Shown in pieces: positions 1 through 64,000 of a stretch of DNA of 64,000 bases. The DNA comes from Candidatus Gottesmanbacteria bacterium. Lineage in GTDB: Bacteria; Patescibacteriota; Microgenomatia; UBA10105; UBA927. Each line of letters opens with the position of its first letter. The first letter of the stretch is position 1. The translations under genes were made by a program, and so were the position numbers. The stretch lies in NCBI GenBank assembly GCA_963711735.1, contig CAVQFA010000003.1, forward strand, positions 82,971 to 146,970. Direction: 5' to 3'. Below the pieces are notes generated by a model, which had not been told where the DNA came from, made no database searches, and saw only the letters and a list, made by a program, of their open reading frames with translations.

Positions 1-1234
1 ATCCTCTCACTCCCGTATAAATCGTTCTGGTTTGGTCACCAAATGAAACAGTCAGAAGTATGAGCTTCTCACTTTTTTCCACATTTTCCGCTTGCTCTAC
101 CTTCCCTACTCGAATTTCCATCTTCCCAAAATCATCAACGCTGATTTTCCCGTTTTCAGTTTTAATTTCAGTTACAACAGACAACTTACTGCTATACTTA
201 TTTACCAACCCCACTGCTTCCCGTACCTCTTTCATGGTTTCGTTGGCTACTTTTACAGCCTTTGTTCTCCCCTTTTCCAATATATCTGTAACCATTTCCC
301 TGTTTCTTTTAAACTCCTCATACCGTTTCCGTGATCCTTCAAACGTTTTCATAAGAGAGGTAAACAAATACTCTTTGATCTCCACGTCTGCCACTTTTCC
401 GTGCTTATATGCTTCTTTATATTCATCAACGGTTTGACGATCCCCGAAGAAATCCAGATAGCGAAACACCATATTCCCTTCCACATGTCCCGGGTCATTC
501 GCGTGCGCCCGGGTCGGATCGGTAAACGAGCTCATCACCTGTTTTTTTATAATTTCCTCCGGTTCGAAAATGGAGATAATGTTCCCAAGTGACTTGCTCA
601 TTTTCCGTTTGCCGTCGGTCCCTAATACCGACGCGACGTCTTCCGGAATATAAGGCTCTGGCAAAGGAAAGATGGGTTTTTTAAACGTCTTGTTAAACCT
701 TTCGGCAACGTCTCTGGCAATTTCCACATGCTGCTTCTGATCCTTGCCCACGGGCACATAGTCAGGTTTATACATGAGGATGTCCGCAGCCATGAGAATC
801 GGGTAGTTAAATAACCCTAAATTTATCTCGTCTTCCATCACGTCTTTTGCGAGTTTATCTTTATATGCGTGAGCGCGCTTGAGAAGTCCCAAAGGCGTCA
901 CGTTACTCAGAATTGTCTGGAGTTCCGGGTGGAGTCCTATATCGGACTGCCGGAAAAATACCAGCTTCGAAAACTCCTGGTCCGTCAGAAATCCTTTCAG
1001 GAGTGCCAGTTCATTGAGAATGAGTGTTTCAACGTTTTTCTGTAATTGTGCTTTATCCTGTACGGTTGTGAGGGCATGCAGGTCAGCCACAAAAAGAAAA
1101 CACTCGTTATTCCGTGCCATTTGAATAAACTGCTTGACGGCTCCCAAATAATTACCGATGTGTAAACTTCCGTCTCCCGACGGCGTAATACCTGAAAGAA
1201 TCCGTTTATTTTGCAATTGCGTCTGTATATTCAT
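1..1234 (-). CDS. trpS: Tryptophanyl-tRNA synthetase fused to a C-terminal tRNA-binding (Myf/Trbp111/EMAP-like) OB domain; the C-terminus runs off the window edge
   Basis: Hand translation of the minus strand from the ATG at 1234-1232 gives MNIQTQLQNKRILSGITPSGDGSLHIGNYLG (class I HIGH region, TrpRS type). The frame is open, with no stop, down to nt 2. The last ~80 codons read ISVDDFGKMEIRVGKVEQAENVEKSEKLILLTVSFGDQTRTIYTGVRG, the classic tRNA-binding domain signature. A GGAGG RBS sits upstream, and the ATGA overlaps the stop of the upstream racemase. This ORF is absent from the supplied track because it has no stop inside the window. Confidence 0.85.
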   Translation of the reverse strand, partial: MNIQTQLQNKRILSGITPSGDGSLHIGNYLGAVKQFIQMARNNECFLFVADLHALTTVQDKAQLQKNVETLILNELALLKGFLTDQEFSKLVFFRQSDIGLHPELQTILSNVTPLGLLKRAHAYKDKLAKDVMEDEINLGLFNYPILMAADILMYKPDYVPVGKDQKQHVEIARDVAERFNKTFKKPIFPLPEPYIPEDVASVLGTDGKRKMSKSLGNIISIFEPEEIIKKQVMSSFTDPTRAHANDPGHVEGNMVFRYLDFFGDRQTVDEYKEAYKHGKVADVEIKEYLFTSLMKTFEGSRKRYEEFKRNREMVTDILEKGRTKAVKVANETMKEVREAVGLVNKYSSKLSVVTEIKTENGKISVDDFGKMEIRVGKVEQAENVEKSEKLILLTVSFGDQTRTIYTGVRG

Positions 1235-1965
1235 ATTTCCTCCTTATTATAATAGCTTGTAAGTAAATTATCTGCCAGAACTTCCAGACTGCTCAGTATT
1301 TTGGGGTTTTTGACTTCTCCTGTTACCACGGGTAATTCCGTGCACCCCAAAATCACCCCATCTGCCTGACCTGACCGTAAATTCCTTGCCGCCAATTGCA
1401 GTATCCCGTTTCTGTCTGACTTTTTCAGCCTACCCGATATGACATTCCGGATAATCCTTTCTTGTATAACCTGAATTCTTCTGTCCGGATAAAATACCGA
1501 TATTCCCATGGATCGGAACGTTTTTCCGTATAAGTCGTTTTCGATGGTGACCGGTGAAGCATATACGCATACTTTTTTCATCTTCCGCCTGCATACTTCT
1601 TTCCCCATAATTTCAAGCAGGGATCGAAACTCCCGTGGTATAACTTTCTTAATCGGGAATTCCATGATGTGTGCAGTATTGCACGCCATCACAATCGGAT
1701 TGCATCCGAAACTTTTCAAAAGTTTCGCCCTGTCAACGAGCATCCGCTCTACGATTCCTATCTTTTCGGTGCTTGCGATAAAATCCTCAACCGGTATGGA
1801 GTCGAGTACTATTTCGGGAAACTCATTGGGTTCCCGCGCTCCCCGCTTCACTGCTTTTGCCACGATGAGCCGGACAAGCTCCGAGCTTGCCTGCGGACCC
1901 ATGCCTCCGAGTATGCCGATTTTCCTGTTTCTATTATTATTTAGTATATTTTTCATATTTATCAA
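1231..1965 (-). CDS. Aspartate racemase (Asp/Glu/hydantoin racemase family)
   Basis: 244 aa. Motifs IGILGGMGP, MACNTAH (first catalytic Cys) and GCTELP (second catalytic Cys) are present. Translationally coupled to trpS. Confidence 0.8.
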   Translation of the reverse strand: MINMKNILNNNRNRKIGILGGMGPQASSELVRLIVAKAVKRGAREPNEFPEIVLDSIPVEDFIASTEKIGIVERMLVDRAKLLKSFGCNPIVMACNTAHIMEFPIKKVIPREFRSLLEIMGKEVCRRKMKKVCVYASPVTIENDLYGKTFRSMGISVFYPDRRIQVIQERIIRNVISGRLKKSDRNGILQLAARNLRSGQADGVILGCTELPVVTGEVKNPKILSSLEVLADNLLTSYYNKEEI

Positions 1966-2077
1966 TTCTTAAATAATGATTATTACCAACAAATGGTTTG
2001 CTCTCCGCCTTTGGTGGATCGTAACCATATGTGGGATTAGACTCTTCCCCGCTTCGCTCGTCCTCGCCAAATCCCAC

Positions 2078-2100
2078 AAAAAAACCTCCCTGTAGGGAGG
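2078..2100 (-). terminator. Rho-independent terminator (hairpin CCTCCC-TGTA-GGGAGG followed by a T7 run on the minus strand)
   Basis: Seen directly in the sequence. It lies at the distal end of a ~750-nt stretch (1966-2740) that has no convincing ORF. Confidence 0.5.
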
Positions 2101-2739
2101 TCGGTTTGTGTGAATATGGTTATACTTTATTCCACGGTGCTACCAGCCTCCCGACTAGAGGTAAAATGCCAATAATATGCGCTGGTACATACGTTTTTCA
2201 TAGACAACATTCAGTATATCACACCCGGTCAAATATAAAATGCTATAATAAAAGTCATGTCATTCCCGAAACTTGCAGTTTCTGCACGCAAAATCCACCG
2301 GTTTCTCGTCATTTTTATCGTTATTCTGGGTTTGATCAATGATGATAACGGGAACAACGATGAAGTACCCCAACCTTATGCCGATCGATCCGTTCCTCGC
2401 GCGCCGCACACATAATATAGTCAGTACTTTTTTCTCAATAATTCTCCTGGGCATGATGCTAACGGGTTCATATTTGTTCCTTTTCCCGTGGCTTATAAAA
2501 ACATTCAGGAATAAACCCACTCCTAACCAACCGCAGGAATAATCTTAGGAATTCTTCACTTTGCTTGATTATTTATATTTTTACTGCGGGTGGCGCGTAT
2601 TTTGGGACCCGACAGCGCGCAAGGATCGGGTGGATCAGGAGATGTAATAATTTCAATATAATATAACTCGGTAAGCATTCTATTATTACAACGTTAAGAA
2701 AACTGAGCACTGGCGGGAAAATAATACGCGACAGGACCC

Positions 2740-3336
2740 GTGAGTGTATTTGTTACAATACAGTGTATGTCTGATTTATACCTTCGGATTGTTCTTTTTC
2801 TGTCTCTTGCCGCAATTGCGCTTACTTGGACGTTCACGAGTCCGAAGAATTTTTTCAAATTCCTCTCAACCCTCCCCCAACCGCGCTATTGGATCATGCT
2901 CGGATACCAGCTTCTTCCTTTCCTGCAGCTGGGAGATGTTGTACGCGTGTCGTGGATGCCGAATGCATTCAGTGCAATTTGTATTTTTTCAGGAATAATT
3001 ATCCTGTGGTGCGGCATTATTCTTGCTGCTTGGGCAAAAATTGTGATGAAAACCAACTGGGGACGCCCGGGTCAGCATGATATCCGCAAACAGCATACGC
3101 TCGTGACCGGAGGACCGTTTGGGTATACCCGCAACCCGATTTATCTCGGACTCATCCTCGTATTTTTAGGATTTGAGCTTGCGATGCAGAGCTATTTAGT
3201 CATCCTCACACCCTTCCTTTATGTTTTTATGACAGTAATGATCCGGAGAGAAGAAACGCTCCTTGATTCGTATTTCGGTAATGAGTATGCGGGCTACAAA
3301 AACCGTGTCCCCCGCTTCTTCCCGTTTGTCAGATAA
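2740..3336 (+). CDS. Isoprenylcysteine carboxyl methyltransferase (ICMT/phospholipid methyltransferase) family membrane protein
   Basis: 198 aa, multi-TM. Family signature GGPFGYTRNPIYLG ... REE..L...FG.EY..Y...VPR. Confidence 0.7.
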   Translation: MSVFVTIQCMSDLYLRIVLFLSLAAIALTWTFTSPKNFFKFLSTLPQPRYWIMLGYQLLPFLQLGDVVRVSWMPNAFSAICIFSGIIILWCGIILAAWAKIVMKTNWGRPGQHDIRKQHTLVTGGPFGYTRNPIYLGLILVFLGFELAMQSYLVILTPFLYVFMTVMIRREETLLDSYFGNEYAGYKNRVPRFFPFVR

Positions 3337-3442
3337 GTTGCGCAATTTATGTGCAGAATATGGATTTTTCCTCTATTTTGCTTCAATTTTCATTGCCATC
3401 GCATGAATCTGATGCTATAATCAACGGCGTACCTTAAAGTAC

Positions 3443-3512
3443 CGCGGGGTAGTGTACAGTTGCACAGAAGGCTCATAATCTTCTAGGCTGGGTGCGACTC
3501 CCAGCCCCGCAA
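3443..3512 (+). tRNA. tRNA-like cloverleaf with a CAT anticodon. Noncanonical: C1-A72 mismatch, D-loop without GG, T-loop TGCGACT. Possibly a degenerate tRNA-Met or an attachment site
   Basis: Manual fold: acceptor GCGGGG/CCCCGC with a C1-A72 mispair; U8; D-stem GTGT/GCAC; anticodon stem GAAGG/TCTTC with loop CTCATAA (U33-CAT-A37); T-stem CTGGG/CCCAG; discriminator A. The 3' part is repeated at 4743-4789. Confidence 0.35.
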
Positions 3513-3525
3513 CATATTAAATAAT

Positions 3526-3553
3526 AACCCTCCTTGTGAGGGTTTTTATTTTA
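3526..3553 (+). terminator. Rho-independent terminator (AACCCTC-CTTGT-GAGGGTT + T-rich tail)
   Basis: Hairpin plus TTTTATTTT, seen directly in the sequence. Confidence 0.5.
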
Positions 3554-3641
3554 TCCATAGCGGGATGAAAAGCTTATCCTGTAACCGTTCTGACGTCGAT
3601 GGAATTTACAGCGCTTCAATAATCCGGGAATGAAGACTATA

Positions 3642-3890
3642 TTATTCATCCAACTCTTTTTTAGGTAAATCTTCCTCCGCCGGTCCGTTCAACACCTTAC
3701 CATCTGTATTGAAGCTAGACCCATGACACGGACAGTCCCAGGTTTTGTCCTTACCGTTCCATTCGACAACGCAGTCCAAATGGGTACACAATGCTGATAA
3801 TGCGTGTACTTTCCCTGTTTTATCTTTATATACCGCTATTTTTTCATTTTTCTGGTTTATTATTTTCCCCTCATCTGTATTCAGATCCAT
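3642..3890 (-). CDS. Small Rieske [2Fe-2S] domain protein (Rieske-type ferredoxin)
   Basis: Box I CTHLDC and box II CPCHGS. Start chosen at MDLNTDEGK because a GGAGGTG RBS sits 6 nt upstream. The track ORF extends to 3938. Confidence 0.7.
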   Translation of the reverse strand: MDLNTDEGKIINQKNEKIAVYKDKTGKVHALSALCTHLDCVVEWNGKDKTWDCPCHGSSFNTDGKVLNGPAEEDLPKKELDE

Positions 3891-4005
3891 AAAATCACCT
3901 CCGGACTTAAAAATAGAGAAGAATTCCCAACACACCATGGATTATTGCAAGTGTTATTGAAACTGCAGAAATCAAAAAATATGATACGTTCCTCAATATT
4001 TTTAT

Positions 4006-4389
4006 TTACTCCACCACAATTTTTCCGGTCATTGACGGGTGAATGGCGCAACTATAGTCAAAGCTTCCCTTAGTATTAAATGTGAACGCGAACGTATCTC
4101 CCTGGTTTAAGTCTGATGAATTAAACGCATCGGACTTAATTTTATGAGTGGCTGAGTCCTGATTTGTCCAGGTTACTTTTGTGCCTTGCTTTACGGTCAG
4201 AGTACCGGGATTAAAAGCGAAATTCTGGATTGTAACTGAGTTGGCTTCAACGGCTGTTTGCGTTTGTTGTGTTGTTTGGGGCTGTGCTGCCGGTTGCACT
4301 TGACTTGGTTTGTTTTTCATAAGGAAATATAACCCGCCTATGACTACAACAACCAATACTATTCCGATAAGTATTTTATTCATATACAT
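4006..4389 (-). CDS. Membrane-anchored type-1 copper (cupredoxin; plastocyanin/amicyanin/halocyanin-like) protein
   Basis: N-terminal TM helix, Q/T-rich linker, then a cupredoxin fold with the Cu ligands His (THKI) ... Cys-x2-His-x2-Met (YSCAIHPSM). Confidence 0.7.
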   Translation of the reverse strand: MYMNKILIGIVLVVVVIGGLYFLMKNKPSQVQPAAQPQTTQQTQTAVEANSVTIQNFAFNPGTLTVKQGTKVTWTNQDSATHKIKSDAFNSSDLNQGDTFAFTFNTKGSFDYSCAIHPSMTGKIVVE

Positions 4390-4410
4390 TCACCCCCCTT
4401 TATATTAAGG

Positions 4411-4596
4411 TTAATGATCAGAATCAACTTTAATTTCAGGTTTCTTTATTACAGTCTCCCTGGGTAAATAATGAATTAAAGCCTTCTCTACCAGAGCTGT
4501 TAAACTACAATCTTCAACTACTGCTTGAGCTTTAGCATGTTTCGCTAAATCAGGATGAATGAATAGAGTTAATCGTTGTCTATTATTAAGTGTCAT
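4411..4596 (-). CDS. Ribbon-helix-helix (CopG/Arc/MetJ-like) DNA-binding protein
   Basis: 61 aa with the RHH pattern RLTLFIHPDLAKHAK...SLTALVEKALIHYL. CACGTT half-sites lie immediately upstream. Confidence 0.5.
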   Translation of the reverse strand: MTLNNRQRLTLFIHPDLAKHAKAQAVVEDCSLTALVEKALIHYLPRETVIKKPEIKVDSDH

Positions 4597-4642
4597 ACTT
4601 CATATTATACAATTAATTGAAGTACTTGTTAAGTAATAATTG

Positions 4643-4677
4643 CACGTTAACGCTTTAAACGTGAATATATCCACGTT
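4643..4677. promoter_or_regulatory. Candidate operator: CACGTT(N9)AACGTG palindrome plus a third CACGTT half-site, 47-80 nt upstream of the RHH gene
   Basis: Seen directly in the sequence; the position is typical of RHH autoregulation sites. Confidence 0.3.
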
Positions 4678-4936
4678 CTTTTTCAATATTCTTCGTACTT
4701 TCGGCTGATAAATACAGGTTTTTGAAATAAAAACCAGGTTCGGATTTCATCTAACCCCCGCAACAAATAAAATATAAAACCCTCCCTATGAGAATTTTCT
4801 CTATCGATCACTGAGAAGAGCAGTTTGACATGAGCGGTCGAAAAGGTTCAGGTATGTAACAAAAATATATAAGCAGACCACCTTGTCCGTAAAAAAGAGT
4901 ATATTAAAATAGTATAAATTTTAATACTATATCGTT

Positions 4937-5924
4937 ATGAAACGGGACTGGATTTACGTTTTACGTGGTATAGCTATCCTTAGTGTTGTGATCGGACATG
5001 CGATAGATATGAATCCGGAATATCCGTTGCTCTGGTTTTGGAATCATCTTGCTTTTACAATCCCCTGGTTTATTTTTCTTTCGGGCACTGCAAACGCCTT
5101 GTCATTACTTCGACGTCAACAACAAGTTTCGTATATCGTCATCATACATAACGATGGTGGGCCGGATTATAAAAATTTTACCGGTCTATGCGTTGGCAGT
5201 GTATGCTGCATTAACACTGTACGCCTACCCAATTCTTGATCTTCACGATTATCTGTACAGAGTATTGTCATTTCAAACGCAACCGACGTTTTATTTTGTA
5301 TTGTTAATTATTGAACTTTATATTCTGTTCCCCCTGCTTTATGCATTATCCGGTTTCAGCAAAAAAATTCCGGGCAGATTATTAACACTGGTATTAGTTG
5401 GGTTCGTTGCATACATCTGGCCGTTTCTCAAAGCTCCATATCCGTTTGTTCCGGCGGGCATAATCATCGGAGGAGGCTTCCTGTTCATTTTTTATGCCGG
5501 AATGCTTTATGGACGATACGGTATTAAGATGCCTAGACACGGCTGGATAGCGGTGATCTGCGGTATGGTTATAACTGATTATCTGTATATAGTTTACGGG
5601 AAAAATTTAGATCACACCGCTCTTTTTTTTGTATTACTCCAGAGTTGGTCGCTGTTTCTACTGTTTGTGATAAAGAGATTAATAACTTTTATCCCAAAAG
5701 GTGTATCTGCATTCCTGGCTATAATCGGACGTCAATCTTTATATATTTTCCTTTTTCATTATGCGGTTATACATTATCTTTTTGAAAACCGACCTCATAC
5801 TATTATGCTTTTTGTCACAACCTATATAATCGGTATTACCTTACCGATTATTTTTGGTGTTTTGTATGAAAAAATATATAAGTGGATAAAATACCGGTCA
5901 TTACCCATTTTTACTGTCCGATAA
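4937..5924 (+). CDS. Acyltransferase 3 (OafA-like) family membrane protein, interrupted by a +1 frameshift near 5095-5135
   Basis: N-terminal part RDWIYVLRGIAILSVVIGH...FIFLSG is in frame 2. The continuation RIIKILPVYALAVY... is in frame 0 (track ORFs 4937-5239 and 5049-5924). Confidence 0.65.
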
Positions 5925-6102
5925 TACCCCTCCCAATAACAATATGGTCCAAAAATTCTGATCTCTACAAACCCCCGCAATGGGTGAACGAATGAAAAGG
6001 CAGATGGGTTCCGGTTGGTATACCCCGTTTTTCCGGTAACAAGAAGCTATTGATAGTGATAGTATAATAGGAAAAACGTCCGGTGAATAAATTTATCCTA
6101 TT

Positions 6103-7230
6103 ATGTATAAAGAAATAATGAGCCCGCTTCTTGACAGACTGGATTCTGAAACAATGCAGAGATTTACAAAGGACGCACTTCGTATTGCGGAATTATCTCC
6201 GGTGACTCTGAAAGTTTTAGAATTACTCGCAGATCGGCATAAAAGATTTAAAGATGAAAGATTACGGGTACAATTAGGAGGTGTTGAGTTTGAAAATCCG
6301 GTGGTTGTAGCAGCCGGTTGGGATAAAAACGGTCTTGCGGTGAAGGGGTTGTATGCTCTCGGTTTTGCCGGAGTTGAAGTCGGATCCGTTCTAACATACC
6401 CCCAACCGGGTAATCCAAAACCGAGACAATTTGTTATTGGTCCGGGCGTTGCGTTAAACAGGCGCGGGTTTGACAGTGACGGTATGGGAAAGGTAAACAG
6501 TAATCTGAGAAGATATACCAACAGCGGAATTCCTATCGGAATAAATATAGGGAAAAATAAGGAAATTCCGGATATTGCAGCCCCCTGGATGTATGCGGCT
6601 GTTACAAGGCAACTATATAGACATGCTGCATATTTTGTGGTTAATGTTTCCTCACCGAATACTCCGGGACTCAGGAGACTTCAGGAAAAGGAGCCATTAA
6701 CAGATATTGTCCGAGCGGTAAATCAAACAATGGATGAAATGGGAGGAAGAAAGCCTTTATTTGTAAAAATTGCACCGGAGTTAACACGTGAGGCTACAAA
6801 TGATGTTATTCAGGTAGTTTTGGATAATGGTTTAACAGGTATTATTGCTACAAATACCACAACAAATCCTGATATAAAAGCAAAATATGGGGAAATGTGG
6901 AAAAATGAAGCCGGGGGTATAAGCGGTGACGATTCTGTTTATAGACGTATGGCAACAGAAAAAGTTGCTCATATTTACAGAGAGACAAAAGGTGCAATTG
7001 AAATTATCGGAGTAGGCGGAATAAAAGACGCGGAAACTGCATTAGAGAAAATAAAGGCAGGTGCAAAGGTAGTTCAGGTCCTGACAGCAATTCGCGGCGA
7101 AGGACCGACGGTGGCCGGAAGAATCAACCGAGGAATTGTGGACTTCATGGAAAAGGAAGGAATAAAGAATCTCAGCGAAATAATTGGTATGAGGAATTCT
7201 GATTTCTACCAATCCCCTGTTTCGTTATAG
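6103..7230 (+). CDS. pyrD: Dihydroorotate dehydrogenase, class 2 (quinone-type) like
   Basis: 375 aa, collinear with E. coli PyrD. Motifs: NPVVVAAGWDKNG, NRRGFDSDG, VNVSSPNTPGLR, LFVKIAPEL, IIATNTT, GGISG, IIGVGGI. Confidence 0.85.
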   Translation: MYKEIMSPLLDRLDSETMQRFTKDALRIAELSPVTLKVLELLADRHKRFKDERLRVQLGGVEFENPVVVAAGWDKNGLAVKGLYALGFAGVEVGSVLTYPQPGNPKPRQFVIGPGVALNRRGFDSDGMGKVNSNLRRYTNSGIPIGINIGKNKEIPDIAAPWMYAAVTRQLYRHAAYFVVNVSSPNTPGLRRLQEKEPLTDIVRAVNQTMDEMGGRKPLFVKIAPELTREATNDVIQVVLDNGLTGIIATNTTTNPDIKAKYGEMWKNEAGGISGDDSVYRRMATEKVAHIYRETKGAIEIIGVGGIKDAETALEKIKAGAKVVQVLTAIRGEGPTVAGRINRGIVDFMEKEGIKNLSEIIGMRNSDFYQSPVSL

Positions 7231-7233
7231 AAA

Positions 7234-7255
7234 CCGCATTTCTGCGGTCTTTTCT
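7234..7255 (+). terminator. Rho-independent terminator of pyrD (CCGCA-TTTCT-GCGG + TCTTTTCT)
   Basis: Seen directly in the sequence. Confidence 0.55.
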
Positions 7256-7347
7256 ACCCTCAAATGCTCAATAATCTATTGAGAACTTGAGGGTAGTGCT
7301 GAGGTCTCATAATCATTTTATTGATTTTTGAGGGAATGTCCTCAGCA
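7254..7347. repeat. Two adjacent long imperfect palindromes (CTACCCTCAA...TTGAGGGTAG and TGCTGAGG...CCTCAGCA) between convergent genes
   Basis: 10-bp and 8-bp outer stems with inner sub-stems. The motif TTGAGGG occurs twice. Sits at the left boundary of the higher-GC island. Confidence 0.4.
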
Positions 7348-7388
7348 CAGAAAATCGTCCCCTCGCTTATTCAGCGAAAACTACTTGT

Positions 7389-8264
7389 TTACATTTCGCG
7401 CAGATTACCGGCTTTCTTCCAGCAATCGTAGTCAGCATAGAAGATGGCAATCGGCAAGCGAGGTGCAGATACTTGAGTGAACCAGCCGATGAACGGACGG
7501 TTGAAGACTAGTGGCCTCGGCTCATCCAGATCAATACCCTTGCGCATTGCCATACCAGTTGCGACTTTGACCCGGGCACCTTCCTTGTTGATCCGCAACA
7601 TGAACTGTTGATACGCTTCACTGATGTACCAGTACTGATCACTTTCATCGTGAGTATCAGCACCAACCAGGAAGCTGATGTCAGGCTTCATGTTGAAATC
7701 CACTTCGGGCACCTGTACGGTCGAGATGTTGCCAACGCGAGAATGACCCTTTGACATCGTTGTAAACGCGATGCGAATCAGATCCATCGGGCTGGTTGGC
7801 GTCGTATTGGGCATGGTGAGCCAGAGCTTGTCACCGCTTTTAGTCAGCAGACTTGCAACCTGCGAACCTTCCACAGTGAAAACAGTGTGTCCACCTTGAG
7901 GGATTTCAAACCCAGCGTGTGTCCGGTTGTCGCGGCCGTAAATCTCGCAAAGCGCAGCCTGCTTGAGCCATTCGATGAGCATGTCAAGGATCGAAACAAC
8001 GCCGATGCCCTCGAGTGGTCCGTTGAACATGGGATCAAATCCGCTGTCCGTGAGAAAACGGTTCAGTTCTTCCCAGTCAGTGGACGCTTTGGCTTTGAGA
8101 TTTGCCAGTGCACTCAACATGCCTTTGTATTGGCGGTAAAGCTCAAAGACGACGATCTGATTCTGGTTCTTGGTACCCCACTTCCGATCTGCACCCAGGT
8201 ATGCGTTTTCCAGAGTATGCAACGCATGGAAGATGGTTGTTACGTCGATCGCTTGTGTAGCCAT
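7389..8264 (-). CDS. Serpin-like protein, short form (paralog A)
   Basis: 291 aa. The C-terminal part is collinear with serpins: the breach-like LILLLKWKV, the hinge EGARVKVATGMAM (cf. EGTEAAAAT), a reactive-centre-loop-sized spacer, then FNRPFIGWF...PRLPIAIF (cf. FNRPFLFxI...PLFMGxV). The ~100 N-terminal serpin residues are missing. Confidence 0.5.
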   Translation of the reverse strand: MATQAIDVTTIFHALHTLENAYLGADRKWGTKNQNQIVVFELYRQYKGMLSALANLKAKASTDWEELNRFLTDSGFDPMFNGPLEGIGVVSILDMLIEWLKQAALCEIYGRDNRTHAGFEIPQGGHTVFTVEGSQVASLLTKSGDKLWLTMPNTTPTSPMDLIRIAFTTMSKGHSRVGNISTVQVPEVDFNMKPDISFLVGADTHDESDQYWYISEAYQQFMLRINKEGARVKVATGMAMRKGIDLDEPRPLVFNRPFIGWFTQVSAPRLPIAIFYADYDCWKKAGNLREM

Positions 8265-8323
8265 ATGATTCTCCTTGTTGTGTCGAGATAATCAGATTAA
8301 ATTGAATTGGTGAATGTCATCGC

Positions 8324-9187
8324 TTACATAAGATCACCCGGATCAGTCCAGTTCTCCTGGGTGATGTGTGCGACGAGCAGCGGTTTAGCGAGACCGTCGC
8401 GGACAATCCAGACCAGGAACGGTCGGTCGATGACGAGGTCGGGCTTCGACAAAATCGCGAATTCAAGCGTGATAGCGGCAGCTGCAGCGCTTTTGAGTAA
8501 CGCGCCCTTATCGTTCATCTTGAAGATCGTCTGCTGCTTCGCCTGGCTGATCCTCGCCTGCTGACCTGTGTTGGCGGTAGTCTCCATGTTCAGGAGCCAA
8601 CTAATATCGACAAGCTGATCGAGATCGACCATCGGGAAAACCAGGTCACCAAACTCCCTGTTGTGCTCGAGGGATGCCTGTATCTGCTCGACGTAGCTCA
8701 CGAGGTCGAAGTCAGTCGGTGGTGTCTCCATGACAGTCATAAAAACCTGATCTCCCGACTTGGTGGCAATGCAGACGACCGGTTTGGGGTGTTTGACGGA
8801 CGTATAGTAGGACATACCATTTTCCATCCGAACACCGTCATAGGTTTTACCATCTGCTGCGCGAAACTTCTCCTTCATGCCCTCCACCTTCCATTTGAGT
8901 AGTAGGATCAGGGTGGCAGCAACGCCGAAAGTGTCCTCGTCGAAATCGTCCAGCGTGATGCTGAAACCGCGCTCCTGCAAGAAACGGTTAATGTCCTCCG
9001 CACTCCAACTCGCAATCGACTCGATCTCCGAGATGCCCAGAACCTCATTGCGTGTGCGGTCGAAAAACTCAGTCAGGAAGCGCGTCTGCATCTGGTTCTG
9101 GGGACGCCAAACGCGACCCTCACCGATGATGTCATCAGCCTTACGGATAGCAGCTACGATAGGATGCATACATACTGTAGTACTCAT
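8324..9187 (-). CDS. Serpin-like protein, short form (paralog B)
   Basis: 287 aa, a paralog of 7389-8264. LILLLKWKVEGMKEKF, VFPMVDL, the hinge KGALLKSAAAAAIT and IDRPFLVWIVRDGLAKPLLVAHITQE match the serpin C-terminal signature. An AAGGAG RBS sits 8 nt upstream of the ATG. Confidence 0.5.
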   Translation of the reverse strand: MSTTVCMHPIVAAIRKADDIIGEGRVWRPQNQMQTRFLTEFFDRTRNEVLGISEIESIASWSAEDINRFLQERGFSITLDDFDEDTFGVAATLILLLKWKVEGMKEKFRAADGKTYDGVRMENGMSYYTSVKHPKPVVCIATKSGDQVFMTVMETPPTDFDLVSYVEQIQASLEHNREFGDLVFPMVDLDQLVDISWLLNMETTANTGQQARISQAKQQTIFKMNDKGALLKSAAAAAITLEFAILSKPDLVIDRPFLVWIVRDGLAKPLLVAHITQENWTDPGDLM

Positions 9188-9582
9188 GTCAAATCTCCTT
9201 TAGAATCGTGAAAATAGTGAACGAAAAAACAAACGTTTGTTTGCCATCCGACCACTTGGTCGCCTCAGCTATTTGGTCCTGTACGGGGACACAAAATCAG
9301 TTTTCTCCTATTCTGATTTGTTTGTTTTAGCTTTGGTTGATGGCTATCCGAACACGATATACATCATGCCCGTGTAGCCACCAACCAGCTTCAGAAACTG
9401 GAGAGAAATAAGTAGTTCGTAGGGAGACGATTCCGGCACAACCTATTCCATATATCCAGTCACGAAAGAGCCTCACTATTGAGACGTTTCATATCTTGAT
9501 AATACAGACGGTCATACCGGTATAACTCCCTACGAGTATATTCAGTTGTTAATGTGCTATCACTTAAGAAACAAAAAAATGA

Positions 9583-9617
9583 CCCGGAGCATAACATTTG
9601 CTCCGGTTTATTTTTTT
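9583..9617. terminator. Bidirectional intrinsic terminator-like hairpin (CCGGAGCA-TAACATT-TGCTCCGG flanked by an A-run and a T-run)
   Basis: Seen directly in the sequence. It lies inside the 730-nt noncoding gap. Confidence 0.45.
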
Positions 9618-9654
9618 ATATCACTAAATAAATCGACGTTCTTTCTTCTTCTTA

Positions 9655-9705
9655 TCCCCTTTCGCTCTTTTGAGCTCATCAGTACGGACATACATCCGTA
9701 AAGGG
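9655..9705 (-). ncRNA. Hammerhead ribozyme motif (type III topology)
   Basis: The minus strand reads ACCCU-U-[UACGGA UGUAUG UCCGUA]-CUGAUGA-[GCUC AAAA GAGC]-GAAA-GGGG. The conserved CUGAUGA and GAAA cores are present. Stem I is 6 bp and directly precedes CUGAUGA, stem II is 4 bp with a tetraloop, and stem III is ACCCU/AGGG(G), which places a U-H cleavage site directly before stem I. Confidence 0.6.
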
Positions 9706-9922
9706 TGGTGCGATTTATATATTTTGTCTTGTGAGACTGATATAAAGGTTCGCACCGACCTATAAACTTCAAGAGTATAAAAACCGCAATTTTTCCCCGA
9801 CCTAGATTTGGTCAGTTACCTTTCAATCGCCGTCCGGCGAGCCATATTATGGCGAAAGGTCTGCTAGAGGGGGATCCCCGCAGTGTTAGGGGACACTAAT
9901 TCAGAAAATGTCTTTTCTATAG

Positions 9923-10711
9923 CTAGTTATCAGACTGTTTCTGAAACTTCGTCATGCGCTCTGCGACACGCTGTTCGATCGGTATCTCAGGGCTTTTAGC
10001 AAGAGATTCCAATTCGGCGGTAGCTTTGAGTTCGGCGCGAACTTTCTCTGCCTGTTCGGTCCAAACATCTGCTTCAGCTTCAGCGTCTTTGACCAAGTCG
10101 TATGCCTTCTTGATCTGTTCGTCGTTGCCATCAACGCCGAGTGTCGAAATCAGCTTGTTGGCATCGCCAACGCTTCGCGCTGTGCGCGACCGGACATCGA
10201 TCTCGTTGACCTGGCGGGCGCGAACGGCGATGATCTTTGCCAAATCCGTAAGAGCTGCTTCGACGTCAGCTTCCTTAGTTTTGATCTTGTTGAATTCAGG
10301 CTGAATGGTATCCACGCGGCCTTGAGCTTTAGCAATTTTTTCTTCGGCTTTCGTGACCAAATCAGCATTCTGAATGCTTGCCGCGTTATCAGCTGCGGCA
10401 TTGTATTTGGCAACATCAGCCATAGCTTCTGCCAAATCGTTTTGCAGGCGACGTCGGACTGTCTTGATTGCAATCAGGTCGGCGTTACCACGTGCTTGTT
10501 TGATTTCAGCATCGCGCTTAGATTTCAAGGCGCGATCCTTTGCGCTGTCCAGCAAACGCTGAGCGCGGGTTTTCAGCCCGAAAACGCGTACGCGGATTGT
10601 CTCCGCTAAAGGGTCAGGCGAGAGTGCACACCAGGCGGCAATAATCGCCCCAATGACCACAGCCAGTAAGATAGTTGTTCCAGTAGACATTTGATATACT
10701 CCTTCTTGCAT
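9923..10711 (-). CDS. Membrane-anchored coiled-coil protein, PspA/IM30-like (tentative)
   Basis: 262 aa: an N-terminal TM helix followed by a long A/Q/R/E/K-rich coiled coil. ...VRARQVNEIDVRSR...KDAEAEADVW resembles the conserved PspA segment ending in AEAEA. Confidence 0.4.
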   Translation of the reverse strand: MQEGVYQMSTGTTILLAVVIGAIIAAWCALSPDPLAETIRVRVFGLKTRAQRLLDSAKDRALKSKRDAEIKQARGNADLIAIKTVRRRLQNDLAEAMADVAKYNAAADNAASIQNADLVTKAEEKIAKAQGRVDTIQPEFNKIKTKEADVEAALTDLAKIIAVRARQVNEIDVRSRTARSVGDANKLISTLGVDGNDEQIKKAYDLVKDAEAEADVWTEQAEKVRAELKATAELESLAKSPEIPIEQRVAERMTKFQKQSDN

Positions 10712-10788
10712 TGATTTAAAAGGTTTTGTCTATGATTTGTTTGATCAGATTTTATTTTCTTTGGGTTATATCTCTTTTACTATCCTCC

Positions 10789-11400
10789 TTATGATGCCAA
10801 TGCTAGGATCAAAGTCGCAATTTTCACTACCACGACCATGATGACATGGCTATTGTTGTCCTTCATTGTCACCCAGTCACGGAATTCATCCATGTTGTGT
10901 ATAGAGAAAACGAACCGTGCAATCAGGATGGTGATACAGTCCCCGACAATCTCGCCCAAGGCTCCTCTGGTCATGATGCCATACAGATACTGATCAAAGG
11001 AAGCTCCTTTTATCGATACGATCAGTGCGAGAGTTAGGAAAATCAAACCACCCAGGATAATCGCGTGACTGTCATTCCGTGGGCTTTCGAATTCTCGCTT
11101 TATTTGACGAATTGGGGTATCCAACACATGGTAAAAAATCACCCATGCCCGCACAAAAACGATACCGATCACGATGCCCAATCGGATAAAATACTCCCCT
11201 ATCCAACCGGGGATATTCCCGAATGTTTCCGTCACCACATGTGTTGACGGAGCCAAAACATATTGAGCAATGGCAAATACTAAAACCATAAGGCTCCACC
11301 AAATAATCGTATATAACGTTCCGCTGATACCTCTAGTCGGAAAATGCACATGTTTCTTAATGCTGGCGCTCATAAATCGCTCCTTGATCTTATGCTGCAC
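10789..11400 (-). CDS. Integral membrane protein (about 5 TM), function unknown
   Basis: 203 aa with hydrophobic helices. Same strand and operon-like spacing as its neighbours. Confidence 0.5.
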   Translation of the reverse strand: MQHKIKERFMSASIKKHVHFPTRGISGTLYTIIWWSLMVLVFAIAQYVLAPSTHVVTETFGNIPGWIGEYFIRLGIVIGIVFVRAWVIFYHVLDTPIRQIKREFESPRNDSHAIILGGLIFLTLALIVSIKGASFDQYLYGIMTRGALGEIVGDCITILIARFVFSIHNMDEFRDWVTMKDNNSHVIMVVVVKIATLILALAS

Positions 11401-12160
11401 GCAAAATCTTGCCGCAGTACTGTTGAATGGTCATTCCTAGTGCATGACCCATCTTCCAAACACGATCCGCTCCAGCCTTGACGTTTTCCAGATATATGAT
11501 GTTCTTCTGGGTGTCTTCGGCCAACATGTATTTCACCATCATGCCGTTTGGAAGGTGACTTGTTCCATCTGTTTGTTCATACCGAAGATATCCGACGTCT
11601 AGTACGGTCAATTTCTGACCATTCCACTTAAACGAATAACTCCGTGGTACTTGATCATATTGTTCGCTGAAGGTTACACCGGCTTCATCAAACATGGAAG
11701 CGGATTCGCCCTCTAACACTATCGCGTTTCCTTTGTCGAACCAAAACCAGCCATCCGGACGTTTTATCAGCATAATTGTGCCGTCCAGAATAAAAACCGG
11801 CCAGTTTTCTCCCCGATCAGTGAAATTACGATCAGAACGATTTAGCGCGCACAATTGTCCCCTGCAGGTAACAACACGTTCTTTTCGTTCAAGAACATTA
11901 ACGCTATCTAAGTCGATCTCTACCGTCTCTCCTGAACGCAAATCTTCGAATTGCTTCTCTATAGGTGCGTCATAAGGAATACGGCTCATGGATGCCTTTG
12001 TTTCATTGGCAACCTGAACTAGAACGTTTGTAGATTTTCGAACAGTAGTGATCCATTCTTTCAAATCACGAATATGTTGTGGATTCGAGAGTAGGTAGCC
12101 GAGACCAGCCACCAACAATATCACAAACCCAAATATTACGAGTATTGTTCCTGTTATCAT
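11390..12160 (-). CDS. Membrane-anchored hypothetical protein (possibly DUF4178-like)
   Basis: 256 aa with an N-terminal TM and a soluble domain containing WPVFILDGTIMLIKRPDGWFWFDKG and YSFKWNGQKLTVLDVGYLRY. The family assignment is from memory only. Confidence 0.4.
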   Translation of the reverse strand: MITGTILVIFGFVILLVAGLGYLLSNPQHIRDLKEWITTVRKSTNVLVQVANETKASMSRIPYDAPIEKQFEDLRSGETVEIDLDSVNVLERKERVVTCRGQLCALNRSDRNFTDRGENWPVFILDGTIMLIKRPDGWFWFDKGNAIVLEGESASMFDEAGVTFSEQYDQVPRSYSFKWNGQKLTVLDVGYLRYEQTDGTSHLPNGMMVKYMLAEDTQKNIIYLENVKAGADRVWKMGHALGMTIQQYCGKILRAA

Positions 12161-12183
12161 GCTTTAAGCTCCTTATTTTTGAC

Positions 12184-13482
12184 TTACCATCCGTCATCAC
12201 TGCCCCAATCGTCGCTGGAATCCCAACTGTCATCACTGCCCCAATCGTCGCTGGAATCCCAACTGTCATCACTGCCCCAATCGTCACTGGAATCCCAACT
12301 GTCATCACTGCCCCAGTTGTCATCGCCGCCCCAATCGGAATCAGAACTCCAGTCAGTATCAGATCCTTCGTCATCAGAACTACCTGAAGAATCAGAATCT
12401 GAATTCCAATCCCAGCCTGAAGATGAACTCGGCGAATCATCATTATCAGAATTGCTAGGAACAGAAGTTGGTGGTGGAGGTTCAGCAGCAGAAATGCTCA
12501 TGTTTGCATAACTCACACATGAATTAACATGTGTAGTCACACTTGAAAAATCCTGAGATATACATGACTGATATGCTAAATCTCCTTCACTAATAGCAAG
12601 GTTATATTTGCTTTGCGCGACGATACTGTCATAAGCACCGATCAGTTGTGAGGCTGCAAGATTAATGGTGCTTTGACAATTTGCGATTTGTGATTGTGCT
12701 TGGTCAGCGGAGACATTGAGTTGTTCAGCGGTTGTTCTTGCTGATTCAACTTGATTTGCAACTTGTTGTGCTTGATCGTATGCTACAGGTTTGTCCACAA
12801 CGCCATCCGGAACGATCACTGTAAGTGTCGTCCGTGCGACATTAAGGCCTATTGATGCTTGGTTGAGTATGCTTAATGCGGATTCGTATGATAAAAGCGT
12901 TGATGACCCACATAAAGCTTTTGCAGGCAGGGTATTAATGTATTGTCGTCCTTCGTCAATGCTTGCCTGAACCCTATCGATATAACCACTGTCGATTTCT
13001 TGGGTTTTTTGATTAAGGATGTCATAGTATCGCTGATCCGTAGTACCTGGAGGACCAAGGATTTGAATAATTATCAGTTCTGAATTATTTAGAGCTGCAT
13101 CTGCTTCTTCCCAGTACTGACGTGCTAAGGTGCGGTTATTGTTTTGTAGCGCCTGCACACCAGATGCCCAGATATTATAGATTGTTCCATTGTTCTCTAG
13201 ATTGTCACGGGAAGTAGACAGTTTCTGCTCAAATCCTTCAGACCAATGTCGAGCAAATAGAGCTGCGTTTTGATCGAATTCATTCTCCGCGTTAGGAAGC
13301 ATTTGAAGCAGCGTTGTTCTGCGTACCTCAATATCTGCGAGCTTATTAGTTAAGTCACGTAAGTCCGCTGCACCAAACGCATTTATAATGAGTCCAATAG
13401 CTATGAGAACGATTCCCAAAGCGGCAACCCATGCCCACTTACTGTTGTCGACCTCGTGTCGACGATAGTAATAAACAGACAT
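12184..13482 (-). CDS. Membrane-anchored protein with a C-terminal acidic Trp-rich tandem repeat (DDWGSDDSWDSS)n
   Basis: 432 aa. The N-terminal TM is KWAWVAALGIVLIAIGLIINAFG. The C-terminus is encoded by 36-nt tandem DNA repeats. Confidence 0.55.
   Translation of the reverse strand: MSVYYYRRHEVDNSKWAWVAALGIVLIAIGLIINAFGAADLRDLTNKLADIEVRRTTLLQMLPNAENEFDQNAALFARHWSEGFEQKLSTSRDNLENNGTIYNIWASGVQALQNNNRTLARQYWEEADAALNNSELIIIQILGPPGTTDQRYYDILNQKTQEIDSGYIDRVQASIDEGRQYINTLPAKALCGSSTLLSYESALSILNQASIGLNVARTTLTVIVPDGVVDKPVAYDQAQQVANQVESARTTAEQLNVSADQAQSQIANCQSTINLAASQLIGAYDSIVAQSKYNLAISEGDLAYQSCISQDFSSVTTHVNSCVSYANMSISAAEPPPPTSVPSNSDNDDSPSSSSGWDWNSDSDSSGSSDDEGSDTDWSSDSDWGGDDNWGSDDSWDSSDDWGSDDSWDSSDDWGSDDSWDSSDDWGSDDGW
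12191..12330. repeat. Intragenic tandem repeat: 36-nt unit (CCAATCGTCGCTGGAATCCCAACTGTCATCACTGCC) about 3.5 copies
   Basis: Near-perfect direct copies seen in the sequence. They encode a 12-aa D/S/W/G repeat on the minus strand. Confidence 0.8.
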
Positions 13483-13842
13483 TTGGCATACCTCCTGCTC
13501 TGAACGTCAAGCTGGTTTGCGTCATCTTTCTATTGTTTAGTTGTCCTCCTGTATGAGATAAGTCGGATAAAATTGTATCAGCACTATAATAAAGCTGTAG
13601 TGCTTTCAAAGCCGATTGTTATCGACCCTCAAAGCACTACAGCAATCCCCTTTTTAATTTTTTCTCTTGAAGTTGTTAAGGTGCAAAATCTATGGTTTCC
13701 AACCCCACAATCACCCTTTCGGGTATATGTGGTTCTAATTTCTTTTTTTAAAAAGAAAAAGAACCACAAAAAACACTCCGCAAAATTGGAGTGTGGTTGT
13801 TTGGTTACGTAGCCATAGAATAGAACTCTCTCTTCGGGAAAA

Positions 13843-13890
13843 CAAAATAACCGCCGCCGGTGATTTCCACTGGCAGGCGGTTAAAATTTT
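13843..13890. terminator. Strong hairpin (AACCGCC GCCGGTG...CACTGGC A GGCGGTT) flanked by an A-run and a T-run; bidirectional terminator-like
   Basis: Seen directly in the sequence. Confidence 0.4.
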
Positions 13891-14108
13891 GAGGCACAAT
13901 TGCCCCAACCCCCAAAGATTTGAGTAAACGGAATTATACCTGACACTACTCTCACTGTCAATCACTATAGGGTATTTTATGTTAAAAAACCTTGGCTTGC
14001 ATTGAGGTTAATCAGCAGAACATATATATATTGATATGTCGGAAGTTTGATTTTCTTGCTTTTTCGTTGACTTCTGTCTTTCAGTCCCCATACAGTAGAA
14101 CTAGGCAT

Positions 14109-14672
14109 ATGAAATCAAAGAAAAAACCGGGTTTTCACATTTCAAATACCCTTCTCATTGTTCTTCTCCTGGCTAACGTTCTCATTCTCGACATTTGGGT
14201 TGTAACCCATTATCTTTGGGGTTCTCCTTCGGTACTCGGTGTTTCAAGTGATGCGTGTCCGCAATCGTGCATCGACAGGATAAACCGTACGTCAGGGTCC
14301 GCATCATCCTCCAAAGAATACTTCGTGCCGCTCGGGTCAGGAACAGGCACATCCAAAGAATGGGCGGATGTTTCCGGGGCACAGGCGTATATCGACAGCA
14401 CTCTCTACCCCGCCGGAAAGACTGTGACATTTGAGGTAACCCTTACGATTCCGGCAGGAAACCAGATCGTATGGGTGCGCCTCTATAACGCCACAGACAA
14501 ACACCCTGTATGGTTCTCGGAACTGTCTATGGAAGGATCCGGTCCGCGCGCGCTTATTTCAGGTCCCATTACCCTTGATTCGGGGAAAAAACTCTACGTC
14601 GTACAGCTTAAAACCCAACTCGGAACGCTTACAAACGTACTCCAGTCACGCATCCGCATTGTAGCGAAATAA
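14109..14672 (+). CDS. Secreted/membrane-anchored hypothetical protein
   Basis: Start taken at MKSKKKPGFHISNTLLIVLLLANVLIL (signal/TM), not at the track start 13992. No recognisable domain. Confidence 0.45.
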   Translation: MKSKKKPGFHISNTLLIVLLLANVLILDIWVVTHYLWGSPSVLGVSSDACPQSCIDRINRTSGSASSSKEYFVPLGSGTGTSKEWADVSGAQAYIDSTLYPAGKTVTFEVTLTIPAGNQIVWVRLYNATDKHPVWFSELSMEGSGPRALISGPITLDSGKKLYVVQLKTQLGTLTNVLQSRIRIVAK

Positions 14673-14699
14673 AGGCAATATTCGAACGCAAAATCATTG

Positions 14700-14771
14700 T
14701 GCCAGAGGAGAGGATCGGACTCTCGACGCCACGCTTATGAAGCGTGTGCTCTACCACTGAGCTACTCTGGC
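14700..14771 (-). tRNA. tRNA-Met (anticodon CAT), elongator-type
   Basis: Minus strand reads GCCAGAG-TA-GCTC-AGTGGTA-GAGC-A-CACGC-TTCATAA-GCGTG-GCGTC-GAGAG-TCCGATC-CTCTC-CTCTGGC-A. Acceptor and all arms are perfect; CCA is not encoded. The overlapping track ORF 14697-14882 is spurious. Confidence 0.9.
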
Positions 14772-14890
14772 CTGACGGAAAATGATAAAGTTCCAAAACA
14801 GAGCTCCATTATTCTACGAAATATAACCGTGTTTCGCAATTCGGATAATAAATCCAGCTCGTTCTTCTCTACCCGCGTTTAAGTCTTTTT

Positions 14891-15256
14891 TCAAAAGAAC
14901 AGCTTCCACCACTCTTTCCAGTATGGTTTATTAAATGTTTTTTCGCGAATACTGTTTCCGTCTCCTGCCCCGTTTGATTCAGGAGGTGCGACGAAAATGA
15001 CTGTTTCCCCCGGTTTAGCAAGACCGAGCTTGTTTCTCGCTTCCTCTTCAATATAATCCGGGTCATTTGACCGTTCCAGTTCCCGCTTCAGTTCCGTATT
15101 TTCTTTCTGCACCCGCATAAGCTCTTTTTCCCTGTCTGTTACGATATCGCGTTTTTGCCATACATCATAGGCAGATTTCCCCATGTTGTAAGCGAGGCTG
15201 GCGCTTAGAATAAAAATTACCAGTAAAACGGGTGTGTTATGTATAATTTTTTTCAT
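14891..15256 (-). CDS. ftsB: Cell division protein FtsB/DivIC (septum formation initiator)
   Basis: 121 aa: N-terminal TM, coiled coil, and the family signature YIEEEARNKLGLAKPGE. Confidence 0.75.
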   Translation of the reverse strand: MKKIIHNTPVLLVIFILSASLAYNMGKSAYDVWQKRDIVTDREKELMRVQKENTELKRELERSNDPDYIEEEARNKLGLAKPGETVIFVAPPESNGAGDGNSIREKTFNKPYWKEWWKLFF

Positions 15257-15418
15257 TATTCACCTCTTGCAGACCAGCTTGAAATATGATATTATAGGCT
15301 TCGTAGACTGTTTTTGAAGCGTTTTTATGCTCCAAAATGGCTTTTTAAATAAAGTCATGTCTATTTACAGTTTTTATTATATACAAATCAAATACTTTCC
15401 TGCTAAACCTATAATAAT

Positions 15419-16279
15419 ATGTCCCTAGACCTGAAGACCGCTCATGCCCAATTTATCGAACACCTTACCTCACGCAGACGTGCCCGCGCTACCATCATAG
15501 CATACGCCAAGGACATCGATCAGGTGCTTGCATACCTTACAAATGCCGGAAAAAAGGATGTGACTGACGTGACGCGTGATGAAATCGAAGCGTTTCTGAA
15601 AAAACTGTCAAGCGACAGCTACACACCCAAGTCCGTTTCACGGAAAATCAACTCGATCAAGACATTTTTCCGGTTTCTCAAATCATCCGGTGCTATTACG
15701 GCTGATCCGGCAATTGAGATAGAGCATCCCAAATACGAAGTCAAACCGCCCCGGATTCTGTCTAAACTGGAGTACCGCGCCCTTCGGGATGCGTGCCGCG
15801 GTGATCTTCGTACTCATGCAATCGTTGAACTTTTTCTCCAGACAGGAGTGAGGATCGGAGAACTGGCTAATCTGACTCTAACGGACATCAAAGAAACAGA
15901 ACTTCATATCGCGCCTGAGGAAGGTCACGCAGAACGCATGGTTCCTTTAAATAAAGCAGCTAAAGATGCTCTCAACAGCTATCTTGCACAGAGAAATTCC
16001 AACGGTACAAGCCAGGCTCTTTTTATCACAAAAACAGGCAAGCCGCTTCTTATCAGAAACATCCGTACTGCAATTGACCGGTATTTCCGTGTGGCAGGTA
16101 TTGAGGGAGCCAAAGTCAATGACCTTCGGCATACATTCATCGCCCACCACCTCATTGCCGGTACACCCATCACAACCCTGTCAAAACTTGTCGGACATAA
16201 ACGTTTATCCACAACGGAAAAGTACCTGGATCTCGTCAAGGATAAGCAGACGGAAAACGTGAAGCTTGATGAGTTATAA
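15419..16279 (+). CDS. xerD: Tyrosine recombinase XerC/XerD-like
   Basis: 286 aa. The N-terminal SAM-like domain reads TIIAYAKDIDQVLAYL. The catalytic region LRHTFIAHHLIAGTPITTLSKLVGHKRLSTTEKYLDL carries the R..H..R..Y motifs. Confidence 0.8.
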   Translation: MSLDLKTAHAQFIEHLTSRRRARATIIAYAKDIDQVLAYLTNAGKKDVTDVTRDEIEAFLKKLSSDSYTPKSVSRKINSIKTFFRFLKSSGAITADPAIEIEHPKYEVKPPRILSKLEYRALRDACRGDLRTHAIVELFLQTGVRIGELANLTLTDIKETELHIAPEEGHAERMVPLNKAAKDALNSYLAQRNSNGTSQALFITKTGKPLLIRNIRTAIDRYFRVAGIEGAKVNDLRHTFIAHHLIAGTPITTLSKLVGHKRLSTTEKYLDLVKDKQTENVKLDEL

Positions 16280-16284
16280 GGTAA

Positions 16285-16911
16285 TTAAACCGTCCCGAAG
16301 TACCTGTCTCCGAAGTCTCCGAGTCCCGGAACTATGTATTTTTTATCATTGAGGTTCCTGTCAATTGCAGCCGTGTAAATTTCCACGTCCGGATGTTCTT
16401 TTTGTATGCGTGTAATTCCTTCCGGTGCTGATACGATACAAACGAGCGTAATCTTTTTTGCTCCCATTTCTTTTATTGCCTTCACCGTATCGTCAAATGA
16501 TCCGCCGGTTGCAAGCATCGGATCAAGAATAACGACATTTCCTTTGGTGACCATTTTGGGAATTTTTTTGTAGTATTCGCGTGCAATAGCTGTTGTTTCA
16601 TCCCGCTCAAGCCCGATAAATCCGACGGAGATTGCGGGAAGAAAATCCTGTATGGCAAAAAGCATGGCAAGTCCTGCACGAAGAACCGGCACCACAACCA
16701 CATCGTCTTTAAGTTCCCTGCCGTCTGTCCAGGCAAGCGGTGTTTCTATATGAATGGTGTGTACCTTCAGGTGTTTGATTGCCTCCAGAACCACGATTTT
16801 TGATACGATTGCCGCATGCCGGCGGAACTCTTCTGTTTTCGTGTGTTTATTCCTCAGAATTGTGAGAGAGTGGTCAATGAGAGGATGTTTGATTGTGTGT
16901 ATATGTGTCAT
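16285..16911 (-). CDS. upp: Uracil phosphoribosyltransferase
   Basis: 208 aa with motifs VLRAG, VVILDPMLATGGS and GLGDFGDRYFGT. Confidence 0.9.
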   Translation of the reverse strand: MTHIHTIKHPLIDHSLTILRNKHTKTEEFRRHAAIVSKIVVLEAIKHLKVHTIHIETPLAWTDGRELKDDVVVVPVLRAGLAMLFAIQDFLPAISVGFIGLERDETTAIAREYYKKIPKMVTKGNVVILDPMLATGGSFDDTVKAIKEMGAKKITLVCIVSAPEGITRIQKEHPDVEIYTAAIDRNLNDKKYIVPGLGDFGDRYFGTV

Positions 16912-16934
16912 AAATATTTAATATATGTCGTTTG

Positions 16935-17006
16935 TGCGCCTGCTTGGAATCGGACCAAGTACATCCACTTTATAAGAGTGGCGTTCTACCACTGAACTAC
17001 AGGCGC
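16935..17006 (-). tRNA. tRNA-Ile (anticodon TAT)
   Basis: Minus strand reads GCGCCTG-TA-GTTC-AGTGGTA-GAAC-G-CCACT-CTTATAA-AGTGG-ATGTA-CTTGG-TCCGATT-CCAAG-CAGGCGC-A. All stems are perfect, and positions 34-36 are TAT. Confidence 0.85.
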
Positions 17007-17085
17007 TTCATTGTTATCATCGGCTATTGTACCAAAACTTTCTTCAATAATGAATCTTTGTTGAAAAAGACACAATATACGTAAT

Positions 17086-18374
17086 TTGCTACAATACGCG
17101 TACATGGATCGGATCAAACGGATGCTCTATTTTATCGTTGCCGGGTATTTTCGGGTGTTCGCGCGCATCCGGCTTTCCCGATGGCATCCGACTATTATTG
17201 TCATTACGGCTTCAAGCGGAAAAACAACGCTTTTACATATGCTTGCATCACAACTCGGAAATCGTGCTAAATTCTCCTATCACGCCAATTCCGCTCTCGG
17301 AATCCCATTCGATATCCTGGATATCCACAGGAAAACGCTTCTTCGTCGCGAATGGATAGGTATATTCCTGAAAGCATTGTTTATGGCATTTGCTTCTCCT
17401 CCAAACGAAAAACTCTATATAGTTGAAGCAGATTGTGACCGCCCCGGAGAAGGAAAGTTCCTGGGTTCATTTCTCAAACCCCACATTACCGTATGGCTCA
17501 ACGTTACGCGTACGCACAGTATGAATTTTGACCGGCTCGTTGCGCGTGGGAAATATGCGTCTGTTGACGCAGCTATAGCTCACGAATTCGGATATTATAT
17601 CCAATTCGCAACAGACTCTGTCATTATAAACGGAGATTCCTCACTTCTGTAGAAACGAACTGCACCGGACAAAGGCAAAAATTTCGGAAATGAAAATGGC
17701 AGACTGTACCTCCTTCCGGGTAAAAAAATATGAAACGGAATTTACCGTCAGAGGTAAAATCTATACTTTCCGCGCCATGCTTCCGCCGGATGCGTTTTAT
17801 GAAGTTGATGCGGTTATCCGGCTTATGGAATATCTTTCCCTCCCCATCAAACCCGCATTCCCGAATTTCGTCATGCCTCCTGGCCGCGGTATGGTATTTG
17901 ACGGGAAAAAGAACATGACTCTGGTAGATTCCAGCTACAACGCAAACGGGTCATCAATGACAAACATGCTCACCCTTTTTTCCCGATATCCTGCAAAGAC
18001 GAAATGGCTGGTGCTCGGCGATATGCTTGAACAGGGAGAGGAAGAACGGGAGGAGCATGCCAAACTTGCGCCGTTTATTGCGACAGTCGGCGCCAAACAA
18101 ATCATCCTTATGGGTACGCGTATTACCTCATACACATACCCGATTCTTGCAAAAGACACTTGGAAAAAACGTGTCGGTAGTACACTTCGACGAGCCGAGT
18201 GAGGTTCTTGATTATCTGGAAAAAAATCTCAAAGGCGGTGAGGCAATATTTTTCAAAGGAGGACGCCTGTTGGAAGGTGTTATTGAACATCTTCTTGCCA
18301 GTCCCGCTGACGCAAAATATTTAAGCCGCAGGGAGCTTGTTTGGCAACGTCGGCGTCAAAAGGCCGGTTTGTAA
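17086..18374 (+). CDS. murF: UDP-MurNAc-tripeptide--D-Ala-D-Ala ligase (MurF-like Mur ligase), interrupted by two +1 frameshifts (about 17630-17650 and the A6 run at 18162-18167)
   Basis: Three consecutive track ORFs in frames 1, 2 and 0. The first carries the P-loop ITASSGKTT and INGDS. The second, ADCTSFRVKKYETEFT ... GRGMVFDGKKNMTLVDSSYNANGSSM, is collinear with E. coli MurF. The third is the C-terminal FFKGGRLLEGV. Confidence 0.7.
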
Positions 18375-18381
18375 TGTGATT

Positions 18382-19081
18382 ATGGACAGTAAAAAGAAAC
18401 TCTACATACTGCACGGATGGGCATACCGGACGGATAAATGGCAACCCTTTCTTTCCGCACTGGAAAAATGTGGGTTTGAACCGGTCATGATCCCCATACC
18501 GGGGCTGACTACTCCGATGCAAAAGCCATGGACAATTGATGACTTTATTTCATATCTTGAAAAAACTTTTCCGAAGAATGCACCTTTCTTTCTCTTGGGA
18601 CACTCAAACGGCGGGAGGCTTGCCATCCGTTTTGCAATCAAACACCCCGGCCGCATCAGACATCTTATCCTTGTTGACAGCGCGGGTGTCTACCATACTG
18701 ATATACATATTCAATTGAAACGTTCTGTGTTTAAGCTTCTGTCAGTTATAGGCCAACCGCTTAAAAACATTCCGGTTTTCCGGAAATTCGTCGTATTTGT
18801 TCATAGGTGAGCGTGATTATCTGGAAGCGCCTCCTTATACACGCCGAACTATGTCTAATCTTCTCGAATCTGATAAAAATCTCAATTTGGATACTCTGCG
18901 TGTTCCGACGTCTATTATCTGGGGAGAAAATGATACGGTTACTCCCGTGTCCGATGGTCTTCACATGAAAAATATAATACCGAATGCCACGTGTCATATT
19001 ATCCCCAATGCCCGCCACGCACCTCAATTTACACATGTTTCTGAAGTTGTTAAGTGTGTTCAACGAGCTATACATGGATAA
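18382..19081 (+). CDS. Alpha/beta hydrolase, interrupted by a +1 frameshift near 18795-18810
   Basis: The nucleophile elbow LGHSNGG is in the first ORF (frame 1). The C-terminal IWGENDTVTP ... NARHAPQFTH (catalytic His) is in the second ORF (frame 2). Confidence 0.6.
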
Positions 19082-19128
19082 CAGCGAAGGTTTATCGTAA
19101 TTTTATGTCATACGGCACGTGTGTTGAA

Positions 19129-19254
19129 TTTTTTCTGGATTCACTTGCTCTTTAGAGTGATATTGAGGAGCAATAATTTGTAAGCATACACGTTGTGTAT
19201 AATTTATGCGGAATATGCAACTGAAGACAGATAAAAATTCAATACCGTGACGTG
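19129..19254. repeat. Copy A of a duplicated ~127-nt intergenic element (conserved ends TTTTTTCnGAyTTCACTTGCTCTT ... AACTGAAGnCnGATAAAAAnTTyAATACCGTGrCGT)
   Basis: Aligned by eye with copy B at 23748-23876: about 20 nt conserved at the 5' end and about 36 nt at the 3' end, with a variable middle. Confidence 0.5.
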
Positions 19255-19271
19255 TGTATTCTTATGAATCT

Positions 19272-20501
19272 ATGAATATTTTCAACTCTCTGGGATCCAA
19301 TTATCGCTTTTCGACTGCCCAGTTTGCACTCGTAACGCCGGACTTCAAATACTTCCGCAAACGCCTTCGGAAGTACCTCAATGACCGCTACGACTGCCGG
19401 TCCGTCCTCCTTTCCAAAGGACGTGAGGCAATTGAGCTTGCTCTTCGGATATCCGAACTTCCACCGGGAAGCAAAGTTGCCGTCAACGGATTTACGTGCT
19501 TTGTCGTTGTTGACGCAATCAAACGCGCAGGATTTATTCCGAAGTTTATTGATATTAAAATGGATATCCTCCACTTTACACCGGAAGCGCTCGAAACGGC
19601 AGTAAAAAAAGATCCTTCAATCCGTGTGGTTCTTATCCAGAATACTCTCGGATTTCCGTGCCGGATACAGGAAATCAAACGCCTATGTCAAAAGTACAAT
19701 CTCATTCTTATCGAAGATCTTGCCCACAGCGTCGGCTGTATGTATGATGCTGTACGGGAAGCAGGTACTGTCGGTGATTTCGCAGCTCTGTCATTTAGCC
19801 AGGACAAAAGCATTGATGCTGTTACGGGTGGCGCACTTCTTGTGAGAAACAGAAAATTCTTCCATTCTGTTTCAGAAATTCATGTTGCCTGTTTACCGTT
19901 ATTACAATCTCTCCGGTACAGAATATACCCGATACTCACGTGGTGGATCCGCACGCTTTACCCATTCCGGCTCGGAGCCGTCCTGCATTGGTTTGCTAAA
20001 ACATCCAGGGTGTTGTCATTGCCGATTGATAACTCCGATAAACCCACTCAGTATGACATTCCCGGATGGTGTGCGTCATTTGCATACAGGGAATATAAAG
20101 ATCTGCAGAAACTCCTCTTTCACAGGAAAAAAATCGCACACATTTATGCACACTACCTCCTCCCGATTGTCAGTTTTCCCAAACTCAACGATTGGATCAA
20201 ATATTCCTCCTGTATACGCTTCCCTGTCCGTATTCCCGACCGCTCCCGGTTTCTGGCATATTGTAAGAAATACGGTCTTTATATTGCCGATATCTGGTAT
20301 GATGCGCCTGTCGCACCGAAAAAAATGATTCGAAACAGTTCCTATGTACATGGCTCCTGCCCCGTCGGAGAAGCAGTGTCCGCGGAAATTGTAAATCTGC
20401 CGACGCACATCGGGATTTCTCCGAAAACAGCAGAAAAGATTTGCCGCTTTATTAATAATTATGTGCGTTTGGATACAAAGAAAATCACAGAAAGCGTATG
20501 A
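19272..20501 (+). CDS. DegT/DnrJ/EryC1/StrS-family PLP-dependent sugar aminotransferase
   Basis: About 410 aa. SFSQDKSIDAVTGGALLV places the Lys in the family-typical SF..K context. The track starts at GTG 19254; ATG 19272 was chosen here. Confidence 0.7.
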   Translation: MNIFNSLGSNYRFSTAQFALVTPDFKYFRKRLRKYLNDRYDCRSVLLSKGREAIELALRISELPPGSKVAVNGFTCFVVVDAIKRAGFIPKFIDIKMDILHFTPEALETAVKKDPSIRVVLIQNTLGFPCRIQEIKRLCQKYNLILIEDLAHSVGCMYDAVREAGTVGDFAALSFSQDKSIDAVTGGALLVRNRKFFHSVSEIHVACLPLLQSLRYRIYPILTWWIRTLYPFRLGAVLHWFAKTSRVLSLPIDNSDKPTQYDIPGWCASFAYREYKDLQKLLFHRKKIAHIYAHYLLPIVSFPKLNDWIKYSSCIRFPVRIPDRSRFLAYCKKYGLYIADIWYDAPVAPKKMIRNSSYVHGSCPVGEAVSAEIVNLPTHIGISPKTAEKICRFINNYVRLDTKKITESV

Positions 20502-21518
20502 TTACCGCCAAAACCGTTCCGGAGAAAAACGTCTGGGAATTATATCTTGGATCGCGCCCTGAGGCGAACTTTCTCCAGTCATGGTGGTGGGGAGAATTTC
20601 ACACACGTATTGAAAATTCTAGTCTTTCGGATAGGATTTTACGATAAGGACAAACTTCTTGGTGTTTGCCTTTCAGTCCTCGAGAGAGCACGTCGCGGAC
20701 GATACCTTACGGTTCCCGCAGGACCGGTTATTGACTGGAAAAATCAGGTGCTTGTCGGCGCATGGATGAAATCGCTTCGGAGTATTGCCCGTCAAACGGA
20801 CGCGTCATTCGTACGTGTCAGGCCTCAGCTTATTGATACGGAAAATTCACTTGCCATTTTCCGTACACTGGGTTTTCGTCCTGCACCGATGCATCTTCAT
20901 GCACAACTCACCAATGAACTGGACATAACAAAGACTGAAGAAGAACTGCTCCTGGGAATGCGTAAATCCACGCGATATGAAATACGTCAATCCGATAAAG
21001 CGGGTATCAGGGTATCTGCTTCAACAAATCCCAAGGATATCAAAGCATTCTATGACCTTCAACTTACTACGGCGAAACGACAGGGTTTTGTTCCCTTTTC
21101 GCTTACATATCTCGAAGAACAATTCCGCGTGTTCGCCCGTCAGGATATGGCAACGTTGTTTTCATCCTGGCTCGGCAGTACGCTTCTTGCTCAGGCGTTT
21201 ATCATCTTTTACGGACATGAAGCCGTATACCATTACGGTGCATCAACGGACGAGGCACGGAAATATCCGGGTGCGTATGCCATCCAATGGGCAGCAATCC
21301 GGGAAGCAAAAAAAAGAGGGATGAAAACATACAATTTCTGGGGAGTTGCTCCTGAGAATGAACCTAATCACCGTTTCTCTTCTCTATCGCTATTCAAGCG
21401 CGGATTCGGAGGAAAAGATGTTTCATATCTCCCTGCACAGGATCTTGTCGTTGATCCGCTCCGGTACGCTGTCAGTTCGGCCTTCGAAACTGTACGGAAG
21501 GCTGTCCGCAGGGTATAA
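20498..21518 (+). CDS. FemAB-family peptidyltransferase (peptidoglycan interpeptide-bridge formation), interrupted by a +1 frameshift near 20600-20625
   Basis: The ATG at 20498 overlaps the aminotransferase stop (ATGA) and gives MITAKTVPEKNVWELYLGSRPEANFLQSWWWGEF, the FemAB N-terminal signature, in frame 2. The body (GFYDKDKLLGV ... YHYGASTDEARKYPGAYAIQWAAIREAKKRG ... YNFWG) is in frame 0 (track ORF 20547-21518). Confidence 0.7.
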
Positions 21519-21547
21519 TCATACTTCCTGTCCGAACTATCCCGATC

Positions 21548-22222
21548 ATGTCGTGCGAAAAAAATTATCTCACCGATCTTACGCATCGTGTCGAGTCTTG
21601 CTTCGACGAAAATGAAATGCTCCGGTTCCTTTGGAGTATCGAAGGAATACCAATAGACCCCACACGAATCAACGGGAATGTGCTCGTTATCGGTCCGGGT
21701 TATGTATTTCCAGAACGGGTACTACTCTGCACGCCAGAATCTCTGTTCAGAACCCCGCATTCGGATATTAGTACCATAACTCTTTGCGATGAGGATTATC
21801 TAGCATTACCAAGTGATTCGTTTTCAACATGGAATATAAAAGTGGGATCATATCCTTACACACCGGATGAAACACATACAATTCCATTCTATCTTGCTTA
21901 TGCACGGGACATGCTTCAAGACATACCGGAAAGTACGTTTGATGTTGTTTTATTCTTTCGTCAGCCATTTTTTGCCCGACATCTCATGAATGATGGAAAT
22001 CTAGCCGAGATACATCGTACACTGCGCAAAGGAGGGTATTTTCTCGGATCAGGTTGTATGAAACATACGTTGTTTACTTCGATTGGTGAAGATAAAGAAC
22101 GATTCCGTGAATTTTGTAATGAAATTGGAATGACTGTCGACTCACTCACCCAATTATATGATTTTGATCAAAGTAGTTATGTATATAAGGACAATCATGG
22201 AGTCACCGCTACGAAGGTGTGA
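21548..22222 (+). CDS. Hypothetical protein, possible class I SAM-dependent methyltransferase-like
   Basis: 224 aa. NVLVIGPGY (motif I-like) and VVLFF ... LRKGGYFL are present. Weak. Confidence 0.4.
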   Translation: MSCEKNYLTDLTHRVESCFDENEMLRFLWSIEGIPIDPTRINGNVLVIGPGYVFPERVLLCTPESLFRTPHSDISTITLCDEDYLALPSDSFSTWNIKVGSYPYTPDETHTIPFYLAYARDMLQDIPESTFDVVLFFRQPFFARHLMNDGNLAEIHRTLRKGGYFLGSGCMKHTLFTSIGEDKERFREFCNEIGMTVDSLTQLYDFDQSSYVYKDNHGVTATKV

Positions 22223-23630
22223 CGTTTAGAAGTCGTTCCATCTCCGCTTCAGTTTCCAGTGCTTTTTTCCGTGTGTTTCCGAATATGACGTATGCAAGTT
22301 GTTTGTTTGCAAGTACATTTTCCGATATGATGACGAGGCCTTCCTTTGTTTTATTGTTATAGAGAATCGGCTGCATTCTTTTGTACATTTCCGTAAATGA
22401 AGTAAGTGTCGCGTCAGAAAACGGATACGAATTATGGGAAAGGACTATCGTCTCATACATAAACTCTTTCCCGAACAATTTTTCCGCTATGTGATACACA
22501 TGCGTTCCGCCGGTTCTTCTGGTATTTGATTCCGTGACATACATTTTTCCGTTTTTTCCGGCAACATAGTCTACGTCAAAATACCCGCGGTACCCCTCTG
22601 ACGCATACCGTTCGGCGATGAAATATCCGGTGTCGACAAGTTGAGCAGCCTGTTTGGGCGGTATTGCTTCGTTATGAATCTCAACACCATGAAATACACC
22701 GTCCTTGGTAACCCGAAGTCCGCAGTAATACAGAAATTCTATGTGTCCGTTTCTGGAGATTTTAAATTCCACATTCGGAAATCCTCCTCCCACGGAAGTA
22801 CTCACATTGATAAAATCCTCTATGATGATGGGAAATAAATCCCAATATGCGTCTTTTTTCAGGTATGTGAGTATTTCCCGCTCACACGAACGGTAATCAC
22901 CCGGCAAATCTCCGGGCCGGAATATGAGGACTCCCGCACCTGAGTGTCCTTTATTGGTTTTGATGACGACACCCTGGTTCTTCACATATTTATTTGCTGC
23001 TATCCGTGCCGCGTCAACTATGGATACGCAGATGATTCCTTCCGGCATGATAAAATCGGGCTCTGCCGCAGTGCTTGCGCCTGCCAGTTGCCGTATGCCT
23101 GACTTACTGCCATAAAAGTTTACTGTCCATGCGTCTTCTTCATCGGGTGCCTCACATGTGACCACCGCTATCCCCCGTTTTTGCACTACTTCAACGAGTG
23201 ACAGAAATTGAAACGATGTAGCATAAGAAAGCATCGTCACTTTTCGTGAAGAATTTGCAGCTGTCTCTATGGCTTTCAGTATTTTCTCATCCGCGATGAT
23301 ATCCCTGCAGATCTCTCCGCTGTGGTTTACGGGCGATAAAATATCAAAATTTCTCTTACCGGTGAGCTCTTCAAAGTAAGATAAAAATGTGTTTCCGATC
23401 GGTTTGGGGCATATAAATAAAACGTGGTTTTCGCTCGCAAGGGAAAACAAATCACGGTCAGCAAGCGTTGCATTTTCGTTAATTTCCGCCTTTCGCGCGA
23501 CGGGATCGGACATGGCTGAAATAAACGGCCATACGTCCTCAGAGAGATTTGCTATATAAATAACTGATTCGGGATGTTTCCTACCGCCACCAGGTTCTTC
23601 TTGTTCGTTCATGAAGATGTATATTCTCAT
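22209..23630 (-). CDS. ATP-grasp domain protein (putative carboxylate-amine ligase in the cell-envelope cluster)
   Basis: 473 aa. The central region VVIKTNKGHSGAGVLIF, plus downstream acidic and Asn residues, is typical of the ATP-grasp fold. Confidence 0.55.
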   Translation of the reverse strand: MRIYIFMNEQEEPGGGRKHPESVIYIANLSEDVWPFISAMSDPVARKAEINENATLADRDLFSLASENHVLFICPKPIGNTFLSYFEELTGKRNFDILSPVNHSGEICRDIIADEKILKAIETAANSSRKVTMLSYATSFQFLSLVEVVQKRGIAVVTCEAPDEEDAWTVNFYGSKSGIRQLAGASTAAEPDFIMPEGIICVSIVDAARIAANKYVKNQGVVIKTNKGHSGAGVLIFRPGDLPGDYRSCEREILTYLKKDAYWDLFPIIIEDFINVSTSVGGGFPNVEFKISRNGHIEFLYYCGLRVTKDGVFHGVEIHNEAIPPKQAAQLVDTGYFIAERYASEGYRGYFDVDYVAGKNGKMYVTESNTRRTGGTHVYHIAEKLFGKEFMYETIVLSHNSYPFSDATLTSFTEMYKRMQPILYNNKTKEGLVIISENVLANKQLAYVIFGNTRKKALETEAEMERLLNVTPS

Positions 23631-23747
23631 CCTTAATTTCTAAATGTTCAGGATGATCTGCTAATAGTACTGCATATGATGGGAAAATCAAGAGATGAAA
23701 TTTTCAGAAATTTGTTACATCATTCGTTTTAAACGACACGACTGTTA

Positions 23748-23876
23748 AATTTTTTTCAGACTTCACTTGCTCTTGAGGATTATCTTCAGTGGCATTTGTA
23801 GGGATGTACTATAGAACATTCTTATGAAAAGTATGGGTATGAAACTGAAGGCTGATAAAAAATTTAATACCGTGGC
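23748..23876. repeat. Copy B of the duplicated ~127-nt intergenic element, upstream of rpmH
   Basis: See copy A. It contains an internal CTTCAGT/ACTGAAG pairing. Confidence 0.5.
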
Positions 23877-23929
23877 GTTTCAATTTCCTGATTCTTGTCG
23901 CCATAGTATACTCCTGATATAATCACTTC

Positions 23930-24076
23930 ATGCCAAAACGAGTATTCCAACCGAAAAAAATCAAACGTGTCCGTAAGCACGGCTTCCGCACACGCATGAA
24001 AACAGCCGGCGGACGCAAGGTCCTTAAACACCGCCGCATTGTCAACCGCAAACGGCTCTCTGTATCTTCGAAATAA
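23930..24076 (+). CDS. rpmH: 50S ribosomal protein L34
   Basis: A 48-aa ORF absent from the track because it is under 60 aa: [48 protein letters not shown]. Confidence 0.9.
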
Positions 24077-24124
24077 CATACATGCTTTTGTACCTCAGAA
24101 GTATCACGGTATATAATTGAATAT

Positions 24125-24472
24125 ATGCTTCCCCGACATTTACGTCTTCCGACATCCCGCATCCTTCCGCTTCTGAAATCCGGTTCCCGGTCATCCTACG
24201 AATCTATGCAGCTTATTTATAAAAAAACACAAAACGGAAATGTGCGTTTTGCCGTTATTGTTCCGATACGAATTGAAAAACGGACAGTAATGAGAAACCG
24301 TATGAAACGGTTCGTAAGGGTTTCTATCCGTCACCTTGCTCCTCTTATTCTGCCGGGTGTTGACGGTATTCTCATGGCAAAATATGTCAAAGGTATTACA
24401 CAATCTTCTGTTGAAGCGCACATGCTGCACCTTTTTATGGCCGGACGGCTTTATTCAAAAAAATCAAAATGA
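24125..24472 (+). CDS. rnpA: Ribonuclease P protein component
   Basis: 115 aa with LLKSGSR ... VRFAVIV ... RNRMKRFVR. Conserved position after rpmH. Confidence 0.8.
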
Positions 24473-24717
24473 AAAAATTTATCCTTCTTTCCATCCGGTT
24501 CTACCAGCGATATCTTTCTCCTGATTCGGGTCTCCTTAAATCTCTTTATCTTACGGACGGAGTATGCAGATTTGAACCGCATTGCAGTGAGTATACATAT
24601 CAAGCAATCGGGCGCTATGGTATAATACTCGGATTGTACGTGGGTCTGAAACGCATTGTCCGGTGCCATCCATGGTCGAAAGGCGGCTATGATCCGGTAC
24701 CGGATCATATAAAGTAA
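24469..24717 (+). CDS. yidD: Membrane protein insertion efficiency factor YidD
   Basis: 82 aa with [10 protein letters not shown] ... [17 protein letters not shown]. Confidence 0.9.
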
Positions 24718-24748
24718 ATCATACATTGCGTATAATTCACTGATTTTT

Positions 24749-25579
24749 ATGTCAAATCCAAATCTCTGGAACCAGCTTCTTGTATGGCCGATTGCCAACA
24801 TTCTGGTGCTTTTTTATAAAATATGCGAGTGGCTCCATATACCCGGACCATTGGGCTGGGCTGTCATCCTCCTCACAATTACCATACGCGTTATTCTCTA
24901 CCCCCTCATGCATGCACAGATGAAATCCACAAAAAAAATGGCTGATCTGAAACCTAAAATCGACGAGCTATCCAAAAAACACAAAGACGATAAAACCGCA
25001 CTTCAGCAGGCACAACTGGCTTTATATAAAGAGCATGGTATAAATCCCGTTGCGGGATGCCTACCTCTTCTTGTCCAGATGCCGGTTCTCATTGCACTCT
25101 ATAGCGTGTTTAACCAGGTTCTCAATAACGGTAATCTGGCAAAGGTTGTCACGGAAATAAATAAAATCGTTTATCTTCCGGCTCTTAAACTTACGGAGCT
25201 CAATCTTACGTTTTTCGGAATAAATCTTGGTATTAAACCAAGTGAGTGGCAAAAGTACGGATGGTTGCTTTTGTCCGTTCCCCTTATAACCGGTCTGTTG
25301 CAATGGTACCAGACCAAACTTATGATGCCCGCACGCCAGAAAAATCCAGGCGACAAATCACTTGCCAAACTTCTCAAGGATACTTCCTCATCAGATAAAA
25401 ACAAAAAAGAAAAGTCTGAAACGGATACCGCGGGAGAAATGCAGCAGCAAATGGCACTCATCTCACCGGTTATGTTTGCGATATTTGCATTCCAGTTTCC
25501 CTTGGGACTCGCCCTCTATTGGAACGTGTTTGGGCTTTTTGGTATCATACAGCAAATGCAAGTGAACAAGCAGAGGTAG
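24749..25579 (+). CDS. yidC: Membrane protein insertase YidC/Oxa1 family
   Basis: 276 aa, multi-TM, with YKEHGINPVAGCLPLLVQMPVLIALY. Conserved rpmH-rnpA-yidD-yidC order. Confidence 0.85.
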   Translation: MSNPNLWNQLLVWPIANILVLFYKICEWLHIPGPLGWAVILLTITIRVILYPLMHAQMKSTKKMADLKPKIDELSKKHKDDKTALQQAQLALYKEHGINPVAGCLPLLVQMPVLIALYSVFNQVLNNGNLAKVVTEINKIVYLPALKLTELNLTFFGINLGIKPSEWQKYGWLLLSVPLITGLLQWYQTKLMMPARQKNPGDKSLAKLLKDTSSSDKNKKEKSETDTAGEMQQQMALISPVMFAIFAFQFPLGLALYWNVFGLFGIIQQMQVNKQR

Positions 25580-25652
25580 TCCCTATCCTCAAAAAGGAAT
25601 AGTCATAAGTATACGTGTGCGTGCCGGATGATTATTTACATTTGCAGGATAA

Positions 25653-26129
25653 TTGGACAGTATATATATGGATGATCATTCAAAACAAATACAGACAATT
25701 ACAGAAGATCTTCTTAAAAGGCTTGAAATAACCGGAACAGTAAATGTTGTTGTTGATGAATCGGGGGCATACCGTACGCACATCGACACCGAAGAAACAG
25801 GTCTTCTTATCGGATTTCATGGACAAACGCTTGAGAGTTTTCAGATTATCCTCGGACTTCTTGTTTCCAAAAGCATAGGATCGTGGCAGAAAGTATACGT
25901 GAACATCGGTGATTATCGTGAAAAACGCGAAGAAGCCCTCATGCATATGGCACAAACGGCAGCTGAACGCGCAATTGCTCTGAACAGACCTGTCGAACTT
26001 TCCAGATTGTCCGCGGCGGAACGGCGCATCATCCATCTCACGCTTTCCGGTGATGAGCGTGTTGAGACCGAATCAATCGGTGAAGGAATGGATCGGAGAC
26101 TTCTGGTAAAACCCAAACCGACTTCCTGA
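25653..26129 (+). CDS. jag: Jag/KhpB-like RNA-binding protein (KH + R3H domains)
   Basis: KH-like LLIGFHGQTLESFQ and R3H ERRIIHLTL ... VETESIGEG..RRLLV. Conserved position after yidC. Confidence 0.8.
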   Translation: MDSIYMDDHSKQIQTITEDLLKRLEITGTVNVVVDESGAYRTHIDTEETGLLIGFHGQTLESFQIILGLLVSKSIGSWQKVYVNIGDYREKREEALMHMAQTAAERAIALNRPVELSRLSAAERRIIHLTLSGDERVETESIGEGMDRRLLVKPKPTS

Positions 26130-26153
26130 AAAAATATCCGTTTTTTATTTTTC

Positions 26154-27518
26154 ATGCTGAAGGGTATACTCATGGGTAGTATGCCAATCCATAAGGCTTT
26201 GTTCTATCTCACAATTCTTCTTCTTCCTACACAGCTTGCATACCACCACTGGACGGAATTCTCTATGATACTCGGACGGAATGTCGACTATCTTGTACCG
26301 ACAATCTATGTTACGGATATTTTCGTTATCGGTACGCTTGTCGCATATGGGATACATAAGCGAAATCGCATCCTATATGTTGCCGGGCGGACGGTCAGGA
26401 ATTTTTTAGCAACTCCTCATACCAATACATATATTCTTTTATTTTTTATTATTTTTGTATTTATAAATACCGTACTTTCAAAAAATATTTCCGTGACATT
26501 ATTCAGGTGGTTAAAGTTCGCTGAACTTGCGTTGTTTGTGTTGTATATCAAACATGCGGGAGTTCATATCCGGACTTCCCTTCTTTTTCTGATGGTTGGG
26601 CTGTCCTTAACCTCATCGCTTGCTGTTGTCCAAACCATCCTCGGACACTCTGTGGGGGGTGTTCTCTATATGTTTGGTGAACGCACATTTACTGTCGACA
26701 CACCGGGAATTGCACGGTTTTCGCTTTGTTTACCGTTTAGATTAACATGCAGGGAAATACTTCGCGGGTATGGCACACTACCTCACCCTAATGTTCTTGC
26801 AGGTATGCTTGCATCATCCATTCCGGCTGTTCTTTTGTTACTCCCTGTGCTCCGTGCATCAGAGGTACACAAAAATTACCGGATCCTGTGGGAAAAAGGG
26901 GTTCGTATATTTTTTATGGTCTCAGGATTTCTTGCTCTTATCGTATCATTCGGACGCAGTGCCATATTCGTTACATGTATCGGAATCGTTGTATCACTTA
27001 CCTTCCTGATACGGCGTCATGCATATCGTACCCGTTTCATGATAATTGCACTTGGCGTAATTCTCGCCCTGATATTTCTGCTCATCCTCCGTATCAACGT
27101 GCAGGATGAATCATTTGTACTCCGCCGGGATTTAAACCGCGCAGCTGTTTCTATCTGGCAGACATCACCGTTTGTGGGTGTGGGGCTTGGTAACTTTTTG
27201 ACACAACTCCCTCATGTATACGCTGCAAGAACGATATTTTTTCTTCAGCCTGTCCACAATATCTATCTCCTGGTTTTATCAGAAGGCGGTTTTGTAGGGT
27301 TGTCTTTCTTTGTATATGGAATATATGCACTGTTTCGGGTTATCCGGCACCTGAAAAAAAGGTCTATTCGGAACGGATTTTTTTGGGCTGTCATTTCCAT
27401 GCTCATACTTGGATTTATTGATCACTATGCTCTGACTCTTCAACAGCCTCTTTTTCTGTGTGCATTGTATGTCGGTCTTATACTCCATCTCCATGCCCGG
27501 AACGATGCGGCTATATAA
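26154..27518 (+). CDS. O-antigen ligase/polymerase (Wzy_C) family membrane protein
   Basis: 454 aa with about 11 TM helices. It contains a periplasmic loop and the motif HNIYLLVLSEGGFVGL. Confidence 0.6.
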   Translation: MLKGILMGSMPIHKALFYLTILLLPTQLAYHHWTEFSMILGRNVDYLVPTIYVTDIFVIGTLVAYGIHKRNRILYVAGRTVRNFLATPHTNTYILLFFIIFVFINTVLSKNISVTLFRWLKFAELALFVLYIKHAGVHIRTSLLFLMVGLSLTSSLAVVQTILGHSVGGVLYMFGERTFTVDTPGIARFSLCLPFRLTCREILRGYGTLPHPNVLAGMLASSIPAVLLLLPVLRASEVHKNYRILWEKGVRIFFMVSGFLALIVSFGRSAIFVTCIGIVVSLTFLIRRHAYRTRFMIIALGVILALIFLLILRINVQDESFVLRRDLNRAAVSIWQTSPFVGVGLGNFLTQLPHVYAARTIFFLQPVHNIYLLVLSEGGFVGLSFFVYGIYALFRVIRHLKKRSIRNGFFWAVISMLILGFIDHYALTLQQPLFLCALYVGLILHLHARNDAAI

Positions 27519-27537
27519 GTGTAGTAATATAATTTAG

Positions 27538-28869
27538 TTGACCATTTTTTTATATACACTGTACAATGTGGCCATGATAAAATCTTTCTCCGGACATTCT
27601 CTCAAAATACAACTTGCAACTAATACTCTCTCTCAATTTACCGGAAAGATCTTTTCAGCAGGATCAACATTCATCATAAGCATACTTATTGCGCGTATGT
27701 ACGGACCATCCGGATACGGTGATTTTACAAAAATTACAGCCTTTGTTGCGCTTTTTTACCTACTCGCAGATTTCGGAGTAAATGCCGTTTACCTGAAGGA
27801 AGAAGCGTCCGCGTCCCATCCTGTCTCGTGGCTTGACCTCCTTGTCGTACGGGGTGTGCTGTCAGGTTTAGCTCTCTTCCTCGCACTTTCAATCTCCGTG
27901 TTTCTTCCCGGTTCAAATACACTCGGATATCCCGCGTACATTAAACTCGGTATCATCCTGTATTTACCGACGATTGTCCTACAGGGTTTTATCACATCCG
28001 CCAACGCGGTATTTCAAAAACACCTGCGGTATGATCTGGGTGCAATTGCCGTTGGAATAGGTTCTATCCTCAGCTGCATCCTGGTATATATGACAACACA
28101 AATTATTCTTCCGGAGCGTGCTCTTTTTATTATCATTCTGTCAATAATTGCCGGACTCACAATGTCTGCAATACTCTCTCTCAAGCTCGCGTCGGACAGA
28201 AATCCGCTTGGTGTACTCCATATCGGGATCTGGAAGCGGTTACTGATCGCTTCTCTTCCGATGGGTTTAACGCTTGCAACAAACACCATATATTTCCGTG
28301 CAGACAGTATTATTCTCACGCTGACCCGGAGCGTCACGGAGGTCGGCTTATACGGATTTGCCTATAAACTTTTTGAATTTCCCCTTGTTATCCCCACGTT
28401 TATCGCTAATTCCGTTTATCCCGTTTTTCTCAAACGGTTACATGAGGGGCACGATGGACATGAATCGTTTTGGCGTGCTGTGAAAAAAACACTTGTCGTG
28501 CTTTTTATCAGCTCTCTCCCCATCACAATTTTTGCGTGGTTTTGCGCACAATACATACCCCTCATTCGTCCGGAGTTTTCAGGAAGCATACAGGCTCTTC
28601 GGATTCTTTCTATCGGTATCCCTGTTTTTTTTGTCAGCGCGGGATTGCTTTGGGCACATATAGCTCTCGGAAACAGGTGGTTTATTTTTTGGACATATCT
28701 GGCAGGAATGGTCGGAAATGTCGGGATAAACGTGCTGTTGATCCCAACCTACGGATATTTAAGCGCGAGTGTTGTAACCGTTATCTCTGAAATTATGATT
28801 ATATGTATTACAGCTTCACATCTCCGTACGGTGTATGGGAGAGACACCAAAATATTACGGTCGTCATAA
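27538..28869 (+). CDS. Polysaccharide biosynthesis protein / lipid flippase (MOP superfamily, Wzx/MurJ-like)
   Basis: 443 aa with about 14 TM. The start (MIKSFSGHSLKIQLATNTLSQFTGKIF) is typical of polysaccharide-synthesis flippases. Confidence 0.6.
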   Translation: MTIFLYTLYNVAMIKSFSGHSLKIQLATNTLSQFTGKIFSAGSTFIISILIARMYGPSGYGDFTKITAFVALFYLLADFGVNAVYLKEEASASHPVSWLDLLVVRGVLSGLALFLALSISVFLPGSNTLGYPAYIKLGIILYLPTIVLQGFITSANAVFQKHLRYDLGAIAVGIGSILSCILVYMTTQIILPERALFIIILSIIAGLTMSAILSLKLASDRNPLGVLHIGIWKRLLIASLPMGLTLATNTIYFRADSIILTLTRSVTEVGLYGFAYKLFEFPLVIPTFIANSVYPVFLKRLHEGHDGHESFWRAVKKTLVVLFISSLPITIFAWFCAQYIPLIRPEFSGSIQALRILSIGIPVFFVSAGLLWAHIALGNRWFIFWTYLAGMVGNVGINVLLIPTYGYLSASVVTVISEIMIICITASHLRTVYGRDTKILRSS

Positions 28870-28901
28870 GAAACGTTTGATGCGTTATAATCACAATACA
28901 T

Positions 28902-29333
28902 ATGACAATTCAAATATATACAGACGGTGGAGCACGCGGAAATCCCGGGCCTGCAGCGATTGGTGTTGTTGTTTTACATGATAATAAACCCGTAGCGGAA
29001 TGGGGGAAAGGGATTGGTGCTGCTTCAAATAATGTTGCAGAGTATTGGGCAGTTTCAGATGCATTGGAATACGTACATACATACGTGAAAGGTATTTCAA
29101 AAAAAGTAAAAAAAACAATTGAACATATTCATTTTTATCTTGATTCAACTCTGGTAGTAAATCAGTTAAACGGAACATTTAAAGTAAAGGATGCGAATCT
29201 CAGGGAATTTCTTATGAAAATCAGAATTCTTGAAAGGGAAGTGGGAATACCTATTTCATATACATATATTCCGAGAGAAAAAAATACACGTGCGGATTTT
29301 ATGGTTAATCGTGCACTTGATAATCTTCAATAA
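28902..29333 (+). CDS. rnhA: Ribonuclease H (RNase HI type)
   Basis: 143 aa with IYTDGGARGNPGPAAIG, NNVAEYWAV and REKNTRAD (the DEDD catalytic residues). Confidence 0.8.
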   Translation: MTIQIYTDGGARGNPGPAAIGVVVLHDNKPVAEWGKGIGAASNNVAEYWAVSDALEYVHTYVKGISKKVKKTIEHIHFYLDSTLVVNQLNGTFKVKDANLREFLMKIRILEREVGIPISYTYIPREKNTRADFMVNRALDNLQ

Positions 29334-29601
29334 ATTATTTATCTCCGGTTGTTGTGTTTTCTAAATAATCTGACAGCTGTTCTTCCTGAGTGTATATCAA
29401 AAAACTCTTCATATGATTTTTGGGTTATATGCAATAATTTACGTCGTTCGCTGTAAACTCTATATGTAAATTTATAAACTCATCCCTCTCATGTCTCATG
29501 TATGGTAAGAGGGCGGAATTTCAGTGGTATAAAAATGTTGTTTTCGGGTTCATTGTCTGGGATAATGATATGGTATATTTCCGCGTTGTATTAGTTATTG
29601 T

Positions 29602-32160
29602 ATGAATACCCACACATCCCAGGCAGAATCAGAAAAGGAACAAGTACTTATCTATACGTCTGATGTCGAAATGGTTGTTGCCTTACGGGAATATTTTGAA
29701 TCGAAATCATATGAAATATTCGTTAATTCCCACACCGTGAAATTCCCTGTATATACATTCATATGCGGTAATTATATTTTCGTGAAATCTATTCTTGAAA
29801 AGAATAACTTCGGTGATTCAAAACTCTGTATATGCATATATGATGCTTATCATGAATACAAAGATAAACTTCCGGAAAAAAAGTATAAAGTGGTTTTTGT
29901 CGACCCTAAACCACTCTCAAAAACATCGGTGCAAAAGATATTGAAATTTTTTTTCACGGCACACGAGCACTGTATAAACATTCAAACTACCGTTATTGTT
30001 AACCTGCAGGCTCTCAAACCCGAAAACGAGCCAAAAACACCCTTATATGTAAGTAACGGAGCGGATGAGGAACAGCCTTCTCCACGTCATAAACCGATCA
30101 TTCTTCAAAAGCGTTCGGCATCTGACGAAAAAAAGGATTCTGAAAGAATTCTCCACACAATGAGAGAAATTTTTTCATCCGACATAAAACAGGAAACAAA
30201 ACATAACGTGAGGAAAAGTAAATATAGTAAAAAGATGCGTTCATTTATCATACTGATCGTTGCCGTTATTTTTCTACCGGCATTATGGTACACCATCGCA
30301 CTCACCATATCTTTGTTTTCTTTGGCTGTATCATTTCGACAGATTGTATACAGCAACTATAAAAGTTCGGCACCGTTTATTGCAATATCAAAATCCGCAA
30401 CACTCAACGCAAAAATATTTTTATCAACCGCAGCTGCACTTCATGTCCCTTTACCTCATTCCGTTGTCGAAACACAATACCGGTTTATCAGCATGCTCGA
30501 GGATGCGCAGGGGTTGGCAGACCACGGAACTACACTTATTTCGTACGCGAAAGAATTAACCGGCGGAATATTTACGGTCTATGGGCAGAATAATCCGGAT
30601 ACGGTATCTTTAGCATCAAAACTTTCCGATATCCGCATTGAACTGGATGAAACACAAAATAAAACAGGACTCCTCCTTGCGCAGTCACGTATATTAAAAG
30701 GACAAATATCTCCGCTCGACTCAATTCCTTTTATCAGAGAAAAAATAAATACAGGGATCACCCTCCTCGATGGGTTAAACAGTGATATAACATTTGTCAG
30801 AAATCTTATTACCTTGTATACGTACGCGTCAGGATTTGATCAGAAACGCACATATCTGCTTCTTTTTCAGAACAGCGCTGAACTGCGACCGACCGGAGGA
30901 TTTATCGGTAGTCTTGCCAAAAGCACACTTTCAGATGGTGCCATCGAAGAACTCGACGTTCAGGACGTCTACGTACCGGACGGACAACTGAAAGGGCACC
31001 TGGATCCGCCTTTACCCATAAGAGAGATAATGAAACAGGAGCATTGGTATCTGCGTGATTCCAATTGGGATCCTGATTTTAGAAACAGCGGCAGTCAGGC
31101 GACTTGGTTTTACGAAAAGGAAACGGGTGTACGGAGTGATGGAGCTGTGGCTATCTCATCACCATTTATTATAAACATTCTCAATCACACGGGTCCGATA
31201 CGCCTTGACGAATATAACGATACAATAACCGCTGATAATTTTTACGGGAAAACATTGTATTATGCCGAAGACGGATTTTTCCCGGGATCGACTCAAAAAA
31301 AAGATTTTCTGGGTATACTCCTCAAACAAATCATTACCCGCATTACAACCAGGGGTGGTATTTCACCGCTTACACTTCTTACGTCACTCCGTTCAAGTTT
31401 AGAGGCAAGGGATATACTGTTCTACTTTTCTGATCCAAAACTCCAGAATCTTGTTACACAGATGGGGTGGGCGGGTGTTCGGATACCCCAAAATGAATGC
31501 CCCGCGGGTATGAGCGGTATTTGTGTAACAGACAGTTTGGATGTGATCGAGGCAAACGTCGGGGTAAATAAAGTAAATCCTTTTATCCAAAGGACCAGAA
31601 CCCATACGGTAACCATTGAACCGAACGGAAGCATTTCGCATTCACTCACGCTGAATATTACCAATGATGCACCTTTAGATCAGAATCCTTCTGTCAATAC
31701 GTATACTGCATACGTGAGGTTCTATTTCCCTTCCGGATCAACACTCTCCGGTATTACGTTTAACGGTACTGATATTCCGCTACATCAAACGGTAAACACA
31801 AATCCGCTCGTATTCCCGTATTATGATATGCTTCCGGAGAACGGTGCTGTCGGTAGTGTAGGGATCGCTCTTTCTATGCCGCCGGGTCAATCGGTCATCA
31901 ACCTATCGTACAGGAAAGAACATGTGTTTGATGCTTCAGGTAATACTCCCATCATCTACAGGCTTGTAGAACCGAAACAACCGGGTATCACCAAATCCGA
32001 AACGCAAACAACAATTCTGTACCCGTCCCGGTGGCGGTCTTTCCCTGTTGTCACAGCCGATAATCAGACGTTTGTTGCAAAGGGGGAATCCCTCGAGTAC
32101 AATAGCTCGTTACAGAAAGATGAAAATATTATTATAACATTCATACAAGGAGGCATATGA
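29602..32160 (+). CDS. Large membrane-anchored envelope protein with a DUF4012-like domain
   Basis: 852 aa. A TM helix sits near residue 215. LLLFQNSAELRPTGGFIGSLAK matches the DUF4012 core. Confidence 0.5.
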   Translation: MNTHTSQAESEKEQVLIYTSDVEMVVALREYFESKSYEIFVNSHTVKFPVYTFICGNYIFVKSILEKNNFGDSKLCICIYDAYHEYKDKLPEKKYKVVFVDPKPLSKTSVQKILKFFFTAHEHCINIQTTVIVNLQALKPENEPKTPLYVSNGADEEQPSPRHKPIILQKRSASDEKKDSERILHTMREIFSSDIKQETKHNVRKSKYSKKMRSFIILIVAVIFLPALWYTIALTISLFSLAVSFRQIVYSNYKSSAPFIAISKSATLNAKIFLSTAAALHVPLPHSVVETQYRFISMLEDAQGLADHGTTLISYAKELTGGIFTVYGQNNPDTVSLASKLSDIRIELDETQNKTGLLLAQSRILKGQISPLDSIPFIREKINTGITLLDGLNSDITFVRNLITLYTYASGFDQKRTYLLLFQNSAELRPTGGFIGSLAKSTLSDGAIEELDVQDVYVPDGQLKGHLDPPLPIREIMKQEHWYLRDSNWDPDFRNSGSQATWFYEKETGVRSDGAVAISSPFIINILNHTGPIRLDEYNDTITADNFYGKTLYYAEDGFFPGSTQKKDFLGILLKQIITRITTRGGISPLTLLTSLRSSLEARDILFYFSDPKLQNLVTQMGWAGVRIPQNECPAGMSGICVTDSLDVIEANVGVNKVNPFIQRTRTHTVTIEPNGSISHSLTLNITNDAPLDQNPSVNTYTAYVRFYFPSGSTLSGITFNGTDIPLHQTVNTNPLVFPYYDMLPENGAVGSVGIALSMPPGQSVINLSYRKEHVFDASGNTPIIYRLVEPKQPGITKSETQTTILYPSRWRSFPVVTADNQTFVAKGESLEYNSSLQKDENIIITFIQGGI

Positions 32161-32849
32161 AAAAACACACTCTCACAGGCACAAAACGGACAGAGGTCGG
32201 CAGAAAGGTGAAAAAAATCCGTAAAAGCGGACTTATACCGGCAACAATCTACGGTAAAAGTATTAAAAGCGCTTCCATATCGGTTCAACACGATACGTTT
32301 GCAAAACTGTATGAAGAAACGGGTGAAACCGGACTTATAGAGCTGACGGTGGGGGATACGATGCATCCGGTATTGGTACATTCACTCCAGGTGAACCCGG
32401 TGACAAGAGAAATGCTACATATAGAATTTCACCGTGTAGATTTGAAAGAAAAGGTAAAAGCAAATATTGCTATTATATCCAAAGGTGAGGCAAAGGCGGT
32501 TGCCGAAAAAGCAGGCGTGTTTCTGCAGGTTCTTCAGGAAGTCGAGGTGGAAGCTCTTCCGACCCAACTGCCTGAACACATTGAGGTAGATGTTACACCT
32601 CTCGAAAAAATCAACGACCAGATTACGGTTGCAGATATCCATGTTCCCGCGGGCGTCACAATACTCACGGATAAATCTATAAGTGTTTTCAGGATCGCTT
32701 CGATAATCGTTGAGAAAATAGAGGAAGTGAAACCTGCAGAAGCAGTACCTGGTGAGGAAGGAGAGGTGCCTACGGCAGAGGAGGGTGAGAAAAAACCTGA
32801 AGATACAGAGGCGAAAACGCCGGGTACGGATGCAGAAAAAAGTAAATAG
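32157..32849 (+). CDS. rplY: 50S ribosomal protein L25 / general stress protein Ctc
   Basis: 230 aa with RKSGLIPATIYGK, MLHIEFHRVD and an acidic C-terminal tail. Confidence 0.8.
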   Translation: MKKHTLTGTKRTEVGRKVKKIRKSGLIPATIYGKSIKSASISVQHDTFAKLYEETGETGLIELTVGDTMHPVLVHSLQVNPVTREMLHIEFHRVDLKEKVKANIAIISKGEAKAVAEKAGVFLQVLQEVEVEALPTQLPEHIEVDVTPLEKINDQITVADIHVPAGVTILTDKSISVFRIASIIVEKIEEVKPAEAVPGEEGEVPTAEEGEKKPEDTEAKTPGTDAEKSK

Positions 32850-33407
32850 TTATTTACTTAAATACGGTTTCAGAAGTGTCAGGTACGGGTGTGCCGGAGA
32901 AAGTGTTAAACATCGTGCGTATGCACTCTTCGCTTCATCCATGTAACCCAATGACAACGCGCTTCCTGCTGTTATGAGACATGCGTCTATATACTCCGGA
33001 TTATCCTTGACTACTGCACTCCAGTAACTGTACGTTTTTTCTAAATAGATTTCGTTATGCTCCCATTGTTCCAGTGTTGCTTTGTTTGTGTCTGATGCCC
33101 CAAGGACTACCGGCACATTCCTCATTCCTCCTAAACTCATTGATAATTCTTCTTCAGCACGTACGGGCAAATTTCTATCCCAATACCAGCGAGCAAGATT
33201 AGTATGTGCGTCTTTTGCGTTTCCGGATTGAAGTGCCGGAAGAAGAGTCATGACATACGGTTCTTTTGTATGCATCTGTACCGTTATATTGGCCCAAACA
33301 AGCATAACGACACCGATTACCACAAGGAGTGACAGTACGCTTCCGAAAATGTCTGCGGAGAAAAATCGGGTATTATGCGGGAATATAAATCGTTTTGTGT
33401 GCTTCAT
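32850..33407 (-). CDS. Membrane-anchored hypothetical protein
   Basis: 185 aa: one TM plus a helical repeat-like soluble domain. Confidence 0.4.
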   Translation of the reverse strand: MKHTKRFIFPHNTRFFSADIFGSVLSLLVVIGVVMLVWANITVQMHTKEPYVMTLLPALQSGNAKDAHTNLARWYWDRNLPVRAEEELSMSLGGMRNVPVVLGASDTNKATLEQWEHNEIYLEKTYSYWSAVVKDNPEYIDACLITAGSALSLGYMDEAKSAYARCLTLSPAHPYLTLLKPYLSK

Positions 33408-33547
33408 GATACCTATGATATATCATACTTATTCCAAATTTGCATCCACCGGCTGGTGGGAAAAAACGAATTAAAATGGTATATACGGAAGAATTGTTGC
33501 ATATCCGGATTTTTCCGGTATTATTGTATAAAAGATACAAAACCGCT

Positions 33548-34276
33548 ATGGAGAATAAAAGTGGTCGTGCTATGACAAATAAACAGAGAGTAATTGCTAT
33601 TCTTCACATACTTGACAGTGTCTATCCGAATGCAAAAATTGTCCTACATTACCAAAACCCCTGGGAACTTCTGGTTTCCGTCATGTTGTCTGCACAATGC
33701 ACCGATGTAACGGTAAACAAAGTCACCGGAAATCTTTTCCGGAAATACCCGAGTCTTGATGCATATGTCAACGCAAATCCTGACGAATTTATGACTGATA
33801 TCAAATCCACGGGATTTTTCCGGGTGAAAGCAAAACATATTCTCGCTGCGGCTCAAAAAATAAAAGGGGAATTTCATGGGCAAGTACCTAAAACGATGGG
33901 TGAATTAATGACACTTCCTGGTGTTGCCAGAAAAACAGCAAATGTGGTTCTGGGAAATGCATATGGTATTGTTGTGGGAATTGCGGTTGATACACATGTA
34001 CTTCGTATTAGCCAAAGACTCCGTCTTGTGGGACCCGATGGTATAGGCGGAAAGAAAAACATGACATTTGTACGCGCAAGTCAAACAGTTCATGATTATT
34101 ATAAAGATGCCGATCCGGTGAAAATAGAACGGGAACTCATGATCACAATACCGCAGACACACTGGTTTACGCTTACGTACCGTATTATTGACCACGGACG
34201 ATCCGTCTGTAAGGCACAAAATCCCAAATGCGCAGAATGCCCGTTACGACAGCTTTGTCCAAGCTCCCGGTTATAA
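33548..34276 (+). CDS. nth: Endonuclease III (HhH-GPD with a [4Fe-4S] cluster loop)
   Basis: ELLVSVMLSAQCTDVTVNK, LPGVARKTANVV and the C-terminal C-x6-C-x2-C-x5-C (CKAQNPKCAECPLRQLC). The track ORF starts upstream at 33440; ATG 33548 or 33572 is more likely. Confidence 0.85.
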   Translation: MENKSGRAMTNKQRVIAILHILDSVYPNAKIVLHYQNPWELLVSVMLSAQCTDVTVNKVTGNLFRKYPSLDAYVNANPDEFMTDIKSTGFFRVKAKHILAAAQKIKGEFHGQVPKTMGELMTLPGVARKTANVVLGNAYGIVVGIAVDTHVLRISQRLRLVGPDGIGGKKNMTFVRASQTVHDYYKDADPVKIERELMITIPQTHWFTLTYRIIDHGRSVCKAQNPKCAECPLRQLCPSSRL

Positions 34277-34300
34277 TATTGTTTTTTTAATATCGTAACC

Positions 34301-34338
34301 CGTAAACCTGCCCGCATTGCATACGCAATGCGTTGCAG
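34301..34338 (+). terminator. Strong 13-bp hairpin after nth (CCTGC-C-CGCATTGC ATAC GCAATGCG-TT-GCAGG)
   Basis: Seen directly in the sequence. It lacks a clean T-tract. Confidence 0.35.
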
Positions 34339-34408
34339 GCGGGTCGTAATTCAAATTGTATCTTGCGCTTCCGTTTCCTCCATGTTATATTCATCAAACT
34401 GCTCCTAA

Positions 34409-35113
34409 GTGCCTATGCCAGCAAAGAAAAAAATAAGTACAATAAAACGCACAAGGCGGACAGAGCCGGTAATAGAATCATCTACAACTCCCTTTTTGGA
34501 TTCTCCTGAGGCTTTCAAATCCCCTTTGTATGAACAACCAAAAAAGTCCCGCATGGTTGTAGGTGTTATAGTAGTTCTTCTGGCATTTATTGTGATAACC
34601 ATTGTCCGTAAGGGATATGTTGTCGCAGCAATTGTAGGTGGTAAGCCTATTTATACTTTTCAGGTAGTCAGCCTTCTTATGCGGCAGTTTGGCAAACAGA
34701 CCCTCGAAGGTCTTATAACGGAAACAATTATTTCTCAAGAAGCCCGCAAAAGCGGAGTTTCCGTGACATCCCGGGACGTGAAGGCAAAAGAAGATCAAAT
34801 GCTCGCATCACTCGGAAGCAACGTGTCTCTGGATGAACTGCTCCAGTATCAGGGGATTACCAAAGAAGATCTCGATCGGCAGGTACATATACAGCTTCTT
34901 GTAGAAAAACTAGTCGGACGGGATGTTAAAATAACGGATACAGATATTTCAAATGTCATCGCTACCCAAAGTGCGCTCTTTGAAGCAACGGATGAAGCAA
35001 CGCTCCGGGAAAACGTGCGGGCTTACTTATTTGAGCAGTATATTTCAAAAAATGCTCGGTTGTGGTTTTCTGATCTTCAAAGCAAAGTAAAAGTGATGAA
35101 ATTCCTTCAATAA
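34409..35113 (+). CDS. SurA N-terminal domain-like membrane-anchored chaperone-type protein (no PPIase domain)
   Basis: 234 aa: a basic N-terminus, a TM helix, then a SurA_N-like helical domain. Confidence 0.4.
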   Translation: MPMPAKKKISTIKRTRRTEPVIESSTTPFLDSPEAFKSPLYEQPKKSRMVVGVIVVLLAFIVITIVRKGYVVAAIVGGKPIYTFQVVSLLMRQFGKQTLEGLITETIISQEARKSGVSVTSRDVKAKEDQMLASLGSNVSLDELLQYQGITKEDLDRQVHIQLLVEKLVGRDVKITDTDISNVIATQSALFEATDEATLRENVRAYLFEQYISKNARLWFSDLQSKVKVMKFLQ

Positions 35114-35177
35114 ATCCCTCTTGATGCGCCGGATCTATCATTCTTTGCTTTCCCGGATGTATAATACGGAATAGCTC

Positions 35178-36260
35178 ATGAAAACGTGGCAGAAGCTTAA
35201 AAAGGATCCGTCACTTTGGTCCCGGTATTTTATCCGTGAACAGGTCATTACCGGTATCCGGAGGTTTTTTCTTGACCGCAGATTCCACGAGGTGGAAACG
35301 CCGTATCTCACGGGGTCTCTCCCTCCTGAATCCTACCTCGACATATTTGAAACGACACTCTACAACAGAAAAAGACAGGGGAGAAGTGCATACCTTCCGA
35401 CATCTCCGGAACCATTCTTAAAGAAACTCCTTGCAGCAGGAATCGGCAACTGTTTTGCCATCCCTAAAAGTTTCAGAAATACTGAGGATATGAGCCTCAC
35501 GCATAATCCGGAATTTACCATTCTTGAGTGGTACAGGGTACATGCCGACTATATGGATATTATGCGGGATTGCGAAGAGCTCTTTATGTTTATCAATACC
35601 TATCTCATACGCTCCAAAGAAGTTGATACCAGATCCTCCTCACCGTTTAAACTTACCTATCAGGGTCATACGATAGATATCTCTCCTCCGTGGGACAGAA
35701 TAACCGTATCTGAGGCGTTTATAAAATATGCGGGTATCGATCTTGCCAGGGCATTAGATAAAAATAGTCTTGCAGTGCATGCACGGAAACTGGGTTTTGC
35801 CGTCAGCGGGAAAGACTCATGGGAGGAGCTTTTTCACCAGATATTTCTCAACATGATAGAACCCAAACTAGGACACGGAAAGCCGACAGTTATCTATGAA
35901 TATCCTGCGTCCCTGGCAGCACTTGCGAAACTCAAAAAAGGGGATGAACGGTTTGCAGAACGGTTTGAGTTTTATATCGAAGGACTGGAGCTCGGAGACG
36001 CGTATTCGGAGCTCACCAACTGGAAAGAACAACTGGAGCGGTTTGAGTATGAACAGTCTGAACGGAAACGTCTGGGAAAAGTGATGCATCCTATAGATAT
36101 GGATTTCATCGACGCGCTCAAAGCCGGTATGCCTCCTTCAGGAGGTATTGCAGTCGGTGTTGATCGTTTGATCATGCTGTTTGCAGATGTCCGCGATATA
36201 GCAGATACCATGTATTTTCCCGGAGCTGACCTTTTTGACCCAATCAAGCCGAATAAATAA
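35178..36260 (+). CDS. epmA: EF-P--(R)-beta-lysine ligase (EpmA/PoxA/GenX; class II LysRS catalytic-core paralog)
   Basis: 360 aa. Class II motifs FHEVETP (motif 1), FRNTEDMSLTHNPEFTILEWY (motif 2) and GMPPSGGIAVGVDRLIM (motif 3) are present. There is no anticodon-binding domain, and efp lies immediately downstream. Confidence 0.75.
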   Translation: MKTWQKLKKDPSLWSRYFIREQVITGIRRFFLDRRFHEVETPYLTGSLPPESYLDIFETTLYNRKRQGRSAYLPTSPEPFLKKLLAAGIGNCFAIPKSFRNTEDMSLTHNPEFTILEWYRVHADYMDIMRDCEELFMFINTYLIRSKEVDTRSSSPFKLTYQGHTIDISPPWDRITVSEAFIKYAGIDLARALDKNSLAVHARKLGFAVSGKDSWEELFHQIFLNMIEPKLGHGKPTVIYEYPASLAALAKLKKGDERFAERFEFYIEGLELGDAYSELTNWKEQLERFEYEQSERKRLGKVMHPIDMDFIDALKAGMPPSGGIAVGVDRLIMLFADVRDIADTMYFPGADLFDPIKPNK

Positions 36261-36393
36261 TAATATAAGTTGTTTATCTCTTTGGTATCATTCCTTTTGT
36301 TACATTATGGAGGTTATTGATCGGAGCGTGGATTGTGTGAGATAATATCCGTTGTCCCCTGAGTATCAAGGGGATTTTATTATTACAGTACAT

Positions 36394-36957
36394 ATGTCAA
36401 CCATCTCAACCAGCGATTTCAAAAAGGGAATTTTCATAGAATTTAAAGATGAACCGCATCAGATTACGGAGTTTCAGCATGTCAATCCCGGTAAAGGCAG
36501 CGCGTTTGTACGCACAAAACTTAAATCACTCAAAAGCGGCAGGGTACAGGAGTTCACATATAAATCCGGTGAGTCTGTAACGGAAGTGCCGATTGAAACC
36601 CATGAGATGCAATACCTCTATCCGGACGGGGATGCGTATATTTTTATGGATAACAGAAGCTTTGAACAATATACGGTTCCCGGTGCCATGATAGGGGATT
36701 TCTCCCAATATCTTAAGGCAAATGATACGTATCAGGTCCTTGTCTACGGGGACGATGCCGTTGGAGTGCGTCTTCCCAAAAAAGTCCGCCTGACGGTTAC
36801 GGAAGCAGACGAAGGGGCAAAAGGTAACACCGCAACGGGTGCGACTAAAACCGTCCGCGTGGAAACGGGTGCTGTTGTAACTGTTCCGCTGTTTATTAAA
36901 CAGGGTGATGTTATAGCCATTGACCCGGAAACGAACTCCTATCTGGAACGGGCATAA
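36394..36957 (+). CDS. efp: Translation elongation factor P
   Basis: MSTISTSDFKKGIFIEF ... NPGKGSAFVRTKLK (the modified-Lys loop). The track ORF starts at 36352; ATG 36394 was chosen. Confidence 0.9.
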   Translation: MSTISTSDFKKGIFIEFKDEPHQITEFQHVNPGKGSAFVRTKLKSLKSGRVQEFTYKSGESVTEVPIETHEMQYLYPDGDAYIFMDNRSFEQYTVPGAMIGDFSQYLKANDTYQVLVYGDDAVGVRLPKKVRLTVTEADEGAKGNTATGATKTVRVETGAVVTVPLFIKQGDVIAIDPETNSYLERA

Positions 36958-37017
36958 GTAAGACACCATCCGTCCTGTCACGTATTTCCCCCGTTCTGTT
37001 TCAGATATAATACTCTC

Positions 37018-37773
37018 ATGACGAAAAAAGTCGCGCGTCTCCGTCTCGGACCAATACCGTATATCGAAAAAGGGGCCGGTCCGACACTTCTTTTTTTACA
37101 TGGTGCTATTGCCATGCCTGATGCGTATACGGACCTTTTGGAGCTTCTGTCACAGACATACCGTGTGATAGCACCGACGCATCCGGGACACGGTGACGCT
37201 CTTCCGATTACCAATGATTGGAAACTTCATATGTTTGCGGACATATACACGGAGTTTTTGTCTGTCACTTCCACTGTGCCGTCTTTTATCGTCGGGCATT
37301 CATTCGGTGGTGTTCTCTCACTTCTGTTGGCACATGAATTTCCGGACGCCGGAATTGTCGTTATGGACCCATGCGGACTGCCGCTTCCTCTCACTGTCAA
37401 AGAGTACGTATCTTTCATGGTTGCTGAGGCAGCAGAGCTTGTGAAAAAACGCCCGGATCTTGATGCAATAAAGGAAATCGTCCCACCCACTGAGACACTG
37501 ATATATACAATTATTCATCATCCGGAAGATATTGTGTGGTTTCCGGAACATATTCCGGTGATGGATGTTTCAGAAAATCTTAAAAACATCACCAATCACG
37601 TTACGATTATATGGGGTGAGCACGATAAAATTGTCCCGCCTTCCATAGGAGAAAAAATGGCGGAACTTCTTTCCAACGGGCGCATACATATCTATCCGGA
37701 CAAAGGGCATCTCTATCCTGTTACCGAGGCTAAGTGGACTGCCGGGGAAATTTTGAAGGTTATTGCACCGTAA
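37018..37773 (+). CDS. Alpha/beta hydrolase
   Basis: 251 aa with the nucleophile elbow VGHSFGG and a C-terminal HDKIVPP ... DKGHLYP. Confidence 0.65.
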   Translation: MTKKVARLRLGPIPYIEKGAGPTLLFLHGAIAMPDAYTDLLELLSQTYRVIAPTHPGHGDALPITNDWKLHMFADIYTEFLSVTSTVPSFIVGHSFGGVLSLLLAHEFPDAGIVVMDPCGLPLPLTVKEYVSFMVAEAAELVKKRPDLDAIKEIVPPTETLIYTIIHHPEDIVWFPEHIPVMDVSENLKNITNHVTIIWGEHDKIVPPSIGEKMAELLSNGRIHIYPDKGHLYPVTEAKWTAGEILKVIAP

Positions 37774-38983
37774 ATACATTATGAGTATTACTAAATCCGT
37801 ATCATGGTTAACGCTTGTCAAAACAAGCATTCCGTTTCTTCTTTCACTCATTTTTGGTGCGCTGCTCATCATCGGTGTTATTTATGTGAGGAACCGCGAA
37901 CGGACATACCGGATGCGTGTTTCTGCTCTTGAAACAAACCGTTTTTCCCTGGAAGAACGTCTTGGAGAAGCTCAAAAAGAATTGGATACACTCAAGTCCG
38001 TGGATCAAAAGGTGAGAAACGACGCTCTCGAAGAGGAAATATCCCGGATTCAAACAACGTATAAGGATACGGTTTCCACGTATGACAAACTTCTTAAACT
38101 CAGGGAACAAACAACCAAAACCGGAACAATTGACCAGCTGTTCAGCCAGACTCTCTGGTATTTATCAAAAAATAACTACGCGTCAGCATCAGTGACCCTT
38201 AAAACTCTTTCAGGAGAAATGACGAAGCTCACGGATACAATCAATGCATCGTTTGTCATTCCGGCAAATGTTCCCGCCAGCAACGCTCCTCCCGCAGCGG
38301 GGTTTGCGCGGCAAAACGTTCAGACAGACGCAGGCAATTTTCTCGTAGATATTGTTTCTGCCGATCTTTCCTCCACACGCGTTATTGTAGACACAGCGTC
38401 TGACAAAGACTGTAGGAATGATTGTCCTGTCCTTCCTCTTGGTGATTATGTCGGAAGAAACGGTGGATTTGCGGGTATAAACGGGTCCTATTTCTGTCCG
38501 GCATCCTACCCATCCTGCCAGGATAAGAAAAATTCCTTTGACACACTCCTTATGAATAAAAATAAAGTGTATTTAAACTCCGACAACAATGTCTACAGCA
38601 CGGTTCCTGCTGTTATATTTTTAGGAGGCTCTGTCCGTTTTGTCGGACAGTCGCTTGCGTGGGGGAGGGATACCGGAGTTGACGGAGTCCTCGCTAACCA
38701 GCCGCTTCTTGTGTCAGGCGGGAATGTTGTCTTCGGAGGGGATGGCGATCCGAAAAAGGGAAGTAAAGGACCCCGTAGTTTTGTAGGGAACAAAGGAAAT
38801 ACCATATATATCGGCGTTGTTCATAATGCAACGGTTGCGGAAGGGGCAATTGTCCTCAAAGCTCTCGGGATGGAAAATGCTCTCAATCTCGATTCAGGAG
38901 GTTCTACTGCGCTCTGGTATGGAGGGTACAAAGTCGGACCGGGGAGGGCGATTCCCAACGCGATTGTTTTTGTCCGGAAATGA
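37763..38983 (+). CDS. Phosphodiester glycosidase (DUF2233/NAGPA-like) family protein, membrane-anchored
   Basis: 406 aa: N-terminal TM, coiled coil, and a C-terminal domain with NLDSGGSTALWYGG. Confidence 0.55.
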   Translation: MHRKYIMSITKSVSWLTLVKTSIPFLLSLIFGALLIIGVIYVRNRERTYRMRVSALETNRFSLEERLGEAQKELDTLKSVDQKVRNDALEEEISRIQTTYKDTVSTYDKLLKLREQTTKTGTIDQLFSQTLWYLSKNNYASASVTLKTLSGEMTKLTDTINASFVIPANVPASNAPPAAGFARQNVQTDAGNFLVDIVSADLSSTRVIVDTASDKDCRNDCPVLPLGDYVGRNGGFAGINGSYFCPASYPSCQDKKNSFDTLLMNKNKVYLNSDNNVYSTVPAVIFLGGSVRFVGQSLAWGRDTGVDGVLANQPLLVSGGNVVFGGDGDPKKGSKGPRSFVGNKGNTIYIGVVHNATVAEGAIVLKALGMENALNLDSGGSTALWYGGYKVGPGRAIPNAIVFVRK

Positions 38984-39041
38984 AAATTTTTATTCACGCA
39001 ATTTTTTATTCGTCAAAAAATCAACTTCTTGCCCCTCATGA

Positions 39042-39929
39042 TTGACAGTCTGCCCTTTGGAATGGAACAATAGATGTATGGATGATACTGCCTCACCAAA
39101 ACTGACAAATGAGGATCTCTACGGCCCGACACGTCAGGATGACACGATACAGTCCGTAAATGAAGTAAACACGCCGGTACCGCAAAATTCCCCTTTTGAG
39201 GAAAAGGGTCTGCCGGACCCGCTTGCCACACCTGAGCTTCCGTCAGAAGGTGAACAAAATTTGCTTATGGGAGCAAAGAAAGGGAGTTTCTTTGGTACGG
39301 TATTTCTTTTGGGAGTGCTTTTTTTCATTGGCGTTGCCCTTAGCATTCCCTTGCGGATGTTTTTGACACCCTCACCCGAACCAACCAAACAACCGGCGTT
39401 TACCAACCAAATTCCTTCTCCTGAAGCAAAGCCAGATACCGGTACCGCATCATGGAATGCCTACCTGGCTCCGGGATCAATCATTACTGCCGCCTACAGG
39501 CTCCCTCCGGAAGTCTTAGAACCAATTTGTGACAGTCAGACGTGCGTCTCAGAGGGAACATATCTGCCCGGAGGCACGCGGTTTACCATATCCGTCAAAT
39601 CGCATGCAACCCCAGTGACGGACTTTTCCCGGTCTGTCATAACGGATGCAAATGGAAAAGCCTTCACAACAACCCCGGCGACAATCGGTGATAAAAACGC
39701 CCTTTCGTTTACCGGGACAAACGGGACGACATCGGGCGGGTACGCGTTTACGCAAATAAAGGGTGTCCTTATCAACATCTCTCCTTTAGGCTCTCTGGAG
39801 CTCAACCACTTTACACCCTCAGGTATAACGACGGATTTCGGAAGTGATGATATACTATTTGACAAAATCGTCTCGTCATTGGATTTTACTGCCCCGCCTG
39901 CAAGCCCAACAGCAGACGTTATTCCGTAA
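39042..39929 (+). CDS. Membrane-anchored hypothetical protein (Pro/Thr-rich)
   Basis: 295 aa with one TM (FFGTVFLLGVLFFIGVALSI). Confidence 0.4.
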   Translation: MTVCPLEWNNRCMDDTASPKLTNEDLYGPTRQDDTIQSVNEVNTPVPQNSPFEEKGLPDPLATPELPSEGEQNLLMGAKKGSFFGTVFLLGVLFFIGVALSIPLRMFLTPSPEPTKQPAFTNQIPSPEAKPDTGTASWNAYLAPGSIITAAYRLPPEVLEPICDSQTCVSEGTYLPGGTRFTISVKSHATPVTDFSRSVITDANGKAFTTTPATIGDKNALSFTGTNGTTSGGYAFTQIKGVLINISPLGSLELNHFTPSGITTDFGSDDILFDKIVSSLDFTAPPASPTADVIP

Positions 39930-39945
39930 TCACACATCTTACGTT

Positions 39946-42201
39946 CTATTCCTGCTCCGATGGCCATTTCGATATGATGAGCGGATCGGATGTTTTTCGC
40001 GGGATTTCTTTCCAGATAGCTTCCGTTACAAACGGCATGAAAGGGTGGAGAAGCTTAAGCAGCGTAAGAAATACGTGCCGGAATACAGCGAGCGCCTGAA
40101 TATCACCCGATTTGAACCTTTCTTTATTTTTTTCTAAATATATATCGGCAACCCTGTGCCAGATAAATTCATACAGCGTCTGAGCTGCATCGGAAAACCG
40201 GTATGTGTCGAGGTTTTTTGTCACACCGGCAACAAGCATGTTTAGCTCCGATATAATCCGCTTATCTTCCGGATTTTTCAACTCCTCATGCATTGCGGTG
40301 TCATAGAACGGAATATCTTTTTTGCCCGTAAGGGACAACTGACAGCTGTCAACCATAAATCTCCCTATGTTCCAGATCTTATTTGCGAAGTTGCGCATCC
40401 CCCGGATTTTATCTTCCGAAATGGCGATGTCGCTTCCCGGTCCGGCACCGAAAACAAGAGCGAAACGGAGCGCATCAGCACCGTATGTATCAACCATTTC
40501 AATCGGGTTAACGACATTCCCTTTGCTTTTACTCATCTTCTGTCCTTTGGAATCCACAACCCGACTATGAAGGTGGATCGTCTTAAAAGGAACCTCGTCC
40601 GTGAGATACAACCCGAGCATCATCATCCGTGCAACCCAGAAAAACAGGATATCCCAAAGGGTATCAAGAACTGAGGTGGGATAGAAATATTCAAAATCCC
40701 CGGGTTTACTTTTGAGGGTATTTACCGGCCATTGTCCGGAAAGGAACCACGTATCAAACGTATCTGTTTCCTGTAACACGTGTGTCCTCCGCAGTGCTAG
40801 TACATAAATGGGCATCAAGTGCATATATTGCATCAACCGGTGCCGTAAGAGACTGCAAACCCGATTGGATTTCTTCAAATGAATGTTTTTCTGCGACATC
40901 TTTGTACCTGCCGTGGATTTTCTGTTTATCCGTATCAAGAAAAGATAGTTCGATGTTTTTATTGCAGTCTAAACAATACCAGGCAGGAATTCTGGGTCCC
41001 CACACGATTTGTCTCGAGATGTTCCAGTCTTCAATATTGTTTAACCAGTCAAAATACATTTTCTCAAAACGCTTGAGGGGCTACGATTTTAGTCTTTTTC
41101 TTTTTCACGGCTTCGATTGCTTTTACGGCAAGCGGTTTAGTTTTTATATACCACTGCGGGAGAAGCATCGGTTCGATTGTTGATTTACACCGGTAACAAA
41201 CGCTGACTGTATGTCTGAGAGTCTCTGTTTTTACGAGCTTTCCGGTTTTTTCCAGGTCTTCAACGACGGCTTTCCGTGCGGGCGTCACCTTCATACCGGT
41301 GTATTTTTCCGGAACATTATAAAGCCGTCCGAATCTGTCAATGGAACTGATAATCGGCAATTTGTGACGCTGTCCGATTTCATAATCCGTAGGATCATGC
41401 GCCGGAGTGACTTTGAGAGCACCCGTACCGAAATCTCTTTCAATTTCATCATCAGTTACAACAGGTATTTCTTTACCCGTTATGGGAATGGTTGCCATTT
41501 TGCCGACAATACTTTTGTAACGCTTATCCTTCGGATGAACGGCGACAGCGACATCGGCAAATATTGTTTCGGGTCTGGTTGTGGCAATTTGGATAACACC
41601 GTAGTCCAGGTAATAAAGAAGGTCGTCGCGTTCCTCGTGATTTATTTCGAGGTCAGAAAAGGCAGTTCCGCACTTGACGCAGTAATTCACAAGCCTGTTG
41701 GTGCGGTATATAAGTCCGTCTTTATGGAGTTTTCTGAAAGTCTCAAAGACCCTCTCAACAATTTCCGGTTCCAGACTGTAATGGTAGCGCGTCCAGTCGA
41801 GAGAAAATCCGAGACGCTTCATCTGGTCCTTATTGATTGTCTTGTTAGCGTCAACAAAATCGGCAATCATCCGATACAAAGTGTCACGGTCAAAGTCAAA
41901 CCTGCTTTTTCCTTCTTTTGCCAGTTTCCTTTCAAATACAAACTGGGTTTCGATACCGGCGTGATCTCCTCCGGGAAGCCAGAGTGTCGGATACGCCTCG
42001 CATCCGGTGATACCGGATCATGATATCTTCAACGGTAAAAAGCGCGTGTCCCATATGCATGGGATCGTTGGCGTTCGGAAGGGGAAGGAGAATGGAGAAT
42101 GGTTTCTTTTTTTTATCTATGGAAGGAGTAAAGTACCCACCCTCTTCCCACATGCGGTAGATGGATTCTTCATGTTTCTTTGCTTCGTATGCTTTATCCA
42201 T
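39946..42201 (-). CDS. valS: Valyl-tRNA synthetase, interrupted by three frameshifts (four track ORFs in successive frames)
   Basis: 41932-42201 holds the N-terminus with [13 protein letters not shown] (the HIGH region). 41064-41879 holds the CP1 editing domain ([17 protein letters not shown]). 40754-41059 is in another frame. 39946-40938 carries [26 protein letters not shown] and the anticodon-binding region. Confidence 0.75.
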
Positions 42202-42202
42202 A

Positions 42203-42445
42203 TTACTCCTGTTGTTCTATTGTAAATTGTACATCAGGAAAATACTCACGCATTAACTCTAATGCTTTCTCTAATCCTTCGGGAGTGTGTATATCTATTG
42301 AAAAACCATGGTGTTCCATCATGTGTTGATATCCGTTTAGTATTGCTTGCCGCTCAGCTGTACGTCCTTCTCCTCTTGCTACTCCAAAAATTGAACATCC
42401 ATCACTGGGACAAATGCCCATTTCAATTTTTGTATAAGTACTCAT
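42203..42445 (-). CDS. Small hypothetical protein
   Basis: 80 aa, with its stop adjacent to the valS start. No recognisable motif. Confidence 0.3.
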   Translation of the reverse strand: MSTYTKIEMGICPSDGCSIFGVARGEGRTAERQAILNGYQHMMEHHGFSIDIHTPEGLEKALELMREYFPDVQFTIEQQE

Positions 42446-42486
42446 AGCGTGTTGATTCTACGCGATATTATATGGAAGAGCAATGT

Positions 42487-43600
42487 CTATTCAACCTCCA
42501 CATCAAGATCTGGTTCTGCTTCAATTGTGCGCCAGTCAACCTTCTTCCCCCTGAAATATGCGTATGCTCCGATGTATGCGGCGTTATCCGTGCAAAGAGG
42601 TACGGGAGGAAAAAACAACTGCATGTTGCAGGATGTACATTGTGTGTTAAATTTTTCCCGGAGACGAAGGTTTGCGGCAACTCCGCCGGATACAAGAATG
42701 GACTTCGCTGAGTACTTTTCTGCCGCTCGGAGTGTTTTTACTACAAGTACATCGGTAATTGCTTCCTGCACTTCGTATGCCAATGCACTTACACGTTGTT
42801 GTTGTAAGTTGTAGGTTGTAAGTTATTAAATATTTATTCCACTCTCTCTGAAGTATCGCGGTTTTGAGTCCCGAAAAGGAAAAGTTGAGCGTATCATCAT
42901 GCATCATGGGACGGGGTAAACCAATCTTAAATTTCAAATTTGAAATTTTAAATTGAGATGCTGCTTCCTGTATCGCTGCCCCCCCGCGTGACCCGAATCC
43001 CAAAAGCCGGGCGCTTTTATCAAATGCCTCACCCGCCGCATCATCAATCGTTCCCCCAAGCCATTTCAAATCCTTCGGCGAACGCATGAGAAACAGTTCC
43101 GTGTGTCCTCCGGAAACAACGAGGGAAATGGCGGGAAAAGATATGACTATATTGTTGCTCCTCGACGGTCCTCGGAGCAAATTTCCTTCAGAAGACTGAA
43201 GGAAATTTGCATACATATGAGCCAGGACGTGGTTGACGGGAATAATCGGTTTGCCTGTCACATACGCTATCGTTTTTGCGGCTTCAACTCCTATAAGAAG
43301 CGATCCGATAAGCCCCGGGCCGGTCGTCACGGCAATCGCATCAATGTATTTCTCTATGCGTTTCTTATACTTTTCCGTTTCTGTGACTGTCTCTTTATCC
43401 GCAAATGGCTCGAGGGCTTCAACAATAACGGGAATGATAGACGCCAACTGTTCCCGCGCCGCAACCTCCGGCACGATCCCGCCCCATTTCTCATGCATGG
43501 ATGTCGATGAGGCAACAACGTTTGTGATGATTTTCGTTCCGTTCTCCACTATTGAAGCAGCAGTTTCATCACAGGATGTTTCGATTGCTAAGATAATCAT
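42487..43600 (-). CDS. tsaD: tRNA N6-adenosine threonylcarbamoyltransferase TsaD (Kae1/Gcp), interrupted by a frameshift inside a short tandem repeat at 42790-42840
   Basis: The N-terminus MIILAIETSCDETAASIV ... HVLAHM is in one frame. The C-terminus, with SGGVAAN and CTDNAAYIG, is in ORF 42487-42783. The junction falls in GTTGTAAGTT-like repeats. Confidence 0.7.
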
Positions 43601-44766
43601 ATGTGAGCCGGCGGAGAATTTTTCATCGTTTTCAGCTTAAAATTAATGTACAACACTGACAGCATACAAAACTGGACAATAATGAGGGCTTTTGCCGGTC
43701 CGTACAGATCCGCAACAATTCCCAGTACCGGTGAAAATATTCCGTAGAATATGCTCCCGAAAAACGAATTGAGTGATGCCATTGTTGCTCGCTCTCCTCT
43801 CGTATATTCTTTTTGCATCAGGGAATTTATGGCAACCTGTGTCGCACCGTAAAATACGGATGAGGATCCCATAATGACAGGGGACACGATAGTCGCGTAT
43901 CCGTACGCGATAAAATTTACAATCCGCGTATAAATGTTGGCAATAATTAATATGTTATATTCACCCATTTTACGTATAAGTTTGCCGCTAAACCAGTAGC
44001 TTAAAAACGCTCCTCCGTACGAAATCATTCTGGAGAATCCTATTGCCCAGATTGGCCAGAGAGTGCCGATAAAAGCCGCATTGAAATGGAATGACGATTC
44101 ACCGATTCCAAAGCTCAGAATATCCTGAATACTTAACAGTTTGAGTCTTTTATTGTTCCACATATTGAATGCTGAGATTTTCAGGTGGGAAAAAATATTT
44201 GTCTGACCTTTCGTGCTCTTTTCAGGATTTTGAAGGAAAAATGAAAGCATAAGACAAAGTGCCTGCGGAATAACCGATAGCCACATAATCAGGGGGAATG
44301 ACCATTGCGCCAGTATGCTTCCGACAACTGCGCCTATCATGAGCGCCAACTGGAACATGGAGCTTGTTTTCCCGAGGTAATGGGCAAATTTTTCTTTGTT
44401 CCCGGATTGAGAAAGAGAATCATAAAGAAGTGCATCATTGTTGCCGCTGTACCATGAACGGGATAAGCCTTCCAAAAGTGCACCAATAAAAAGTATCCAG
44501 TATGAGTATCCGATTGCATAGAATATTGCAGATACTGTTGCCGAAAGAGCTCCGAACATTACCGTTCTTTTCCGGCCGATAATATCTGAAAATATTCCTG
44601 TCGGAACTTCAAACAGAGCAGACGACAGCATGACGACGGAAAAAAGACTCATGCCAAGCGTGTACGAGCCGGTTACATGTACGAAATACAATATGAGTAC
44701 GGCACTATGGAATCTGAAGTCCGTAAAAAAATTAAATAGCGAAAGCAGCTTGATATTACGTTCCAT
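43597..44766 (-). CDS. MFS transporter
   Basis: 389 aa, 12 TM, with the typical MFS loop motif GIFSDIIGRKRT. Confidence 0.65.
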   Translation of the reverse strand: MERNIKLLSLFNFFTDFRFHSAVLILYFVHVTGSYTLGMSLFSVVMLSSALFEVPTGIFSDIIGRKRTVMFGALSATVSAIFYAIGYSYWILFIGALLEGLSRSWYSGNNDALLYDSLSQSGNKEKFAHYLGKTSSMFQLALMIGAVVGSILAQWSFPLIMWLSVIPQALCLMLSFFLQNPEKSTKGQTNIFSHLKISAFNMWNNKRLKLLSIQDILSFGIGESSFHFNAAFIGTLWPIWAIGFSRMISYGGAFLSYWFSGKLIRKMGEYNILIIANIYTRIVNFIAYGYATIVSPVIMGSSSVFYGATQVAINSLMQKEYTRGERATMASLNSFFGSIFYGIFSPVLGIVADLYGPAKALIIVQFCMLSVLYINFKLKTMKNSPPAHI

Positions 44767-44822
44767 GTTTCGATTATAGCGGAGATGGTCGTGTGAAGAA
44801 ATCGTGGCTTATGAGAATGCGG

Positions 44823-45266
44823 TTATTCAAGTCCCAGAAGTTTAGCGAGCTGACTCGTTGACGGGGTGTGAATTTTAGGGATAATGACGAGTTTTGCATC
44901 AATAAGCTTTGCCTGCAGTTCGATTTTCCCGATATGTACTTCACCTTCTGTAACGGCTATGATGTCCGGATTGATTTTCCTCACAAGGTTTATATAATCC
45001 CCGTCACTTACCATCGTCGGAAGTCGGATGACCTCATCAACAAAAGACAGAGACTTGAGCATTTCGGCCCGTTGTGTCTGAGTATGTATCGGACGCGATG
45101 GACCTTTTAACCTCCGGACGTCCCCGTCAGACTGAAGCATTACAATAAGTTTTTCTCCCAATGATTTCGCCTGTTTTAAAAAAGTAATATGTCCGAAGTG
45201 GATGAAATCAAAACATCCGCCCACCAACACAACACCTCCGTGTTCTTTAATGTTTTGTTTGTTCAT
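44823..45266 (-). CDS. Cytidylyltransferase-like nucleotidyltransferase (TagD / RfaE domain II-like)
   Basis: 147 aa with VLVGGCFDFIHFGHITFL (the HxGH motif). Confidence 0.65.
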   Translation of the reverse strand: MNKQNIKEHGGVVLVGGCFDFIHFGHITFLKQAKSLGEKLIVMLQSDGDVRRLKGPSRPIHTQTQRAEMLKSLSFVDEVIRLPTMVSDGDYINLVRKINPDIIAVTEGEVHIGKIELQAKLIDAKLVIIPKIHTPSTSQLAKLLGLE

Positions 45267-45276
45267 ATGACATGTA

Positions 45277-46737
45277 TTATGGCATCGTTCCCTTCAGGTA
45301 CACAGCCTGCCAGGGACGGAATACTGACGTGAATGTCTTTTCAATAAGTTTTTCATCGCCCCGCGTCACTTTATATTCAAACGATGCTTTCGCGCCCCAT
45401 GCTGCCCAATCCACCTGTTTTACCACGCCTACTTTTAATGTCGGATCGTCCTGATACAAATCAGGCGGAGGAGGTGATACGTCCCACATTTTAAATCCGA
45501 ACAACTCAGCTTTCCTTCCGTCAGGCGTACCGTAGAGATTAAATGTCAGGTTCATGTTTTGGGTATCCGCAATTGTCTGGATGAGGATGTATGCGGGTGT
45601 ATCGTTTTTTATAACAAGATCAGCTGACGGATCAAATACCGTTGCGTCAAGTCCCGCTTTAAATCCTCCGTCCTCGTAATAATGGACACGGTATGCGTGT
45701 GCGTGTCGTTCTATGATGGGAAGCCCTGCATTCATTGCGGCACGAAACAGCGTGGTTGAAACCTGACATACACCTCCGCCGTCTCCGAGTATTGTTCTTC
45801 CTTCTTTTATGATATATGCGGGCTGATATCCCGTTGCAGCAGACACATCCCCAAGCGTTTTGTTAAACGAAAAAGTTGCGCCGGGAGGAATAAGCACTCC
45901 GTTAAAGCGGGCTGAAGCAAGTGCAACATTGTGGATTCTGCCCTGTATAGATCCGGGAAATACCGAATACCCGGTTCCGATGAGCTCTTTTATGCCGAAC
46001 GAATTTGCATTATCTGTGGATACTGACGGTTTTATCGTAAGAGTTGTAAGCTCAATTGTAAATTCCCGAATCGGAGTTTTCGGGATGTTGGCAATGGCAT
46101 CTGTTAATTTTCCCATTACGGCAGCGCGGTCAAGTTTCCGTCCGTCCGACGACGGTTTAAATGCTGTCACTTTCCCATCTGTAAACGTGAAAAGCGCGTC
46201 CTGTGGCTCTGTATCAATTGAGGCAGAAAACGTGTCGAGAATTTCCTCTATTAAATTTTTTCTGTAACGGAAATAAGGCGTCAAATCAATCCTTTTTTCG
46301 AACAATTGCTGCCGGATGTCCGAGAGAATGTTGCCGCTTCTGCCGATTGCGTATGCCTGACTCGCTGAAATGGTTGCGTCATACCCCAAATCCAACATGC
46401 TGCCGGATACGGTCGCAATGGTAGTCCCATATATAAATTCAAACCTGCTTTGGGTAAACGGTTCATTTTTAGAAAGCCAGAAATCGCGTACTTCATCCGC
46501 CGTCTTTCCGCCGAACGGAATACCGCCGACGTTCACTGACGGGTACACTTTATTTTCATACCGTGCTTCAAAAACGGCAAACAGGAGTACGACGAACATA
46601 ATAAGAAGGAGAGCAGCGTCTAAAATAATAAACATGAGGTGTCGCCGCGGAGGAACGGATCCTTGTTGTTTATGGTGCTTTTTTAATTCAGGAGGAGTAA
46701 TTTTTTTCCGTAACATGATATGATAATTGTATACCAA
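45277..46737 (-). CDS. VanW-family protein
   Basis: 486 aa: N-terminal TM and the VanW core GGGVCQVSTTLFRAAMNAGL. Confidence 0.75.
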   Translation of the reverse strand: MVYNYHIMLRKKITPPELKKHHKQQGSVPPRRHLMFIILDAALLLIMFVVLLFAVFEARYENKVYPSVNVGGIPFGGKTADEVRDFWLSKNEPFTQSRFEFIYGTTIATVSGSMLDLGYDATISASQAYAIGRSGNILSDIRQQLFEKRIDLTPYFRYRKNLIEEILDTFSASIDTEPQDALFTFTDGKVTAFKPSSDGRKLDRAAVMGKLTDAIANIPKTPIREFTIELTTLTIKPSVSTDNANSFGIKELIGTGYSVFPGSIQGRIHNVALASARFNGVLIPPGATFSFNKTLGDVSAATGYQPAYIIKEGRTILGDGGGVCQVSTTLFRAAMNAGLPIIERHAHAYRVHYYEDGGFKAGLDATVFDPSADLVIKNDTPAYILIQTIADTQNMNLTFNLYGTPDGRKAELFGFKMWDVSPPPPDLYQDDPTLKVGVVKQVDWAAWGAKASFEYKVTRGDEKLIEKTFTSVFRPWQAVYLKGTMP

Positions 46738-46957
46738 TCTTACTTTAGTTTAATCATCCTGCGCCCGGTTGGATGCAGGGTGAAAAACAAGTGAGAAAGG
46801 TATATGCTGGAAAAACCGTATATAAAAAATAGTTTTTTCAGAATATATGATTCGAAGGCTAGGATGATGGGGTGTATGCTTATACATAGCTCGCGCGCAA
46901 TACTCTATACTATACGAAAATATACATAAGTACAACATTCGGCGTATCTGAAAATGT

Positions 46958-48529
46958 ATGACAAATCAATCTCAACAATCCCAGGGCACCGTCACAATAG
47001 ATATGCCTGCAACAACGCCGCCGCCCGTAGAACCCCCGTCAAACCCCCAGCCACGCGGAATGCCCATCCAGGAAACTGTTGTCATCCCGACCACTCCGCC
47101 CCAGACACCAAACATATATCAAACACCGGTAACTCCGCCTGCTGAAACACCGTCTTTTCAGCCTGTAAGTCCGGATATGGGAATACCTGCATCATCACAA
47201 AAATCATCTAAACCCGGTGGTGGTTTTGGAAAAATTCTCAAAACTCTTCTCATGCTTCTGCTTCTGGCTCTCCTGATCGGTGGTGGGATATACGCTGCAA
47301 CTAAATTTATGGGCGGGTCCAAAACAGCAACCATTTCATACTGGGGATTGTGGGAAAATGAAAATATCATCACTCCTCTCATCGCAGATTTTGAAAGCAC
47401 ACATCCGAATATAAAAGTCGAGTACGTCAAACAATCACATAAAGAATACCGTGAGAGGTTATCAAGCGCAATTGAGCGTGGAGAGGGACCTGATGTTTTC
47501 CGGTTTCATAATACCTGGGTGCCCATGTATAAATCAATTCTATCAACGGTTCCCGAGGATATAATGACTGTTTCGGAATTTTCATCTACATTCTACCCGG
47601 TTGCCAAACGGGATCTCGTCGGAGGATCGAATATATATGGTATGCCGGTCATGATTGACGGGCTGGGGTTATACGTTAATACTGATTTACTGGCAGCAGC
47701 CGGAGCGTCTCCTCCCACCTCATGGGAAGATGTACTTACAATGGTGCCGAGACTCACCGTGAGAAACGGTGAATCCATAACAACGGCAGGAATAGCGCTC
47801 GGTACTGCCAATAATGTCGAACATTTCAGTGATATACTCGCAACGATGATCATGCAGAATGGAGGAGATCTGGTAAATCCCACAAGCAAAGAGTCAGAAG
47901 AGGCGCTCATTTTTTACCGCAAGTTTGCAGATCTCAACGACCCTGTATATTCATGGAATTCAACGATGGATAATTCTGTCTATGCGTTTGCAACAGGAAA
48001 GGTTGCTATGATATTCGCCCCGTCCTGGCGTGCGTTTGATGTGAAACAGATAAATCCTAATTTCAACTGGATCATAACCCCCATACCCCAGCTTCCGGGC
48101 AACACTGTTACGTGGGCGTCATATTGGGTGGAGGGTGTGTCTGCTAAAAGCCCCAATCAGAAAGCTGCATGGGAATTTGTCAAATACATGACAGGCAAAG
48201 AGGGAGCAACCAAGCTGTACACAGAAGCATCCAAGGTCCGTTTATTCGGAGAACCGTACGCACGCGTCGATATGGCGGGAAGTCTCGCAGGAGACGCGTA
48301 TACAGAAGCATATGTCAAACAGGCTCCTGACGCACGGTCGTTTCCTCTTGCTTCACGGACGTTTGATAACGGACTTAATGATCAGATGATCAAATACCTT
48401 GAAGACGCCGTCAATAGTGTTGCGGGTGGATCTGCACCAAGTGCGGCACTGAAAACCGCATCGTACGGATTTCAACAGATATTATCCAAGTATGGCCTCG
48501 TTTCTGCGTCTGCTCCGCTCACACAATAA
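46958..48529 (+). CDS. Extracellular solute-binding protein (ABC transporter family-1 SBP) with a Pro-rich N-terminal region and a TM anchor
   Basis: 523 aa. The SBP_bac_1-like body begins at ISYWGLWENE. Confidence 0.55.
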   Translation: MTNQSQQSQGTVTIDMPATTPPPVEPPSNPQPRGMPIQETVVIPTTPPQTPNIYQTPVTPPAETPSFQPVSPDMGIPASSQKSSKPGGGFGKILKTLLMLLLLALLIGGGIYAATKFMGGSKTATISYWGLWENENIITPLIADFESTHPNIKVEYVKQSHKEYRERLSSAIERGEGPDVFRFHNTWVPMYKSILSTVPEDIMTVSEFSSTFYPVAKRDLVGGSNIYGMPVMIDGLGLYVNTDLLAAAGASPPTSWEDVLTMVPRLTVRNGESITTAGIALGTANNVEHFSDILATMIMQNGGDLVNPTSKESEEALIFYRKFADLNDPVYSWNSTMDNSVYAFATGKVAMIFAPSWRAFDVKQINPNFNWIITPIPQLPGNTVTWASYWVEGVSAKSPNQKAAWEFVKYMTGKEGATKLYTEASKVRLFGEPYARVDMAGSLAGDAYTEAYVKQAPDARSFPLASRTFDNGLNDQMIKYLEDAVNSVAGGSAPSAALKTASYGFQQILSKYGLVSASAPLTQ

Positions 48530-48532
48530 TAA

Positions 48533-49470
48533 ATGATCTTATCAACATCTGACCGAATATATGCCACGGTAGCGTACGGTGATGTTTTTGACTATCCCGT
48601 TACGGAGGCGGAAATAGTACGTTTCTTCATCGGACCGGAAAAAAGCGCAAAAAAAATACGCGCAACACTGCGTCGTATGCGCGTTTACTATCGCAAAAAA
48701 TCAGAGGGTCCGCGCCTCTATCATCTGTCCGGTCGTAAACATATAGTGTCGTATCGCAGGATCAGAAACGTGTGGGCGGATGCAAAATGGAAAGAGGCCA
48801 GGCGTGTAGCTGCCATTCTCGGACATATTCCCTCAGTCAGGCTTGTCGGAGTCACGGGAGGACTTGCCAGAAATAATGCAGCGCATACCGATGATATTGA
48901 TATTTTCATAATTAGCCGGGAAAAAAACGCTATACAGTACCCGGTTTCTGGTAACACTGACAACAGAGCTCGTTTCCAAAAGGCGTCGTCCGTTGGAGTT
49001 GGAACACGGCAACAGCATTTGTTTAAATATGTATATGTCAGAGGATAAACTCACTATCCCTTCCCAAGAACAGGACCTTTACACTGCTTATGAGCTTCTC
49101 CAGATGAAACCGCTTATAGATAAGGACAATATCTTACCGGTTATTCGTGTTGTCCAATTCATGGGTACGTTCACTTCTTGGTAACGCGTGGGAAGAAACG
49201 ATGCAACATCATAAAACCGCGCATCCGCAAGGTCAAATCCTGAACCCCTCTCGTTTTATCAATCTGCTCATCGTCTTATTGCAGGCAATAGAACCTTTCG
49301 CACGTTTCATCCAGCTTTTGTATATGAGACGAAGAAGAACGACGGAGGTTGTAACCCAAACGCGTATTCGTTTTCACCCTCACGATGTACGCACTATTAT
49401 CCGTGAAAAATTTGCACAGAGACTGGCCAAATATAATATCCCCCTTGACAAGCTGTGGAATGCTACATAA
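48533..49470 (+). CDS. Hypothetical nucleotidyltransferase-like protein, interrupted by two +1 frameshifts (about 49000-49050 and about 49150-49185)
   Basis: Three overlapping track ORFs sit in frames 2, 0 and 1. The first contains VGVTGGLARNNAAHTDDIDIFII (a Pol-beta-like NTase motif). Confidence 0.4.
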
Positions 49471-49601
49471 AATAGCAGTCGTATTACATGAGTGCCAAAA
49501 AATTAGAGGCGCAAAGCGTGAATATGGTGTGATTTTCGTATATCTGTGCGATAATCTCACAATGAACGCTCGCGCTCTTTGTTTCTATAAAGGAGGTCCG
49601 T

Positions 49602-49898
49602 ATGGCGAAAATTAATATTCAGCCATTGTTCGATAATGTTCTTGTCAAACCCGGAAAACAGGAGGAAGTCCTTCCGTCCGGTATTGTTCTTCCGGATAGC
49701 GCCAAAGAAAAGCCCCAAATGGGCACCATTATGGCAGTTGGTCCCGGAACTACGGATGACAAGGGGAAAAAGGTAAAAATGACCGTAAAAGTCGGACAAA
49801 AAGTCATGTATAAAAAGTGGGGCGGCAACGAAATAAAAGTGAACGGGGAAGAGTGGATGCTTGTGGAACAGAAAGATATTCTTGCAGTAGTAAAGTAA
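49602..49898 (+). CDS. groES: Co-chaperonin GroES
   Basis: 98 aa beginning MAKINIQPLFDNVLVKP. An AGGAGG RBS is present. Confidence 0.95.
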   Translation: MAKINIQPLFDNVLVKPGKQEEVLPSGIVLPDSAKEKPQMGTIMAVGPGTTDDKGKKVKMTVKVGQKVMYKKWGGNEIKVNGEEWMLVEQKDILAVVK

Positions 49899-49924
49899 GT
49901 ATTAAAGTTCATTTTCACTCATAA

Positions 49925-51586
<1,662 letters not shown>

Positions 51587-51635
51587 TCCGAAACGAAGGT
51601 CTCAATAAACGTAAAAAAATACTGTATTGTCAAAA

Positions 51636-51660
51636 GCCCCGCGTGAGCGGGGTTTTTGTT
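51636..51660 (+). terminator. Rho-independent terminator of groESL (GCCCCGC-GTGA-GCGGGGT + TTTTTGTT)
   Basis: Seen directly in the sequence. Confidence 0.7.
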
Positions 51661-51738
51661 GGTATAGTAATATAATTTCACAATAGAAAAAAGAGAAGAA
51701 TTTCTGTATTGTATGGTAGAATGGTTCAGGGAAACGCT

Positions 51739-53136
51739 ATGAATACCGGAAAGAATAATACATTAATTTCATACAATCCTTCAAACGGTTCAATTATTGG
51801 TAAAACTGTCTGTTCTACACCTGAAGACGTTCGTACGTCCGTGAACAAATCTAAACGCGCCTGGTCTTCGTGGAAAAAAACACCTTTTGCTAAACGGGCG
51901 TCGTATTGTAAAAAACTTATTGAACTTCTTAAAAGTAATAAAAATAAAATTGCACGGTTAACAAGCTTGGAAATGGGTAAGCCGTTTACGGAAGCGCTTG
52001 GCGATATCGATTGGGAATTGGATTTTATCTCGTACTATGCGGAAAATGCAGAAAAAATTCTCGGTGAAAAAATGATCCGAAAAGACAAGCGCGCGGTATA
52101 TAAAACACTGTATGAACCGTGGGGAGTGGTTGCCTCCATTGCCCCGTGGAATTTTCCGGTCTCGATGGCAAGCACTGGCATTACAGCGCCGCTCATGGCG
52201 GGTAATACTGTTATTTTTAAACCATCGGAATATACGACATTGACGCAAAAATTGTTCGTAGATCTTTTTAATCAAACCGGATTACCTGAGGGTGTGCTTC
52301 AGTGTGTGGTCGGAGACGGATCCGTTGGTAAAATGCTCATTGATAGTGACGTTAATTATGTCTGGTTTACAGGAAGCACTGCTGTGGGTCAGGAAATCTA
52401 TAAAAAATGCGCAGATAAGCTTATCCGGTGCACACTCGAACTTGGGGGTTCCAGTCCGGGAATTGTTTTTGCAGATTGTCCGCTCGAGACAACCATCGAA
52501 ACGGTATATACAGCGAGGTTTTATAACTGCGGTCAGGTATGCTCTGCAATAAAAAGGTTGTTTGTGGAAAAACCTGTTATGGATTCTGTCGTTGATAAGC
52601 TTGTACAGAAAGTGCAGTCAGCGGTTATTGGTGACCCTCTCGATTCCAAAACTACAATCGGACCGTTAGTAAGCAAAAAACAGTTGGACATCCTGGTTTC
52701 TCAGATAGAAGACGCGAGAAAAAAAGGTGCAAAAATAATTATCGGCGGTACGAAACCGGACGATAAAAAACTTACCGGTGGCAATTACTTTCTTCCGACA
52801 ATAATTACCAATGTCACAGAAAATATGAGGGTTTTCAAAGAAGAGGTGTTTGGACCCGTGTTGCCGGTTATGTCTTTCTCCTCAGAAAAAGAAGCCGTGC
52901 GTCTTGCTAACGATACAGAGTACGGACTGACTGCAGAAATATTTACGAGTGATGTGAAAAAAGGCAGACGGATTGCAGGAGATCTTGACGCTGGCGGAAT
53001 ATCTGTCAACGGCGATGTTATATATTCTCCGCACTGTCCAATCGGAGGATTTAAAAAAAGCGGAATAGGAAGAGAGTACGGTGAAGAAGGGTTTAAGGAA
53101 TTCGGTCAGCTGAAATATATCTGCGAGTATATATAA
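51739..53136 (+). CDS. NAD(P)-dependent aldehyde dehydrogenase
   Basis: FTGSTAVGQEI, ELGGSSPGIVF and the catalytic Cys in YNCGQVCSAIKRL. The track starts at TTG 51709; ATG 51739 was chosen. Confidence 0.85.
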   Translation: MNTGKNNTLISYNPSNGSIIGKTVCSTPEDVRTSVNKSKRAWSSWKKTPFAKRASYCKKLIELLKSNKNKIARLTSLEMGKPFTEALGDIDWELDFISYYAENAEKILGEKMIRKDKRAVYKTLYEPWGVVASIAPWNFPVSMASTGITAPLMAGNTVIFKPSEYTTLTQKLFVDLFNQTGLPEGVLQCVVGDGSVGKMLIDSDVNYVWFTGSTAVGQEIYKKCADKLIRCTLELGGSSPGIVFADCPLETTIETVYTARFYNCGQVCSAIKRLFVEKPVMDSVVDKLVQKVQSAVIGDPLDSKTTIGPLVSKKQLDILVSQIEDARKKGAKIIIGGTKPDDKKLTGGNYFLPTIITNVTENMRVFKEEVFGPVLPVMSFSSEKEAVRLANDTEYGLTAEIFTSDVKKGRRIAGDLDAGGISVNGDVIYSPHCPIGGFKKSGIGREYGEEGFKEFGQLKYICEYI

Positions 53137-53163
53137 AATACAGTAACTTTCCGATTTATCAAC

Positions 53164-53949
53164 ATGAATAAAATTATTTTCTTAGGTACAGGTGCGGCAT
53201 CGTCGCTCACACGGCAACTCACGTCTATTCTCTTTGTAACGGACAGAAAGAATTTCCTCATAGATTGCGGTGACGGGATGGGAACCGTGAGGAATCTCGT
53301 CAAATCCGGTGTTGCACTTGAAAGCGTCACTGACGTGTTTATCACCCACCGCCACGCCGATCATATGCTTGGCATGCCGCACTTTCTCCTTACGCAGATG
53401 ATCGGAAACGACAAAACAAAGGTCCGCGTTTTTGGCCCCAAACAGGCCCTTGATGTTGTCCGTCTTGTGTCTTTTAAAACCCATGATTATTTAAAAAAAC
53501 ACGCATCACGCATAGCCTTCGTTTCCATGAAACCAAATGTATCCGTCAGGCTTGCACCGGGACTTACCGTAACGGGTACAAAAGTGGCAGGACCCAAGGG
53601 AGGCGCTATTATCACCTATGCGTATAAAATCACTGTTGACGGAAAAACGGTTGTGTTTTCAAGCGACATGCACCCGAATGCATTGTTTGATAAACTCGCA
53701 AAAAATACGGACGTCATGATACACGAATGTTTTGGTCCTGAAAAAGACCGCGAACAGTCGGGGCTATTCGGTCACAGCACTGCCCGTGAGGCTGGGGAAG
53801 CGGCTATGCGCGCAAAGGTAAAAAAACTGATTCTCACTCATATTCGCGATGAGAAAGTTGTGTCGGTGAAATCAATGGTGACGGAGGCGCGGAGATACTT
53901 TAACGGATTTGTCATTCCTGCAGAAGATCTGCTCGCTGTGGAATTTTAG
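53164..53949 (+). CDS. MBL-fold metallo-hydrolase (RNase Z/beta-lactamase-like)
   Basis: 261 aa with ITHRHADHMLG (the HxHxDH motif). Confidence 0.7.
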   Translation: MNKIIFLGTGAASSLTRQLTSILFVTDRKNFLIDCGDGMGTVRNLVKSGVALESVTDVFITHRHADHMLGMPHFLLTQMIGNDKTKVRVFGPKQALDVVRLVSFKTHDYLKKHASRIAFVSMKPNVSVRLAPGLTVTGTKVAGPKGGAIITYAYKITVDGKTVVFSSDMHPNALFDKLAKNTDVMIHECFGPEKDREQSGLFGHSTAREAGEAAMRAKVKKLILTHIRDEKVVSVKSMVTEARRYFNGFVIPAEDLLAVEF

Positions 53950-53973
53950 ATTACGGTGTTTCCTCATGAATCC

Positions 53974-54567
53974 TTAAACCCCGATGTTCTTTTCGTGGTG
54001 GTGTCTCACAAATGCAATCTGTCCTTCCCGGAATCCTATGGATAATAGTCTGTCCTGGATCTGTTTTTTGGTTAGTCCGTCCTTTACAAACCTCCGGATA
54101 AGAAATGTGATCATTTCTGTTGGTTCGTAGGGAAATAATATCCATTTATCCGTTTGTTGCGCAAAGTAATCCGGGCGGATTTTGGATAATGGTTTATGAA
54201 ACATGGCAACGGTGGTTATTTCAGCGGGTTTAAACCTCCGTAGGTATGAAAGGGCACGTTTAAATGTCTTTCCGGAGTCGGCTACATCATCAACCAGAAG
54301 CACGCGTTTTCCGTTGATAGGTTTTCGGAGTGTTTGTGTTATGTGTATTTCACCGCTTTTCTGAATATCCGTATAACTCTGTATGGCAAACGTGGAAACA
54401 GGCAGTCGCAACAGGTCGCTTAACAGATGCCCGAGCGTGAGTCCTCCGCGGGCAATAGCGACAATTTCATCATATGGCTCTGAATGGTGGAGGATTGCAG
54501 CAGCAAGTTTTTGGGTTAAAATATGGTAGTCTGCCCATGAGAGATAGAGGTATTCAGGATCACTCAT
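53974..54567 (-). CDS. Purine phosphoribosyltransferase (hypoxanthine/xanthine-guanine PRT type)
   Basis: 197 aa with the PRPP-binding motif VLLVDDVADSGKT. Confidence 0.75.
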   Translation of the reverse strand: MSDPEYLYLSWADYHILTQKLAAAILHHSEPYDEIVAIARGGLTLGHLLSDLLRLPVSTFAIQSYTDIQKSGEIHITQTLRKPINGKRVLLVDDVADSGKTFKRALSYLRRFKPAEITTVAMFHKPLSKIRPDYFAQQTDKWILFPYEPTEMITFLIRRFVKDGLTKKQIQDRLLSIGFREGQIAFVRHHHEKNIGV

Positions 54568-54595
54568 GCCTAAGTATGACTCACGATATTGATTC

Positions 54596-55240
54596 GTGTC
54601 AAGAAGTCTCTATAATACGTCTATGGACGGCGTTCAAACAAACAAACCTTTGAAATATTCATCAATCGCTATTTCCGGTCGTCCCGGCGCAGGCCGCTCG
54701 ACGCTTCTCAATAACCTTAAACCCATTATAGTACCCCTCGGGTGGGAAACATTTTCCGGCGGAGACTGGTCACGTCAGTTTTCCATACAGATGGGTAAAC
54801 ATGACCCGAAAGATGCCAAACACCACCTTGCGACGGATTACGGGGAAGATATAGATCACCAGATAGATCTTGCACTCCGGGAAAAATTGGCAAACCCAAA
54901 AACCCACGTTGCCGTCGAATCCTGGATAGCGGGTTGGAATATGAGGGGATTTAAACATGTTCTCAAAATACTTCTCATGTGCGATGATGCGCTTCGAATA
55001 GACCGGATAGTCAACAGGGATAATCTGTCCGTGAATGAGGCCAAGAAGCACATACGCGACAGGGAAGAAGCCAATCTCACCAAATGGAGCAAAATGTACC
55101 ACGTGCCCAAAAAGGATTTTTGGGATCCGAAACATTATGATCTTGTCCTTAACACTTACTCCCACGGGCCGCAGGAAACCCTTGGCGTGGTTCTGCAGGC
55201 GCTCGGCTACTATACGGCAAACGGACAGAGGCCGGGGTGA
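54596..55240 (+). CDS. P-loop nucleoside monophosphate kinase-like protein (cytidylate kinase-like family)
   Basis: 214 aa with the Walker A motif IAISGRPGAGRSTL. Confidence 0.55.
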   Translation: MSRSLYNTSMDGVQTNKPLKYSSIAISGRPGAGRSTLLNNLKPIIVPLGWETFSGGDWSRQFSIQMGKHDPKDAKHHLATDYGEDIDHQIDLALREKLANPKTHVAVESWIAGWNMRGFKHVLKILLMCDDALRIDRIVNRDNLSVNEAKKHIRDREEANLTKWSKMYHVPKKDFWDPKHYDLVLNTYSHGPQETLGVVLQALGYYTANGQRPG

Positions 55241-55243
55241 AAA

Positions 55244-55909
55244 TTGCGTATACGTATGACAGTTGCTAAGCGTCATATTATCGCGGGTATTGTTTCAGTA
55301 TTAAAGAAGCGGTATTCGGGTGAATCCTCCGGACATGACTGGCTGCATCTGGAAAGAGTGTGGAAAACGGCAATACGGCTTTCCGAAAATGAGAAGGTCG
55401 ATATGTTTGTTGTCGAAGTTGCGGCTCTTCTTCATGATGTTGATGATTATAAATTCGCAAAAGCAGGGGACGGTCCTCTTACACACACAAAAGAAATTCT
55501 CGGCGTGTACCCCATAGATACCCGGACAAAAAAACACATTTATACCATTGTTTCTCATGTGTCTTTTAAGGGTGGCAATGAGGATGATGTCCAAAAAACA
55601 CGTGAGGGGCAGGTTGTACAGGACGCCGACAGACTTGATGTTCTGGGTGCAATCGGTATTGCGCGTATATTTGCCTACGGCGGATCACGCGGACACCCGA
55701 TATATGATCCAAACATTAAGCCGAGAAAAAATATGACGTTCAAAGAGTACCGGAAGGATAGTCCGTCCATCAATCACATGTATGAAAAACTTTTGCTTCT
55801 GAAAGACAGAATGAACACGCCGCAGGCCAAACTCATCGCATCATTCCGCCATACGTACATCGTTGAGTTTCTACGGGAGTTCTGGGCGGAAGTGAAAGGA
55901 GACAGGTGA
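55244..55909 (+). CDS. HD-domain phosphohydrolase
   Basis: 221 aa with H ... LHDVDD ... DADRLD. Confidence 0.7.
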   Translation: MRIRMTVAKRHIIAGIVSVLKKRYSGESSGHDWLHLERVWKTAIRLSENEKVDMFVVEVAALLHDVDDYKFAKAGDGPLTHTKEILGVYPIDTRTKKHIYTIVSHVSFKGGNEDDVQKTREGQVVQDADRLDVLGAIGIARIFAYGGSRGHPIYDPNIKPRKNMTFKEYRKDSPSINHMYEKLLLLKDRMNTPQAKLIASFRHTYIVEFLREFWAEVKGDR

Positions 55910-55916
55910 TACATAT

Positions 55917-56504
55917 ATGATTCCGACGGAAAAACACAGTAAGGTATTGTGGCAAAAGTATCACCTTCCGGAAATGAAACAGGCCCACTCTGCACTTGTC
56001 GCGCGTGTCGCGGTGTGTCTGGCAAAAACGATCATGCGTCATGATTCCCGTCTTATGATTGATAATAATCTGCTTGTTGCCGGCGCACTTCTCCATGATA
56101 TTGATAAAAACATACCCGGATTGCCCGGGGAGCATCATCCGGATGCGGGGGTGCGCGTGTTGCGTGAAACGGGAATGGATGAGGTTGCGGAGGTTATCCG
56201 CACACACCCGCTTCACATGATTTTGGATCCTCTGAATGGTCCGGTTAGCTGGGAGCAAAAACTTCTGTATCTTGCTGATAAAATGGTGAAATATGAGGTG
56301 ATCGGCGTAGATGCCCGTTTTGCGTTGTGGAGAAAAGAAGCACTTCCACCTGAAGCAATTGTTATACTTGACCGGTCGTACCCTCTTGTTAAAAAACTTG
56401 AAGAGAATGTTTGCGCGGTTATCGGTATTCCGGCAACCACACTTGCACAATATTGCCGCAGGAGTATACTTGAAGCGGAAAATATGAAGGAGGACAAAAT
56501 ATGA
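55917..56504 (+). CDS. HD-domain protein (second, tandem)
   Basis: 195 aa with LLHDIDK. Its stop overlaps the next ORF. Confidence 0.6.
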   Translation: MIPTEKHSKVLWQKYHLPEMKQAHSALVARVAVCLAKTIMRHDSRLMIDNNLLVAGALLHDIDKNIPGLPGEHHPDAGVRVLRETGMDEVAEVIRTHPLHMILDPLNGPVSWEQKLLYLADKMVKYEVIGVDARFALWRKEALPPEAIVILDRSYPLVKKLEENVCAVIGIPATTLAQYCRRSILEAENMKEDKI

Positions 56505-57115
56505 AACAAATAGTCATGGTTTTGGCAATCGTATTTCTTTGTGTGAGCGCAGTAAGCGCAGCCAATGCAGCACCGGCGGGAGTGAGCCCGGGAAAAAGCG
56601 CTGTTGTAAAAAAGGAATCCGTAAATCTTACCCCAACACCGGTTACGGAAACACCCGGCGTTGAAGAAAAGAAGGAAGTTGTCGATTATACACTTCCGTA
56701 CCCGGGGATTTTGACGGATCATCCTCTCTACTTTCTCAAAAATCTCCGCGATCAGATTATGGAACGCCTTATCAGTGATCCTTCCAAGAAAGCTGAGTTT
56801 GCTATACTCCAGTCAGATAAGTTTCTCGCTATGGCAATGCGTTTCATAGATCAGGGCAAGTGGCAGGGCGCTAATCAGACACTCGAGTCAGCGGAGCGCT
56901 TTATGGAAAAAGCAGCTGCAGTAGTCGGGTCTGCAACGGGAAATACTATTCCCAATCACATATATGAACAACTTCGTCTCTCATCTCTCAAGCACGAAGA
57001 GGTTCTTGAAAATATCATGACAAACGCCCCTGTCGGAGAAAAGGCGGCTACAGAGAAACGCTTGCAAACAGGCAGGGACATGGTGAAGCGCGTGGGTTCT
57101 CTGAACAAACAATAG
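56501..57115 (+). CDS. Secreted hypothetical protein (DUF5667-like)
   Basis: 204 aa with a signal peptide, then YTLPYPGILTDHPLYFLK. The family call is from memory. Confidence 0.45.
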   Translation: MKQIVMVLAIVFLCVSAVSAANAAPAGVSPGKSAVVKKESVNLTPTPVTETPGVEEKKEVVDYTLPYPGILTDHPLYFLKNLRDQIMERLISDPSKKAEFAILQSDKFLAMAMRFIDQGKWQGANQTLESAERFMEKAAAVVGSATGNTIPNHIYEQLRLSSLKHEEVLENIMTNAPVGEKAATEKRLQTGRDMVKRVGSLNKQ

Positions 57116-57366
57116 CATTTAGATCACTAAAATAATCCTTATTGGGTATTATTGAACAATTTTCTTTTTACCACGTCGGGTACCTTCGTCCCCCTATAGG
57201 GTGTGATATAGATAATCTCCGAAGAATTTCCTCGGACTTTTCCTGTTGTGGCTAAAGAAGAAAATTGACCTTGTTTGATCCGGAAGTTGCCAGTTGACCT
57301 TGGTCCATTTAGTGTCATAGGATTGTTAGTGGCACCACCCATAGCGTAAATATTTTCACATTATCC

Positions 57367-57813
57367 ATGAAATGTCCGTACTGTACAAATGAAACCACAG
57401 AGGTTATAGAGACGCGGGAAAGCGAAGATTTAGCGGTAACCAGAAGGAGAAGAGGCTGTCCGAAGTGTGAAAAAAGGTTTACAACATACGAACGGATTGA
57501 GTCTGTGCCCATTACGGTTATAAAGAAAGACGGAAGGCGTGAGACGTTTGACAGGGACAAGCTGACCCGCGGCATCTGGAGAGCGAGCGGAAAAACCGCC
57601 GTACGACAGGAAGATGTAGACAGGATTGTTAACGAGGTCGAGCGGGAACTTATTTCAGGAGAAACGACGGAGGTAGTCAGCAAAAAAATCGGTGAGCTGG
57701 TCGCGCGGAGGCTGAAAAAAATTGATAAAATCGCGTACATCCGGTTTGCAAGTGTTTTCAGGCGTTTTGTAGACATAGAAGATTTTGAAAAGGAAGTGCA
57801 GAAATTGTTATAA
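57367..57813 (+). CDS. nrdR: Transcriptional repressor NrdR
   Basis: 148 aa with the zinc ribbon MKCPYCTNETTEVIETRESEDLAVTRRRRGCPKCEKRFTTYE followed by an ATP cone. Confidence 0.9.
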   Translation: MKCPYCTNETTEVIETRESEDLAVTRRRRGCPKCEKRFTTYERIESVPITVIKKDGRRETFDRDKLTRGIWRASGKTAVRQEDVDRIVNEVERELISGETTEVVSKKIGELVARRLKKIDKIAYIRFASVFRRFVDIEDFEKEVQKLL

Positions 57814-57823
57814 ATGACACTCT

Positions 57824-60307
57824 ATGGAACCATTGACGGGCATCAGAAATACCGTATTTATCGACCGCTACGCGCTCAAAAACGAGGAAGGCGTTCCGAT
57901 TGAAAAAAATCCACAGGAAATGTGGAGGAGAATAGCCGGAGCAATAGCCAAGGTTGAACCAAAAGCAACGAGGATGGAGTGGGAAGAAAAATTCTATGGC
58001 GCCATGACCGACTTTAAGCTGATTCCCGGCGGACGGATCCTCTCAGGTGCAGGCACCGGCTACCATGTAACGTTTTACAACTGTTTCGTCATCCCGAGCC
58101 CTCATGATTCGCGCCAGGGCATACTCAAATCACTTTCCCAAATGGTAGAAATTATGTCCCGCGGCGGTGGCGTGGGAATAAACCTATCGAGCCTCCGGCC
58201 CCGCGGATCGCGCGTCCAGAAAGTTAACGGATTTTCTTCCGGTCCCTGCAACTGGGCAGAGCTTTTCAGTGTCGCAACAAAAGATATCATTCAGCAGGGT
58301 GGTTCCAGGAGAGGCGCTCTCATGCTTATGCTCTGGGACTGGCATCCGGACATCGAGGAATTCATAACCGTAAAGGAAGATTTATCCCGTATAAACGGCG
58401 CAAATCTTTCCGTTTGCGTCTCCGACTCGTTTATGGAGGCGGTGAAAAATGACGCTGATTGGGATTTGGTGTTTCCTGATAAAAATGATCCTGACTACGA
58501 TACTAAGTGGGACGGGTACCTTCCCAACTGGATAGCGCTTGGTAAAAAACCGGTTGTCCAAAGGACCCTGAAGGCCCGCGCCCTTTGGGATCTCATCGCA
58601 ACAGCCGCATGGAAAAGCGCGGAACCCGGCGTTGTATTTATGGAACGGTACAATAAGTGGTTCAACAACAATTACTTCGAATATATAAACTGTGTCAATC
58701 CGTGTGGCGAAGAAGGGCTCCCGAATTGGGGAGTGTGCAATCTTTGTTCCATTAACCTCGCATCCCTTGTGGACGCTTCCGGCATCATGGACTATGCGGC
58801 GCTTGCGGAAATCGCACGCGTCGGTGTGCGGTTTCAGGATGACGTCATTGACAGCGACTACTATGTCTTTGAGGAGATAAAGAAAGTGCAGCTGAAAGGA
58901 GAACGGAGAATCGGGCTTGGTACCATGGGCTTGGGTGATGCACTTATAAAAATGAAACTCCGGTACGGTTCCCAGGAGAGCATCTCCGTCATTGATAAAA
59001 TATACTCAACCATTCGTGACGCAGCATACGATGCGTCTGTTGAAATAGCACGCGAAAAAGGGCCGTTTCCCAAAATTGTGAAGAAAAAGCATGTGGAAGG
59101 GTACTTCGTGAGCCGTCTTCCTGAAGAAATCAAAAAGAAAATGAAAAAGTACGGTGTGAGAAACAGCCTCATCCTCCAGCAGGCGCCTACAGGATCCACA
59201 TCGCTTATGGCGGGTGTGTCGTCAGGCATTGAGCCCGTTTATGAATTTGAGTTTATCCGCCGGGACCGCCTCGGTGAGAACATTCTCAGGCATCCTCTGT
59301 ACGACGCGTGGTTTCAGGAGTTCAAACTTACCCAGGGCCGTGAACCGACTAAGGCAGACAGGCCGGCGTGGTTTGTCTCTGCCAATGATTTATCTCCTGA
59401 AGATCATGTGCGCGTGCAGGCAACGATCCAACAGTATGTGGACGCGTCAATCTCCAAAACCGTCAACGCACCGAATACCCACACTGTGGAGGATGTAAAA
59501 AGGCTTTACACGCTCGCGTACGATTTGGGGTGCAAGGGTATTGCGTACATGCGTGAAGGCAGCAGACAGGGGGTATTAACGCGCGTTGAACAGGATAAGA
59601 AAGAAAAAGATGCAGCAAAGGCAGACGAGGTGAAAGTCGGAACACAGTATGTACCGGAAATCAAACCCCGCCCGGCGGTCGTCCACGGATCCACCTATCA
59701 GGTAGAAACGCCTGTCGGACAGGCATATGTGACGATCAACACAAACGGCGGCAGACAGCCGCTTGAAATGTTCATTAATGTGGGCAAAGCCGGATCGGAT
59801 GTGACAGCCATGGCTGAGGCGGTCGGACGTTTGATTTCTCTATTGTTCCGGCTTGCATCACCGGTAAGTCCGATGGAACGGGCACACAGAATAGCGGCAG
59901 AGCTCATAGGGATAGGCGGAGCGCGGTCTTTGGGATTCGGGGAAAACCGCGTACGGAGTCTTCCTGATGCGGTTGCAAAAGTCATAGACAGGCATTTCGG
60001 ATTTTTTACCAAGCATCGTCTCATGGATTCACCGTCGGCTGCCAAAACCGACAGTATTGTTGCGACAAACGGGAACGGAAATGGGAATGGCAACGGTTCA
60101 TCAGAAATCCACCAAACAGCAACTGCTGTTGCTGCAGATACCCGGATAGAGGATCACGAACAGGCACCGGACCCGGCCTCATACCAGGCTGCGGTTGCCC
60201 AGACACGCATGGTGACGGTTGATCTTTGTCCCTCCTGTGGAGAAGGAAGCCTCGTATTTGAGGAGTCCTGCAAAAAGTGCTACTCCTGCGGATATTCAGA
60301 ATGCTGA
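57824..60307 (+). CDS. nrdJ: Adenosylcobalamin-dependent ribonucleoside reductase, class II, with a C-terminal zinc ribbon
   Basis: 827 aa. The active-site region reads NPCGEEGLPNWGVCNLCSINLASL. The C-terminus reads CPSCGEG ... CKKCYSCGY. An internal NGNGNGNGNG linker is present. Confidence 0.85.
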   Translation: MEPLTGIRNTVFIDRYALKNEEGVPIEKNPQEMWRRIAGAIAKVEPKATRMEWEEKFYGAMTDFKLIPGGRILSGAGTGYHVTFYNCFVIPSPHDSRQGILKSLSQMVEIMSRGGGVGINLSSLRPRGSRVQKVNGFSSGPCNWAELFSVATKDIIQQGGSRRGALMLMLWDWHPDIEEFITVKEDLSRINGANLSVCVSDSFMEAVKNDADWDLVFPDKNDPDYDTKWDGYLPNWIALGKKPVVQRTLKARALWDLIATAAWKSAEPGVVFMERYNKWFNNNYFEYINCVNPCGEEGLPNWGVCNLCSINLASLVDASGIMDYAALAEIARVGVRFQDDVIDSDYYVFEEIKKVQLKGERRIGLGTMGLGDALIKMKLRYGSQESISVIDKIYSTIRDAAYDASVEIAREKGPFPKIVKKKHVEGYFVSRLPEEIKKKMKKYGVRNSLILQQAPTGSTSLMAGVSSGIEPVYEFEFIRRDRLGENILRHPLYDAWFQEFKLTQGREPTKADRPAWFVSANDLSPEDHVRVQATIQQYVDASISKTVNAPNTHTVEDVKRLYTLAYDLGCKGIAYMREGSRQGVLTRVEQDKKEKDAAKADEVKVGTQYVPEIKPRPAVVHGSTYQVETPVGQAYVTINTNGGRQPLEMFINVGKAGSDVTAMAEAVGRLISLLFRLASPVSPMERAHRIAAELIGIGGARSLGFGENRVRSLPDAVAKVIDRHFGFFTKHRLMDSPSAAKTDSIVATNGNGNGNGNGSSEIHQTATAVAADTRIEDHEQAPDPASYQAAVAQTRMVTVDLCPSCGEGSLVFEESCKKCYSCGYSEC

Positions 60308-60316
60308 AGTTCCCTT

Positions 60317-60862
60317 ATGAAAATCTATACCAGAACCGGCGACGACGGAACGACGTCTCTCTTTGGAGGAAAGCGTACCCGGAAAGATGACCCGCGCGTA
60401 GAGGCATACGGATCCATTGATGAGTTAAACAGTGCCGTCGGATTTCTGATATCAGAGTGTAAAACAGACTCCGTTATACGCGCTCTCACTGACGTGCAGC
60501 AAACCCTCATGAGTATCGCCGGATTTCTTGCGGGAAGTCCGCTTGATACGAAATTCCTTGATCATAAAGTGACGGATATGGAACACCTCATAGACGAATT
60601 TAGCACCGGTGTCCCCAAGATTACCAATTTCATATTACCCGGCGGTTCACCTTGTGGCGCGTGGGCGCACGTAGCCAGAACCGTATGCAGGAGGGCAGAA
60701 CGGACAATTGTCCGGACAAGCAAAGAAAAACCGGTGAATTTGGGTTTCAGTCAAATACTCACGTATATAAACCGTCTTTCTGACCTCCTATTTGTTATTG
60801 CGCGCACAGAAAATTATGCACGCGGAATTAATGAGCAGGTATGGTCGGGACAAAAAAAATAG
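60317..60862 (+). CDS. ATP:cob(I)alamin adenosyltransferase, PduO type
   Basis: 181 aa beginning MKIYTRTGDDGTTSLFGGKRTRKDDPRVEAYGSIDELNS. Confidence 0.9.
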   Translation: MKIYTRTGDDGTTSLFGGKRTRKDDPRVEAYGSIDELNSAVGFLISECKTDSVIRALTDVQQTLMSIAGFLAGSPLDTKFLDHKVTDMEHLIDEFSTGVPKITNFILPGGSPCGAWAHVARTVCRRAERTIVRTSKEKPVNLGFSQILTYINRLSDLLFVIARTENYARGINEQVWSGQKK

Positions 60863-60907
60863 ATCCGGATGGAAATTACCGTATAAATTTGATACTATAA
60901 CATCCTT

Positions 60908-61330
60908 ATGAAACGCGTTGTTTTTATCATCCTTGCATGTATCGCCGCTCTTATTCTTTTCGGAAAAGTTATTCCGCGAAACGCAGTTACTCCACAAAAA
61001 GTCTCTCAGGTTGCGTCACCCAAAGCGCTGCCGCAAACAACCGGGACGCTTGTTCTCAACGACGGACAGACAATTGCGACGTATTCTGGGATAGCTGCAA
61101 AAAACGCGTTCGAACTTCTCACGATAGTCGGAGAAAAAAATAATATTCCTGTTGTCACAAAACAGTATGACTTTGGTGTTTTTGTAGAAGAGGTCAGGGG
61201 AAAAAAGTCAGGTGCCGACATGTCGTGGATATATTTTGTGAACGGCAAGTCGGGGACGGTGGCGGCAGACAAATATGAACTGAAAAACGGAGACGTGGTA
61301 GAGTGGAAGTATACCAAACCGATATATTAA
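60908..61330 (+). CDS. DUF4430-like secreted/surface protein (BtuG-like putative cobalamin-binding)
   Basis: 140 aa with a signal peptide; ...FELLTIVGEKNNIPVVTKQYDFGVFVEEV ... WIYFVNG ... YELKNGDVVEWKY fits the DUF4430 fold pattern. Confidence 0.5.
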   Translation: MKRVVFIILACIAALILFGKVIPRNAVTPQKVSQVASPKALPQTTGTLVLNDGQTIATYSGIAAKNAFELLTIVGEKNNIPVVTKQYDFGVFVEEVRGKKSGADMSWIYFVNGKSGTVAADKYELKNGDVVEWKYTKPIY

Positions 61331-61387
61331 TGACTGCCTGACAATTTTATTTCGTATCTCGTATATCGTATTTCAATAAATAACAAT

Positions 61388-61897
61388 ATGGACATTATTA
61401 TTTTTATCGCAATCGGTATTGTCGCGAGACTTGTCCCTCATGTGCCGAATATGACGCCTGTTGGTGCTTTGGCCATCACCTCCGGCGCCAAACTTGGATT
61501 GAAAAAAGCGCTTATCGTTACTCTTTCAATTATGCTCTTCACGGACCTTCTCATCGGGCTTCACCCTGTTATGTGGGCTACATACGGCAGTTTATTCCTT
61601 GCTGTCATCCTCGGACGGGTGATTACTAAAAAACAAACACTCATACGCATTGGTGCGGCTACGCTTACCTCAGCGCTTCTTTTTTTCATTATCACAAATT
61701 TTGCCGTGTGGATTGCCCCTTTATCCATGTACCCCAAAACGCTTGCAGGGTTCATTGAATGTTACGTGATGGCTCTGCCGTTTTTCCGTAACTCACTCAT
61801 GGGAGACGTGTTTTACACGACGGTGTTTTTCGCCGGATATGAAATGGTGGGCGTTCTTTCCAGGCGCGTGTTTGCAAAAATCCCCCTTCGCAGGTAA
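61388..61897 (+). CDS. Small 5-6 TM membrane protein, possible ECF-type S component (cobalamin uptake?)
   Basis: 169 aa; size and topology match an ECF S component. Context follows the B12 genes. The functional call is inference. Confidence 0.35.
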   Translation: MDIIIFIAIGIVARLVPHVPNMTPVGALAITSGAKLGLKKALIVTLSIMLFTDLLIGLHPVMWATYGSLFLAVILGRVITKKQTLIRIGAATLTSALLFFIITNFAVWIAPLSMYPKTLAGFIECYVMALPFFRNSLMGDVFYTTVFFAGYEMVGVLSRRVFAKIPLRR

Positions 61898-62027
61898 ACG
61901 TCATTATTTTTTCTCTTTCCTATCACTGACGCGGGTGCTTTCGTGATAAAATGATACGTATGCCCGGATAGGGATTATTGCTTATACCGGTATTATCAAC
62001 CCATATTCCCGGACATAATTTGTTTCT

Positions 62028-62486
62028 ATGGATGACAATCTGCCCGTACAACCCACACAGGGGTCTGCCCAAAACGTGAAGTCGGATGCCGGTGTAAACG
62101 CGCCACCGGCGCAACCAACACCTTTATCCGGATCAATCGGGAAGGAACTTGAGGGAGGAGCGGGGTTAACGGTTGCGGAATCACCCCGCGCAGCAGAGAT
62201 CGGTCACGATGTGGATCTGCCCAAGGAAGTTTCCCGGGTTGGTGTAACGGTCCATCCGACAGTCATTCCGATACCCGCAAATCTCACGCGTGCAGGCGTC
62301 CGGCCTGCGGGGATGAACGTCCCCGCATCAACAGGCGGAGCAACGACGGTTGTACTGCCTTTGACTGATGCAGAAATTGCTGCGGGTCTGACGAAAAGCA
62401 TCACCCTGTCGTGGCGGTGGCTTGCTGAATGGTGTAGAAGGAGAATTAAACAAATTCATACGACGCTCGTATCAAAAAAGAAATAA
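62028..62486 (+). CDS. Hypothetical protein (higher GC, Pro/Ala-rich)
   Basis: 152 aa, immediately upstream of the T4SS-like ATPase. Confidence 0.35.
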   Translation: MDDNLPVQPTQGSAQNVKSDAGVNAPPAQPTPLSGSIGKELEGGAGLTVAESPRAAEIGHDVDLPKEVSRVGVTVHPTVIPIPANLTRAGVRPAGMNVPASTGGATTVVLPLTDAEIAAGLTKSITLSWRWLAEWCRRRIKQIHTTLVSKKK

Positions 62487-62492
62487 TATATT

Positions 62493-64000
62493 ATGAACGA
62501 TCAATTTCTGGACCTTATCTACCGCCTCGAAGCATTTGGAATTGCTCTTGTGTTCCTCATCCTGTTCCTCGGCGGATTTGTACTCCTCGGGTACATCCTG
62601 TTTCTTGTATGGAAAAACCGCAACAGGGAAAGGGAGTCTTTGGAAAGAGTCGTCATGCAGATAGCTGTCCCGCGCGATAATGAGATAAAAATTGATGCGG
62701 CAGAACAGCTGTTTTCAAGTCTTGCGGGTATCCACCATTCGGGATTCTGGTCGTTTTTAACCCCAGCAGAGCACCTCACCTTTGAGATTGTTGCGCGTAA
62801 AGAGGATATACGTTTCTACACGTCTGTTCCGCGTAAGCTCGTCGACCTTGTCGAAAAGCAGATTCACGGCGCATACCCCGGCGCTGACATCCGTGTTGTG
62901 GAGGAGTACAACGTGTTTGACGAAAAAGGCAAAGTCGCATTCGCGGCTTTGTGTTTAAAAAACTCCGATTACATGCCGATTCGGATATTCAGGGATTTGC
63001 CGACCGACCCTCTTTCGTCGATAACGTCAGTCCTTGCAAAGATGCAGGAGGGGGAGGCGGCGGCGATTCAAATCCTCATCCAGCCGGCCGGACATAAATG
63101 GGCGGGTCTTGGGCACAGCTATGTGGCAAAAACCAAAAAGGATGAGGCAAATCCGGAAAAAGCAAGCTTCCGTGTAGATCCCAAAACCCTGGAAGCGGTC
63201 GAGCAGAAATGCACCAAGCCCGGGTTTAACACGGTGGTGCGCATCGTCGTTTCCTCGGATTCCAAAGAGTCAGCCAAGATGCATCTGGATAACGTGACGT
63301 CATCATTCGGACAGTTTGCGTCAGACAATAATTATTTTACAAAAGCCAAACAGCCCATCAAGGCGTTTTTTATGAAAGACTTTATTTACCGGTATTTCCC
63401 GGTTATAAACCCCCCGTTTTTCAAACAGTACGGTGTATGCAACAGCGACGAGCTTGCCACAATCTACCACCTCCCGAATAAATCCGTGGAAACAGCGCAT
63501 ATCTTCTGGCTCAATGCCAAACGCGCACCCGCGCCTTCGCAAATACCCGCAACAGGGATGTTTCTTGGTATTTCCCGCTACCGCGGTATTGACAGGAAGA
63601 TCCACATAAGTGACGAGGACAGGCGCAGGCACATGTACATTATCGGGAAAACAGGCACCGGCAAATCCCAGCTTCTGGAGGAAATGGTTCTCCAGGATAT
63701 CCGTGACGGCAAGGGGCTTGCGGTTGTTGACCCGCACGGTGATCTCATCGAGGGCATTCTTGAGCGTCTTCCTCCGGAGCGGGCAGAGGATGTCATTTAC
63801 TTTGATCCGTCAGATTCAGAGCGTCCGATGGGACTTAATATGCTTGAGGCAAAAACCGAGGACCAGAAGCACTTTGTCGTCACGTCCATTGTCGGGCTTA
63901 TGTACAAGCTCTATGATCCCTATGAAAACCGGCATCATCGGTCCGCGCTTTGAGCACGCCATTCGAAACGCCATGCTGACGGTCATGTCAGAACCCGGCA
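62493..64000 (+). CDS. Type IV secretion/conjugation-type P-loop ATPase (VirB4/TrbE- or VirD4/TrwB-like, FtsK-HerA superfamily); a frameshift near 63925 and then continues past the window end
   Basis: N-terminal TM, then a ~330-aa domain, then the Walker A HMYIIGKTGTGKSQLLEEMVLQDIRDGKGLAVVDPHGDL. After the track stop at 63951 the +1 frame continues: KTGIIGPRFEHAIRNAMLTVMSEPG. Confidence 0.5.

Follow-up and report, generated by a model that had tools for sequence, protein, structure and literature searches.

Stacking of two small cassettes with att-like boundaries at the 3' end of an initiator tRNA-Met gene

Williams is said to have described, in 2002, the 3'-end sublocation of integration sites within tRNA and tmRNA genes. 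To our knowledge, little has been documented on mobile elements and site-specific integration in the genomes of Patescibacteria (CPR). Islands inserted into tRNA genes (tDNA) are bounded by the regenerated gene and a displaced gene fragment (PMC4383910). Tandem accretion has been described for the ICESt1/ICESt3 family, as have CIMEs, which lack an integrase (PMC5704250). In Dehalococcoides, islands are arranged in tandem at ssrA; 15 of them have no integration module, and an extra conserved motif that does not match ssrA lies beside the direct repeat (PMC3146451).

Here, we describe a small, fairly ordinary case in which DNA has stacked up at the attachment site in a tRNA gene. It lies in a 64 kb stretch of DNA (the window, meaning the whole stretch analyzed) from a small, Patescibacteria-like genome, in the order initiator tRNA-Met gene, cassette A, cassette B, and pyrD, with both cassettes measuring ∼1.2 kb. 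Our best reading is a pair of att-bounded, integrase-less islets resembling CIMEs and the tandem ssrA islands of Dehalococcoides. As in tDNA islands, an intact tRNA gene stands at one end, the island boundaries coincide with direct repeats of its 3' end, the base composition is foreign, and one unit (cassette B) is precisely present or absent between strains. Unlike other such islands, the locus has no integrase, its units are 1.2 kb, identity to the tRNA spans 8 nt, and the gene targeted is that for the initiator tRNA in a Patescibacteria-like genome. As in CIMEs, attL and attR are kept, genes for integration and transfer are absent, and the units lie in tandem at one att site, with arm similarities that fit accretion of related elements; on the other hand, a functional ICE or IME partner was not seen here, and CIMEs described to date are much larger than these units.

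The parallel with Dehalococcoides includes a tandem arrangement downstream of an essential RNA gene (single-copy in Dehalococcoides), boundaries formed by short 3'-end repeats, a conserved repeat-adjacent motif that does not match the RNA gene, and a missing integration module, as in many of the islands there. The Dehalococcoides islands differ in having 20 bp repeats, lengths of many kilobases, and the serine recombinase DsiB in sibling islands. Because the mechanism that we propose is standard for tRNA-associated islands, the finding adds to what is known without altering it. The locus nonetheless provides a clean, small case of a strain-variable accessory region docked on an essential initiator tRNA gene, with a predicted cargo of redox proteins and a surface-modifying acyltransferase, and with a defined attB/attP pair that can be used to seek the responsible recombinase.

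The initiator tRNA gene and the layout of the locus

The features below are given in window coordinates. L015 denotes the single comparator genome, a relative that is ∼96 to 97% identical.

2740..3336, plus strand: left flanking core gene, PEMT/ICMT-family methyltransferase (Pfam PEMT, E = 2.8e-13)
3393..3421, plus strand: promoter-like site of the tRNA gene, TTGCCA-17-TATAAT with TG (11/12 consensus match)
3443..3512, plus strand: initiator tRNA-Met(CAU) gene (ARAGORN; Rfam; identical in L015)
3505..3512, plus strand: core copy 1 (O), attL-like B-O-P', the last 8 nt of the tRNA
3513..3546, plus strand: right arm P'(A), common to copies 1 and 2
3513..4755, unstranded: cassette A (∼1.24 kb), a minus-strand operon for a 61-aa protein, a cupredoxin, and a Rieske protein, with its own promoter-like site
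3642..3938, minus strand: small Rieske [2Fe-2S] protein (Pfam Rieske, E = 1.4e-15)
4006..4389, minus strand: membrane-anchored, plastocyanin/amicyanin-like cupredoxin (Pfam Cupredoxin_1 and Copper-bind)
4411..4596, minus strand: 61-aa protein, possible RHH/CopG-like regulator (DUF6364, E = 0.004)
4604..4632, minus strand: promoter-like site of the cassette A operon, TTAACA-17-TATAAT
4739..4798, plus strand: repeat copy 2 (P-O-P'), with left arm 4739-4755, core 4756-4763, and right arm 4764-4798
4764..5972, unstranded: cassette B, absent from L015 (indel of 1217 bp counting one repeat copy)
4937..5924, plus strand: acyltransferase-3 gene with one frameshift (Pfam Acyl_transf_3 halves in two frames)
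5956..5980, plus strand: repeat copy 3 (P-O-B'), with left arm 5956-5972 and core 5973-5980
5981..6102, plus strand: B' flank, comprising chromosomal DNA on the right side of the attachment site and the region upstream of pyrD
6103..7230, plus strand: right flanking core gene pyrD (Pfam DHO_dh, E = 3.7e-72)

The first-pass annotation had called the segment upstream of the cassettes a tRNA-like element with a CAT anticodon. ARAGORN, which had been suggested as a check, called tRNA-Met(cat) at 3443-3513, and Rfam agreed (42.2 bits, E = 6e-7; gathering score, 29) in a permissive run, the default-filter run having missed the gene. Judged from its sequence, 3443-3512 is a genuine initiator tRNA-Met gene and not just a tRNA-like element. 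The acceptor stem, CGCGGGG/CCCCGCA, pairs G2-C71 and C3-G70, has A73, and opposes C1 to A72. This C1xA72 mispair, noted earlier alongside atypical loops, is the 1:72 mismatch that defines bacterial initiator tRNAs (PMC5389676). Positions 29:41, 30:40, and 31:39 of the anticodon stem are A-U, G-C, and G-U instead of three consecutive G-C pairs, and mycoplasmas and alpha-proteobacteria are reported to have this au/GC/gu stem as a natural variant (PMC5389676).

The loops are indeed atypical, namely the D-loop and the T-loop only. The former has 6 nt (ACAGUU) without GG, the latter reads UGCGACU with G55, and this tRNA lacks the canonical elbow, which has G18G19 in its D-loop and U54-U55-C56 in its T-loop. 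The unusual T-arm does not reflect random decay, because exactly the same T-arm is found in L015 and in one phage contig. CCA is not encoded, and the last 8 nt of the gene are CCCCGCAA. Both the tRNA and its promoter-like site are 100% conserved in L015. Downstream, a bidirectional intrinsic terminator is predicted at 3526-3544, inside right arm P'(A). The outer stem of a longer hairpin (3506-3564) was dropped because it is not conserved in L015, and only the terminator is taken as real.

Repeat cores and their arms

Within the 64 kb window, the core CCCCGCAA starts at 3505, 4756, and 5973 and nowhere else, with all three copies on the plus strand and inside 2.5 kb; given three matches, the probability that they cluster on one strand by chance is ∼0.001. 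The 11-mer AACCCCCGCAA is found at 4753 and 5970, in agreement with the recurrence reported at 5970-5980 by the first-pass annotation, whose intervals of 1241 and 1226 bp give way to core-to-core spacings of 1251 and 1217 nt. That annotation had also placed a repeat of ∼80% identity at 4743-4789; the repeat is real, with 35/43 positions identical and one gap, and its coordinates are 3505-3546 and 4756-4798. This right-side match of copies 1 and 2 has a p value, anchored and gapped, between 5e-5 and 6e-4. The right arm of copy 2 (4764-4798) contains a decayed copy of the terminator with no significant hairpin. The repeat does not represent a terminator motif spread throughout the genome, a possibility that the first-pass annotation had raised.

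Flank similarity is confined to two places: the right side of copies 1 and 2 (∼43 nt) and the left side of copies 2 and 3 (∼17 nt). The left arms of copies 2 and 3 share 12/17 positions, with a register-anchored p of ∼0.0006 to 0.001, and are not significantly similar by gapped local scoring. Copies 1 and 3 have no flank similarity on the left or the right. The resulting pattern, B-O-P' / P-O-P' / P-O-B', is the one that tandem integration of two related elements at one attB would be expected to leave. The bases adjacent to the core segregate with the flank (CAG-core-C, AAC-core-C, and AAC-core-T), which confines the proposed exchange to the 8-nt core. When the P-O-P' sites of the two cassettes are reconstituted, 64/99 alignment columns agree, spanning most of the 92-nt segment compared.

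The explanation toward which we lean is that two related elements inserted serially at the 3' end of the initiator tRNA gene by conservative site-specific recombination. The tRNA 3' end would have served as attB, with the crossover core within the last 8 nt, and each inserted element would have carried an att site of ∼70 to 80 nt comprising left arm P, core O, and right arm P'. The predicted product is tRNA(B)-O-P'A (Rieske/cupredoxin operon) PA-O-P'B (acyltransferase) PB-O-B'-pyrD, and the tRNA would stay whole, as each junction regenerates the core. The empty attB is predicted to read ...CCCAGCCCCGCAA joined to TGGGTGAACG..., the circular cassette A junction ...CATCTAACCCCCGCAA joined to CATATTAAATA..., and the circular cassette B junction ...CTACAAACCCCCGCAA joined to CAAATAAAATA...; neither an empty attB (tRNA-O-B') nor a circular junction was seen with L015 as the single comparator. 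Counting against this model, the sequence in common with the tRNA measures only 8 nt, whereas repeats of tDNA islands are usually longer.

Strain comparison and the origin of the junctions

Comparison with related genomes had been proposed by the first-pass annotation. L015 has the same tRNA and cassette A and lacks cassette B, with breakpoints exactly at the repeat: the BLAST HSPs abut at window positions 4763 and 5970, their overlap is the 11-nt repeat AACCCCCGCAA, and the left flank of copy 2 is fused directly to the right flank of copy 3. The B' flank adjoins the core directly in L015 and is 94% identical. The possibility that all segments are conserved core, named by the first-pass annotation as refuting its proposal, is thus contradicted by the absence of cassette B from L015. 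Both genomes contain cassette A (92 to 98% identity in L015), and the comparison with this single genome shows a polymorphism for cassette B only. Since cassette A is in both, the grounds for suggesting that it was once mobile are the repeat pattern and its low GC content. Serial integration, as first proposed, is thus upheld in part: L015 and the flank pattern support att-like repeats, derived from the tRNA 3' end, that delimit inserted units, and this may extend to the mobility of cassette A. Each cassette has 37% GC, compared to 44.7% for the window, and when GC is scored over 1.2 kb windows, both rank in the bottom 2.7%. Between the window and L015, the P arm of cassette A is 12/17 identical although the DNA next to it is 97% identical, a divergence that simple conservative recombination does not predict.

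Site-specific recombination need not be invoked if local partial duplication or chance gave rise to the tRNA 3'-end and terminator copies, and if the strains differ by a deletion or duplication that took place between the 11-nt repeats without a recombinase, by replication slippage or short-homology recombination in a hypervariable region. The repeat is short (8 to 11 nt), an integrase is absent, and the surroundings are mosaic between the window and L015: the Rieske gene and pyrD both contain divergent patches, and serpin-like genes are replaced. Such events nevertheless leave unexplained a left arm that copies 2 and 3 share and the tRNA lacks, a right arm that copies 1 and 2 share and copy 3 lacks, and the fact that each interval is a self-contained gene unit with a foreign base composition; they also do not account for where the repeats came from. 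We consider this account fairly unlikely. Direct repeats on either side of a 1.2 kb segment that a relative lacks would also suit a transposon or insertion sequence, with the 11-nt repeat as a target-site duplication. Against this, terminal inverted repeats and a transposase are absent from the cassettes, the same core occurs three times, and similarity past the core is on one side only, which is an att pattern. We regard a transposon as scarcely credible, and this reading was rejected as effectively refuted.

Synteny was also traced through PyrD in genome and metagenome contigs. The relatives retrieved (56 to 79% identical) keep pyrD in other contexts, one of which is a pyrF-E-C-D operon, with no tRNA nearby, and give no information on attB.

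Recombinase candidates and cassette cargo

No recombinase gene lies within 3443-5980, where all ORFs in 3513-5972 are cargo, and no integrase is in or adjoining the cassettes, which have no room for a decayed one. The initial statement that no integrase is present is correct for this interval; it does not extend to the whole window, which contains one recombinase, 9.4 kb away:

15419..16279, plus strand: Xer-like tyrosine recombinase (Pfam Phage_integrase plus SAM_1)

This protein scores below cutoff against all NCBIfam XerC/XerD/XerA models and far below cutoff against integron-integrase models. It is a candidate trans-acting recombinase for the cassettes. Neither cassette encodes a recombinase, and the islets under serial integration would therefore be stripped-down remnants of larger islands or would have moved in trans, as CIMEs do; the gene for the responsible enzyme would lie at another place in the genome or on an element arriving from outside. 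We infer that a site-specific recombinase made the junctions, and the order of events is likewise inferred.

Alternatively, the units could be natively minimal, integron-like cassettes, each with one att site of ∼75 nt, moved in trans by a chromosomal recombinase (e.g., the Xer-like enzyme), with the tRNA 3' end in the role of attI. Like integron arrays, the locus stacks small, single-function cassettes without a recombinase at one site, each having one site when circular. The cassettes are near-equal in length (1251 and 1217 nt) and without backbone genes, their reconstituted att sites are related, an Xer-like recombinase is encoded in the window, and one cassette is variably present. Unlike integrons, the locus lacks an adjacent IntI, attI, or Pc and any imperfect palindrome of the attC type; the folding of copies 2 and 3 is not stronger than that of shuffled sequences (z of -0.15 and +2.3). 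Moreover, just two cassettes were seen, in one lineage, they have their own predicted promoters and opposite orientations, and further site copies were not found. We therefore hold such cassettes to be quite improbable. A broader claim, that the cassettes represent an undescribed integron-like system of reduced-genome Patescibacteria in which a chromosomal recombinase, Xer-like or other, shuffles ∼1.2 kb units in trans at the initiator tRNA 3' end, is very improbable. If the integron-like reading were true, these tiny genomes would have a dedicated docking site for accessory genes.

IMEX at dif are likewise integrase-less tandem elements at one site that use a host-encoded, Xer-like recombinase. 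They differ in that the site here is a tRNA 3' end and not a recognizable dif; on reading the sequence, no dif-like 28-bp dyad was found at the site. There is no skew switch at the locus, and rnpA-yidC-jag lies ∼20 kb away, which places the locus probably near the origin and not at dif, also counting against integron-like cassettes that depend on a Xer-like enzyme. An IMEX reading is unlikely.

Neither cassette turned up a second time in any collection searched, nor did the P-O-P' site, and homologue, phage DNA, and viral searches gave no related full-length element. The phage collection held no DNA match to the locus, and the viral collections held no relatives of the acyltransferase or cupredoxin. 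Scanning viral sequences with an O-P' consensus gave 3 matches without tRNAs, about the chance level estimated for a degenerate 19-mer. Exact-protein look-ups of the PyrD, PEMT, and cupredoxin of the window returned no record. Coordinates of the methyltransferase are those of its ORF, with an internal true start probable; it is 98.8% identical to its L015 counterpart.

The cargo first assigned to cassette A was a Rieske protein, a cupredoxin, and an RHH regulator. Pfam bears out the first two. The Rieske protein has 13 amino acid differences from that of L015, concentrated at 3700-3799. Cupredoxin homologues occur in many unrelated genomic contexts, and five of them (L016, L017, L024, L025, and L026) were set aside as comparators, having unrelated contexts, no core, and no tRNA. 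For the 61-aa protein, the DUF6364 match and others (slr0373-family N-terminus, E = 5e-9, below cutoff; PDB CopG RHH, E = 0.24; a low-confidence predicted structure) lend weak support to what may be an RHH fold.

The acyltransferase of cassette B is frameshifted, as already recognized in the first pass. Its ORFs, 4937-5239 and 5049-5924, match Pfam profile positions 2-65 and 71-324, respectively, and these halves in two frames place the frameshift at ∼5117-5150. The protein is highly divergent: no close homologue was found, one search returned only the query itself, and the best non-self relative is 37% identical. Among 1.84 billion representatives, it has 42 remote matches, and its homologues are 320 to 350 aa long.

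Repeats and cassettes beside an initiator tRNA gene

An 8-nt core, CCCCGCAA, forms the final 8 nt of an initiator tRNA gene and occurs three times in the 64 kb (copies 1, 2, and 3 at 3505, 4756, and 5973), each time on the plus strand. Given three matches, clustering like this on one strand would arise by chance with a probability of about 0.001. The copies bound two cassettes lying between a PEMT gene on the left and pyrD on the right:

3393-3421, near-consensus promoter of the tRNA gene
3443-3512 (+), initiator tRNA-Met(CAU) gene (ARAGORN, Rfam)
3526-3544, bidirectional terminator of the tRNA gene
3513-4755 (-), cassette A, an operon with its own promoter (4632-4604)
4764-5972, cassette B, one acyltransferase-3 gene split over two frames
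15419-16279, Xer-like tyrosine recombinase (286 aa), the sole recombinase in the window

Copies 1 and 2 are alike on their right side (3505-3546 and 4756-4798; 35/43 with one gap; P = 5e-5 to 6e-4), a stretch that includes the terminator, decayed in copy 2. Copies 2 and 3 are alike on their left side (4739-4755 and 5956-5972; 12/17; P of about 0.0006-0.001 in a register-anchored test). Copies 1 and 3 show no likeness outside the core, and the remaining flank combinations score zero. The bases adjoining the core follow their flank (CAG/core/C, AAC/core/C, and AAC/core/T for copies 1, 2, and 3). Taking attP as P-O-P' and attB as B-O-B' (O, core; P, element arms; B, chromosomal arms), one would expect two related elements that integrated in tandem to leave precisely B-O-P', P-O-P', and P-O-B'. 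The first-pass annotation had proposed direct repeats derived from the tRNA 3' end, and these are confirmed. It had also allowed for a ubiquitous, genome-wide terminator motif; this identity was rejected, as the window has no further copy of the core or of the AACCCTCC...GAG hairpin. The 3' ends of the other two window tRNAs are not repeated.

The three genes of cassette A specify a membrane-anchored cupredoxin and a small Rieske protein, both recognized on first pass, along with a 61-aa protein, the regulator named there, which is only tentatively RHH/CopG-like. The frameshift already noted in the cassette B acyltransferase is borne out by Pfam halves in two frames and lies at about 5117-5150, since the profile runs from 65 to 71 across the frame change. 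Homologues measure 320 to 350 aa, and the downstream frame aligns from their residue ~72 on. Among 1.84 billion representatives, the best non-self relative is 37% identical, and a word-based search returned the self match only. Each cassette has 37% GC, within the lowest 2.7% of 1.2-kb windows (window GC, 44.7%). The first-pass annotation had seen no integrase; neither cassette holds a recombinase-like ORF, nor is there spare room for a decayed one.

The GC minimum of the window (34-36%) lies elsewhere, at 28600-29400, around an RNase H/RVT_3-like ORF (28902-29333) flanked by polysaccharide-synthesis genes and a DUF4012 protein.

Comparison with a close relative

A cupredoxin homologue of 94% identity pointed to L015, a 7.3-kb ENA contig collinear with window positions 2169-4763 (96.9% identity) and 5970-7386 (96.0%). 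The two alignments overlap by 11 nt, AACCCCCGCAA. The order in L015 is PEMT, tRNA, copy 1, the Rieske/cupredoxin cassette, TCTAACCCCCGCAA/TGGGTGAACG, and pyrD, where the slash marks a junction of the copy 2 left arm with the copy 3 right flank. Cassette B is therefore a discrete 1217-bp unit whose gain or loss took place exactly at the core, the opposite of the fully conserved block that the first-pass annotation had named as grounds for rejection. Both genomes carry cassette A, so that only the repeat pattern and composition suggest its mobility.

The two genomes differ in a mosaic fashion. Identity is 99 to 100% for PEMT and the tRNA, 91.6% for Rieske (13 amino acid changes, clustered at 3700-3799), 70 to 86% for segment 4597-4752, and 95.7% for pyrD, where 6700-7199 forms a divergent patch. 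The short Rieske and pyrD patches, together with a Rieske cluster-binding motif that reads CTHLDC in the window versus the usual CTHLGC in L015, suggest recombination tracts or a decaying window copy.

The left arm of the L015 core (4707-4735, reverse strand) reads GTTAG-GTTTTTT-CTAAC-CCCCGCAA, in which a perfect 5-bp stem with a 7-nt loop precedes the acceptor 3' strand and so mimics a tRNA T-arm; the stem is not kept in window copies 2 and 3. Directly beside pyrD, two adjacent serpin-like paralogues (7389-9187, minus strand, 52% GC) are replaced in L015 (1417-3295) by paralogues 26 to 30% identical, with both flanks about 97 to 99% identical, which makes this a second hypervariable locus.

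In more distant PyrD relatives, the gene sits in a pyr operon or in other settings lacking a tRNA, and the remaining cupredoxin homologues lie in unrelated neighborhoods. Searches of phage and viral collections turned up neither cassette DNA relatives nor relatives of the acyltransferase or cupredoxin protein. The window resembles part of a Patescibacteria (CPR) chromosome; its proteins map to one 567-kb contig, and the closest named PyrD relatives are from Levybacteria, "Patescibacteria group," and Daviesbacteria.

Proposed mode of integration

Site-specific recombination at the core, twice, is the most economical reading. Conservative recombination would take place within the 8-nt core, at the asymmetric tRNA 3' end, and its repetition for two related elements would yield the tandem array. 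The serial integration proposed on first pass is largely right, given the cassette B indel at the core and the arm pattern, but incomplete. A recombinase-independent deletion between the 11-nt repeats could also produce the L015 difference, but it leaves the arm pattern unaccounted for. The P arm of cassette A, just 12/17 identical between the window and L015, is not what simple conservative recombination would predict.

Nothing links the Xer-like recombinase to the core site. With the locus about 20 kb from rnpA-yidC-jag (24.1-26.1 kb, among housekeeping genes) and free of a skew switch, a dif/IMEX mechanism is unlikely. An integron-like reading is rejected on three counts, namely attC structure, cassette orientation and promoters, and the lack of an adjacent integrase; an integron-like cassette dock at the initiator tRNA, with a recombinase acting in trans, has a low probability. 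A transposon reading fails for want of inverted repeats and a transposase.

Site-specific integration also has precedents. Tandem accretion is described for ICE/IME/CIME composites (PMC5704250). Dehalococcoides ssrA islands offer a parallel, as fifteen lack an integration module and an extra conserved motif without a match to ssrA lies upstream of the repeat (PMC3146451). The locus adds a small tandem case, devoid of an integrase, to the well-known class of tRNA-docked islands, from an under-studied lineage.

The initiator tRNA gene and its phage counterpart

ARAGORN called tRNA-Met(CAT) at 3443-3513, and the Rfam tRNA model matched under permissive filters (42.2 bits; E = 6e-7; gathering score, 29), default filters having removed the hit. 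The acceptor stem, CGCGGGG/CCCCGCA with C1xA72, G2-C71, C3-G70, and A73, is identical to that of Escherichia coli tRNA-fMet. The anticodon stem has A29-U41, G30-C40, and G31-U39. The first-pass annotation had called the element tRNA-like and C1-A72 a mispair; the mismatch is no defect but a signature of bacterial initiator tRNAs and part of the formyltransferase determinant, and the au/GC/gu anticodon-stem variant is known from mycoplasmas and some alphaproteobacteria (PMC5389676). The truly unusual parts are the D-loop (6 nt, without G18G19) and the T-loop (UGCGACU, G at position 55). We treat 3443-3512 as a putatively functional initiator tRNA gene rather than a tRNA-like relic, based on the initiator features, the promoter and terminator, 100% identity in L015, and an exact 26-nt match (T-arm plus acceptor strand) in a huge-phage contig, L023 (IMG/VR UViG_3300031873_000001, 159.5 kb; 31 tRNA genes in the fetched locus).

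The near-universal U55 is missing from all three window tRNAs, whose T-loops are UGCGACU (3443-3512, plus strand; G55), UCCGAUC (14700-14771, minus strand; C55), and UCCGAUU (16935-17006, minus strand; C55). Canonical GGTTCGA is present in tRNAs from two other fetched loci (L019 and L025), and an altered tRNA elbow architecture may be specific to this lineage. The tRNA at 16935-17006 is tRNA-Ile(UAU), rare in bacteria; it neighbors the second tRNA-Met(CAU), at 14700-14771, with the Xer-like recombinase gene between the two.

In L023, the 26-nt copy, followed by CCA, lies at ~1118-1146 as a 3' tRNA fragment, with 5' counterparts at ~289-354. Between the fragments lie a complete tRNA-Met (355-426; T-loop UGCGAAU) and, on the minus strand, an HNH-like ORF (441-1046); 286-1148 resembles a tRNA gene interrupted by an insertion associated with an endonuclease.

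Follow-up and report, generated by a model that had tools for sequence, protein, structure and literature searches.

A Rieske protein and a membrane-anchored cupredoxin as candidate ends of a three-gene electron relay, truncated in a Candidatus Gottesmanbacteria genome

Patescibacteria (CPR) and DPANN have been described as organisms without electron-transport chains and, like the cytochrome-free methanogens, generally count as haem-poor. Many CPR and DPANN genomes encode an outward-facing cupredoxin, sometimes together with NirK. For the CPR cupredoxin termed 'pcy', a function as the electron donor of NirK has been proposed, and the link that would lead from cytoplasmic or quinone electrons to this cupredoxin is stated to be unidentified (PMC5581439, PMC12931201). 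A second described system that bears on the present locus is YhfW from Bacillus subtilis, an FAD-dependent oxidoreductase of unknown function with a C-terminal Rieske domain (PMC7317962).

We analyzed a 64,000-nucleotide stretch of a Candidatus Gottesmanbacteria genome (64 kb; hereafter the window), in which a Rieske gene and a cupredoxin gene lie side by side. A preliminary description had proposed an electron-transfer module in a lineage expected to lack a classical respiratory chain, and this general idea is supported by our analysis. With moderate confidence, we take the two proteins to be the inner and the outer end of a trans-membrane electron relay encoded by three genes in the order cupredoxin–tm72–Rieske, which is crippled in this genome. 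The missing connector would be tm72, a 72-aa membrane protein that is encoded between the two in related genomes.

The Rieske and cupredoxin genes and their surroundings

The adjacency and co-orientation of the two genes, their folds and the completeness of the copper site were all confirmed as originally proposed; both genes are on the minus strand (Table 1). The ORF 3642-3938 matches the Pfam family Rieske (PF00355) with E=1.4e-15 and 57.4 bits (cut-off 20.3), and both Rieske boxes, CTHLDC...CPCHGS, are there. The gene actually begins with the ATG at 3890, which is located behind a GGAGGTGA Shine-Dalgarno sequence and corresponds to an MD(L/I) start common to 12 Rieske homologues. In an alignment of 23 homologues, six residues are invariant: C35, H37, C53 and H56 are the cluster ligands (C-x-H ... 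C-x-x-H), while C40 and C55 constitute the extra disulfide-forming cysteines. On the basis of these ligands and the fold, the protein is predicted to carry a [2Fe-2S] cluster. The AF2 model (pLDDT 96.6) is best matched in Foldseek by the Rieske ISP of Chlorobaculum (8hn2, TM 0.83), with PetC3 (5cxm) at TM 0.77, and the PDB profile matches are to the b6f Rieske protein and PetC3, with E down to 6.5e-20. The protein, which starts with MDLNTDEGK, contains no signal peptide, no Tat/RR motif and no transmembrane or hydrophobic segment, and the same holds for its homologues; it is therefore predicted to be cytoplasmic.

The closest sequence relatives of the window Rieske protein are YhfW-like FAD-Rieske enzymes (46-63% identity), cytoplasmic proteins of about 500 aa from whose C-terminal domain it is, judged by sequence, descended. 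This ancestry was exposed, among the matches listed, by a profile scan of genome contigs with the Rieske alignment, which yielded at least 600 matches dominated by the generic motif [TS]WDCPCHG. Among the 80 best GTDB species matches, 70 have the Rieske sequence as the C-terminal part of a protein about 500 aa long, a fusion being defined by at least 350 in-frame codons upstream of the Rieske sequence. The DAO+Rieske architecture with the DAO domain at the N-terminus was confirmed by Pfam in three loci (L002, L021 and L079), and a fourth, L084, holds a split pair of a DAO gene and an 82-aa Rieske gene, making it the only locus with a split DAO gene. Unlike the YhfW-like enzymes, the window Rieske protein has no FAD domain in the same or an adjacent gene, and no DAO match was found in the 64 kb. 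A role as a bc1/b6f subunit was rejected: the protein has neither a transmembrane anchor nor a Tat signal nor, within the 64 kb or the related module loci, a cytochrome b partner, and its closest relatives are the C-termini of FAD(DAO)-Rieske proteins. We also dropped the notion that a small histidine-bearing membrane protein generally follows DAO-Rieske fusions, such a protein having been found at two Bacteroidota loci only (L002 and L026); the 4-TM 'IHGALG' protein encoded there shows no significant similarity to tm72 (Prob 13%).

The cupredoxin ORF (4006-4389) matches Cupredoxin_1 (PF13473, E=3.7e-12, 46.6 bits vs a cut-off of 27) and Copper-bind (PF00127, E=3.9e-10, 40.5 vs 21.2 bits). Its His/Cys/His/Met ligand set is complete (SATH...YSCAIHPSM), and the C-x2-H-x2-M loop is kept in 120 of the 120 closest homologues. 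The protein resembles amicyanin, plastocyanin and halocyanin in that it consists of one type-1 copper domain and has a loop of the amicyanin type; among NCBIfam models, its amicyanin/halocyanin matches are sub-threshold and the equivalog cut-offs for amicyanin (TIGR02657, 48.1 vs 110.2 bits) and plastocyanin (TIGR02656, 33.3 vs 87.9 bits) are missed. Matches in the PDB comprise the C-terminal cupredoxin domain of NirK, 5fc9 and amicyanin. At the N-terminus, a hydrophobic anchor of 19 residues is followed by a Q/P/T linker, and the N side of the anchor carries the more positive flanking charge in 83 of 120 sequences (equal in 30, reversed in 7). The cupredoxin is accordingly predicted to be anchored N-in/C-out, which places it outside the cytoplasm. 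It shares this anchoring on the outside of a patescibacterial cell with 'pcy' (PMC5581439, PMC12931201). In contrast to the amicyanin and 'pcy' systems, no NirK or MADH is encoded in the window, and the conserved gene partner of the window-type cupredoxin is tm72, which is unmentioned in both of these papers.

Because the Rieske protein is predicted to reside in the cytoplasm and the cupredoxin outside, they cannot form a direct redox pair; electron transfer from one straight to the other is ruled out by the predicted topology. The absence of bc and oxidase genes noted in the preliminary description holds for the entire 64 kb, which likewise contain no FMN reductase gene, and a partner cytochrome b gene (8-helix or split 4+3) was found neither in the window nor in the related module loci.

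Table 1. Features of the module and its flanks (positions within the window).
Feature	Position	Strand	Description
tRNA-Met (CAT)	3443..3513	+	ARAGORN; converges on the module; below the Rfam gathering score
Terminator-like bidirectional hairpin	3526..3544	.	common to the tRNA and the Rieske operon; terminator scan, both strands
Rieske gene	3642..3890	-	82-aa stand-alone bc/b6f-type Rieske protein, predicted [2Fe-2S]; pI 5.1
tm72 remnant	3907..3999	-	reads I-LRNVSYFLI joined to SAVSITLAIIHGVLGILLYF, then stop; from translations and DNA alignment with L082, L083, L161 and L166
Cupredoxin gene	4006..4383	-	125-aa membrane-anchored type-1 cupredoxin, amicyanin-like; an alternative start at ATG 4389 would give 127 aa
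RHH-like gene	4411..4596	-	61 aa; first in the operon
Promoter-like site TTAACA-17-TATAAT	4604..4632	-	11/12; just upstream of the RHH gene
Right-hand direct repeat	4739..4800	+	tRNA 3'-half-like fragment and copy of the post-tRNA terminator; bounds the 1.25-kb module
Third, partial repeat copy	5956..5980	+	...ACCCCCGCAA; bounds the acyltransferase segment
pyrD	6103..7230	+	class 2 (quinone-dependent type) dihydroorotate dehydrogenase; neighbour, module membership not supported

The RHH gene of the preliminary description is present, with sub-threshold family matches only (DUF6364; slr0373 N-terminus), and is restricted to the sub-lineage of the window, L001 and L083. The repeat-bounded cassette proposed there stands with regard to its boundaries: The 3' end of tRNA-Met together with the terminator hairpin (3505-3546) recurs at 4756-4800 as an imperfect direct repeat of about 45 nt, whose 26-nt core scored 81%, and a partial copy follows farther on. 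It carries no integrase or recombinase, as the 1.25-kb segment contains the RHH, cupredoxin and Rieske genes and the tm72 remnant only. In L001 the tRNA-Met likewise follows the module, and in L083 it lies about 1.4 kb away. An acyltransferase segment (5049-5924) is present in the window and missing in L001. The class 2 assignment of pyrD proved correct: The gene product passes both NCBIfam equivalogs for quinone-dependent DHODH (NF003652, 329 vs 267 bits; TIGR01036, 299 vs 200 bits) and possesses the NVSSPNT serine motif of this class and an N-terminal extension of about 50 aa. The suggested link between pyrD and the module is not conserved, since pyrD adjoins the module only in the window and in the near-identical L001 and not in L082, L083, L161, L089 or L090.

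The truncated tm72 gene and its intact relatives

The 115-nt "spacer" between the Rieske and cupredoxin genes holds a truncated gene that the preliminary description had overlooked. In its intact form, as found between cupredoxin and Rieske genes in L082, L083, L161, L089 and L090, tm72 encodes a two-helix membrane protein; the window and L001 contain the same gene order with a truncated tm72. The remnant comprises 30 codons, namely codons 1-10 joined in frame to the last 20, and the deletion of 42 codons (126 nt, in frame) has removed helix 1, the loop and His49. L001 has this in-frame deletion as well; a change of the start codon from ATG to ATA is noted for the window copy. No second copy of tm72 was found in the 64 kb. 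The loss of helix 1 and His49 has probably disabled the relay in this genome. Speaking against a disabled state are the intact flanking genes, the good promoter and terminator and the dN/dS of the Rieske gene relative to L001, which is 0.31. The Rieske protein and the cupredoxin, both intact, may now be orphans, or they may function together with a much reduced peptide of 29-30 aa. Given that the connecting gene is truncated, the presence of the two genes is not evidence of a working respiratory module. The Rieske gene itself is a divergent patch in the comparison with L001, showing 90% nucleotide identity as against 97-100% in its flanks. A relaxation of selection after the loss of tm72 is unsupported: With dS raised as well (0.24) at the given dN/dS, the patch looks more like recombination than decay.

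For tm72, no significant match was obtained in Pfam, NCBIfam, PDB sequences or Foldseek. Within the family, H49 and H63 of helix 2 are invariant (i, i+14; H-x13-H), as is G20 of helix 1. On this helix, position 34 carries G, A or S without exception (i, i+14), with F27 halfway between. The combination of H-x13-H and G-x13-small corresponds to the pattern of a di-haem cytochrome b, which is absent from the remnant in the window. According to its AF2 model (pLDDT 92), the protein is a helical hairpin, and helix 2 displays a small-xxx-small stripe, S56-A60-G64-G67. Matches to Ferric_reduct (E 1e-4 to 0.02) and Cytochrom_B561 are sub-threshold, and homology to the ferric-reductase protein of L084 is unsupported, as hhalign gave nothing. 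Tandem-duplicated, four-helix versions exist (P0265, P0288 and P0307), which favours a dimer of the two-helix form. Other members are fusion proteins with a cytochrome c domain of the CxxCH type at the C-terminus (PF13442, 36-44 bits, cut-off 27) or with a secreted domain or the signal of a lipoprotein at the N-terminus; these fusions argue that both termini lie outside and that the basic loop with H49 lies inside.

A survey of gene neighbourhoods revealed the cupredoxin–tm72 pair as a widely conserved core: In 58 of 77 loci, distributed over CPR, DPANN and methanogen-type contigs, a cupredoxin gene is located at most 60 nt directly upstream of tm72, the two genes being separated by a few bases only. 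Named relatives of the module proteins belong to Woese-, Davies-, Colwell- and Collierbacteria. As a partner, the Rieske gene is a rare add-on, located directly downstream of tm72 in 3 of 74 loci; looked at from the other side, seven of ten stand-alone Rieske genes lie directly behind cupredoxin–tm72 or its remnant. Elsewhere, an FMN_red gene is found beside tm72 (13 of 82 loci), mostly in the order cupredoxin–FMN_red–(DUF2769)–tm72. Further arrangements are Rbr–SOR–tm72–FNR-like (L101) and lipoprotein cytochrome b5–tm72–Rbr (L144), and in L161 the module adjoins ApbE, FMN_bind and an RnfD-like/FAD/NAD protein. A census of tm72 neighbours counted FMN_red nine times, rubrerythrin five, desulfoferrodoxin four, SOD and ferritin three times each and Msr 2+2. 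In the literature, we found nothing specific on a pair of cupredoxin and small membrane protein or on cupredoxins in the oxidative stress of methanogens.

A proposed relay and the competing explanations

In the relay that we favor, tm72 would act as a homodimer whose four-helix bundle binds two bis-His haems. His49 would sit close to the cytoplasmic loop and His63 close to the outer side, and electrons would pass from a cytoplasmic donor to a one-electron carrier on the outside. The donor would be the Rieske protein here and an FMN reductase or FNR-like protein elsewhere, and the acceptor would be the cupredoxin here and a cytochrome c or b5 elsewhere. In the sub-lineage of the window, the three genes are preceded by the RHH gene. 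The likely purpose would be a defence against oxygen and ROS or another extracytoplasmic reduction such as the feeding of NirK. Against this relay speak the supposed haem poverty of CPR, DPANN and cytochrome-free methanogens, the lack of a significant match of tm72 to a haem protein family, the loss of copper ligands in some cupredoxin-fold proteins beside tm72 and the copper-homeostasis genes next to the Rieske genes of L082 and L085.

An unlikely alternative is that the genes have unrelated functions and are coincidental neighbours or relics, brought together solely by a small island inserted at tRNA-Met. The 1.25-kb segment is indeed bounded by direct repeats that stem from the 3' end of the tRNA, tm72 is deleted and the Rieske gene is a divergent patch; against this stand the recurrence of the gene order in at least three genomic contexts (L082, L083 and L161) at 59-74% Rieske identity and the position of most stand-alone Rieske genes directly after the cupredoxin–tm72 pair or its remnant. 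We give about as little credence to a copper-handling module, in which the cupredoxin would bind or buffer copper outside, tm72 would use a glycine-zipper helix to form a His-lined oligomeric conduit for copper or protons, and the Rieske protein would act as reductant or sensor. The stripe on helix 2 would suit such an oligomer, and in L082 the module is immediately followed by genes for a two-component system, a CopA-type ATPase, an HMA-DsbD_2-Cupredoxin_1 protein and a CopZ-like protein, while in L085 the Rieske gene is near CopC. Moreover, 14 of 60 cupredoxin-fold proteins beside tm72, mostly from methanogen-type loci, are without the Cys/Met copper ligands, and some that have lost the type-1 site have kept the histidine. 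However, copper genes are not enriched (E1-E2 ATPase, 2 of 150 tm72 neighbours in the census), the proteins that take turns as partners of tm72 (cytochrome c, cytochrome b5, SOR, FMN reductase, FNR-like) are electron-transfer and not copper proteins, and two histidines 14 positions apart cannot share one ion. Finally, the original model of a self-sufficient minimal electron sink, in which Rieske protein and cupredoxin would re-oxidize the acceptor of the class 2 DHODH, is highly improbable: pyrD adjoins the module in the window and L001 and the window shows no sign of another acceptor system, but the two carriers are predicted on opposite sides of the membrane, the Rieske protein has no quinol-oxidizing cytochrome b partner, pyrD is missing from five other cupredoxin–tm72–Rieske loci, and in the window it is separated from the module by the inserted acyltransferase segment.

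Returning to the trans-membrane relay, a more far-reaching version of it is conceivable, which we put forward tentatively and hold to be somewhat doubtful as a whole. It states that tm72, as a homodimer, is nature's smallest di-haem cytochrome b and wires cytoplasmic reductases to outside carriers in chain-less Patescibacteria, DPANN and cytochrome-free methanogens; that it is the 'unidentified non-classical protein' which feeds the CPR cupredoxin or NirK; that it serves anaerobes as a general device for extracytoplasmic defence against oxygen and ROS; and that the window represents a natural knock-out. If this were true, tm72 would define a minimal natural trans-membrane electron wire. Irrespective of this version, tm72 is a concrete candidate, from outside any Pfam, NCBIfam or PDB family, for the electron route to the CPR cupredoxin, being tightly coupled to the cupredoxin gene and combined with interchangeable putative cytoplasmic donors, the Rieske protein among them, in a putative three-part system that is widespread and undescribed.

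Relation to known membrane electron conduits

The proposed relay can be related to three kinds of known systems. With respect to its components, it is reminiscent of bc1, b6f and the archaeal SoxFG with sulfocyanin, which likewise combine a bc/b6f-type Rieske protein bearing the disulfide cysteines, a di-haem b-like membrane part (presumed for tm72) and a cupredoxin as acceptor. Structurally, the window Rieske protein is matched best by the Chlorobaculum, PetC3 and b6f Rieske ISPs. Unlike in bc1 and b6f, however, the Rieske protein is unanchored, without a Tat signal, predicted to be cytoplasmic and optional, and the tm72 module lacks an 8-helix cytochrome b, a quinol site and a Q cycle.

In terms of small haem-sharing membrane subunits, cytochrome b559 of photosystem II offers a possible analogy: Its very small subunits PsbE and PsbF each contribute one transmembrane helix with a single histidine, and one haem is held between the two chains. 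By comparison, tm72 has two helices and two invariant histidines.

The direction of the electron flow proposed for tm72 corresponds to that of MsrQ (YedZ)/Fre/MsrP, of ferric-reductase-domain proteins and of cytochrome b561-type conduits, in which a cytoplasmic flavin or Fe-S donor delivers electrons via the membrane, here by way of the putative haems of tm72, to an extracytoplasmic redox protein. In its H-x13-H spacing, tm72 agrees with the MsrQ/b561-type conduits, whose helices carry His-ligated haem b, and both settings are alike in pointing to the repair of, or defence against, oxidative damage. Homology between them is not demonstrable: While MsrQ-type conduits consist of six helices and serve a molybdoenzyme, tm72 has two helices within 72 aa, would have to dimerise and has a cupredoxin, cytochrome c or cytochrome b5 as its partner on the outside.

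The Rieske–cupredoxin locus and its tm72 remnant

Comparison with related loci shows that the window carries a module that is widespread and has not been described before, in a naturally truncated form. The preliminary description had placed the two genes next to each other in the same orientation and associated with an RHH regulator, an arrangement that our analysis confirms (see table). The Rieske fold is supported by a Pfam match of the ORF (E=1.4e-15, 57 bits, cut-off 20), by profile matches to the PDB that are led by b6f-type Rieske proteins and PetC3 (best E 6.5e-20), and by an AF2 model (pLDDT 96.6) that aligns structurally with the Rieske ISP of Chlorobaculum (TM 0.83) and with PetC3. 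The ORF is too long at its 5' end: Because the Shine–Dalgarno sequence GGAGGTGA precedes ATG 3890 and a dozen homologues of 82 aa open with MD(L/I), we assign the true start to this codon, which yields a product of 82 aa with a pI of 5.1. Its boxes CTHLDC and CPCHGS comprise four cluster ligands and two extra cysteines, the latter being typical of bc1/b6f-type Rieske proteins, and all six residues are invariant in an alignment of 23 homologues. The cupredoxin fold and its complete copper site are likewise upheld: An N-terminal hydrophobic anchor leads into a linker rich in Q, P, and T, and the copper site, His...C-x2-H-x2-M, is amicyanin-like; among solved structures, the closest are those of a NirK (its C-terminal cupredoxin domain), a blue-copper protein from Nitrosopumilus, and amicyanin.

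Features of the module and of other genes in the window
Feature	Position	Strand	Evidence or remark
Rieske	3642-3890 (ORF 3642-3938)	minus	Pfam PF00355
tm72 remnant	3907-3999	minus	translated spacer
Cupredoxin	ORF 4006-4389	minus	Pfam Cupredoxin_1 and Copper-bind, both above cut-offs
RHH-like gene, 61 aa	4411-4596	minus	heads operon
Promoter-like site, good	4632-4604	minus	5' of RHH-like gene
Bidirectional terminator	3526-3544	both	3' of Rieske gene
tRNA-Met	3443-3513	plus	ARAGORN; under Rfam tRNA gathering score
pyrD, class 2 DHODH	6103-7230	plus	NCBIfam equivalog scores; NVSSPNT serine motif
Paralogous ~290-aa proteins, adjacent	7389-8264; 8324-9187	minus	
432-aa protein	12184-13482	minus	long acidic repeat at end, SDDSWDSSDDWG...
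tRNA-Ile, TAT anticodon	16934-17006	minus	ARAGORN; confirmed by Rfam
Housekeeping genes, seemingly split or frameshifted	39946-41879; 42647-43600	minus	
Housekeeping gene, seemingly split or frameshifted	17086-18202	plus	
Ribonucleotide reductase large chain	57824-60862	plus	RNR barrel and TSCPD domains

The gene arrangement of the window recurs in locus L001 (Rieske 85% identical); L083 (70%) and L082 (74%) have an added gene between cupredoxin and Rieske, tm72, which encodes a two-helix membrane protein of 72 aa. Translation of the 115-nt spacer in the window gives I-L-R-N-V-S-Y-F-L-I followed by S-A-V-S-I-T-L-A-I-I-H-G-V-L-G-I-L-L-Y-F-stop, that is, tm72 codons 1–10 fused in frame to the last 20. 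Aligned at the DNA level with four intact copies, the window and L001 share a single clean internal deletion of 126 nt, through which they lack helix 1, the loop, and one invariant histidine, the first of a pair. An assembly artefact is ruled out, since the two were assembled independently. The start ATG is kept in L001 and reads ATA followed by TTG in the window, where the residual peptide of 29-30 aa retains the outer histidine only; an electron relay through tm72 is thus probably broken in this genome. The Rieske gene of the window and its L001 counterpart (5583-5831) are 90.4% identical at the nucleotide level (dS 0.24, dN/dS 0.31) within surroundings of 97-100%, which suggests recombination rather than decay, apparently an allelic exchange limited to this gene.

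The last bases of tRNA-Met and the following hairpin (3505-3546) are repeated at 4756-4800, where a stretch similar to a tRNA 3' half comes first, and partly at 5956-5980. Thus, the 1.25-kb module and a 1.2-kb acyltransferase segment, the latter absent from L001, are each bounded by repeats that stem from a tRNA 3' end, a geometry that would fit old insertions at a tRNA gene. The proposed repeat-bounded cassette therefore holds as far as its boundaries are concerned; its mobility is putative, because the repeat-bounded segment contains no integrase and identical copies of the tRNA are found with the module in both L001 and L083.

Within the 64-kb window we found no gene resembling cytochrome b, oxidase, DAO (the FAD domain of YhfW-like enzymes), FMN reductase, or ApbE, in agreement with the earlier remark that cytochrome bc and oxidase genes are absent. 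Among the other genes, valyl-tRNA synthetase and a Mur-ligase-like gene each occupy two ORFs, and the C-terminal tail of a TsaD-like ORF is aberrant; the split or frameshifted housekeeping genes could reflect sequencing errors, pseudogenes, or an uncommon gene structure. The TAT anticodon of tRNA-Ile represents an AUA decoding that is uncommon in bacteria. Matches of the ~290-aa paralogues to serpins are weak, stay below threshold, and concern the C-terminal part of the latter. A cobalamin adenosyltransferase family gene (PF01923) lies directly 3' of the ribonucleotide reductase, which we read as a putative B12-dependent class II enzyme.

The tm72 family and its gene neighbourhoods

More than 320 close homologues of tm72 (63-83% identity), nearly all exactly 72 aa long, carry source names that include CPR (Woesebacteria, Daviesbacteria, Colwellbacteria), DPANN (Woesearchaeota, Ainarchaeum), and Methanoregula. 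An exhaustive HMM search over 1.84 billion cluster representatives returned 388 at E≤1e-3; Pfam, NCBIfam, PDB sequences, and Foldseek gave no match. In the AF2 model, two helices (15-38 and 48-71) form a hairpin with high confidence (pLDDT 92). In the alignment G12-K13-P14, Y18, G20, F27, A31, G40, P45-F46, and G67 are invariant, as are H49 and H63, spaced i, i+14 on helix 2; position 34 admits only G, A, or S, and helix 1 accordingly reads G20-x13-small with F27 midway.

A scan of metagenomes with the tm72 alignment yielded 80 loci. In 58 of the 77 loci with enough upstream sequence, a cupredoxin gene ends no more than 60 nt ahead of tm72, and in 65 of 77 one lies within 2 kb upstream; the Rieske gene follows tm72 directly in only 3/74 (L089, L090, L161). 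The module's conserved heart is formed by cupredoxin and tm72 rather than by Rieske and cupredoxin. The preliminary description had envisaged a minimal electron sink of the latter pair with the neighbouring pyrD: While relatives support an electron-transfer module and pyrD is indeed of class 2, its link to the module is not conserved: They are neighbours only in the window and L001 among the compared loci.

Lhr-like helicase and thermosome genes neighbour tm72 in the 34 methanogen-type loci. A Pfam census of 150 ORFs around tm72 in the remaining 48 loci counted FMN_red (9), rubrerythrin (5), desulfoferrodoxin (4), Fe/Mn-SOD, ferritin-like, cytochrome b5, and Ogg (3 each), and MsrA and MsrB (2 each): The neighbourhood in non-methanogen-type loci is of the oxidative-stress type. 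FMN_red, in such cases a protein of ~300 aa with a Cys cluster, stands beside tm72 in 13/82 loci, usually in the order cupredoxin–FMN_red–[DUF2769]–tm72. Other orders are rubrerythrin–desulfoferrodoxin–tm72–FNR-like reductase (L101) and lipoprotein cytochrome b5–tm72–rubrerythrin (L144). On the 753-kb contig L161, cupredoxin–tm72–Rieske adjoins ApbE, an FMN_bind protein, and an RnfD-like/FAD/NAD protein; in L166 and L167 an ECF sigma/anti-sigma pair precedes cupredoxin–tm72, followed in L166 by a Crp/Fnr regulator. Cys and Met ligands are missing from 14/60 tm72-adjacent cupredoxin-fold proteins, mostly of methanogen type (among others L092, L095, L097, L100, and L130); these keep two histidines (e.g., ...FNDMIHSIPKG...) and may bind a metal in another way or serve a function outside redox chemistry.

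Ancestry of the Rieske protein

Among the 80 best matches in GTDB species representatives (46-63% identity), 70 have at least 350 in-frame upstream codons, four are cut by contig ends, four are intermediate, and two stand alone, one of them from a Collierbacteria genome. Pfam confirmed DAO and Rieske in one protein for a Bacteroidales MAG, Oceanobacillus, and Pseudomonas, the YhfW architecture of unknown function (PMC7317962), whose C-terminal Rieske domain resembles the window protein. In L084 the form is split: A DAO gene for 398 aa and, 20 nt further on, a Rieske gene for 82 aa lie beside genes for a ferric-reductase/FAD/NAD protein and cytochrome b5. Because its best relatives are such fusions and a split form exists, the stand-alone Rieske can be considered a detached cytoplasmic electron-transfer domain on sequence grounds. 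It shares box cysteines and structure with bc1/b6f Rieske proteins; however, inspection of the sequence and its homologues revealed neither membrane anchor nor Tat signal, and together with the DAO–Rieske ancestry this led us to reject a role as bc1/b6f subunit. Seven of ten stand-alone Rieske loci examined lie directly 3' of cupredoxin–tm72 or a tm72 remnant.

In the Bacteroidota loci L002 (2393-2737) and L026, a ~115-aa four-helix gene directly follows the DAO–Rieske fusion; its two 'P-K-W/F...IHGALG' motifs recall tm72, with no significant similarity (hhalign Prob 13%). Next to it, L002 also encodes a membrane protein of 260 aa whose C-terminal portion shows a motif of Rieske type, CTHRGG...CPWHGS.

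Predicted topology and a proposed trans-membrane relay

Among HMM-matched cluster representatives, three tandem duplicates (P0265, P0288, P0307) each contain four helices and both His pairs, which argues for a dimer as the functional unit. Four proteins (P0333, P0342, P0353, P0414) bear a C-terminal CxxCH cytochrome c domain, three reaching 36-44 bits against PF13442 (cut-off 27). Cytochromes c are extracytoplasmic; both tm72 termini are therefore predicted to face outward, which would place the basic loop (K39, K43, K47, R51) and H49 in the cytoplasm and H63 near the outer face. The termini would then adjoin the outside carrier (cupredoxin, cytochrome c, or cytochrome b5), and the loop the cytoplasmic partner (Rieske, FMN reductase, or FNR-like). 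N-terminal additions are a secreted domain in P0343 and a lipoprotein signal in P0344. The former (207 aa in total) shows motifs that look by eye like those of a superoxide reductase (HYIDQIII, THCNLGG) and no Pfam match for the domain; it may be an extracytoplasmic superoxide reductase-like partner.

Gene order, tight cupredoxin–tm72 coupling, the deletion, interchangeable partners, fusions, and the Rieske ancestry are the established part. Building on these, we propose that a tm72 dimer would hold two bis-His haems and take up electrons from a one-electron donor in the cytoplasm to hand them to the outside carrier, for extracytoplasmic reductions: oxygen/ROS defence according to the neighbourhoods, possibly NirK where present. 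A role of the module in copper handling is possible but less probable: The Rieske gene adjoins copper-homeostasis genes in L082 and L085, although such genes are not enriched overall in the Pfam census of tm72 neighbours. The L082 cluster (10358-16276), directly 3' of cupredoxin–tm72–Rieske, comprises a two-component system, a CopA-type ATPase, a CopZ-like gene, and an unusual cupredoxin-containing membrane protein, a 597-aa HMA–DsbD_2–Cupredoxin_1 fusion.

The single-domain cupredoxin of CPR genomes has been proposed as NirK donor, and the step joining it to cytoplasmic or quinone electrons was stated to be unknown (PMC5581439, PMC12931201). The relay reading offers tm72 as a concrete candidate for this step and makes the route directly testable. 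We would rank the module among trans-membrane electron conduits. Profile searches and hhalign found no significant homology between tm72 and haem protein families. This and the general view of CPR, DPANN, and methanogen-type lineages as haem-poor count against the haem reading, and the Cys/Met ligands missing from 14/60 cupredoxin-fold partners count against the relay. H-x13-H and G-x13-G on neighbouring helices is the pattern of the cytochrome b di-haem four-helix bundle, and tm72 resembles it with H-x13-H on helix 2 and G-x13-small on helix 1, a putative haem site.

Follow-up and report, generated by a model that had tools for sequence, protein, structure and literature searches.

The question raised by this locus is whether six consecutive genes, all on the minus strand between 7.3 and 13.5 kb of the window (the whole 64,000-nt stretch of DNA that was analysed), represent one acquired system or a chance neighbourhood. 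An earlier note described them as a high-GC membrane-stress/serpin island. The six genes are present in the list of open reading frames as described (Table 1). Nevertheless, the block was probably not acquired as a single island. It is better explained as three independent neighbouring units in a small bacterial genome of the candidate-phyla type: a four-gene PspA operon, a 213-nt insertion containing a hammerhead, and a mini-serpin gene pair with its own leader RNA.

Table 1. Features of the block and its flanks, in window coordinates
Feature	Position	Strand	Evidence or remark
Convergent intergenic region, pyrD (+) / mini-serpin 1 (-)	7231-7388	.	four hairpins, 158 nt
pyrD terminator hairpin	7233-7248		within the convergent intergenic region
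Mini-serpin 1, 291 aa	7389-8264	-	Pfam Serpin 19.6 bits (below cut-off of 27)
Mini-serpin 2, 287 aa, compact serpin fold	8324-9187	-	family profile, AF2, Foldseek
Structured leader RNA upstream of mini-serpin 2	9189-9554	-	conservation and covariation
213-nt insertion: hairpin, type III hammerhead (9707-9655), extended intrinsic terminator (core 9606-9584)	9553-9765	-
Right inverted-repeat arm flanking the PspA operon	9765-9781	.	partner 13658-13674
TM-anchored PspA/IM30 (ESCRT-III superfamily)	9923-10711	-	PF04012, PDB profile match, TM segment
5-TM membrane protein, 203 aa	10789-11400	-	five hydrophobic segments
TM-anchored divergent DUF4178, 256 aa, beta-rich cytoplasmic domain	11390-12160	-	transitive PF13785 match
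Acidic-repeat single-pass membrane protein	12184-13482	-	ORF, helical middle domain, D/S/W repeat tail
Promoter and long 5' leader of the PspA operon	13483-13961	-	motif and hairpin reading
Unrelated gene	13992-14672	+	between block and tRNA-Met
tRNA-Met	14699-14771	-
Xer-type recombinase	15419-16279

Base composition does not set the block apart. The GC contrast claimed for it (50-60% against 20-40% in the flanks) is much weaker on measurement, as the block has 46.7% GC and the rest of the window 44.5%, which places it 50th among 578 windows of equal size. Lines of 60 bases average 0.467 inside and 0.445 outside, with fully overlapping ranges. Tetranucleotide deviation reaches z of about 2-2.8 across 7-13 kb and does not exceed that of the 3-7 kb flank. 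At the level of single genes, the GC3 outliers among 61 genes are mini-serpin 2 (0.670, z = 3.1, the highest value) and mini-serpin 1 (0.596, z = 2.0). The PspA gene is unusual for total GC only (0.512), and the remaining three genes are average or lower. Only the two serpin-like genes are thus compositionally foreign within the block. Comparison with the nearest pyrD-bearing relatives revealed no synteny at all.

The borders bear directly on the proposal that the whole block was integrated at tRNA-Met by the neighbouring tyrosine recombinase as a single membrane-stress/serpin system. The tRNA and a recombinase do lie to the right, the six co-oriented genes are on the 3' side of the tRNA, tetranucleotide deviation is mildly raised over 7-13 kb, and the PspA operon has few database representatives and occurs in a different context in the related contig L007. 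Against integration, the recombinase is of the Xer type and is located outside the block, 5' of the tRNA and beside ftsB-like and upp genes. The block is further separated from the tRNA by an unrelated gene on the opposite strand and a 500-nt leader. The direct repeat of the tRNA 3' end expected at the left border is absent: the tRNA-Met region and the border have no common word of at least 12 nt, hence no att-like repeat. The long palindromes reported at this border are real, including one with 20-nt arms (7254-7296), which has no second copy in the window, and a 9-bp stem (7296-7304/7340-7348). The RNA of this intergenic region folds at -62.2 kcal/mol (z = -8.8), and its hairpins most likely act as terminators in both directions or stabilise 3' ends. 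Foreign GC3 is confined to the two serpins, and the modules are found apart from each other elsewhere, the PspA operon recurring without serpins and the serpin cassette mostly without PspA. The single-island model is therefore largely refuted, and a common origin of this kind is very improbable.

The four membrane-protein genes form one promoter-to-terminator operon, running on the minus strand from 13961 to about 9575. A perfect TTGACA-17-TATAAT motif lies at 13961-13933. The leader that follows contains a terminator-like hairpin (13794-13773), a hairpin with 23-nt arms (13594-13643) and, at 13658-13679, the left arm of an inverted repeat with the TTAACAACTTCAAGAG word. This repeat flanks the operon and, with 17 nt at 88% complementarity, is the top long-range inverted repeat of the region. 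The operon recurs in the related contigs L006 and L007/L008, which have the p256, 5-TM and PspA genes and a first gene with a DDWGS tail, and lack a serpin; in L006, this covers 1.3 kb downstream of the operon. The same arrangement of promoter, TTAACAACTTCAAGA, long hairpin and ribosome-binding site occupies 7312-7585 of L007, where the repeat pair has its counterpart at 7441-7467 and 10230-10256.

The assignment of the PspA/IM30-like product holds. It matches PF04012 with 29.2 bits (E = 8.5e-7), below the cut-off of 33.9, its orthologs bear precomputed PF04012 annotation, and a profile built with three homologues aligns colinearly with PDB structures of Vipp1/PspA (E = 8e-6 to 5e-3). At its N-terminus, a TM segment (residues 12-30) stands where an amphipathic helix is normally found. 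The true start is probably the second Met, giving a 255-aa form. The 256-aa and acidic proteins likewise have, as proposed, one TM segment each at the N-terminus. The 5-TM protein, whose segment count was correctly predicted, has two conserved motifs, (R)NDSHA and DNNSH, and orthologs in L006 and L007. The suggested DUF350 membership was not recovered, as the protein has no match in Pfam; an hhalign comparison with E. coli YjfL aligns the DNNSH motif only (E = 0.29), and the protein is possibly a remote DUF350/YjfL relative. The DUF4178 assignment of the 256-aa protein stands transitively only, through the family member P0123, which scores 26.2 bits against PF13785 (cut-off 25). For this protein, a word search gives only 2 hits and full HMMER 36 cluster representatives; its AF2 model is confident (pLDDT 93.7) and matched none of the solved folds searched. 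In the acidic protein, tandem repeats of 36 nt code for the C-terminal D/S/W tail, which has a net charge of -47 and ends in SDDGW at the stop codon. The first operon genes of L006 and L007 have the same tail, ending in (S/G)DGW, and a different middle domain.

By analogy with PspA, Vipp1 and ESCRT-III, the PspA-like coiled-coil protein would polymerise on the cytoplasmic face of the membrane and seal or remodel damaged bilayer. Its integral-membrane partners would serve as anchor, sensor or recruiter, as is thought for PspB/C, LiaI or YjfL-type proteins.

Between this operon and the serpins lies a gap of 735 nt, which contains the hammerhead noted earlier as a complete motif. Within the gap are a 213-nt insertion and a covarying leader RNA of about 340 nt. 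The 213-nt segment splits a motif just 3' of pspA (ATACTCTTGAAGT, 213 nt, TTAACAACTGAATA). It is read as an insertion because the motif is unbroken in L006 (3310-3338) and, in similar form, in L007. It folds at -61.8 kcal/mol (z = -5.3), and a similar hammerhead-terminator module is present in the related contig L019. The hammerhead scores 29.2 bits against Rfam Hammerhead_3, below the cut-off of 48.5. Covariance model R1, derived from 22 type III hammerheads of phage contigs, gives 62.1 bits with 15 of 15 pairs formed, a score that is partly circular since the search pattern itself accounts for 19 of about 53 positions. The second unit is thus probably an insertion into the operon 3' UTR, in which a compact hammerhead of type III immediately precedes the operon's intrinsic terminator. 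Self-cleavage at the predicted site, between U9701 and U9700, would strip the terminator hairpin from the operon mRNA.

The third unit starts with a structured leader. Its helices include P1 (9535-9526 with 9426-9417), P2 and a long hairpin, P3 (about 9388-9331), and an AU-rich terminator-like hairpin lies directly 5' of the ribosome-binding site. The leader has no match in Rfam and is found at the equivalent position 5' of mini-serpins in L001, L014, L016/L017 and L019 (blastn, MAFFT, nhmmer). RNAalifold detects compensatory changes in 33 of 64 pairs, and 92.6% of cells are paired, compared with 35-48% in slid controls; none of 500 shuffles reached this value. Such a leader would govern mini-serpin expression.

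The two genes downstream were suspected to be serpin-like, and comparisons of sequence profile and structure bear this out. The family profile matches PDB PAI-1 with E = 4e-9 (query 127-275 on serpin 212-375). The AF2 model of mini-serpin 2 (pLDDT 95.3) retrieves cleaved and latent serpins in Foldseek at E of about 1e-10 and TM 0.5-0.58. The mini-serpins, of about 290 aa, make up an uncharacterised family that has the serpin fold, conserves the hinge of the reactive loop and lacks a signal peptide. Mini-serpin 2 has 93 homologues (267-326 aa) and is predicted to be cytoplasmic; its hinge, GALLKSAAAAA, occupies residues 228-238 approximately, and the s1C motif is DRPF. Mini-serpin 1 is its paralogue (24-28% identity) with neither a TM segment nor a signal peptide, and has an ortholog of 56% identity in L002/L003, paired there with a serp2-like gene. 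The approximately 90 loci of the family are scattered over unrelated contexts, and no neighbour family is common to more than seven. Given these contexts and the foreign composition, the serpin cassette was probably acquired horizontally.

Through insertion of the conserved reactive-centre loop, the mini-serpins would be suicide-substrate inhibitors of intracellular or phage-encoded proteases. It is conceivable, if rather doubtful, that they are instead a stable, constitutively loop-inserted reduced fold for binding, chaperoning or phage/defence decoy, with the upstream RNA as an independent ncRNA. AF2 places residues 228-242 as an already inserted strand, which, if real, counts against inhibitory metastability. 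The closest PDB structures are serpins in the cleaved or latent state, about 90 residues are missing from the N-terminal part of the canonical fold, and some of the genes lie on phage-like contigs or beside restriction-modification or defence-like genes. However, AF2 tends to favour relaxed states of metastable proteins. In the sequence, small or hydrophobic residues also still occupy the inward-facing hinge positions P14, P12, P10 and P8, and DRPF is nearly invariant, as expected for a loop that has to be inserted once it is cleaved.

The PspA operon and the serpin cassette are separate transcription units, with a terminator between them and a leader for each. Some functional or regulatory coupling may nevertheless exist, since a mini-serpin gene directly follows that for PspA in the unrelated, actinobacterial-like contig L013 (68.6% GC), and the CACNTTAACAACT word is present in the leader of the PspA operon as well as immediately 5' of that of the serpins. 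In its full form, this idea holds that a common TTAACAAC-type site co-regulates both units. The serpins would protect PspA or the membrane proteins against stress-induced proteolysis, or sense a protease that is set free when the envelope is damaged or a phage infects. Adjacency in two unrelated lineages agrees with it, as does the common 13-17-nt word, which also precedes the serpin leader in L014, L016, L019 and L001. On the other hand, hmmsearch finds this adjacency in 2 of about 90 loci, with about 88 lacking PspA, and the window is the ascertained case. The PspA subtypes differ (TM-anchored in the window, canonical in L013), and the word has a third copy in an unrelated place (19053) and may therefore be a promoter element of general use. 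Dedicated coupling is accordingly regarded as quite unlikely, and three independent units remain the preferred reading.

Among known systems, the closest to the first unit are the PspA operons with YjfL/DUF350 and DUF4178 partners catalogued by Ravi et al. (2024, mSystems, PMC11237479; compare E. coli yjfIJKLMC). The earlier view of an undescribed combination is therefore half right, as the PspA-DUF350-DUF4178 part was already described. Both combine PspA/IM30 in one operon with a multi-TM protein and a beta-rich DUF4178-type protein, predicted to be cytoplasmic. The window operon differs in lacking CesT/Tir chaperone, spermine-synthase/7TM, lipoprotein and ATP-grasp genes, in the TM anchors of its PspA and DUF4178-like proteins, and in a multi-TM protein with five segments and no detectable DUF350 match. 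It adds the DDWGS-repeat membrane protein, the conserved flanking inverted repeats and the long leader. The window operon is thus a reduced form of the catalogued neighbourhoods, specific to its lineage. With canonical PspA, Vipp1(IM30) and LiaH, the window protein shares the PF04012 match, under the gathering threshold, and the colinear coiled-coil core; its TM helix replaces amphipathic helix alpha-0, and the PspB/C, PspF and LiaI/F partners are missing.

The hammerhead resembles bacterial and phage examples (Perreault et al. 2011, PMC3088659; RF00008) in its full CUGAUGA...GAAA core, three helices, type III topology and intergenic position. It shares its stem II (GCUC-AAAA-GAGC) and the geometry of stem I exactly with 31 distinct hammerheads of IMG/VR contigs, and all 20 phage loci tested likewise score under the Rfam gathering value. 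In contrast to the phage examples, the cleavage triplet is CUU and not GUC/GUA, and the motif, instead of bordering prophage genes, sits within an insertion in a chromosomal 3' UTR, with an intrinsic terminator immediately behind it.

The mini-serpins share the serpin fold (probability 1.0) with prokaryotic and viral serpins, thermopin (1MTP) and CrmA being among the structural matches, and their C-terminal half is colinear with PAI-1 and SerpinB3 from s3A onward (hinge, reactive-centre loop, s1C, s4B/s5B). Compared with thermopin, miropin, tengpin and CrmA, they are short (284-300 aa) and lack about 90 residues of the N-terminal helical half, and both window members fall below the Pfam cut-off. 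CrmA, with 341 aa, is the smallest well-studied serpin known. The superfamily phylogeny (PMC8233489) applied a length filter that left out the mini-serpin size class. Mini-serpins are further distinguished by their frequent occurrence as a paralogous pair and by the conserved structured RNA upstream.

The block at 7254-13482 is best explained as a composite of a PspA/DUF4178-type operon, a hammerhead-terminator insertion and a cassette made of a structured leader RNA and mini-serpins. The reduced PspA/DUF4178-type membrane-stress operon is native-looking, while horizontal acquisition best explains the leader and mini-serpin cassette. An earlier note had described a single GC-rich acquired island; its gene content was read well, and all six co-oriented minus-strand open reading frames were found, but its GC contrast and its single island are not supported. 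GC content is 44.7% in the window, 46.7% in the block and 44.5% in the remainder, which places the block at about +1.1 SD for windows of equal size (rank 50 of 578). Where 50-60% GC had been set against 20-40%, the 60-base lines within and outside the block overlap fully in range. Outlying GC3 within the block is confined to the two serpin genes: mini-serpin 2 (serp2; GC 0.536, GC3 0.670) has the highest GC3 among 61 genes, followed within the block by mini-serpin 1 (serp1; GC 0.513, GC3 0.596). In the PspA-like gene, a high total GC (0.512) goes with an ordinary GC3 (0.517), in keeping with its richness in Ala, and the remaining three block genes have average or lower GC. To the left of the block, the stretch at 3-7 kb equals it in tetranucleotide deviance (z up to 2.8), but toward low GC, and no gene of the window has a lower GC3 than the one at 28902-29333(+) (0.215, z = -3.4).

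The palindromes reported on the left are present inside a 158-nt convergent intergenic region that folds as four hairpins (z = -8.8), and no further copy of the palindrome occurs elsewhere in the window. They are read as terminators or 3'-end stabilisers for serp1 and for pyrD, the plus-strand gene left of the block. On the right, the expected tRNA-Met (14699-14771, minus strand) and tyrosine recombinase (15419-16279) are both present; the latter, taken for XerD-like, is of XerC/D type (about 170 bits to XerC, XerD and XerA), sits 5' of the tRNA, adjoins an ftsB-like gene and upp, and is the sole recombinase found. A direct repeat of the tRNA-Met 3' end had been proposed at the left border, where, as window-wide, there is no common word of 12 nt or more; the 10-11-mers common to the left border and the tRNA-Met region are of the kind expected by chance, and they fall outside the tRNA itself. 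Given this position of the recombinase and the lack of a shared word, the arrangement is not that of a tRNA-integrated island. Such an island was rejected, there being no 3'-end repeat, no integrase inside the block beside the tRNA and no atypical composition throughout, and the idea of one acquired island of contrasting composition finds no support. ARAGORN also places a tRNA-Ile with anticodon TAT (UAU) at 16934-17006(-); this anticodon is an uncommon means of reading AUA in bacteria. Relatives were sought by one genome-contig scan with pyrD as query, which returned two loci, one labelled "Chloroflexota" (67% identity) and one from Candidatus Daviesbacteria (56%), with no neighbour genes in common with the window. 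None of the six block proteins matches a defence system in PADLOC, and NCBIfam gave nothing useful.

Coordinates of the features in the window and in the compared loci (L handles denote other contigs or loci)
Feature	Location	Strand	Remarks
PspA operon transcript span	13961 to ~9575	minus	promoter and intrinsic terminator
Promoter, perfect TTGACA-17-TATAAT (sigma-70)	13961-13933	minus	
PspA operon 5' leader, 450 nt, after promoter	13483-13961	minus	layout kept in L007 7312-7585
432-aa acidic-tail protein	12184-13482	minus	
256-aa protein	11390-12160	minus	
203-aa protein	10789-11400	minus	
PspA/IM30 protein	9923-10711	minus	
Variable 3' UTR	9766-9922		
213-nt insertion	9553-9765	minus	hairpin, type III hammerhead, long terminator
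Intrinsic terminator of PspA operon	9606-9584	minus	
Structured leader RNA (~340 nt), directly upstream of serp2	9189-9554	minus	
Same leader RNA, directly upstream of mini-serpin	L001 3398-3779; L014 7649-7999; L016 2781-3140; L019 2349-2636		
Mini-serpin 2 (287 aa)	8324-9187	minus	
Mini-serpin 1 (291 aa)	7389-8264	minus	
Inverted-repeat arms, window	9765-9781 with 13658-13674		
Inverted-repeat arms, L007	7441-7467 with 10230-10256		
CACNTTAACAACT sites	13679; 9552; 19053	minus	PspA-operon leader; just 5' of serpin leader; third site
Orthologous mini-serpin pair	L002/L003		reversed order, between ruvA and ruvB
Mini-serpin	L001		beside TrwB/TraG-like ATPase
Mini-serpin in co-oriented four	L004 7600-11972		Terriglobia; PF00227 proteasome-family protein, AAA ATPase, mini-serpin, fn3-containing protein
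Mini-serpin pair	L014		after methyltransferase, ResIII, SMC-like genes
Mini-serpin	L012		among small co-oriented ORFs in a phage-like array; Thg1, NAD synthase, NAPRTase genes
Mini-serpin	L015		434,688-bp contig classed viral by IMG/VR

The PspA operon encodes four proteins. In the 432-aa protein, a single TM segment and a helical middle domain are followed by a C-terminal tail of D/S/W repeats with net charge -47, for which 36-nt tandem repeats code. The 256-aa protein joins a single N-terminal TM segment to a beta-rich domain, and its AF2 model (pLDDT 93.7) has no structural relative among solved structures. The 203-aa protein has five TM segments. In the PspA/IM30 protein, a hydrophobic TM segment spans residues 12-30 (Kyte-Doolittle 2.45) and is kept in orthologs; from its sequence this N-terminal segment is predicted to be an integral anchor that replaces the usual amphipathic helix alpha-0. 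The module recurs with unchanged gene order and without serpins in two other loci, L007/L008 and L006, the sequence of the latter reaching 1.3 kb past pspA. The middle domain encoded by the first gene varies, and DDWGS-type repeats and a terminal (S/G)DGW are found in all three loci. The leader of the operon holds a terminator-like hairpin (13794-13773) and a hairpin with 23-nt arms (13594-13643), and may be an attenuator or a small RNA. By analogy with its family, PspA would polymerise at the inner face of the membrane and stabilise it, while the membrane partners would anchor PspA or sense damage.

Family assignments of these proteins differ in strength. The guess of PspA/IM30 is borne out by a colinear structure-profile match, with a sub-threshold Pfam score: against PF04012, a family of the ESCRT-III superfamily, the protein reaches 29.2 bits (E = 8.5e-7, cut-off 33.9; profile positions 33-216 of 220), and PF04012 is also the precomputed annotation of its database copy and of those of two homologues (P0096-P0098). 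A four-ortholog profile matches Vipp1, sll0617 and PspA chains with E = 8e-6 to 5e-3, query residues 47-213 aligning with chain residues 16-189. For the 256-aa protein, the DUF4178 guess is supported only by way of a homologue. The protein itself has no Pfam match (PF13785) at E < 0.1, and a full HMMER search yields 36 cluster representatives. One of these, P0123 (E = 6e-14 to the window protein), scores 26.2 bits against PF13785, above the cut-off of 25 and over positions 11-136 of 136, and another, P0133, scores 16.4 bits. Since P0123 exceeds the cut-off, the 256-aa protein is assigned by sequence to a divergent DUF4178, with membership that is transitive only. The 5-TM protein had been taken for DUF350, an assignment that is not supported: neither it nor two orthologs match Pfam (PF03994), and between it and E. 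coli YjfL hhalign aligns only a DNNSH/NNNTA motif (E = 0.29, probability 0.2%).

The gap downstream of pspA, previously put at 730 nt, measures 735 nt and does contain the complete hammerhead motif reported there. The words ATACTCTTGAAGT and TTAACAACTGAATA stand 2 nt apart directly after pspA in L006, with L007 similar, and 213 nt apart in the window; global MAFFT alignment of the pspA-downstream regions was uninformative, and shared-word analysis was used in its place. In its predicted fold (-61.8 kcal/mol, z = -5.3), the insert comprises a hairpin, the three-way junction of the hammerhead and a long hairpin that forms the terminator. The hammerhead (9707-9655) reads CCCU-U/UACGGAU-GUAU-GUCCGUA-CUGAUGA-GCUC-AAAA-GAGC-GAAA-GGG and has the full core (C3-A9, G12-A14, A15.1-U16.1, H17 not G) and all three stems, of which I and II are closed; the unconstrained minimum-free-energy fold gives back the junction. 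Against Rfam RF00008 it scores 29.2 bits, under the gathering score of 48.5, which is likewise reached by none of 20 phage loci with clear hammerheads of the same class. The pattern CTGATGAGCTC-N3-6-GAGCGAAA matches in at least 120 IMG/VR contigs, and 31 distinct matches are compact type III hammerheads of the same geometry as that of the window. A covariance model built from 22 phage-contig hammerheads (R1) gives the window site 62.1 bits with 15 of 15 pairs formed. The score is in part circular, since 19 of the positions had been fixed by the search pattern.

The cleavage triplet of the window hammerhead is CUU, and cleavage is predicted between 9701 and 9700, where it would separate the mRNA from its terminator hairpin. 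The related contig L019 has, in an intergenic region at 11100-11260(+), a second type III hammerhead that shares the hairpin-hammerhead-terminator layout and the CCCU/GGG stem III, which suggests a recurrent 3'-end module and ribozyme-mediated trimming of mRNA 3' ends in bacteria. No hammerhead was found downstream of pspA in L006 and L007, and hammerhead-like pattern matches in L007, L016, L034, L071 and L074 were dismissed as chance.

In the window and in L007, the two loci in which both ends are visible, the entire PspA operon lies between the arms of an inverted repeat. One of its positions is changed on both arms, giving CTCTTGAAG in the window and TTCTTGAAG in L007. The repeat could act through 5'-3' RNA pairing, delimit an invertible segment or provide paired protein-binding sites. 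The word CACNTTAACAACT(T/G)(C/A)A occurs at three window sites, all of them intergenic and on the same strand, and L014, L016, L019 and L001 carry it on the 5' side of the serpin leader; it is possibly a lineage-specific promoter element or regulator site.

The leader RNA was recognised from a 21-27-nt match at equal distance upstream of mini-serpins in L014 and L016/L017, after which five distinct loci were aligned. The three helices that RNAalifold predicts from them are P1 (10 bp), P2 (11 bp) and P3 (25 bp), with compensatory changes in 33 of 64 pairs. In P1-P3, 92.6% of cells are paired, compared with 35-48% when the partners are slid, and both-sided changes occur in 20 pairs compared with 4-6; the observed values are reached by none of 500 shuffles. 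In the window and in L014, an AU-rich hairpin that resembles a terminator stands before the ribosome-binding site. The leader matches no Rfam family, and a pattern search of IMG/VR viral contigs returned no copy. It is a candidate new cis-regulatory RNA, defined from five sequences. Together with the compact serpin family that it precedes, this structured leader forms the most novel part of the block.

The serpin-like character of both downstream proteins, proposed in the earlier note, is confirmed by fold and by family-profile homology to solved serpins. The two are paralogues (24-28% identity) without a signal peptide or TM segment, and score 19.6 (serp1) and 22.7 bits (serp2) against PF00079 (cut-off 27), over the C-terminal 60-70 residues only; many family members carry a precomputed PF00079 annotation. 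The 93 homologues of serp2 are 267-326 aa long, mostly 284-300, and come from Woesebacteria, Acidobacteria/Terriglobia, Ardenticatenaceae and metagenomes, the closest being from a Candidatus Woesebacteria genome, which suggests a Microgenomates-type candidate-phyla bacterium as the source of the window. Against the PDB, the family profile finds PAI-1 (E = 4e-9, C-terminal 150 residues) and, from residue 98 on, SerpinB3. Since residue 98 pairs with about position 185 there, some 90 residues are absent from the N-terminal helical half. The AF2 model of serp2 (pLDDT 95.3) has only four or five helices, and Foldseek relates it to cleaved or latent serpins, thermopin and CrmA (probability 1.00, E ~1e-10, TMq 0.50-0.58).

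The family consensus comprises an E.GAR.KSA.A..V hinge followed by PKPDLVID.PFLVW, and G228, A229, S233, A234, P256 and F257 are invariant or nearly so. The predicted insertable reactive-centre-loop hinge, with small residues at P14, P12, P10 and P8, and the s1C PF motif are thus present. In the AF2 model, the reactive-centre loop of serp2 (residues 228-242) is a beta-strand that has already been inserted, and the top PDB matches are all cleaved or latent forms. The inserted loop in the model may reflect either a modelling bias or a constitutively relaxed family. If inhibitory, the mini-serpins would define the minimal machinery of the serpin spring mechanism; if not, they would show a use of the relaxed serpin fold.

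Genomic contexts of the mini-serpins are mutually unrelated across loci. The Terriglobia locus hints at a link to compartmentalised intracellular proteolysis. Neighbour clustering over about 90 mini-serpin loci revealed no conserved partner, no family occurring in more than seven of them; the top clusters are an ABC transporter, a helix-hairpin-helix protein, a methyltransferase and a sensor kinase. PspA adjoins a mini-serpin in two of these loci, the window and L013. These unrelated contexts and the rare adjacency indicate that the serpin cassette is mobile and independent of PspA. In L013 (6240-8804), the mini-serpin directly follows a canonical PspA after a 68-nt gap, with an FHA-like ORF and a 66-aa TM protein upstream of PspA, on a 525-kb contig of 68.6% GC that is actinobacterial-like. 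This second adjacency weakly keeps a link between PspA and mini-serpins alive.

A broader reading, which is considered unlikely, joins these parts: the ~340-nt RNA would be a new riboswitch-like or attenuator class that controls unrecognised minimal intracellular serpins (~290 aa, smaller than CrmA), co-regulated with the membrane-anchored PspA module via a shared TTAACAAC-type site. If true, it would connect envelope stress with the control of intracellular proteolysis.

The "island" dissolves, yet its parts are informative. The canonical serpin core comprises about 350-400 aa with helices A-I, and the mini-serpins fall short of it. A ~290-aa family would be the smallest known serpin fold; the comprehensive phylogeny that serves as the main survey of the superfamily dropped sequences whose length fell more than 25% below the median (PMC8233489), so this size class was filtered out. 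A literature search found no relevant paper on mini-serpins or on serpins in candidate phyla radiation bacteria. Hammerheads are well known in bacteria and phage (PMC3088659), and the one in the window adds a new member whose position is unusual. Ravi et al. 2024 (PMC11237479) have described operons in which PspA has YjfL/DUF350 and DUF4178 partners; the operon of the window is a reduced, TM-anchored variant of that PspA/YjfL-DUF350/DUF4178 neighbourhood rather than the undescribed system that had been supposed. Small-genome bacteria of the candidate phyla retain a stripped-down, fully membrane-anchored PspA module, whose divergent DUF4178, 5-TM and DDWGS-repeat partners are near-orphans, so that the module offers a simple system for probing DUF4178-type partners of PspA.

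Follow-up and report, generated by a model that had tools for sequence, protein, structure and literature searches.

Two adjacent genes on the minus strand of the stretch of Candidatus Gottesmanbacteria DNA analysed here (64,000 nt, referred to as the window) encode homologs of serpins, which are members of the serpin superfamily as judged from both homology and fold. Canonical serpins possess about 87 more residues upstream of strand s3A than these two proteins, which we call mini-serpins. The upstream gene of the pair, encoding mini-serpin A (287 aa; 8324..9187, minus strand), and its downstream neighbour, encoding mini-serpin B (291 aa; 7389..8264, minus strand), had been noticed in a preliminary description of this DNA as adjacent paralogous ORFs, and their positions, strand and lengths were as given there. 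They are true paralogs, sharing 27% identity over 270 aa (BLASTP, E 2e-25). The spacer between them measures 59 nt and contains the Shine-Dalgarno sequence AAGGAG of gene B (8271..8276, minus strand); the same sequence precedes gene A (9195..9200, minus strand), and both were read directly from the DNA. In-frame stop codons lie 5 codons before the ATG of A (TAA at 9200-9202) and 10 codons before that of B (TGA at 8292-8294), thus neither protein can be extended at its N terminus. Both lack an N-terminal hydrophobic segment or signal peptide and are therefore predicted to be cytoplasmic. No third mini-serpin copy was found within the window.

Homology to serpins

The motifs on which the serpin reading had originally been based all occur, and in the order proposed: LLLKWKV at residues 93-99 of A, a hinge (KGALLKSAAAAAIT in A and EGARVKVATGMAM in B), then (D/N)RPF, and a PLLVAHI-type end (PLLVAHI / LPIAIFY). 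The succession of hinge, variable loop, s4B and s5B is co-linear with that of serpins, as judged from the Pfam HMM (positions 292-367 of 370) and from alignments with PAI-1 and alpha-1-antitrypsin. Scored individually against PF00079, the Pfam serpin profile with which a comparison had been suggested, A reached 22.7 bits (aa 207-275 vs HMM positions 300-367 of 370) and B 19.6 bits. Both values are below the gathering cut-off of 27 bits, which is an operational threshold rather than a biological criterion, and the match spans only the ~70 C-terminal residues. The profile thus did not recognize A and B on their own, but it did recognize their relatives: 45 of the 49 aligned family members match PF00079 (best E 1e-10), and four relatives score above the cut-off, P0257 with 34.7, P0269 with 32.8, P0283 with 29.9 and P0006 with 29.8 bits.

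When A or B alone was searched against the PDB with phmmer, serpin C termini were retrieved only with E~0.1. The family profile found PAI-1 at E 1e-9 (profile 126-276 to chain 211-376) and 125 serpin chains at E<1, all of them co-linear. The CrmA entries 1M93, 1C8O and 1F0C of the PDB were among the hits. A profile comparison of the kind envisaged in the preliminary description came out clearly, with hhalign aligning 81 family sequences to three reference serpins at 95% probability (E 3e-8); the C terminus of the PAI-1 reference agrees with the PAI-1 alignment from the PDB search. With a 49-sequence profile and one alpha-1-antitrypsin sequence, only the C terminus aligned.

Across the family, the breach Trp, the shutter, the hinge (E-x-G), the reactive-centre loop, s1C, s4B (RPF) and s5B follow each other co-linearly; W99 and the hinge Gly are invariant or nearly so and the RPF motif is conserved in the family alignment. 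The serpin signature PS00284, taken here as [LIVMFY]-{G}-[LIVMFYAC]-[DNQ]-[RKHQS]-[PST]-F-[LIVMFY]-[LIVMFYC]-x-[LIVMFAH], is matched by A (LVIDRPFLVWI at 251) and by 91 of 273 family members, while B is off at one position (Gly260). Two further matches, a weak one to the SAM domain (polyhomeotic; aa 56-108) and one to ProQ_C, were dismissed as chance; neither was reproduced by profiles or by the fold search.

The N-terminal deficit and the predicted structures

The offset to serpin numbering stays between 85 and 92 all along from W99 to the C terminus, being 87 at profile position 98 (SerpinB4 185), 85 at 126 (PAI-1 211) and 92 at 275 (Pfam HMM 367); the SerpinB3/B4 alignments begin at profile position 98. 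This near-constant offset shows that all ~87 missing residues come before strand s3A. The earlier estimate of about 100 missing N-terminal residues was roughly right. Where normal serpins have ~185 residues ahead of s3A, the mini-serpins have a compact N-terminal region of ~98 residues; they keep the C-terminal two-thirds of the fold, consisting of s3A together with the breach Trp, sheets B and C, s6A, s5A, the hinge, the loop, s4B and s5B. In addition, they have a conserved C-terminal 'W.(N/D)PG.L' tail, which canonical serpins lack.

According to the alignments, a helix-F-like INRFLQERGFSI motif and s3A, ending at the breach-like Trp99, are encoded at 8889..8987 (minus strand; aa 67-99 of A). 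N67, F75, G88 and W99 of A are invariant or nearly so in the family alignment, and hhalign pairs N67 with N158 and W99 with W194 of alpha-1-antitrypsin. In this mapping, obtained from one greedy hhalign run against three serpin sequences, residues 8-21 would represent hD, 32-45 hE and 55-60 s1A, SAEDINRFLQERGFSI would correspond to the helix F sequence AKKQINDYVEKGTQGKI with N67 at Asn158, and residues 86-99 would form s3A; s2A would be largely deleted and hA, s6B, hB and hC would be absent. When the PDB was searched with a profile of residues 1-104, the matches were spurious ones to designed-repeat proteins and none was a serpin; we therefore infer, rather than observe, this element-by-element assignment. 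An internal deletion from hD to hF with hA and s6B kept was also considered and dropped, because the spacing of 32 between 'IN.FL...GF.I' and W99 fits the 36 between Asn158 and Trp194 and the offsets are constant.

Both AF2 models exhibit the three-sheet serpin fold with sheet A and an inserted loop, which agrees with the structure anticipated in the preliminary description. The pLDDT exceeds 90 over the inserted strand, which comprises residues 228-241 in A, where values fall below 50 at 244-249, and 229-242 in B. A fold search found both models closest to cleaved or latent serpins; like them, latent PAI-1 (PDB 1C5G) and serpins cleaved in the reactive-centre loop (RCL) are loop-inserted. PAI-1 latency is a slow transition out of the active metastable state. 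The four other models per protein score lower and may reflect alternative conformations. Before s3A, the models contain 3-4 helices, one 6-residue strand and one bridge residue, compared with six helices (hA-hF) and three strands in canonical serpins; the full canonical complement (hA-hI; s6B, s1A, s2A; a core of ~350-400 residues) is not present in A or B.

Being ~90 residues shorter than canonical serpins and scoring below the Pfam cut-off individually, A and B could be taken for remnants of ordinary ~380-aa serpin genes, i.e., pseudogenes, genes with mis-called starts or assembly fragments. However, the stop codons and good Shine-Dalgarno sites lie immediately upstream of both genes, hundreds of homologs are equally long and conserved at the N terminus from Met1 on, and the AF2 models are compact and confident. 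Nor was a serpin N terminus found in the rare longer relatives, whose extensions all consist of unrelated sequence, so that the upstream extension for which the preliminary description had suggested looking in related genomes was not found there. The remnant explanation is thus highly improbable. A chance or convergent resemblance, with no homology to serpins, would fit the weak single-sequence E-values and the failure of residues 1-104 to retrieve a serpin; set against the family-profile homology and the serpin fold, which together uphold the original serpin reading, its probability is negligible. We consider truncated pseudogenes and chance resemblance both excluded.

Hinge, loop and possible modes of action

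In A, the hinge, the reactive-centre-like loop and an s1C-like segment extend over aa 226-256 (DKGALLKSAAAAAITLEFAILSKPDLVIDRP; 8420..8512, minus strand), as placed by the PAI-1 and alpha-1-antitrypsin alignments; in B they extend over aa 227-257 (KEGARVKVATGMAMRKGIDLDEPRPLVFNRP; 7494..7586, minus strand), as placed by the family alignment and the model. The hinge Gly (Gly228 in A) is P15 and is kept in 272 of 273 members. Over the same 273 sequences, P17 is Glu in 62%, P14 Ala in 93%, P13 Arg in 70%, P10 Ser in 71% and P9 Ala in 89%, with Val/Ala at P12, Lys/Glu/Gln at P11, Val/Thr/Ala at P8 and Ala/Gly at P7. The even positions, which become buried upon insertion, are all small or hydrophobic, and the alternation of buried and exposed residues is retained; judged by sequence, this is the pattern of a strand able to enter sheet A, i.e., insertion-competent. 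The hinge consensus of inhibitory serpins is Glu at P17, Gly at P15, Thr/Ser at P14 and Ala/Gly/Ser at P12-P9. P17, P15, P10 and P9 of the mini-serpins agree with it, whereas P14 (Ala), P12 (Val/Ala) and P11 (Lys/Glu/Gln) deviate. In the B clade, 'GARVKVATG' is nearly invariant.

Residues 239-248 of A fall into a region of high entropy and length variation across the family, directly followed by a conserved 'PKPDLVI(D/N)xPF'. The span that begins at the hinge Gly and ends at the RPF Pro measures 29 residues in A (family mode 29, range 25-32) and, by our count, 26 in alpha-1-antitrypsin and PAI-1. The loop is hence RCL-sized, as given in the preliminary description, and at 27-30 residues typically 1-4 longer than in these two canonical inhibitors, so that it does not match them residue for residue. 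At the position 13 residues past the hinge Gly, 63% of the members have Arg or Lys; A has Leu241 and B Lys242, therefore the paralogs present different candidate cleavage sites.

We put the chance that the mini-serpins act by the protease-trap mode of serpins at about even. A target protease would attack the exposed variable bait loop, and the conserved Ala/Ser-rich amphipathic hinge would insert into sheet A as s4A, trapping the enzyme. The bait sequences would be ...ITLE/F... in A and ...MRKG/I... in B; because they differ, A and B together would be directed against two distinct intracellular proteases, plausibly proteases of phage-host conflict in view of the phage and variable-island contexts of the family. 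A metastable native state, inhibition, the identity of the targets and the role in conflict are all predictions. In favour of the trap are a hinge of the E-x-G-small type, the variability of the loop, and the conservation of an s1C-like segment for which a permanently latent protein would have no use. Several observations speak against it. Linkage to a protease is absent except at one locus (L001); apart from having Ala instead of Thr/Ser at P14, the hinge frequently carries Val at P12 and has charged residues at P13 and P11; and the 'ARVKVATG' hinge of B resembles a permanent core strand. The variability of the loop is no greater than that of several other surface segments, and AlphaFold confidently places the uncleaved loop in sheet A, and this may point to a protein that is constitutively relaxed and does not inhibit. 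Finally, the hhalign mapping suggests that the mini-serpins are without helix B, over which the inserting loop slides in canonical serpins.

Less probable, though worth weighing, is a non-inhibitory and constitutively relaxed serpin fold, in which hinge and loop form a permanent (latent-like) strand of sheet A. We regard it as equally tentative that such a protein is a binding, scaffold or chaperone module working through the conserved N-terminal region (W27, N31, Q34, 'IN.FL..GF'). Both models being loop-inserted with high pLDDT on that strand, and best matched by cleaved or latent serpins, would follow directly, as would the near invariance of 'GARVKVATG' with its beta-branched Val at P12 and P10, and Ala at P14. 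W27, N31 and Q34, which have no counterpart among the serpin motifs, show little or no variation, members fused to an L7/L12 C-terminal or a WGR domain point to binding roles, and the lack of a linked protease fits as well. Yet AlphaFold is blind to the distinction between a metastable native state and the relaxed ground state, and the lower-scoring models of each protein are perhaps alternative conformations. The hinge moreover retains E-x-G-(small) and the Ala/Ser richness typical of mobile hinges, and the s1C-like 'PKPDLVI' is conserved, although in a permanently latent protein it would be left on the surface as an unstructured strap. Full length and a loop that does not insert characterise the known non-inhibitory serpins (ovalbumin, HSP47, PEDF, maspin), whereas the mini-serpin loop is predicted to be inserted. 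A hetero-oligomer of A and B, in which loop-sheet or strand exchange lets each complete the sheet A of the other and the pair is the functional unit, appears unlikely. Serpins are known to polymerise through loop-sheet linkage, both proteins are without part of the region normally supplying s1A and s2A, the spacer between the genes is short, and at least five independent loci have an A-type gene next to a B-type gene, with both orders represented. However, most loci have a single copy, one pair (L012) combines A-type with A-type, and each monomer is modelled confidently on its own as a closed fold.

Distribution, genomic context and significance

An exhaustive search of 1.84 billion cluster representatives with the family profile gave 966 clusters at E<=1e-30, and 1,570 when the limit was relaxed to E<=1e-10; among the best 150 of these, almost all are 275-310 aa long and match end to end. 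Likewise, the homologs found for A (93) and for B (63) are nearly all 280-305 aa. By their record labels, members come from CPR (Saccharibacteria, Uhrbacteria, Woesebacteria), from DPANN (Woesearchaeota, Pacearchaeota, Nanoarchaeia), from Ktedonobacteraceae (Chloroflexi) and Acidobacteria, and from MAGs labelled Gammaproteobacteria. One member is located on a 434,688-bp IMG/VR contig (L029) with three tRNAs, an NAD synthetase and an EF-like gene nearby, another (L004) in a phage-like region with NAD synthetase, NAPRTase and tRNA-His guanylyltransferase (Thg1); both regions resemble huge phages in their many small ORFs on the same strand. In tblastn searches, deposited phages (INPHARED) and plasmids (PLSDB) gave no match to the family, and PHROGs, PADLOC and NCBIfam gave none for A, B or the four genes upstream. 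Most members are annotated as 'hypothetical' and a few were called 'Serpin' by JGI. Domain fusions or extensions occur in P0084, P0087, P0269 and P0239: in two members the ribosomal L7/L12 C-terminal domain is appended at the C terminus (aa ~310-375), in one a WGR domain precedes a partial mini-serpin, and one has a Cys/His-rich, Zn-finger-like N-terminal extension. Most likely, this is a stand-alone family that moves horizontally among CPR, DPANN, some Chloroflexi and Acidobacteria, and huge phages, and is often tandem-duplicated.

The G+C-elevated block described earlier was confirmed: the pair has a G+C content of 0.519 vs 0.446 +/- 0.027, which is the highest in the window and in the top 0.2% of 1.8-kb windows, and the GC3 of its genes is 0.67 and 0.60 vs 0.33-0.35 in neighbouring genes. 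These elevated values suggest that the pair was acquired horizontally in recent time. It is the downstream end of a run of six consecutive minus-strand ORFs (7389-13482), again as described. Immediately upstream of it lies a PspA/IM30-like coiled-coil gene (9923-10711, minus strand; G+C 0.512), and between the two a G+C-rich, terminator-like hairpin with T-runs on both strands (9584..9606, strand not assigned), which would make the pair a bicistronic unit of its own. A PspA/IM30-like gene precedes a mini-serpin also on an unrelated 525-kb contig (L006, 6136-6933). Among 26 loci, this arrangement was seen only in these two, and it could be a loose association or chance. Further upstream, three consecutive genes (10789-13482, minus strand) encode proteins of 432, 256 and 203 aa without a match in Pfam, PHROGs or PADLOC; the 203-aa product looks membrane-like.

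The ribozyme motif reported next to the pair was located at 9654-9708 (minus strand), within the 735 nt that separate gene A from its upstream neighbour; it is a match to Rfam Hammerhead_3, at 29.2 bits well below the gathering score of 48.5 (E 0.0018 for a 2.8-kb search). This hammerhead-like motif has a CUGAUGA core, a GCUC-AAAA-GAGC stem II, GAAA, a C-U-U cleavage triplet, a 6-bp stem I hairpin and a 4-bp stem III, and its MFE fold is a three-way junction (z -2.1). None was found beside the family at the gathering threshold in 10 other loci, and the hammerhead was rejected as part of a module. Elsewhere in the window, we found a tRNA-Ile with anticodon TAT (16934-17006, minus strand), which is unusual, as bacteria normally read AUA via a lysidine-modified CAT tRNA. 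An Acyl_transf_3 gene (4937-5924, plus strand) is apparently split by a frameshift: a 100-aa ORF (4937-5239) has an acyltransferase-3-like N terminus (RDWIYVLRGIAILSVVIGH), and a 291-aa ORF overlapping it in another frame (5049-5924) matches Pfam positions 71-324 of 326, so either a pseudogene or a sequencing error is present.

All-against-all BLASTP of the ORFs at 26 loci revealed neither a recurrent neighbour gene nor a consistently linked protease gene. The family instead occurs in housekeeping operons and next to restriction-modification, toxin-antitoxin (PIN/MazE, HipA), STAND ATPase, type IV secretion pilin and Bro-N genes. Adjacent A-type and B-type genes were found in the present pair and at L007, L008, L009 and L026, L012 carries two A-type copies, and single copies are of A-type at 14 loci and of B-type at 2; pairing is therefore frequent, not obligatory. 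At L008 (4004-8163, in a Saccharibacteria MAG, on a contig shared with L014), a ruvC-ruvA-ruvB cluster that is ordinary in all other respects has a B-A pair lodged between ruvA and ruvB, illustrating that the pair moves as a unit. The sole locus with a peptidase beside the family is L001 (5600-9972, Terriglobia contig), where genes for a proteasome-family protein (188 aa) and for an AAA ATPase (469 aa), then one for a 362-aa protein without assignment, accompany the mini-serpin, with the first two ahead of it on the same strand; the proteasome-family product is a candidate target.

The smallest well-studied serpin is CrmA of cowpox virus with 341 aa, which is without helix D and part of the neighbouring elements only and keeps hA, s6B, hB and hC. 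Mini-serpins are ~50 residues shorter, and their loss affects the N-terminal region as a whole; furthermore, inhibition is proven for CrmA and predicted for mini-serpins. With its mobile, compositionally foreign and island-like contexts, the family is a candidate for a role in phage-host conflict. A picture that would unite these features, and which we hold only tentatively, is that of a minimal working serpin trap of ~290 residues, devoid of helices A-C and most of s2A, which would be intracellular, rapidly diversifying, horizontally traded and used in virus-host conflict in a CrmA-like manner, with A/B pairs providing two specificities.

In the literature searched, we found no description of such short serpin-like proteins. 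The most comprehensive serpin phylogeny dropped sequences whose length fell more than 25% below the median (PMC8233489); mini-serpins would therefore have been left out there. The family alters the picture of serpin distribution, as it is abundant in CPR, DPANN and huge phages, where it is annotated mostly as 'hypothetical'.

Serpins are the textbook example of a metastable protein machine, and a natural family minus ~87 residues tests how much of the ~380-residue fold the spring mechanism needs. By hhalign, one of the lost elements is helix B, across which the loop normally slides as it inserts. If mini-serpins inhibit proteases, the minimal serpin would be far smaller than believed; if they do not, they would show the reuse of a relaxed serpin scaffold.
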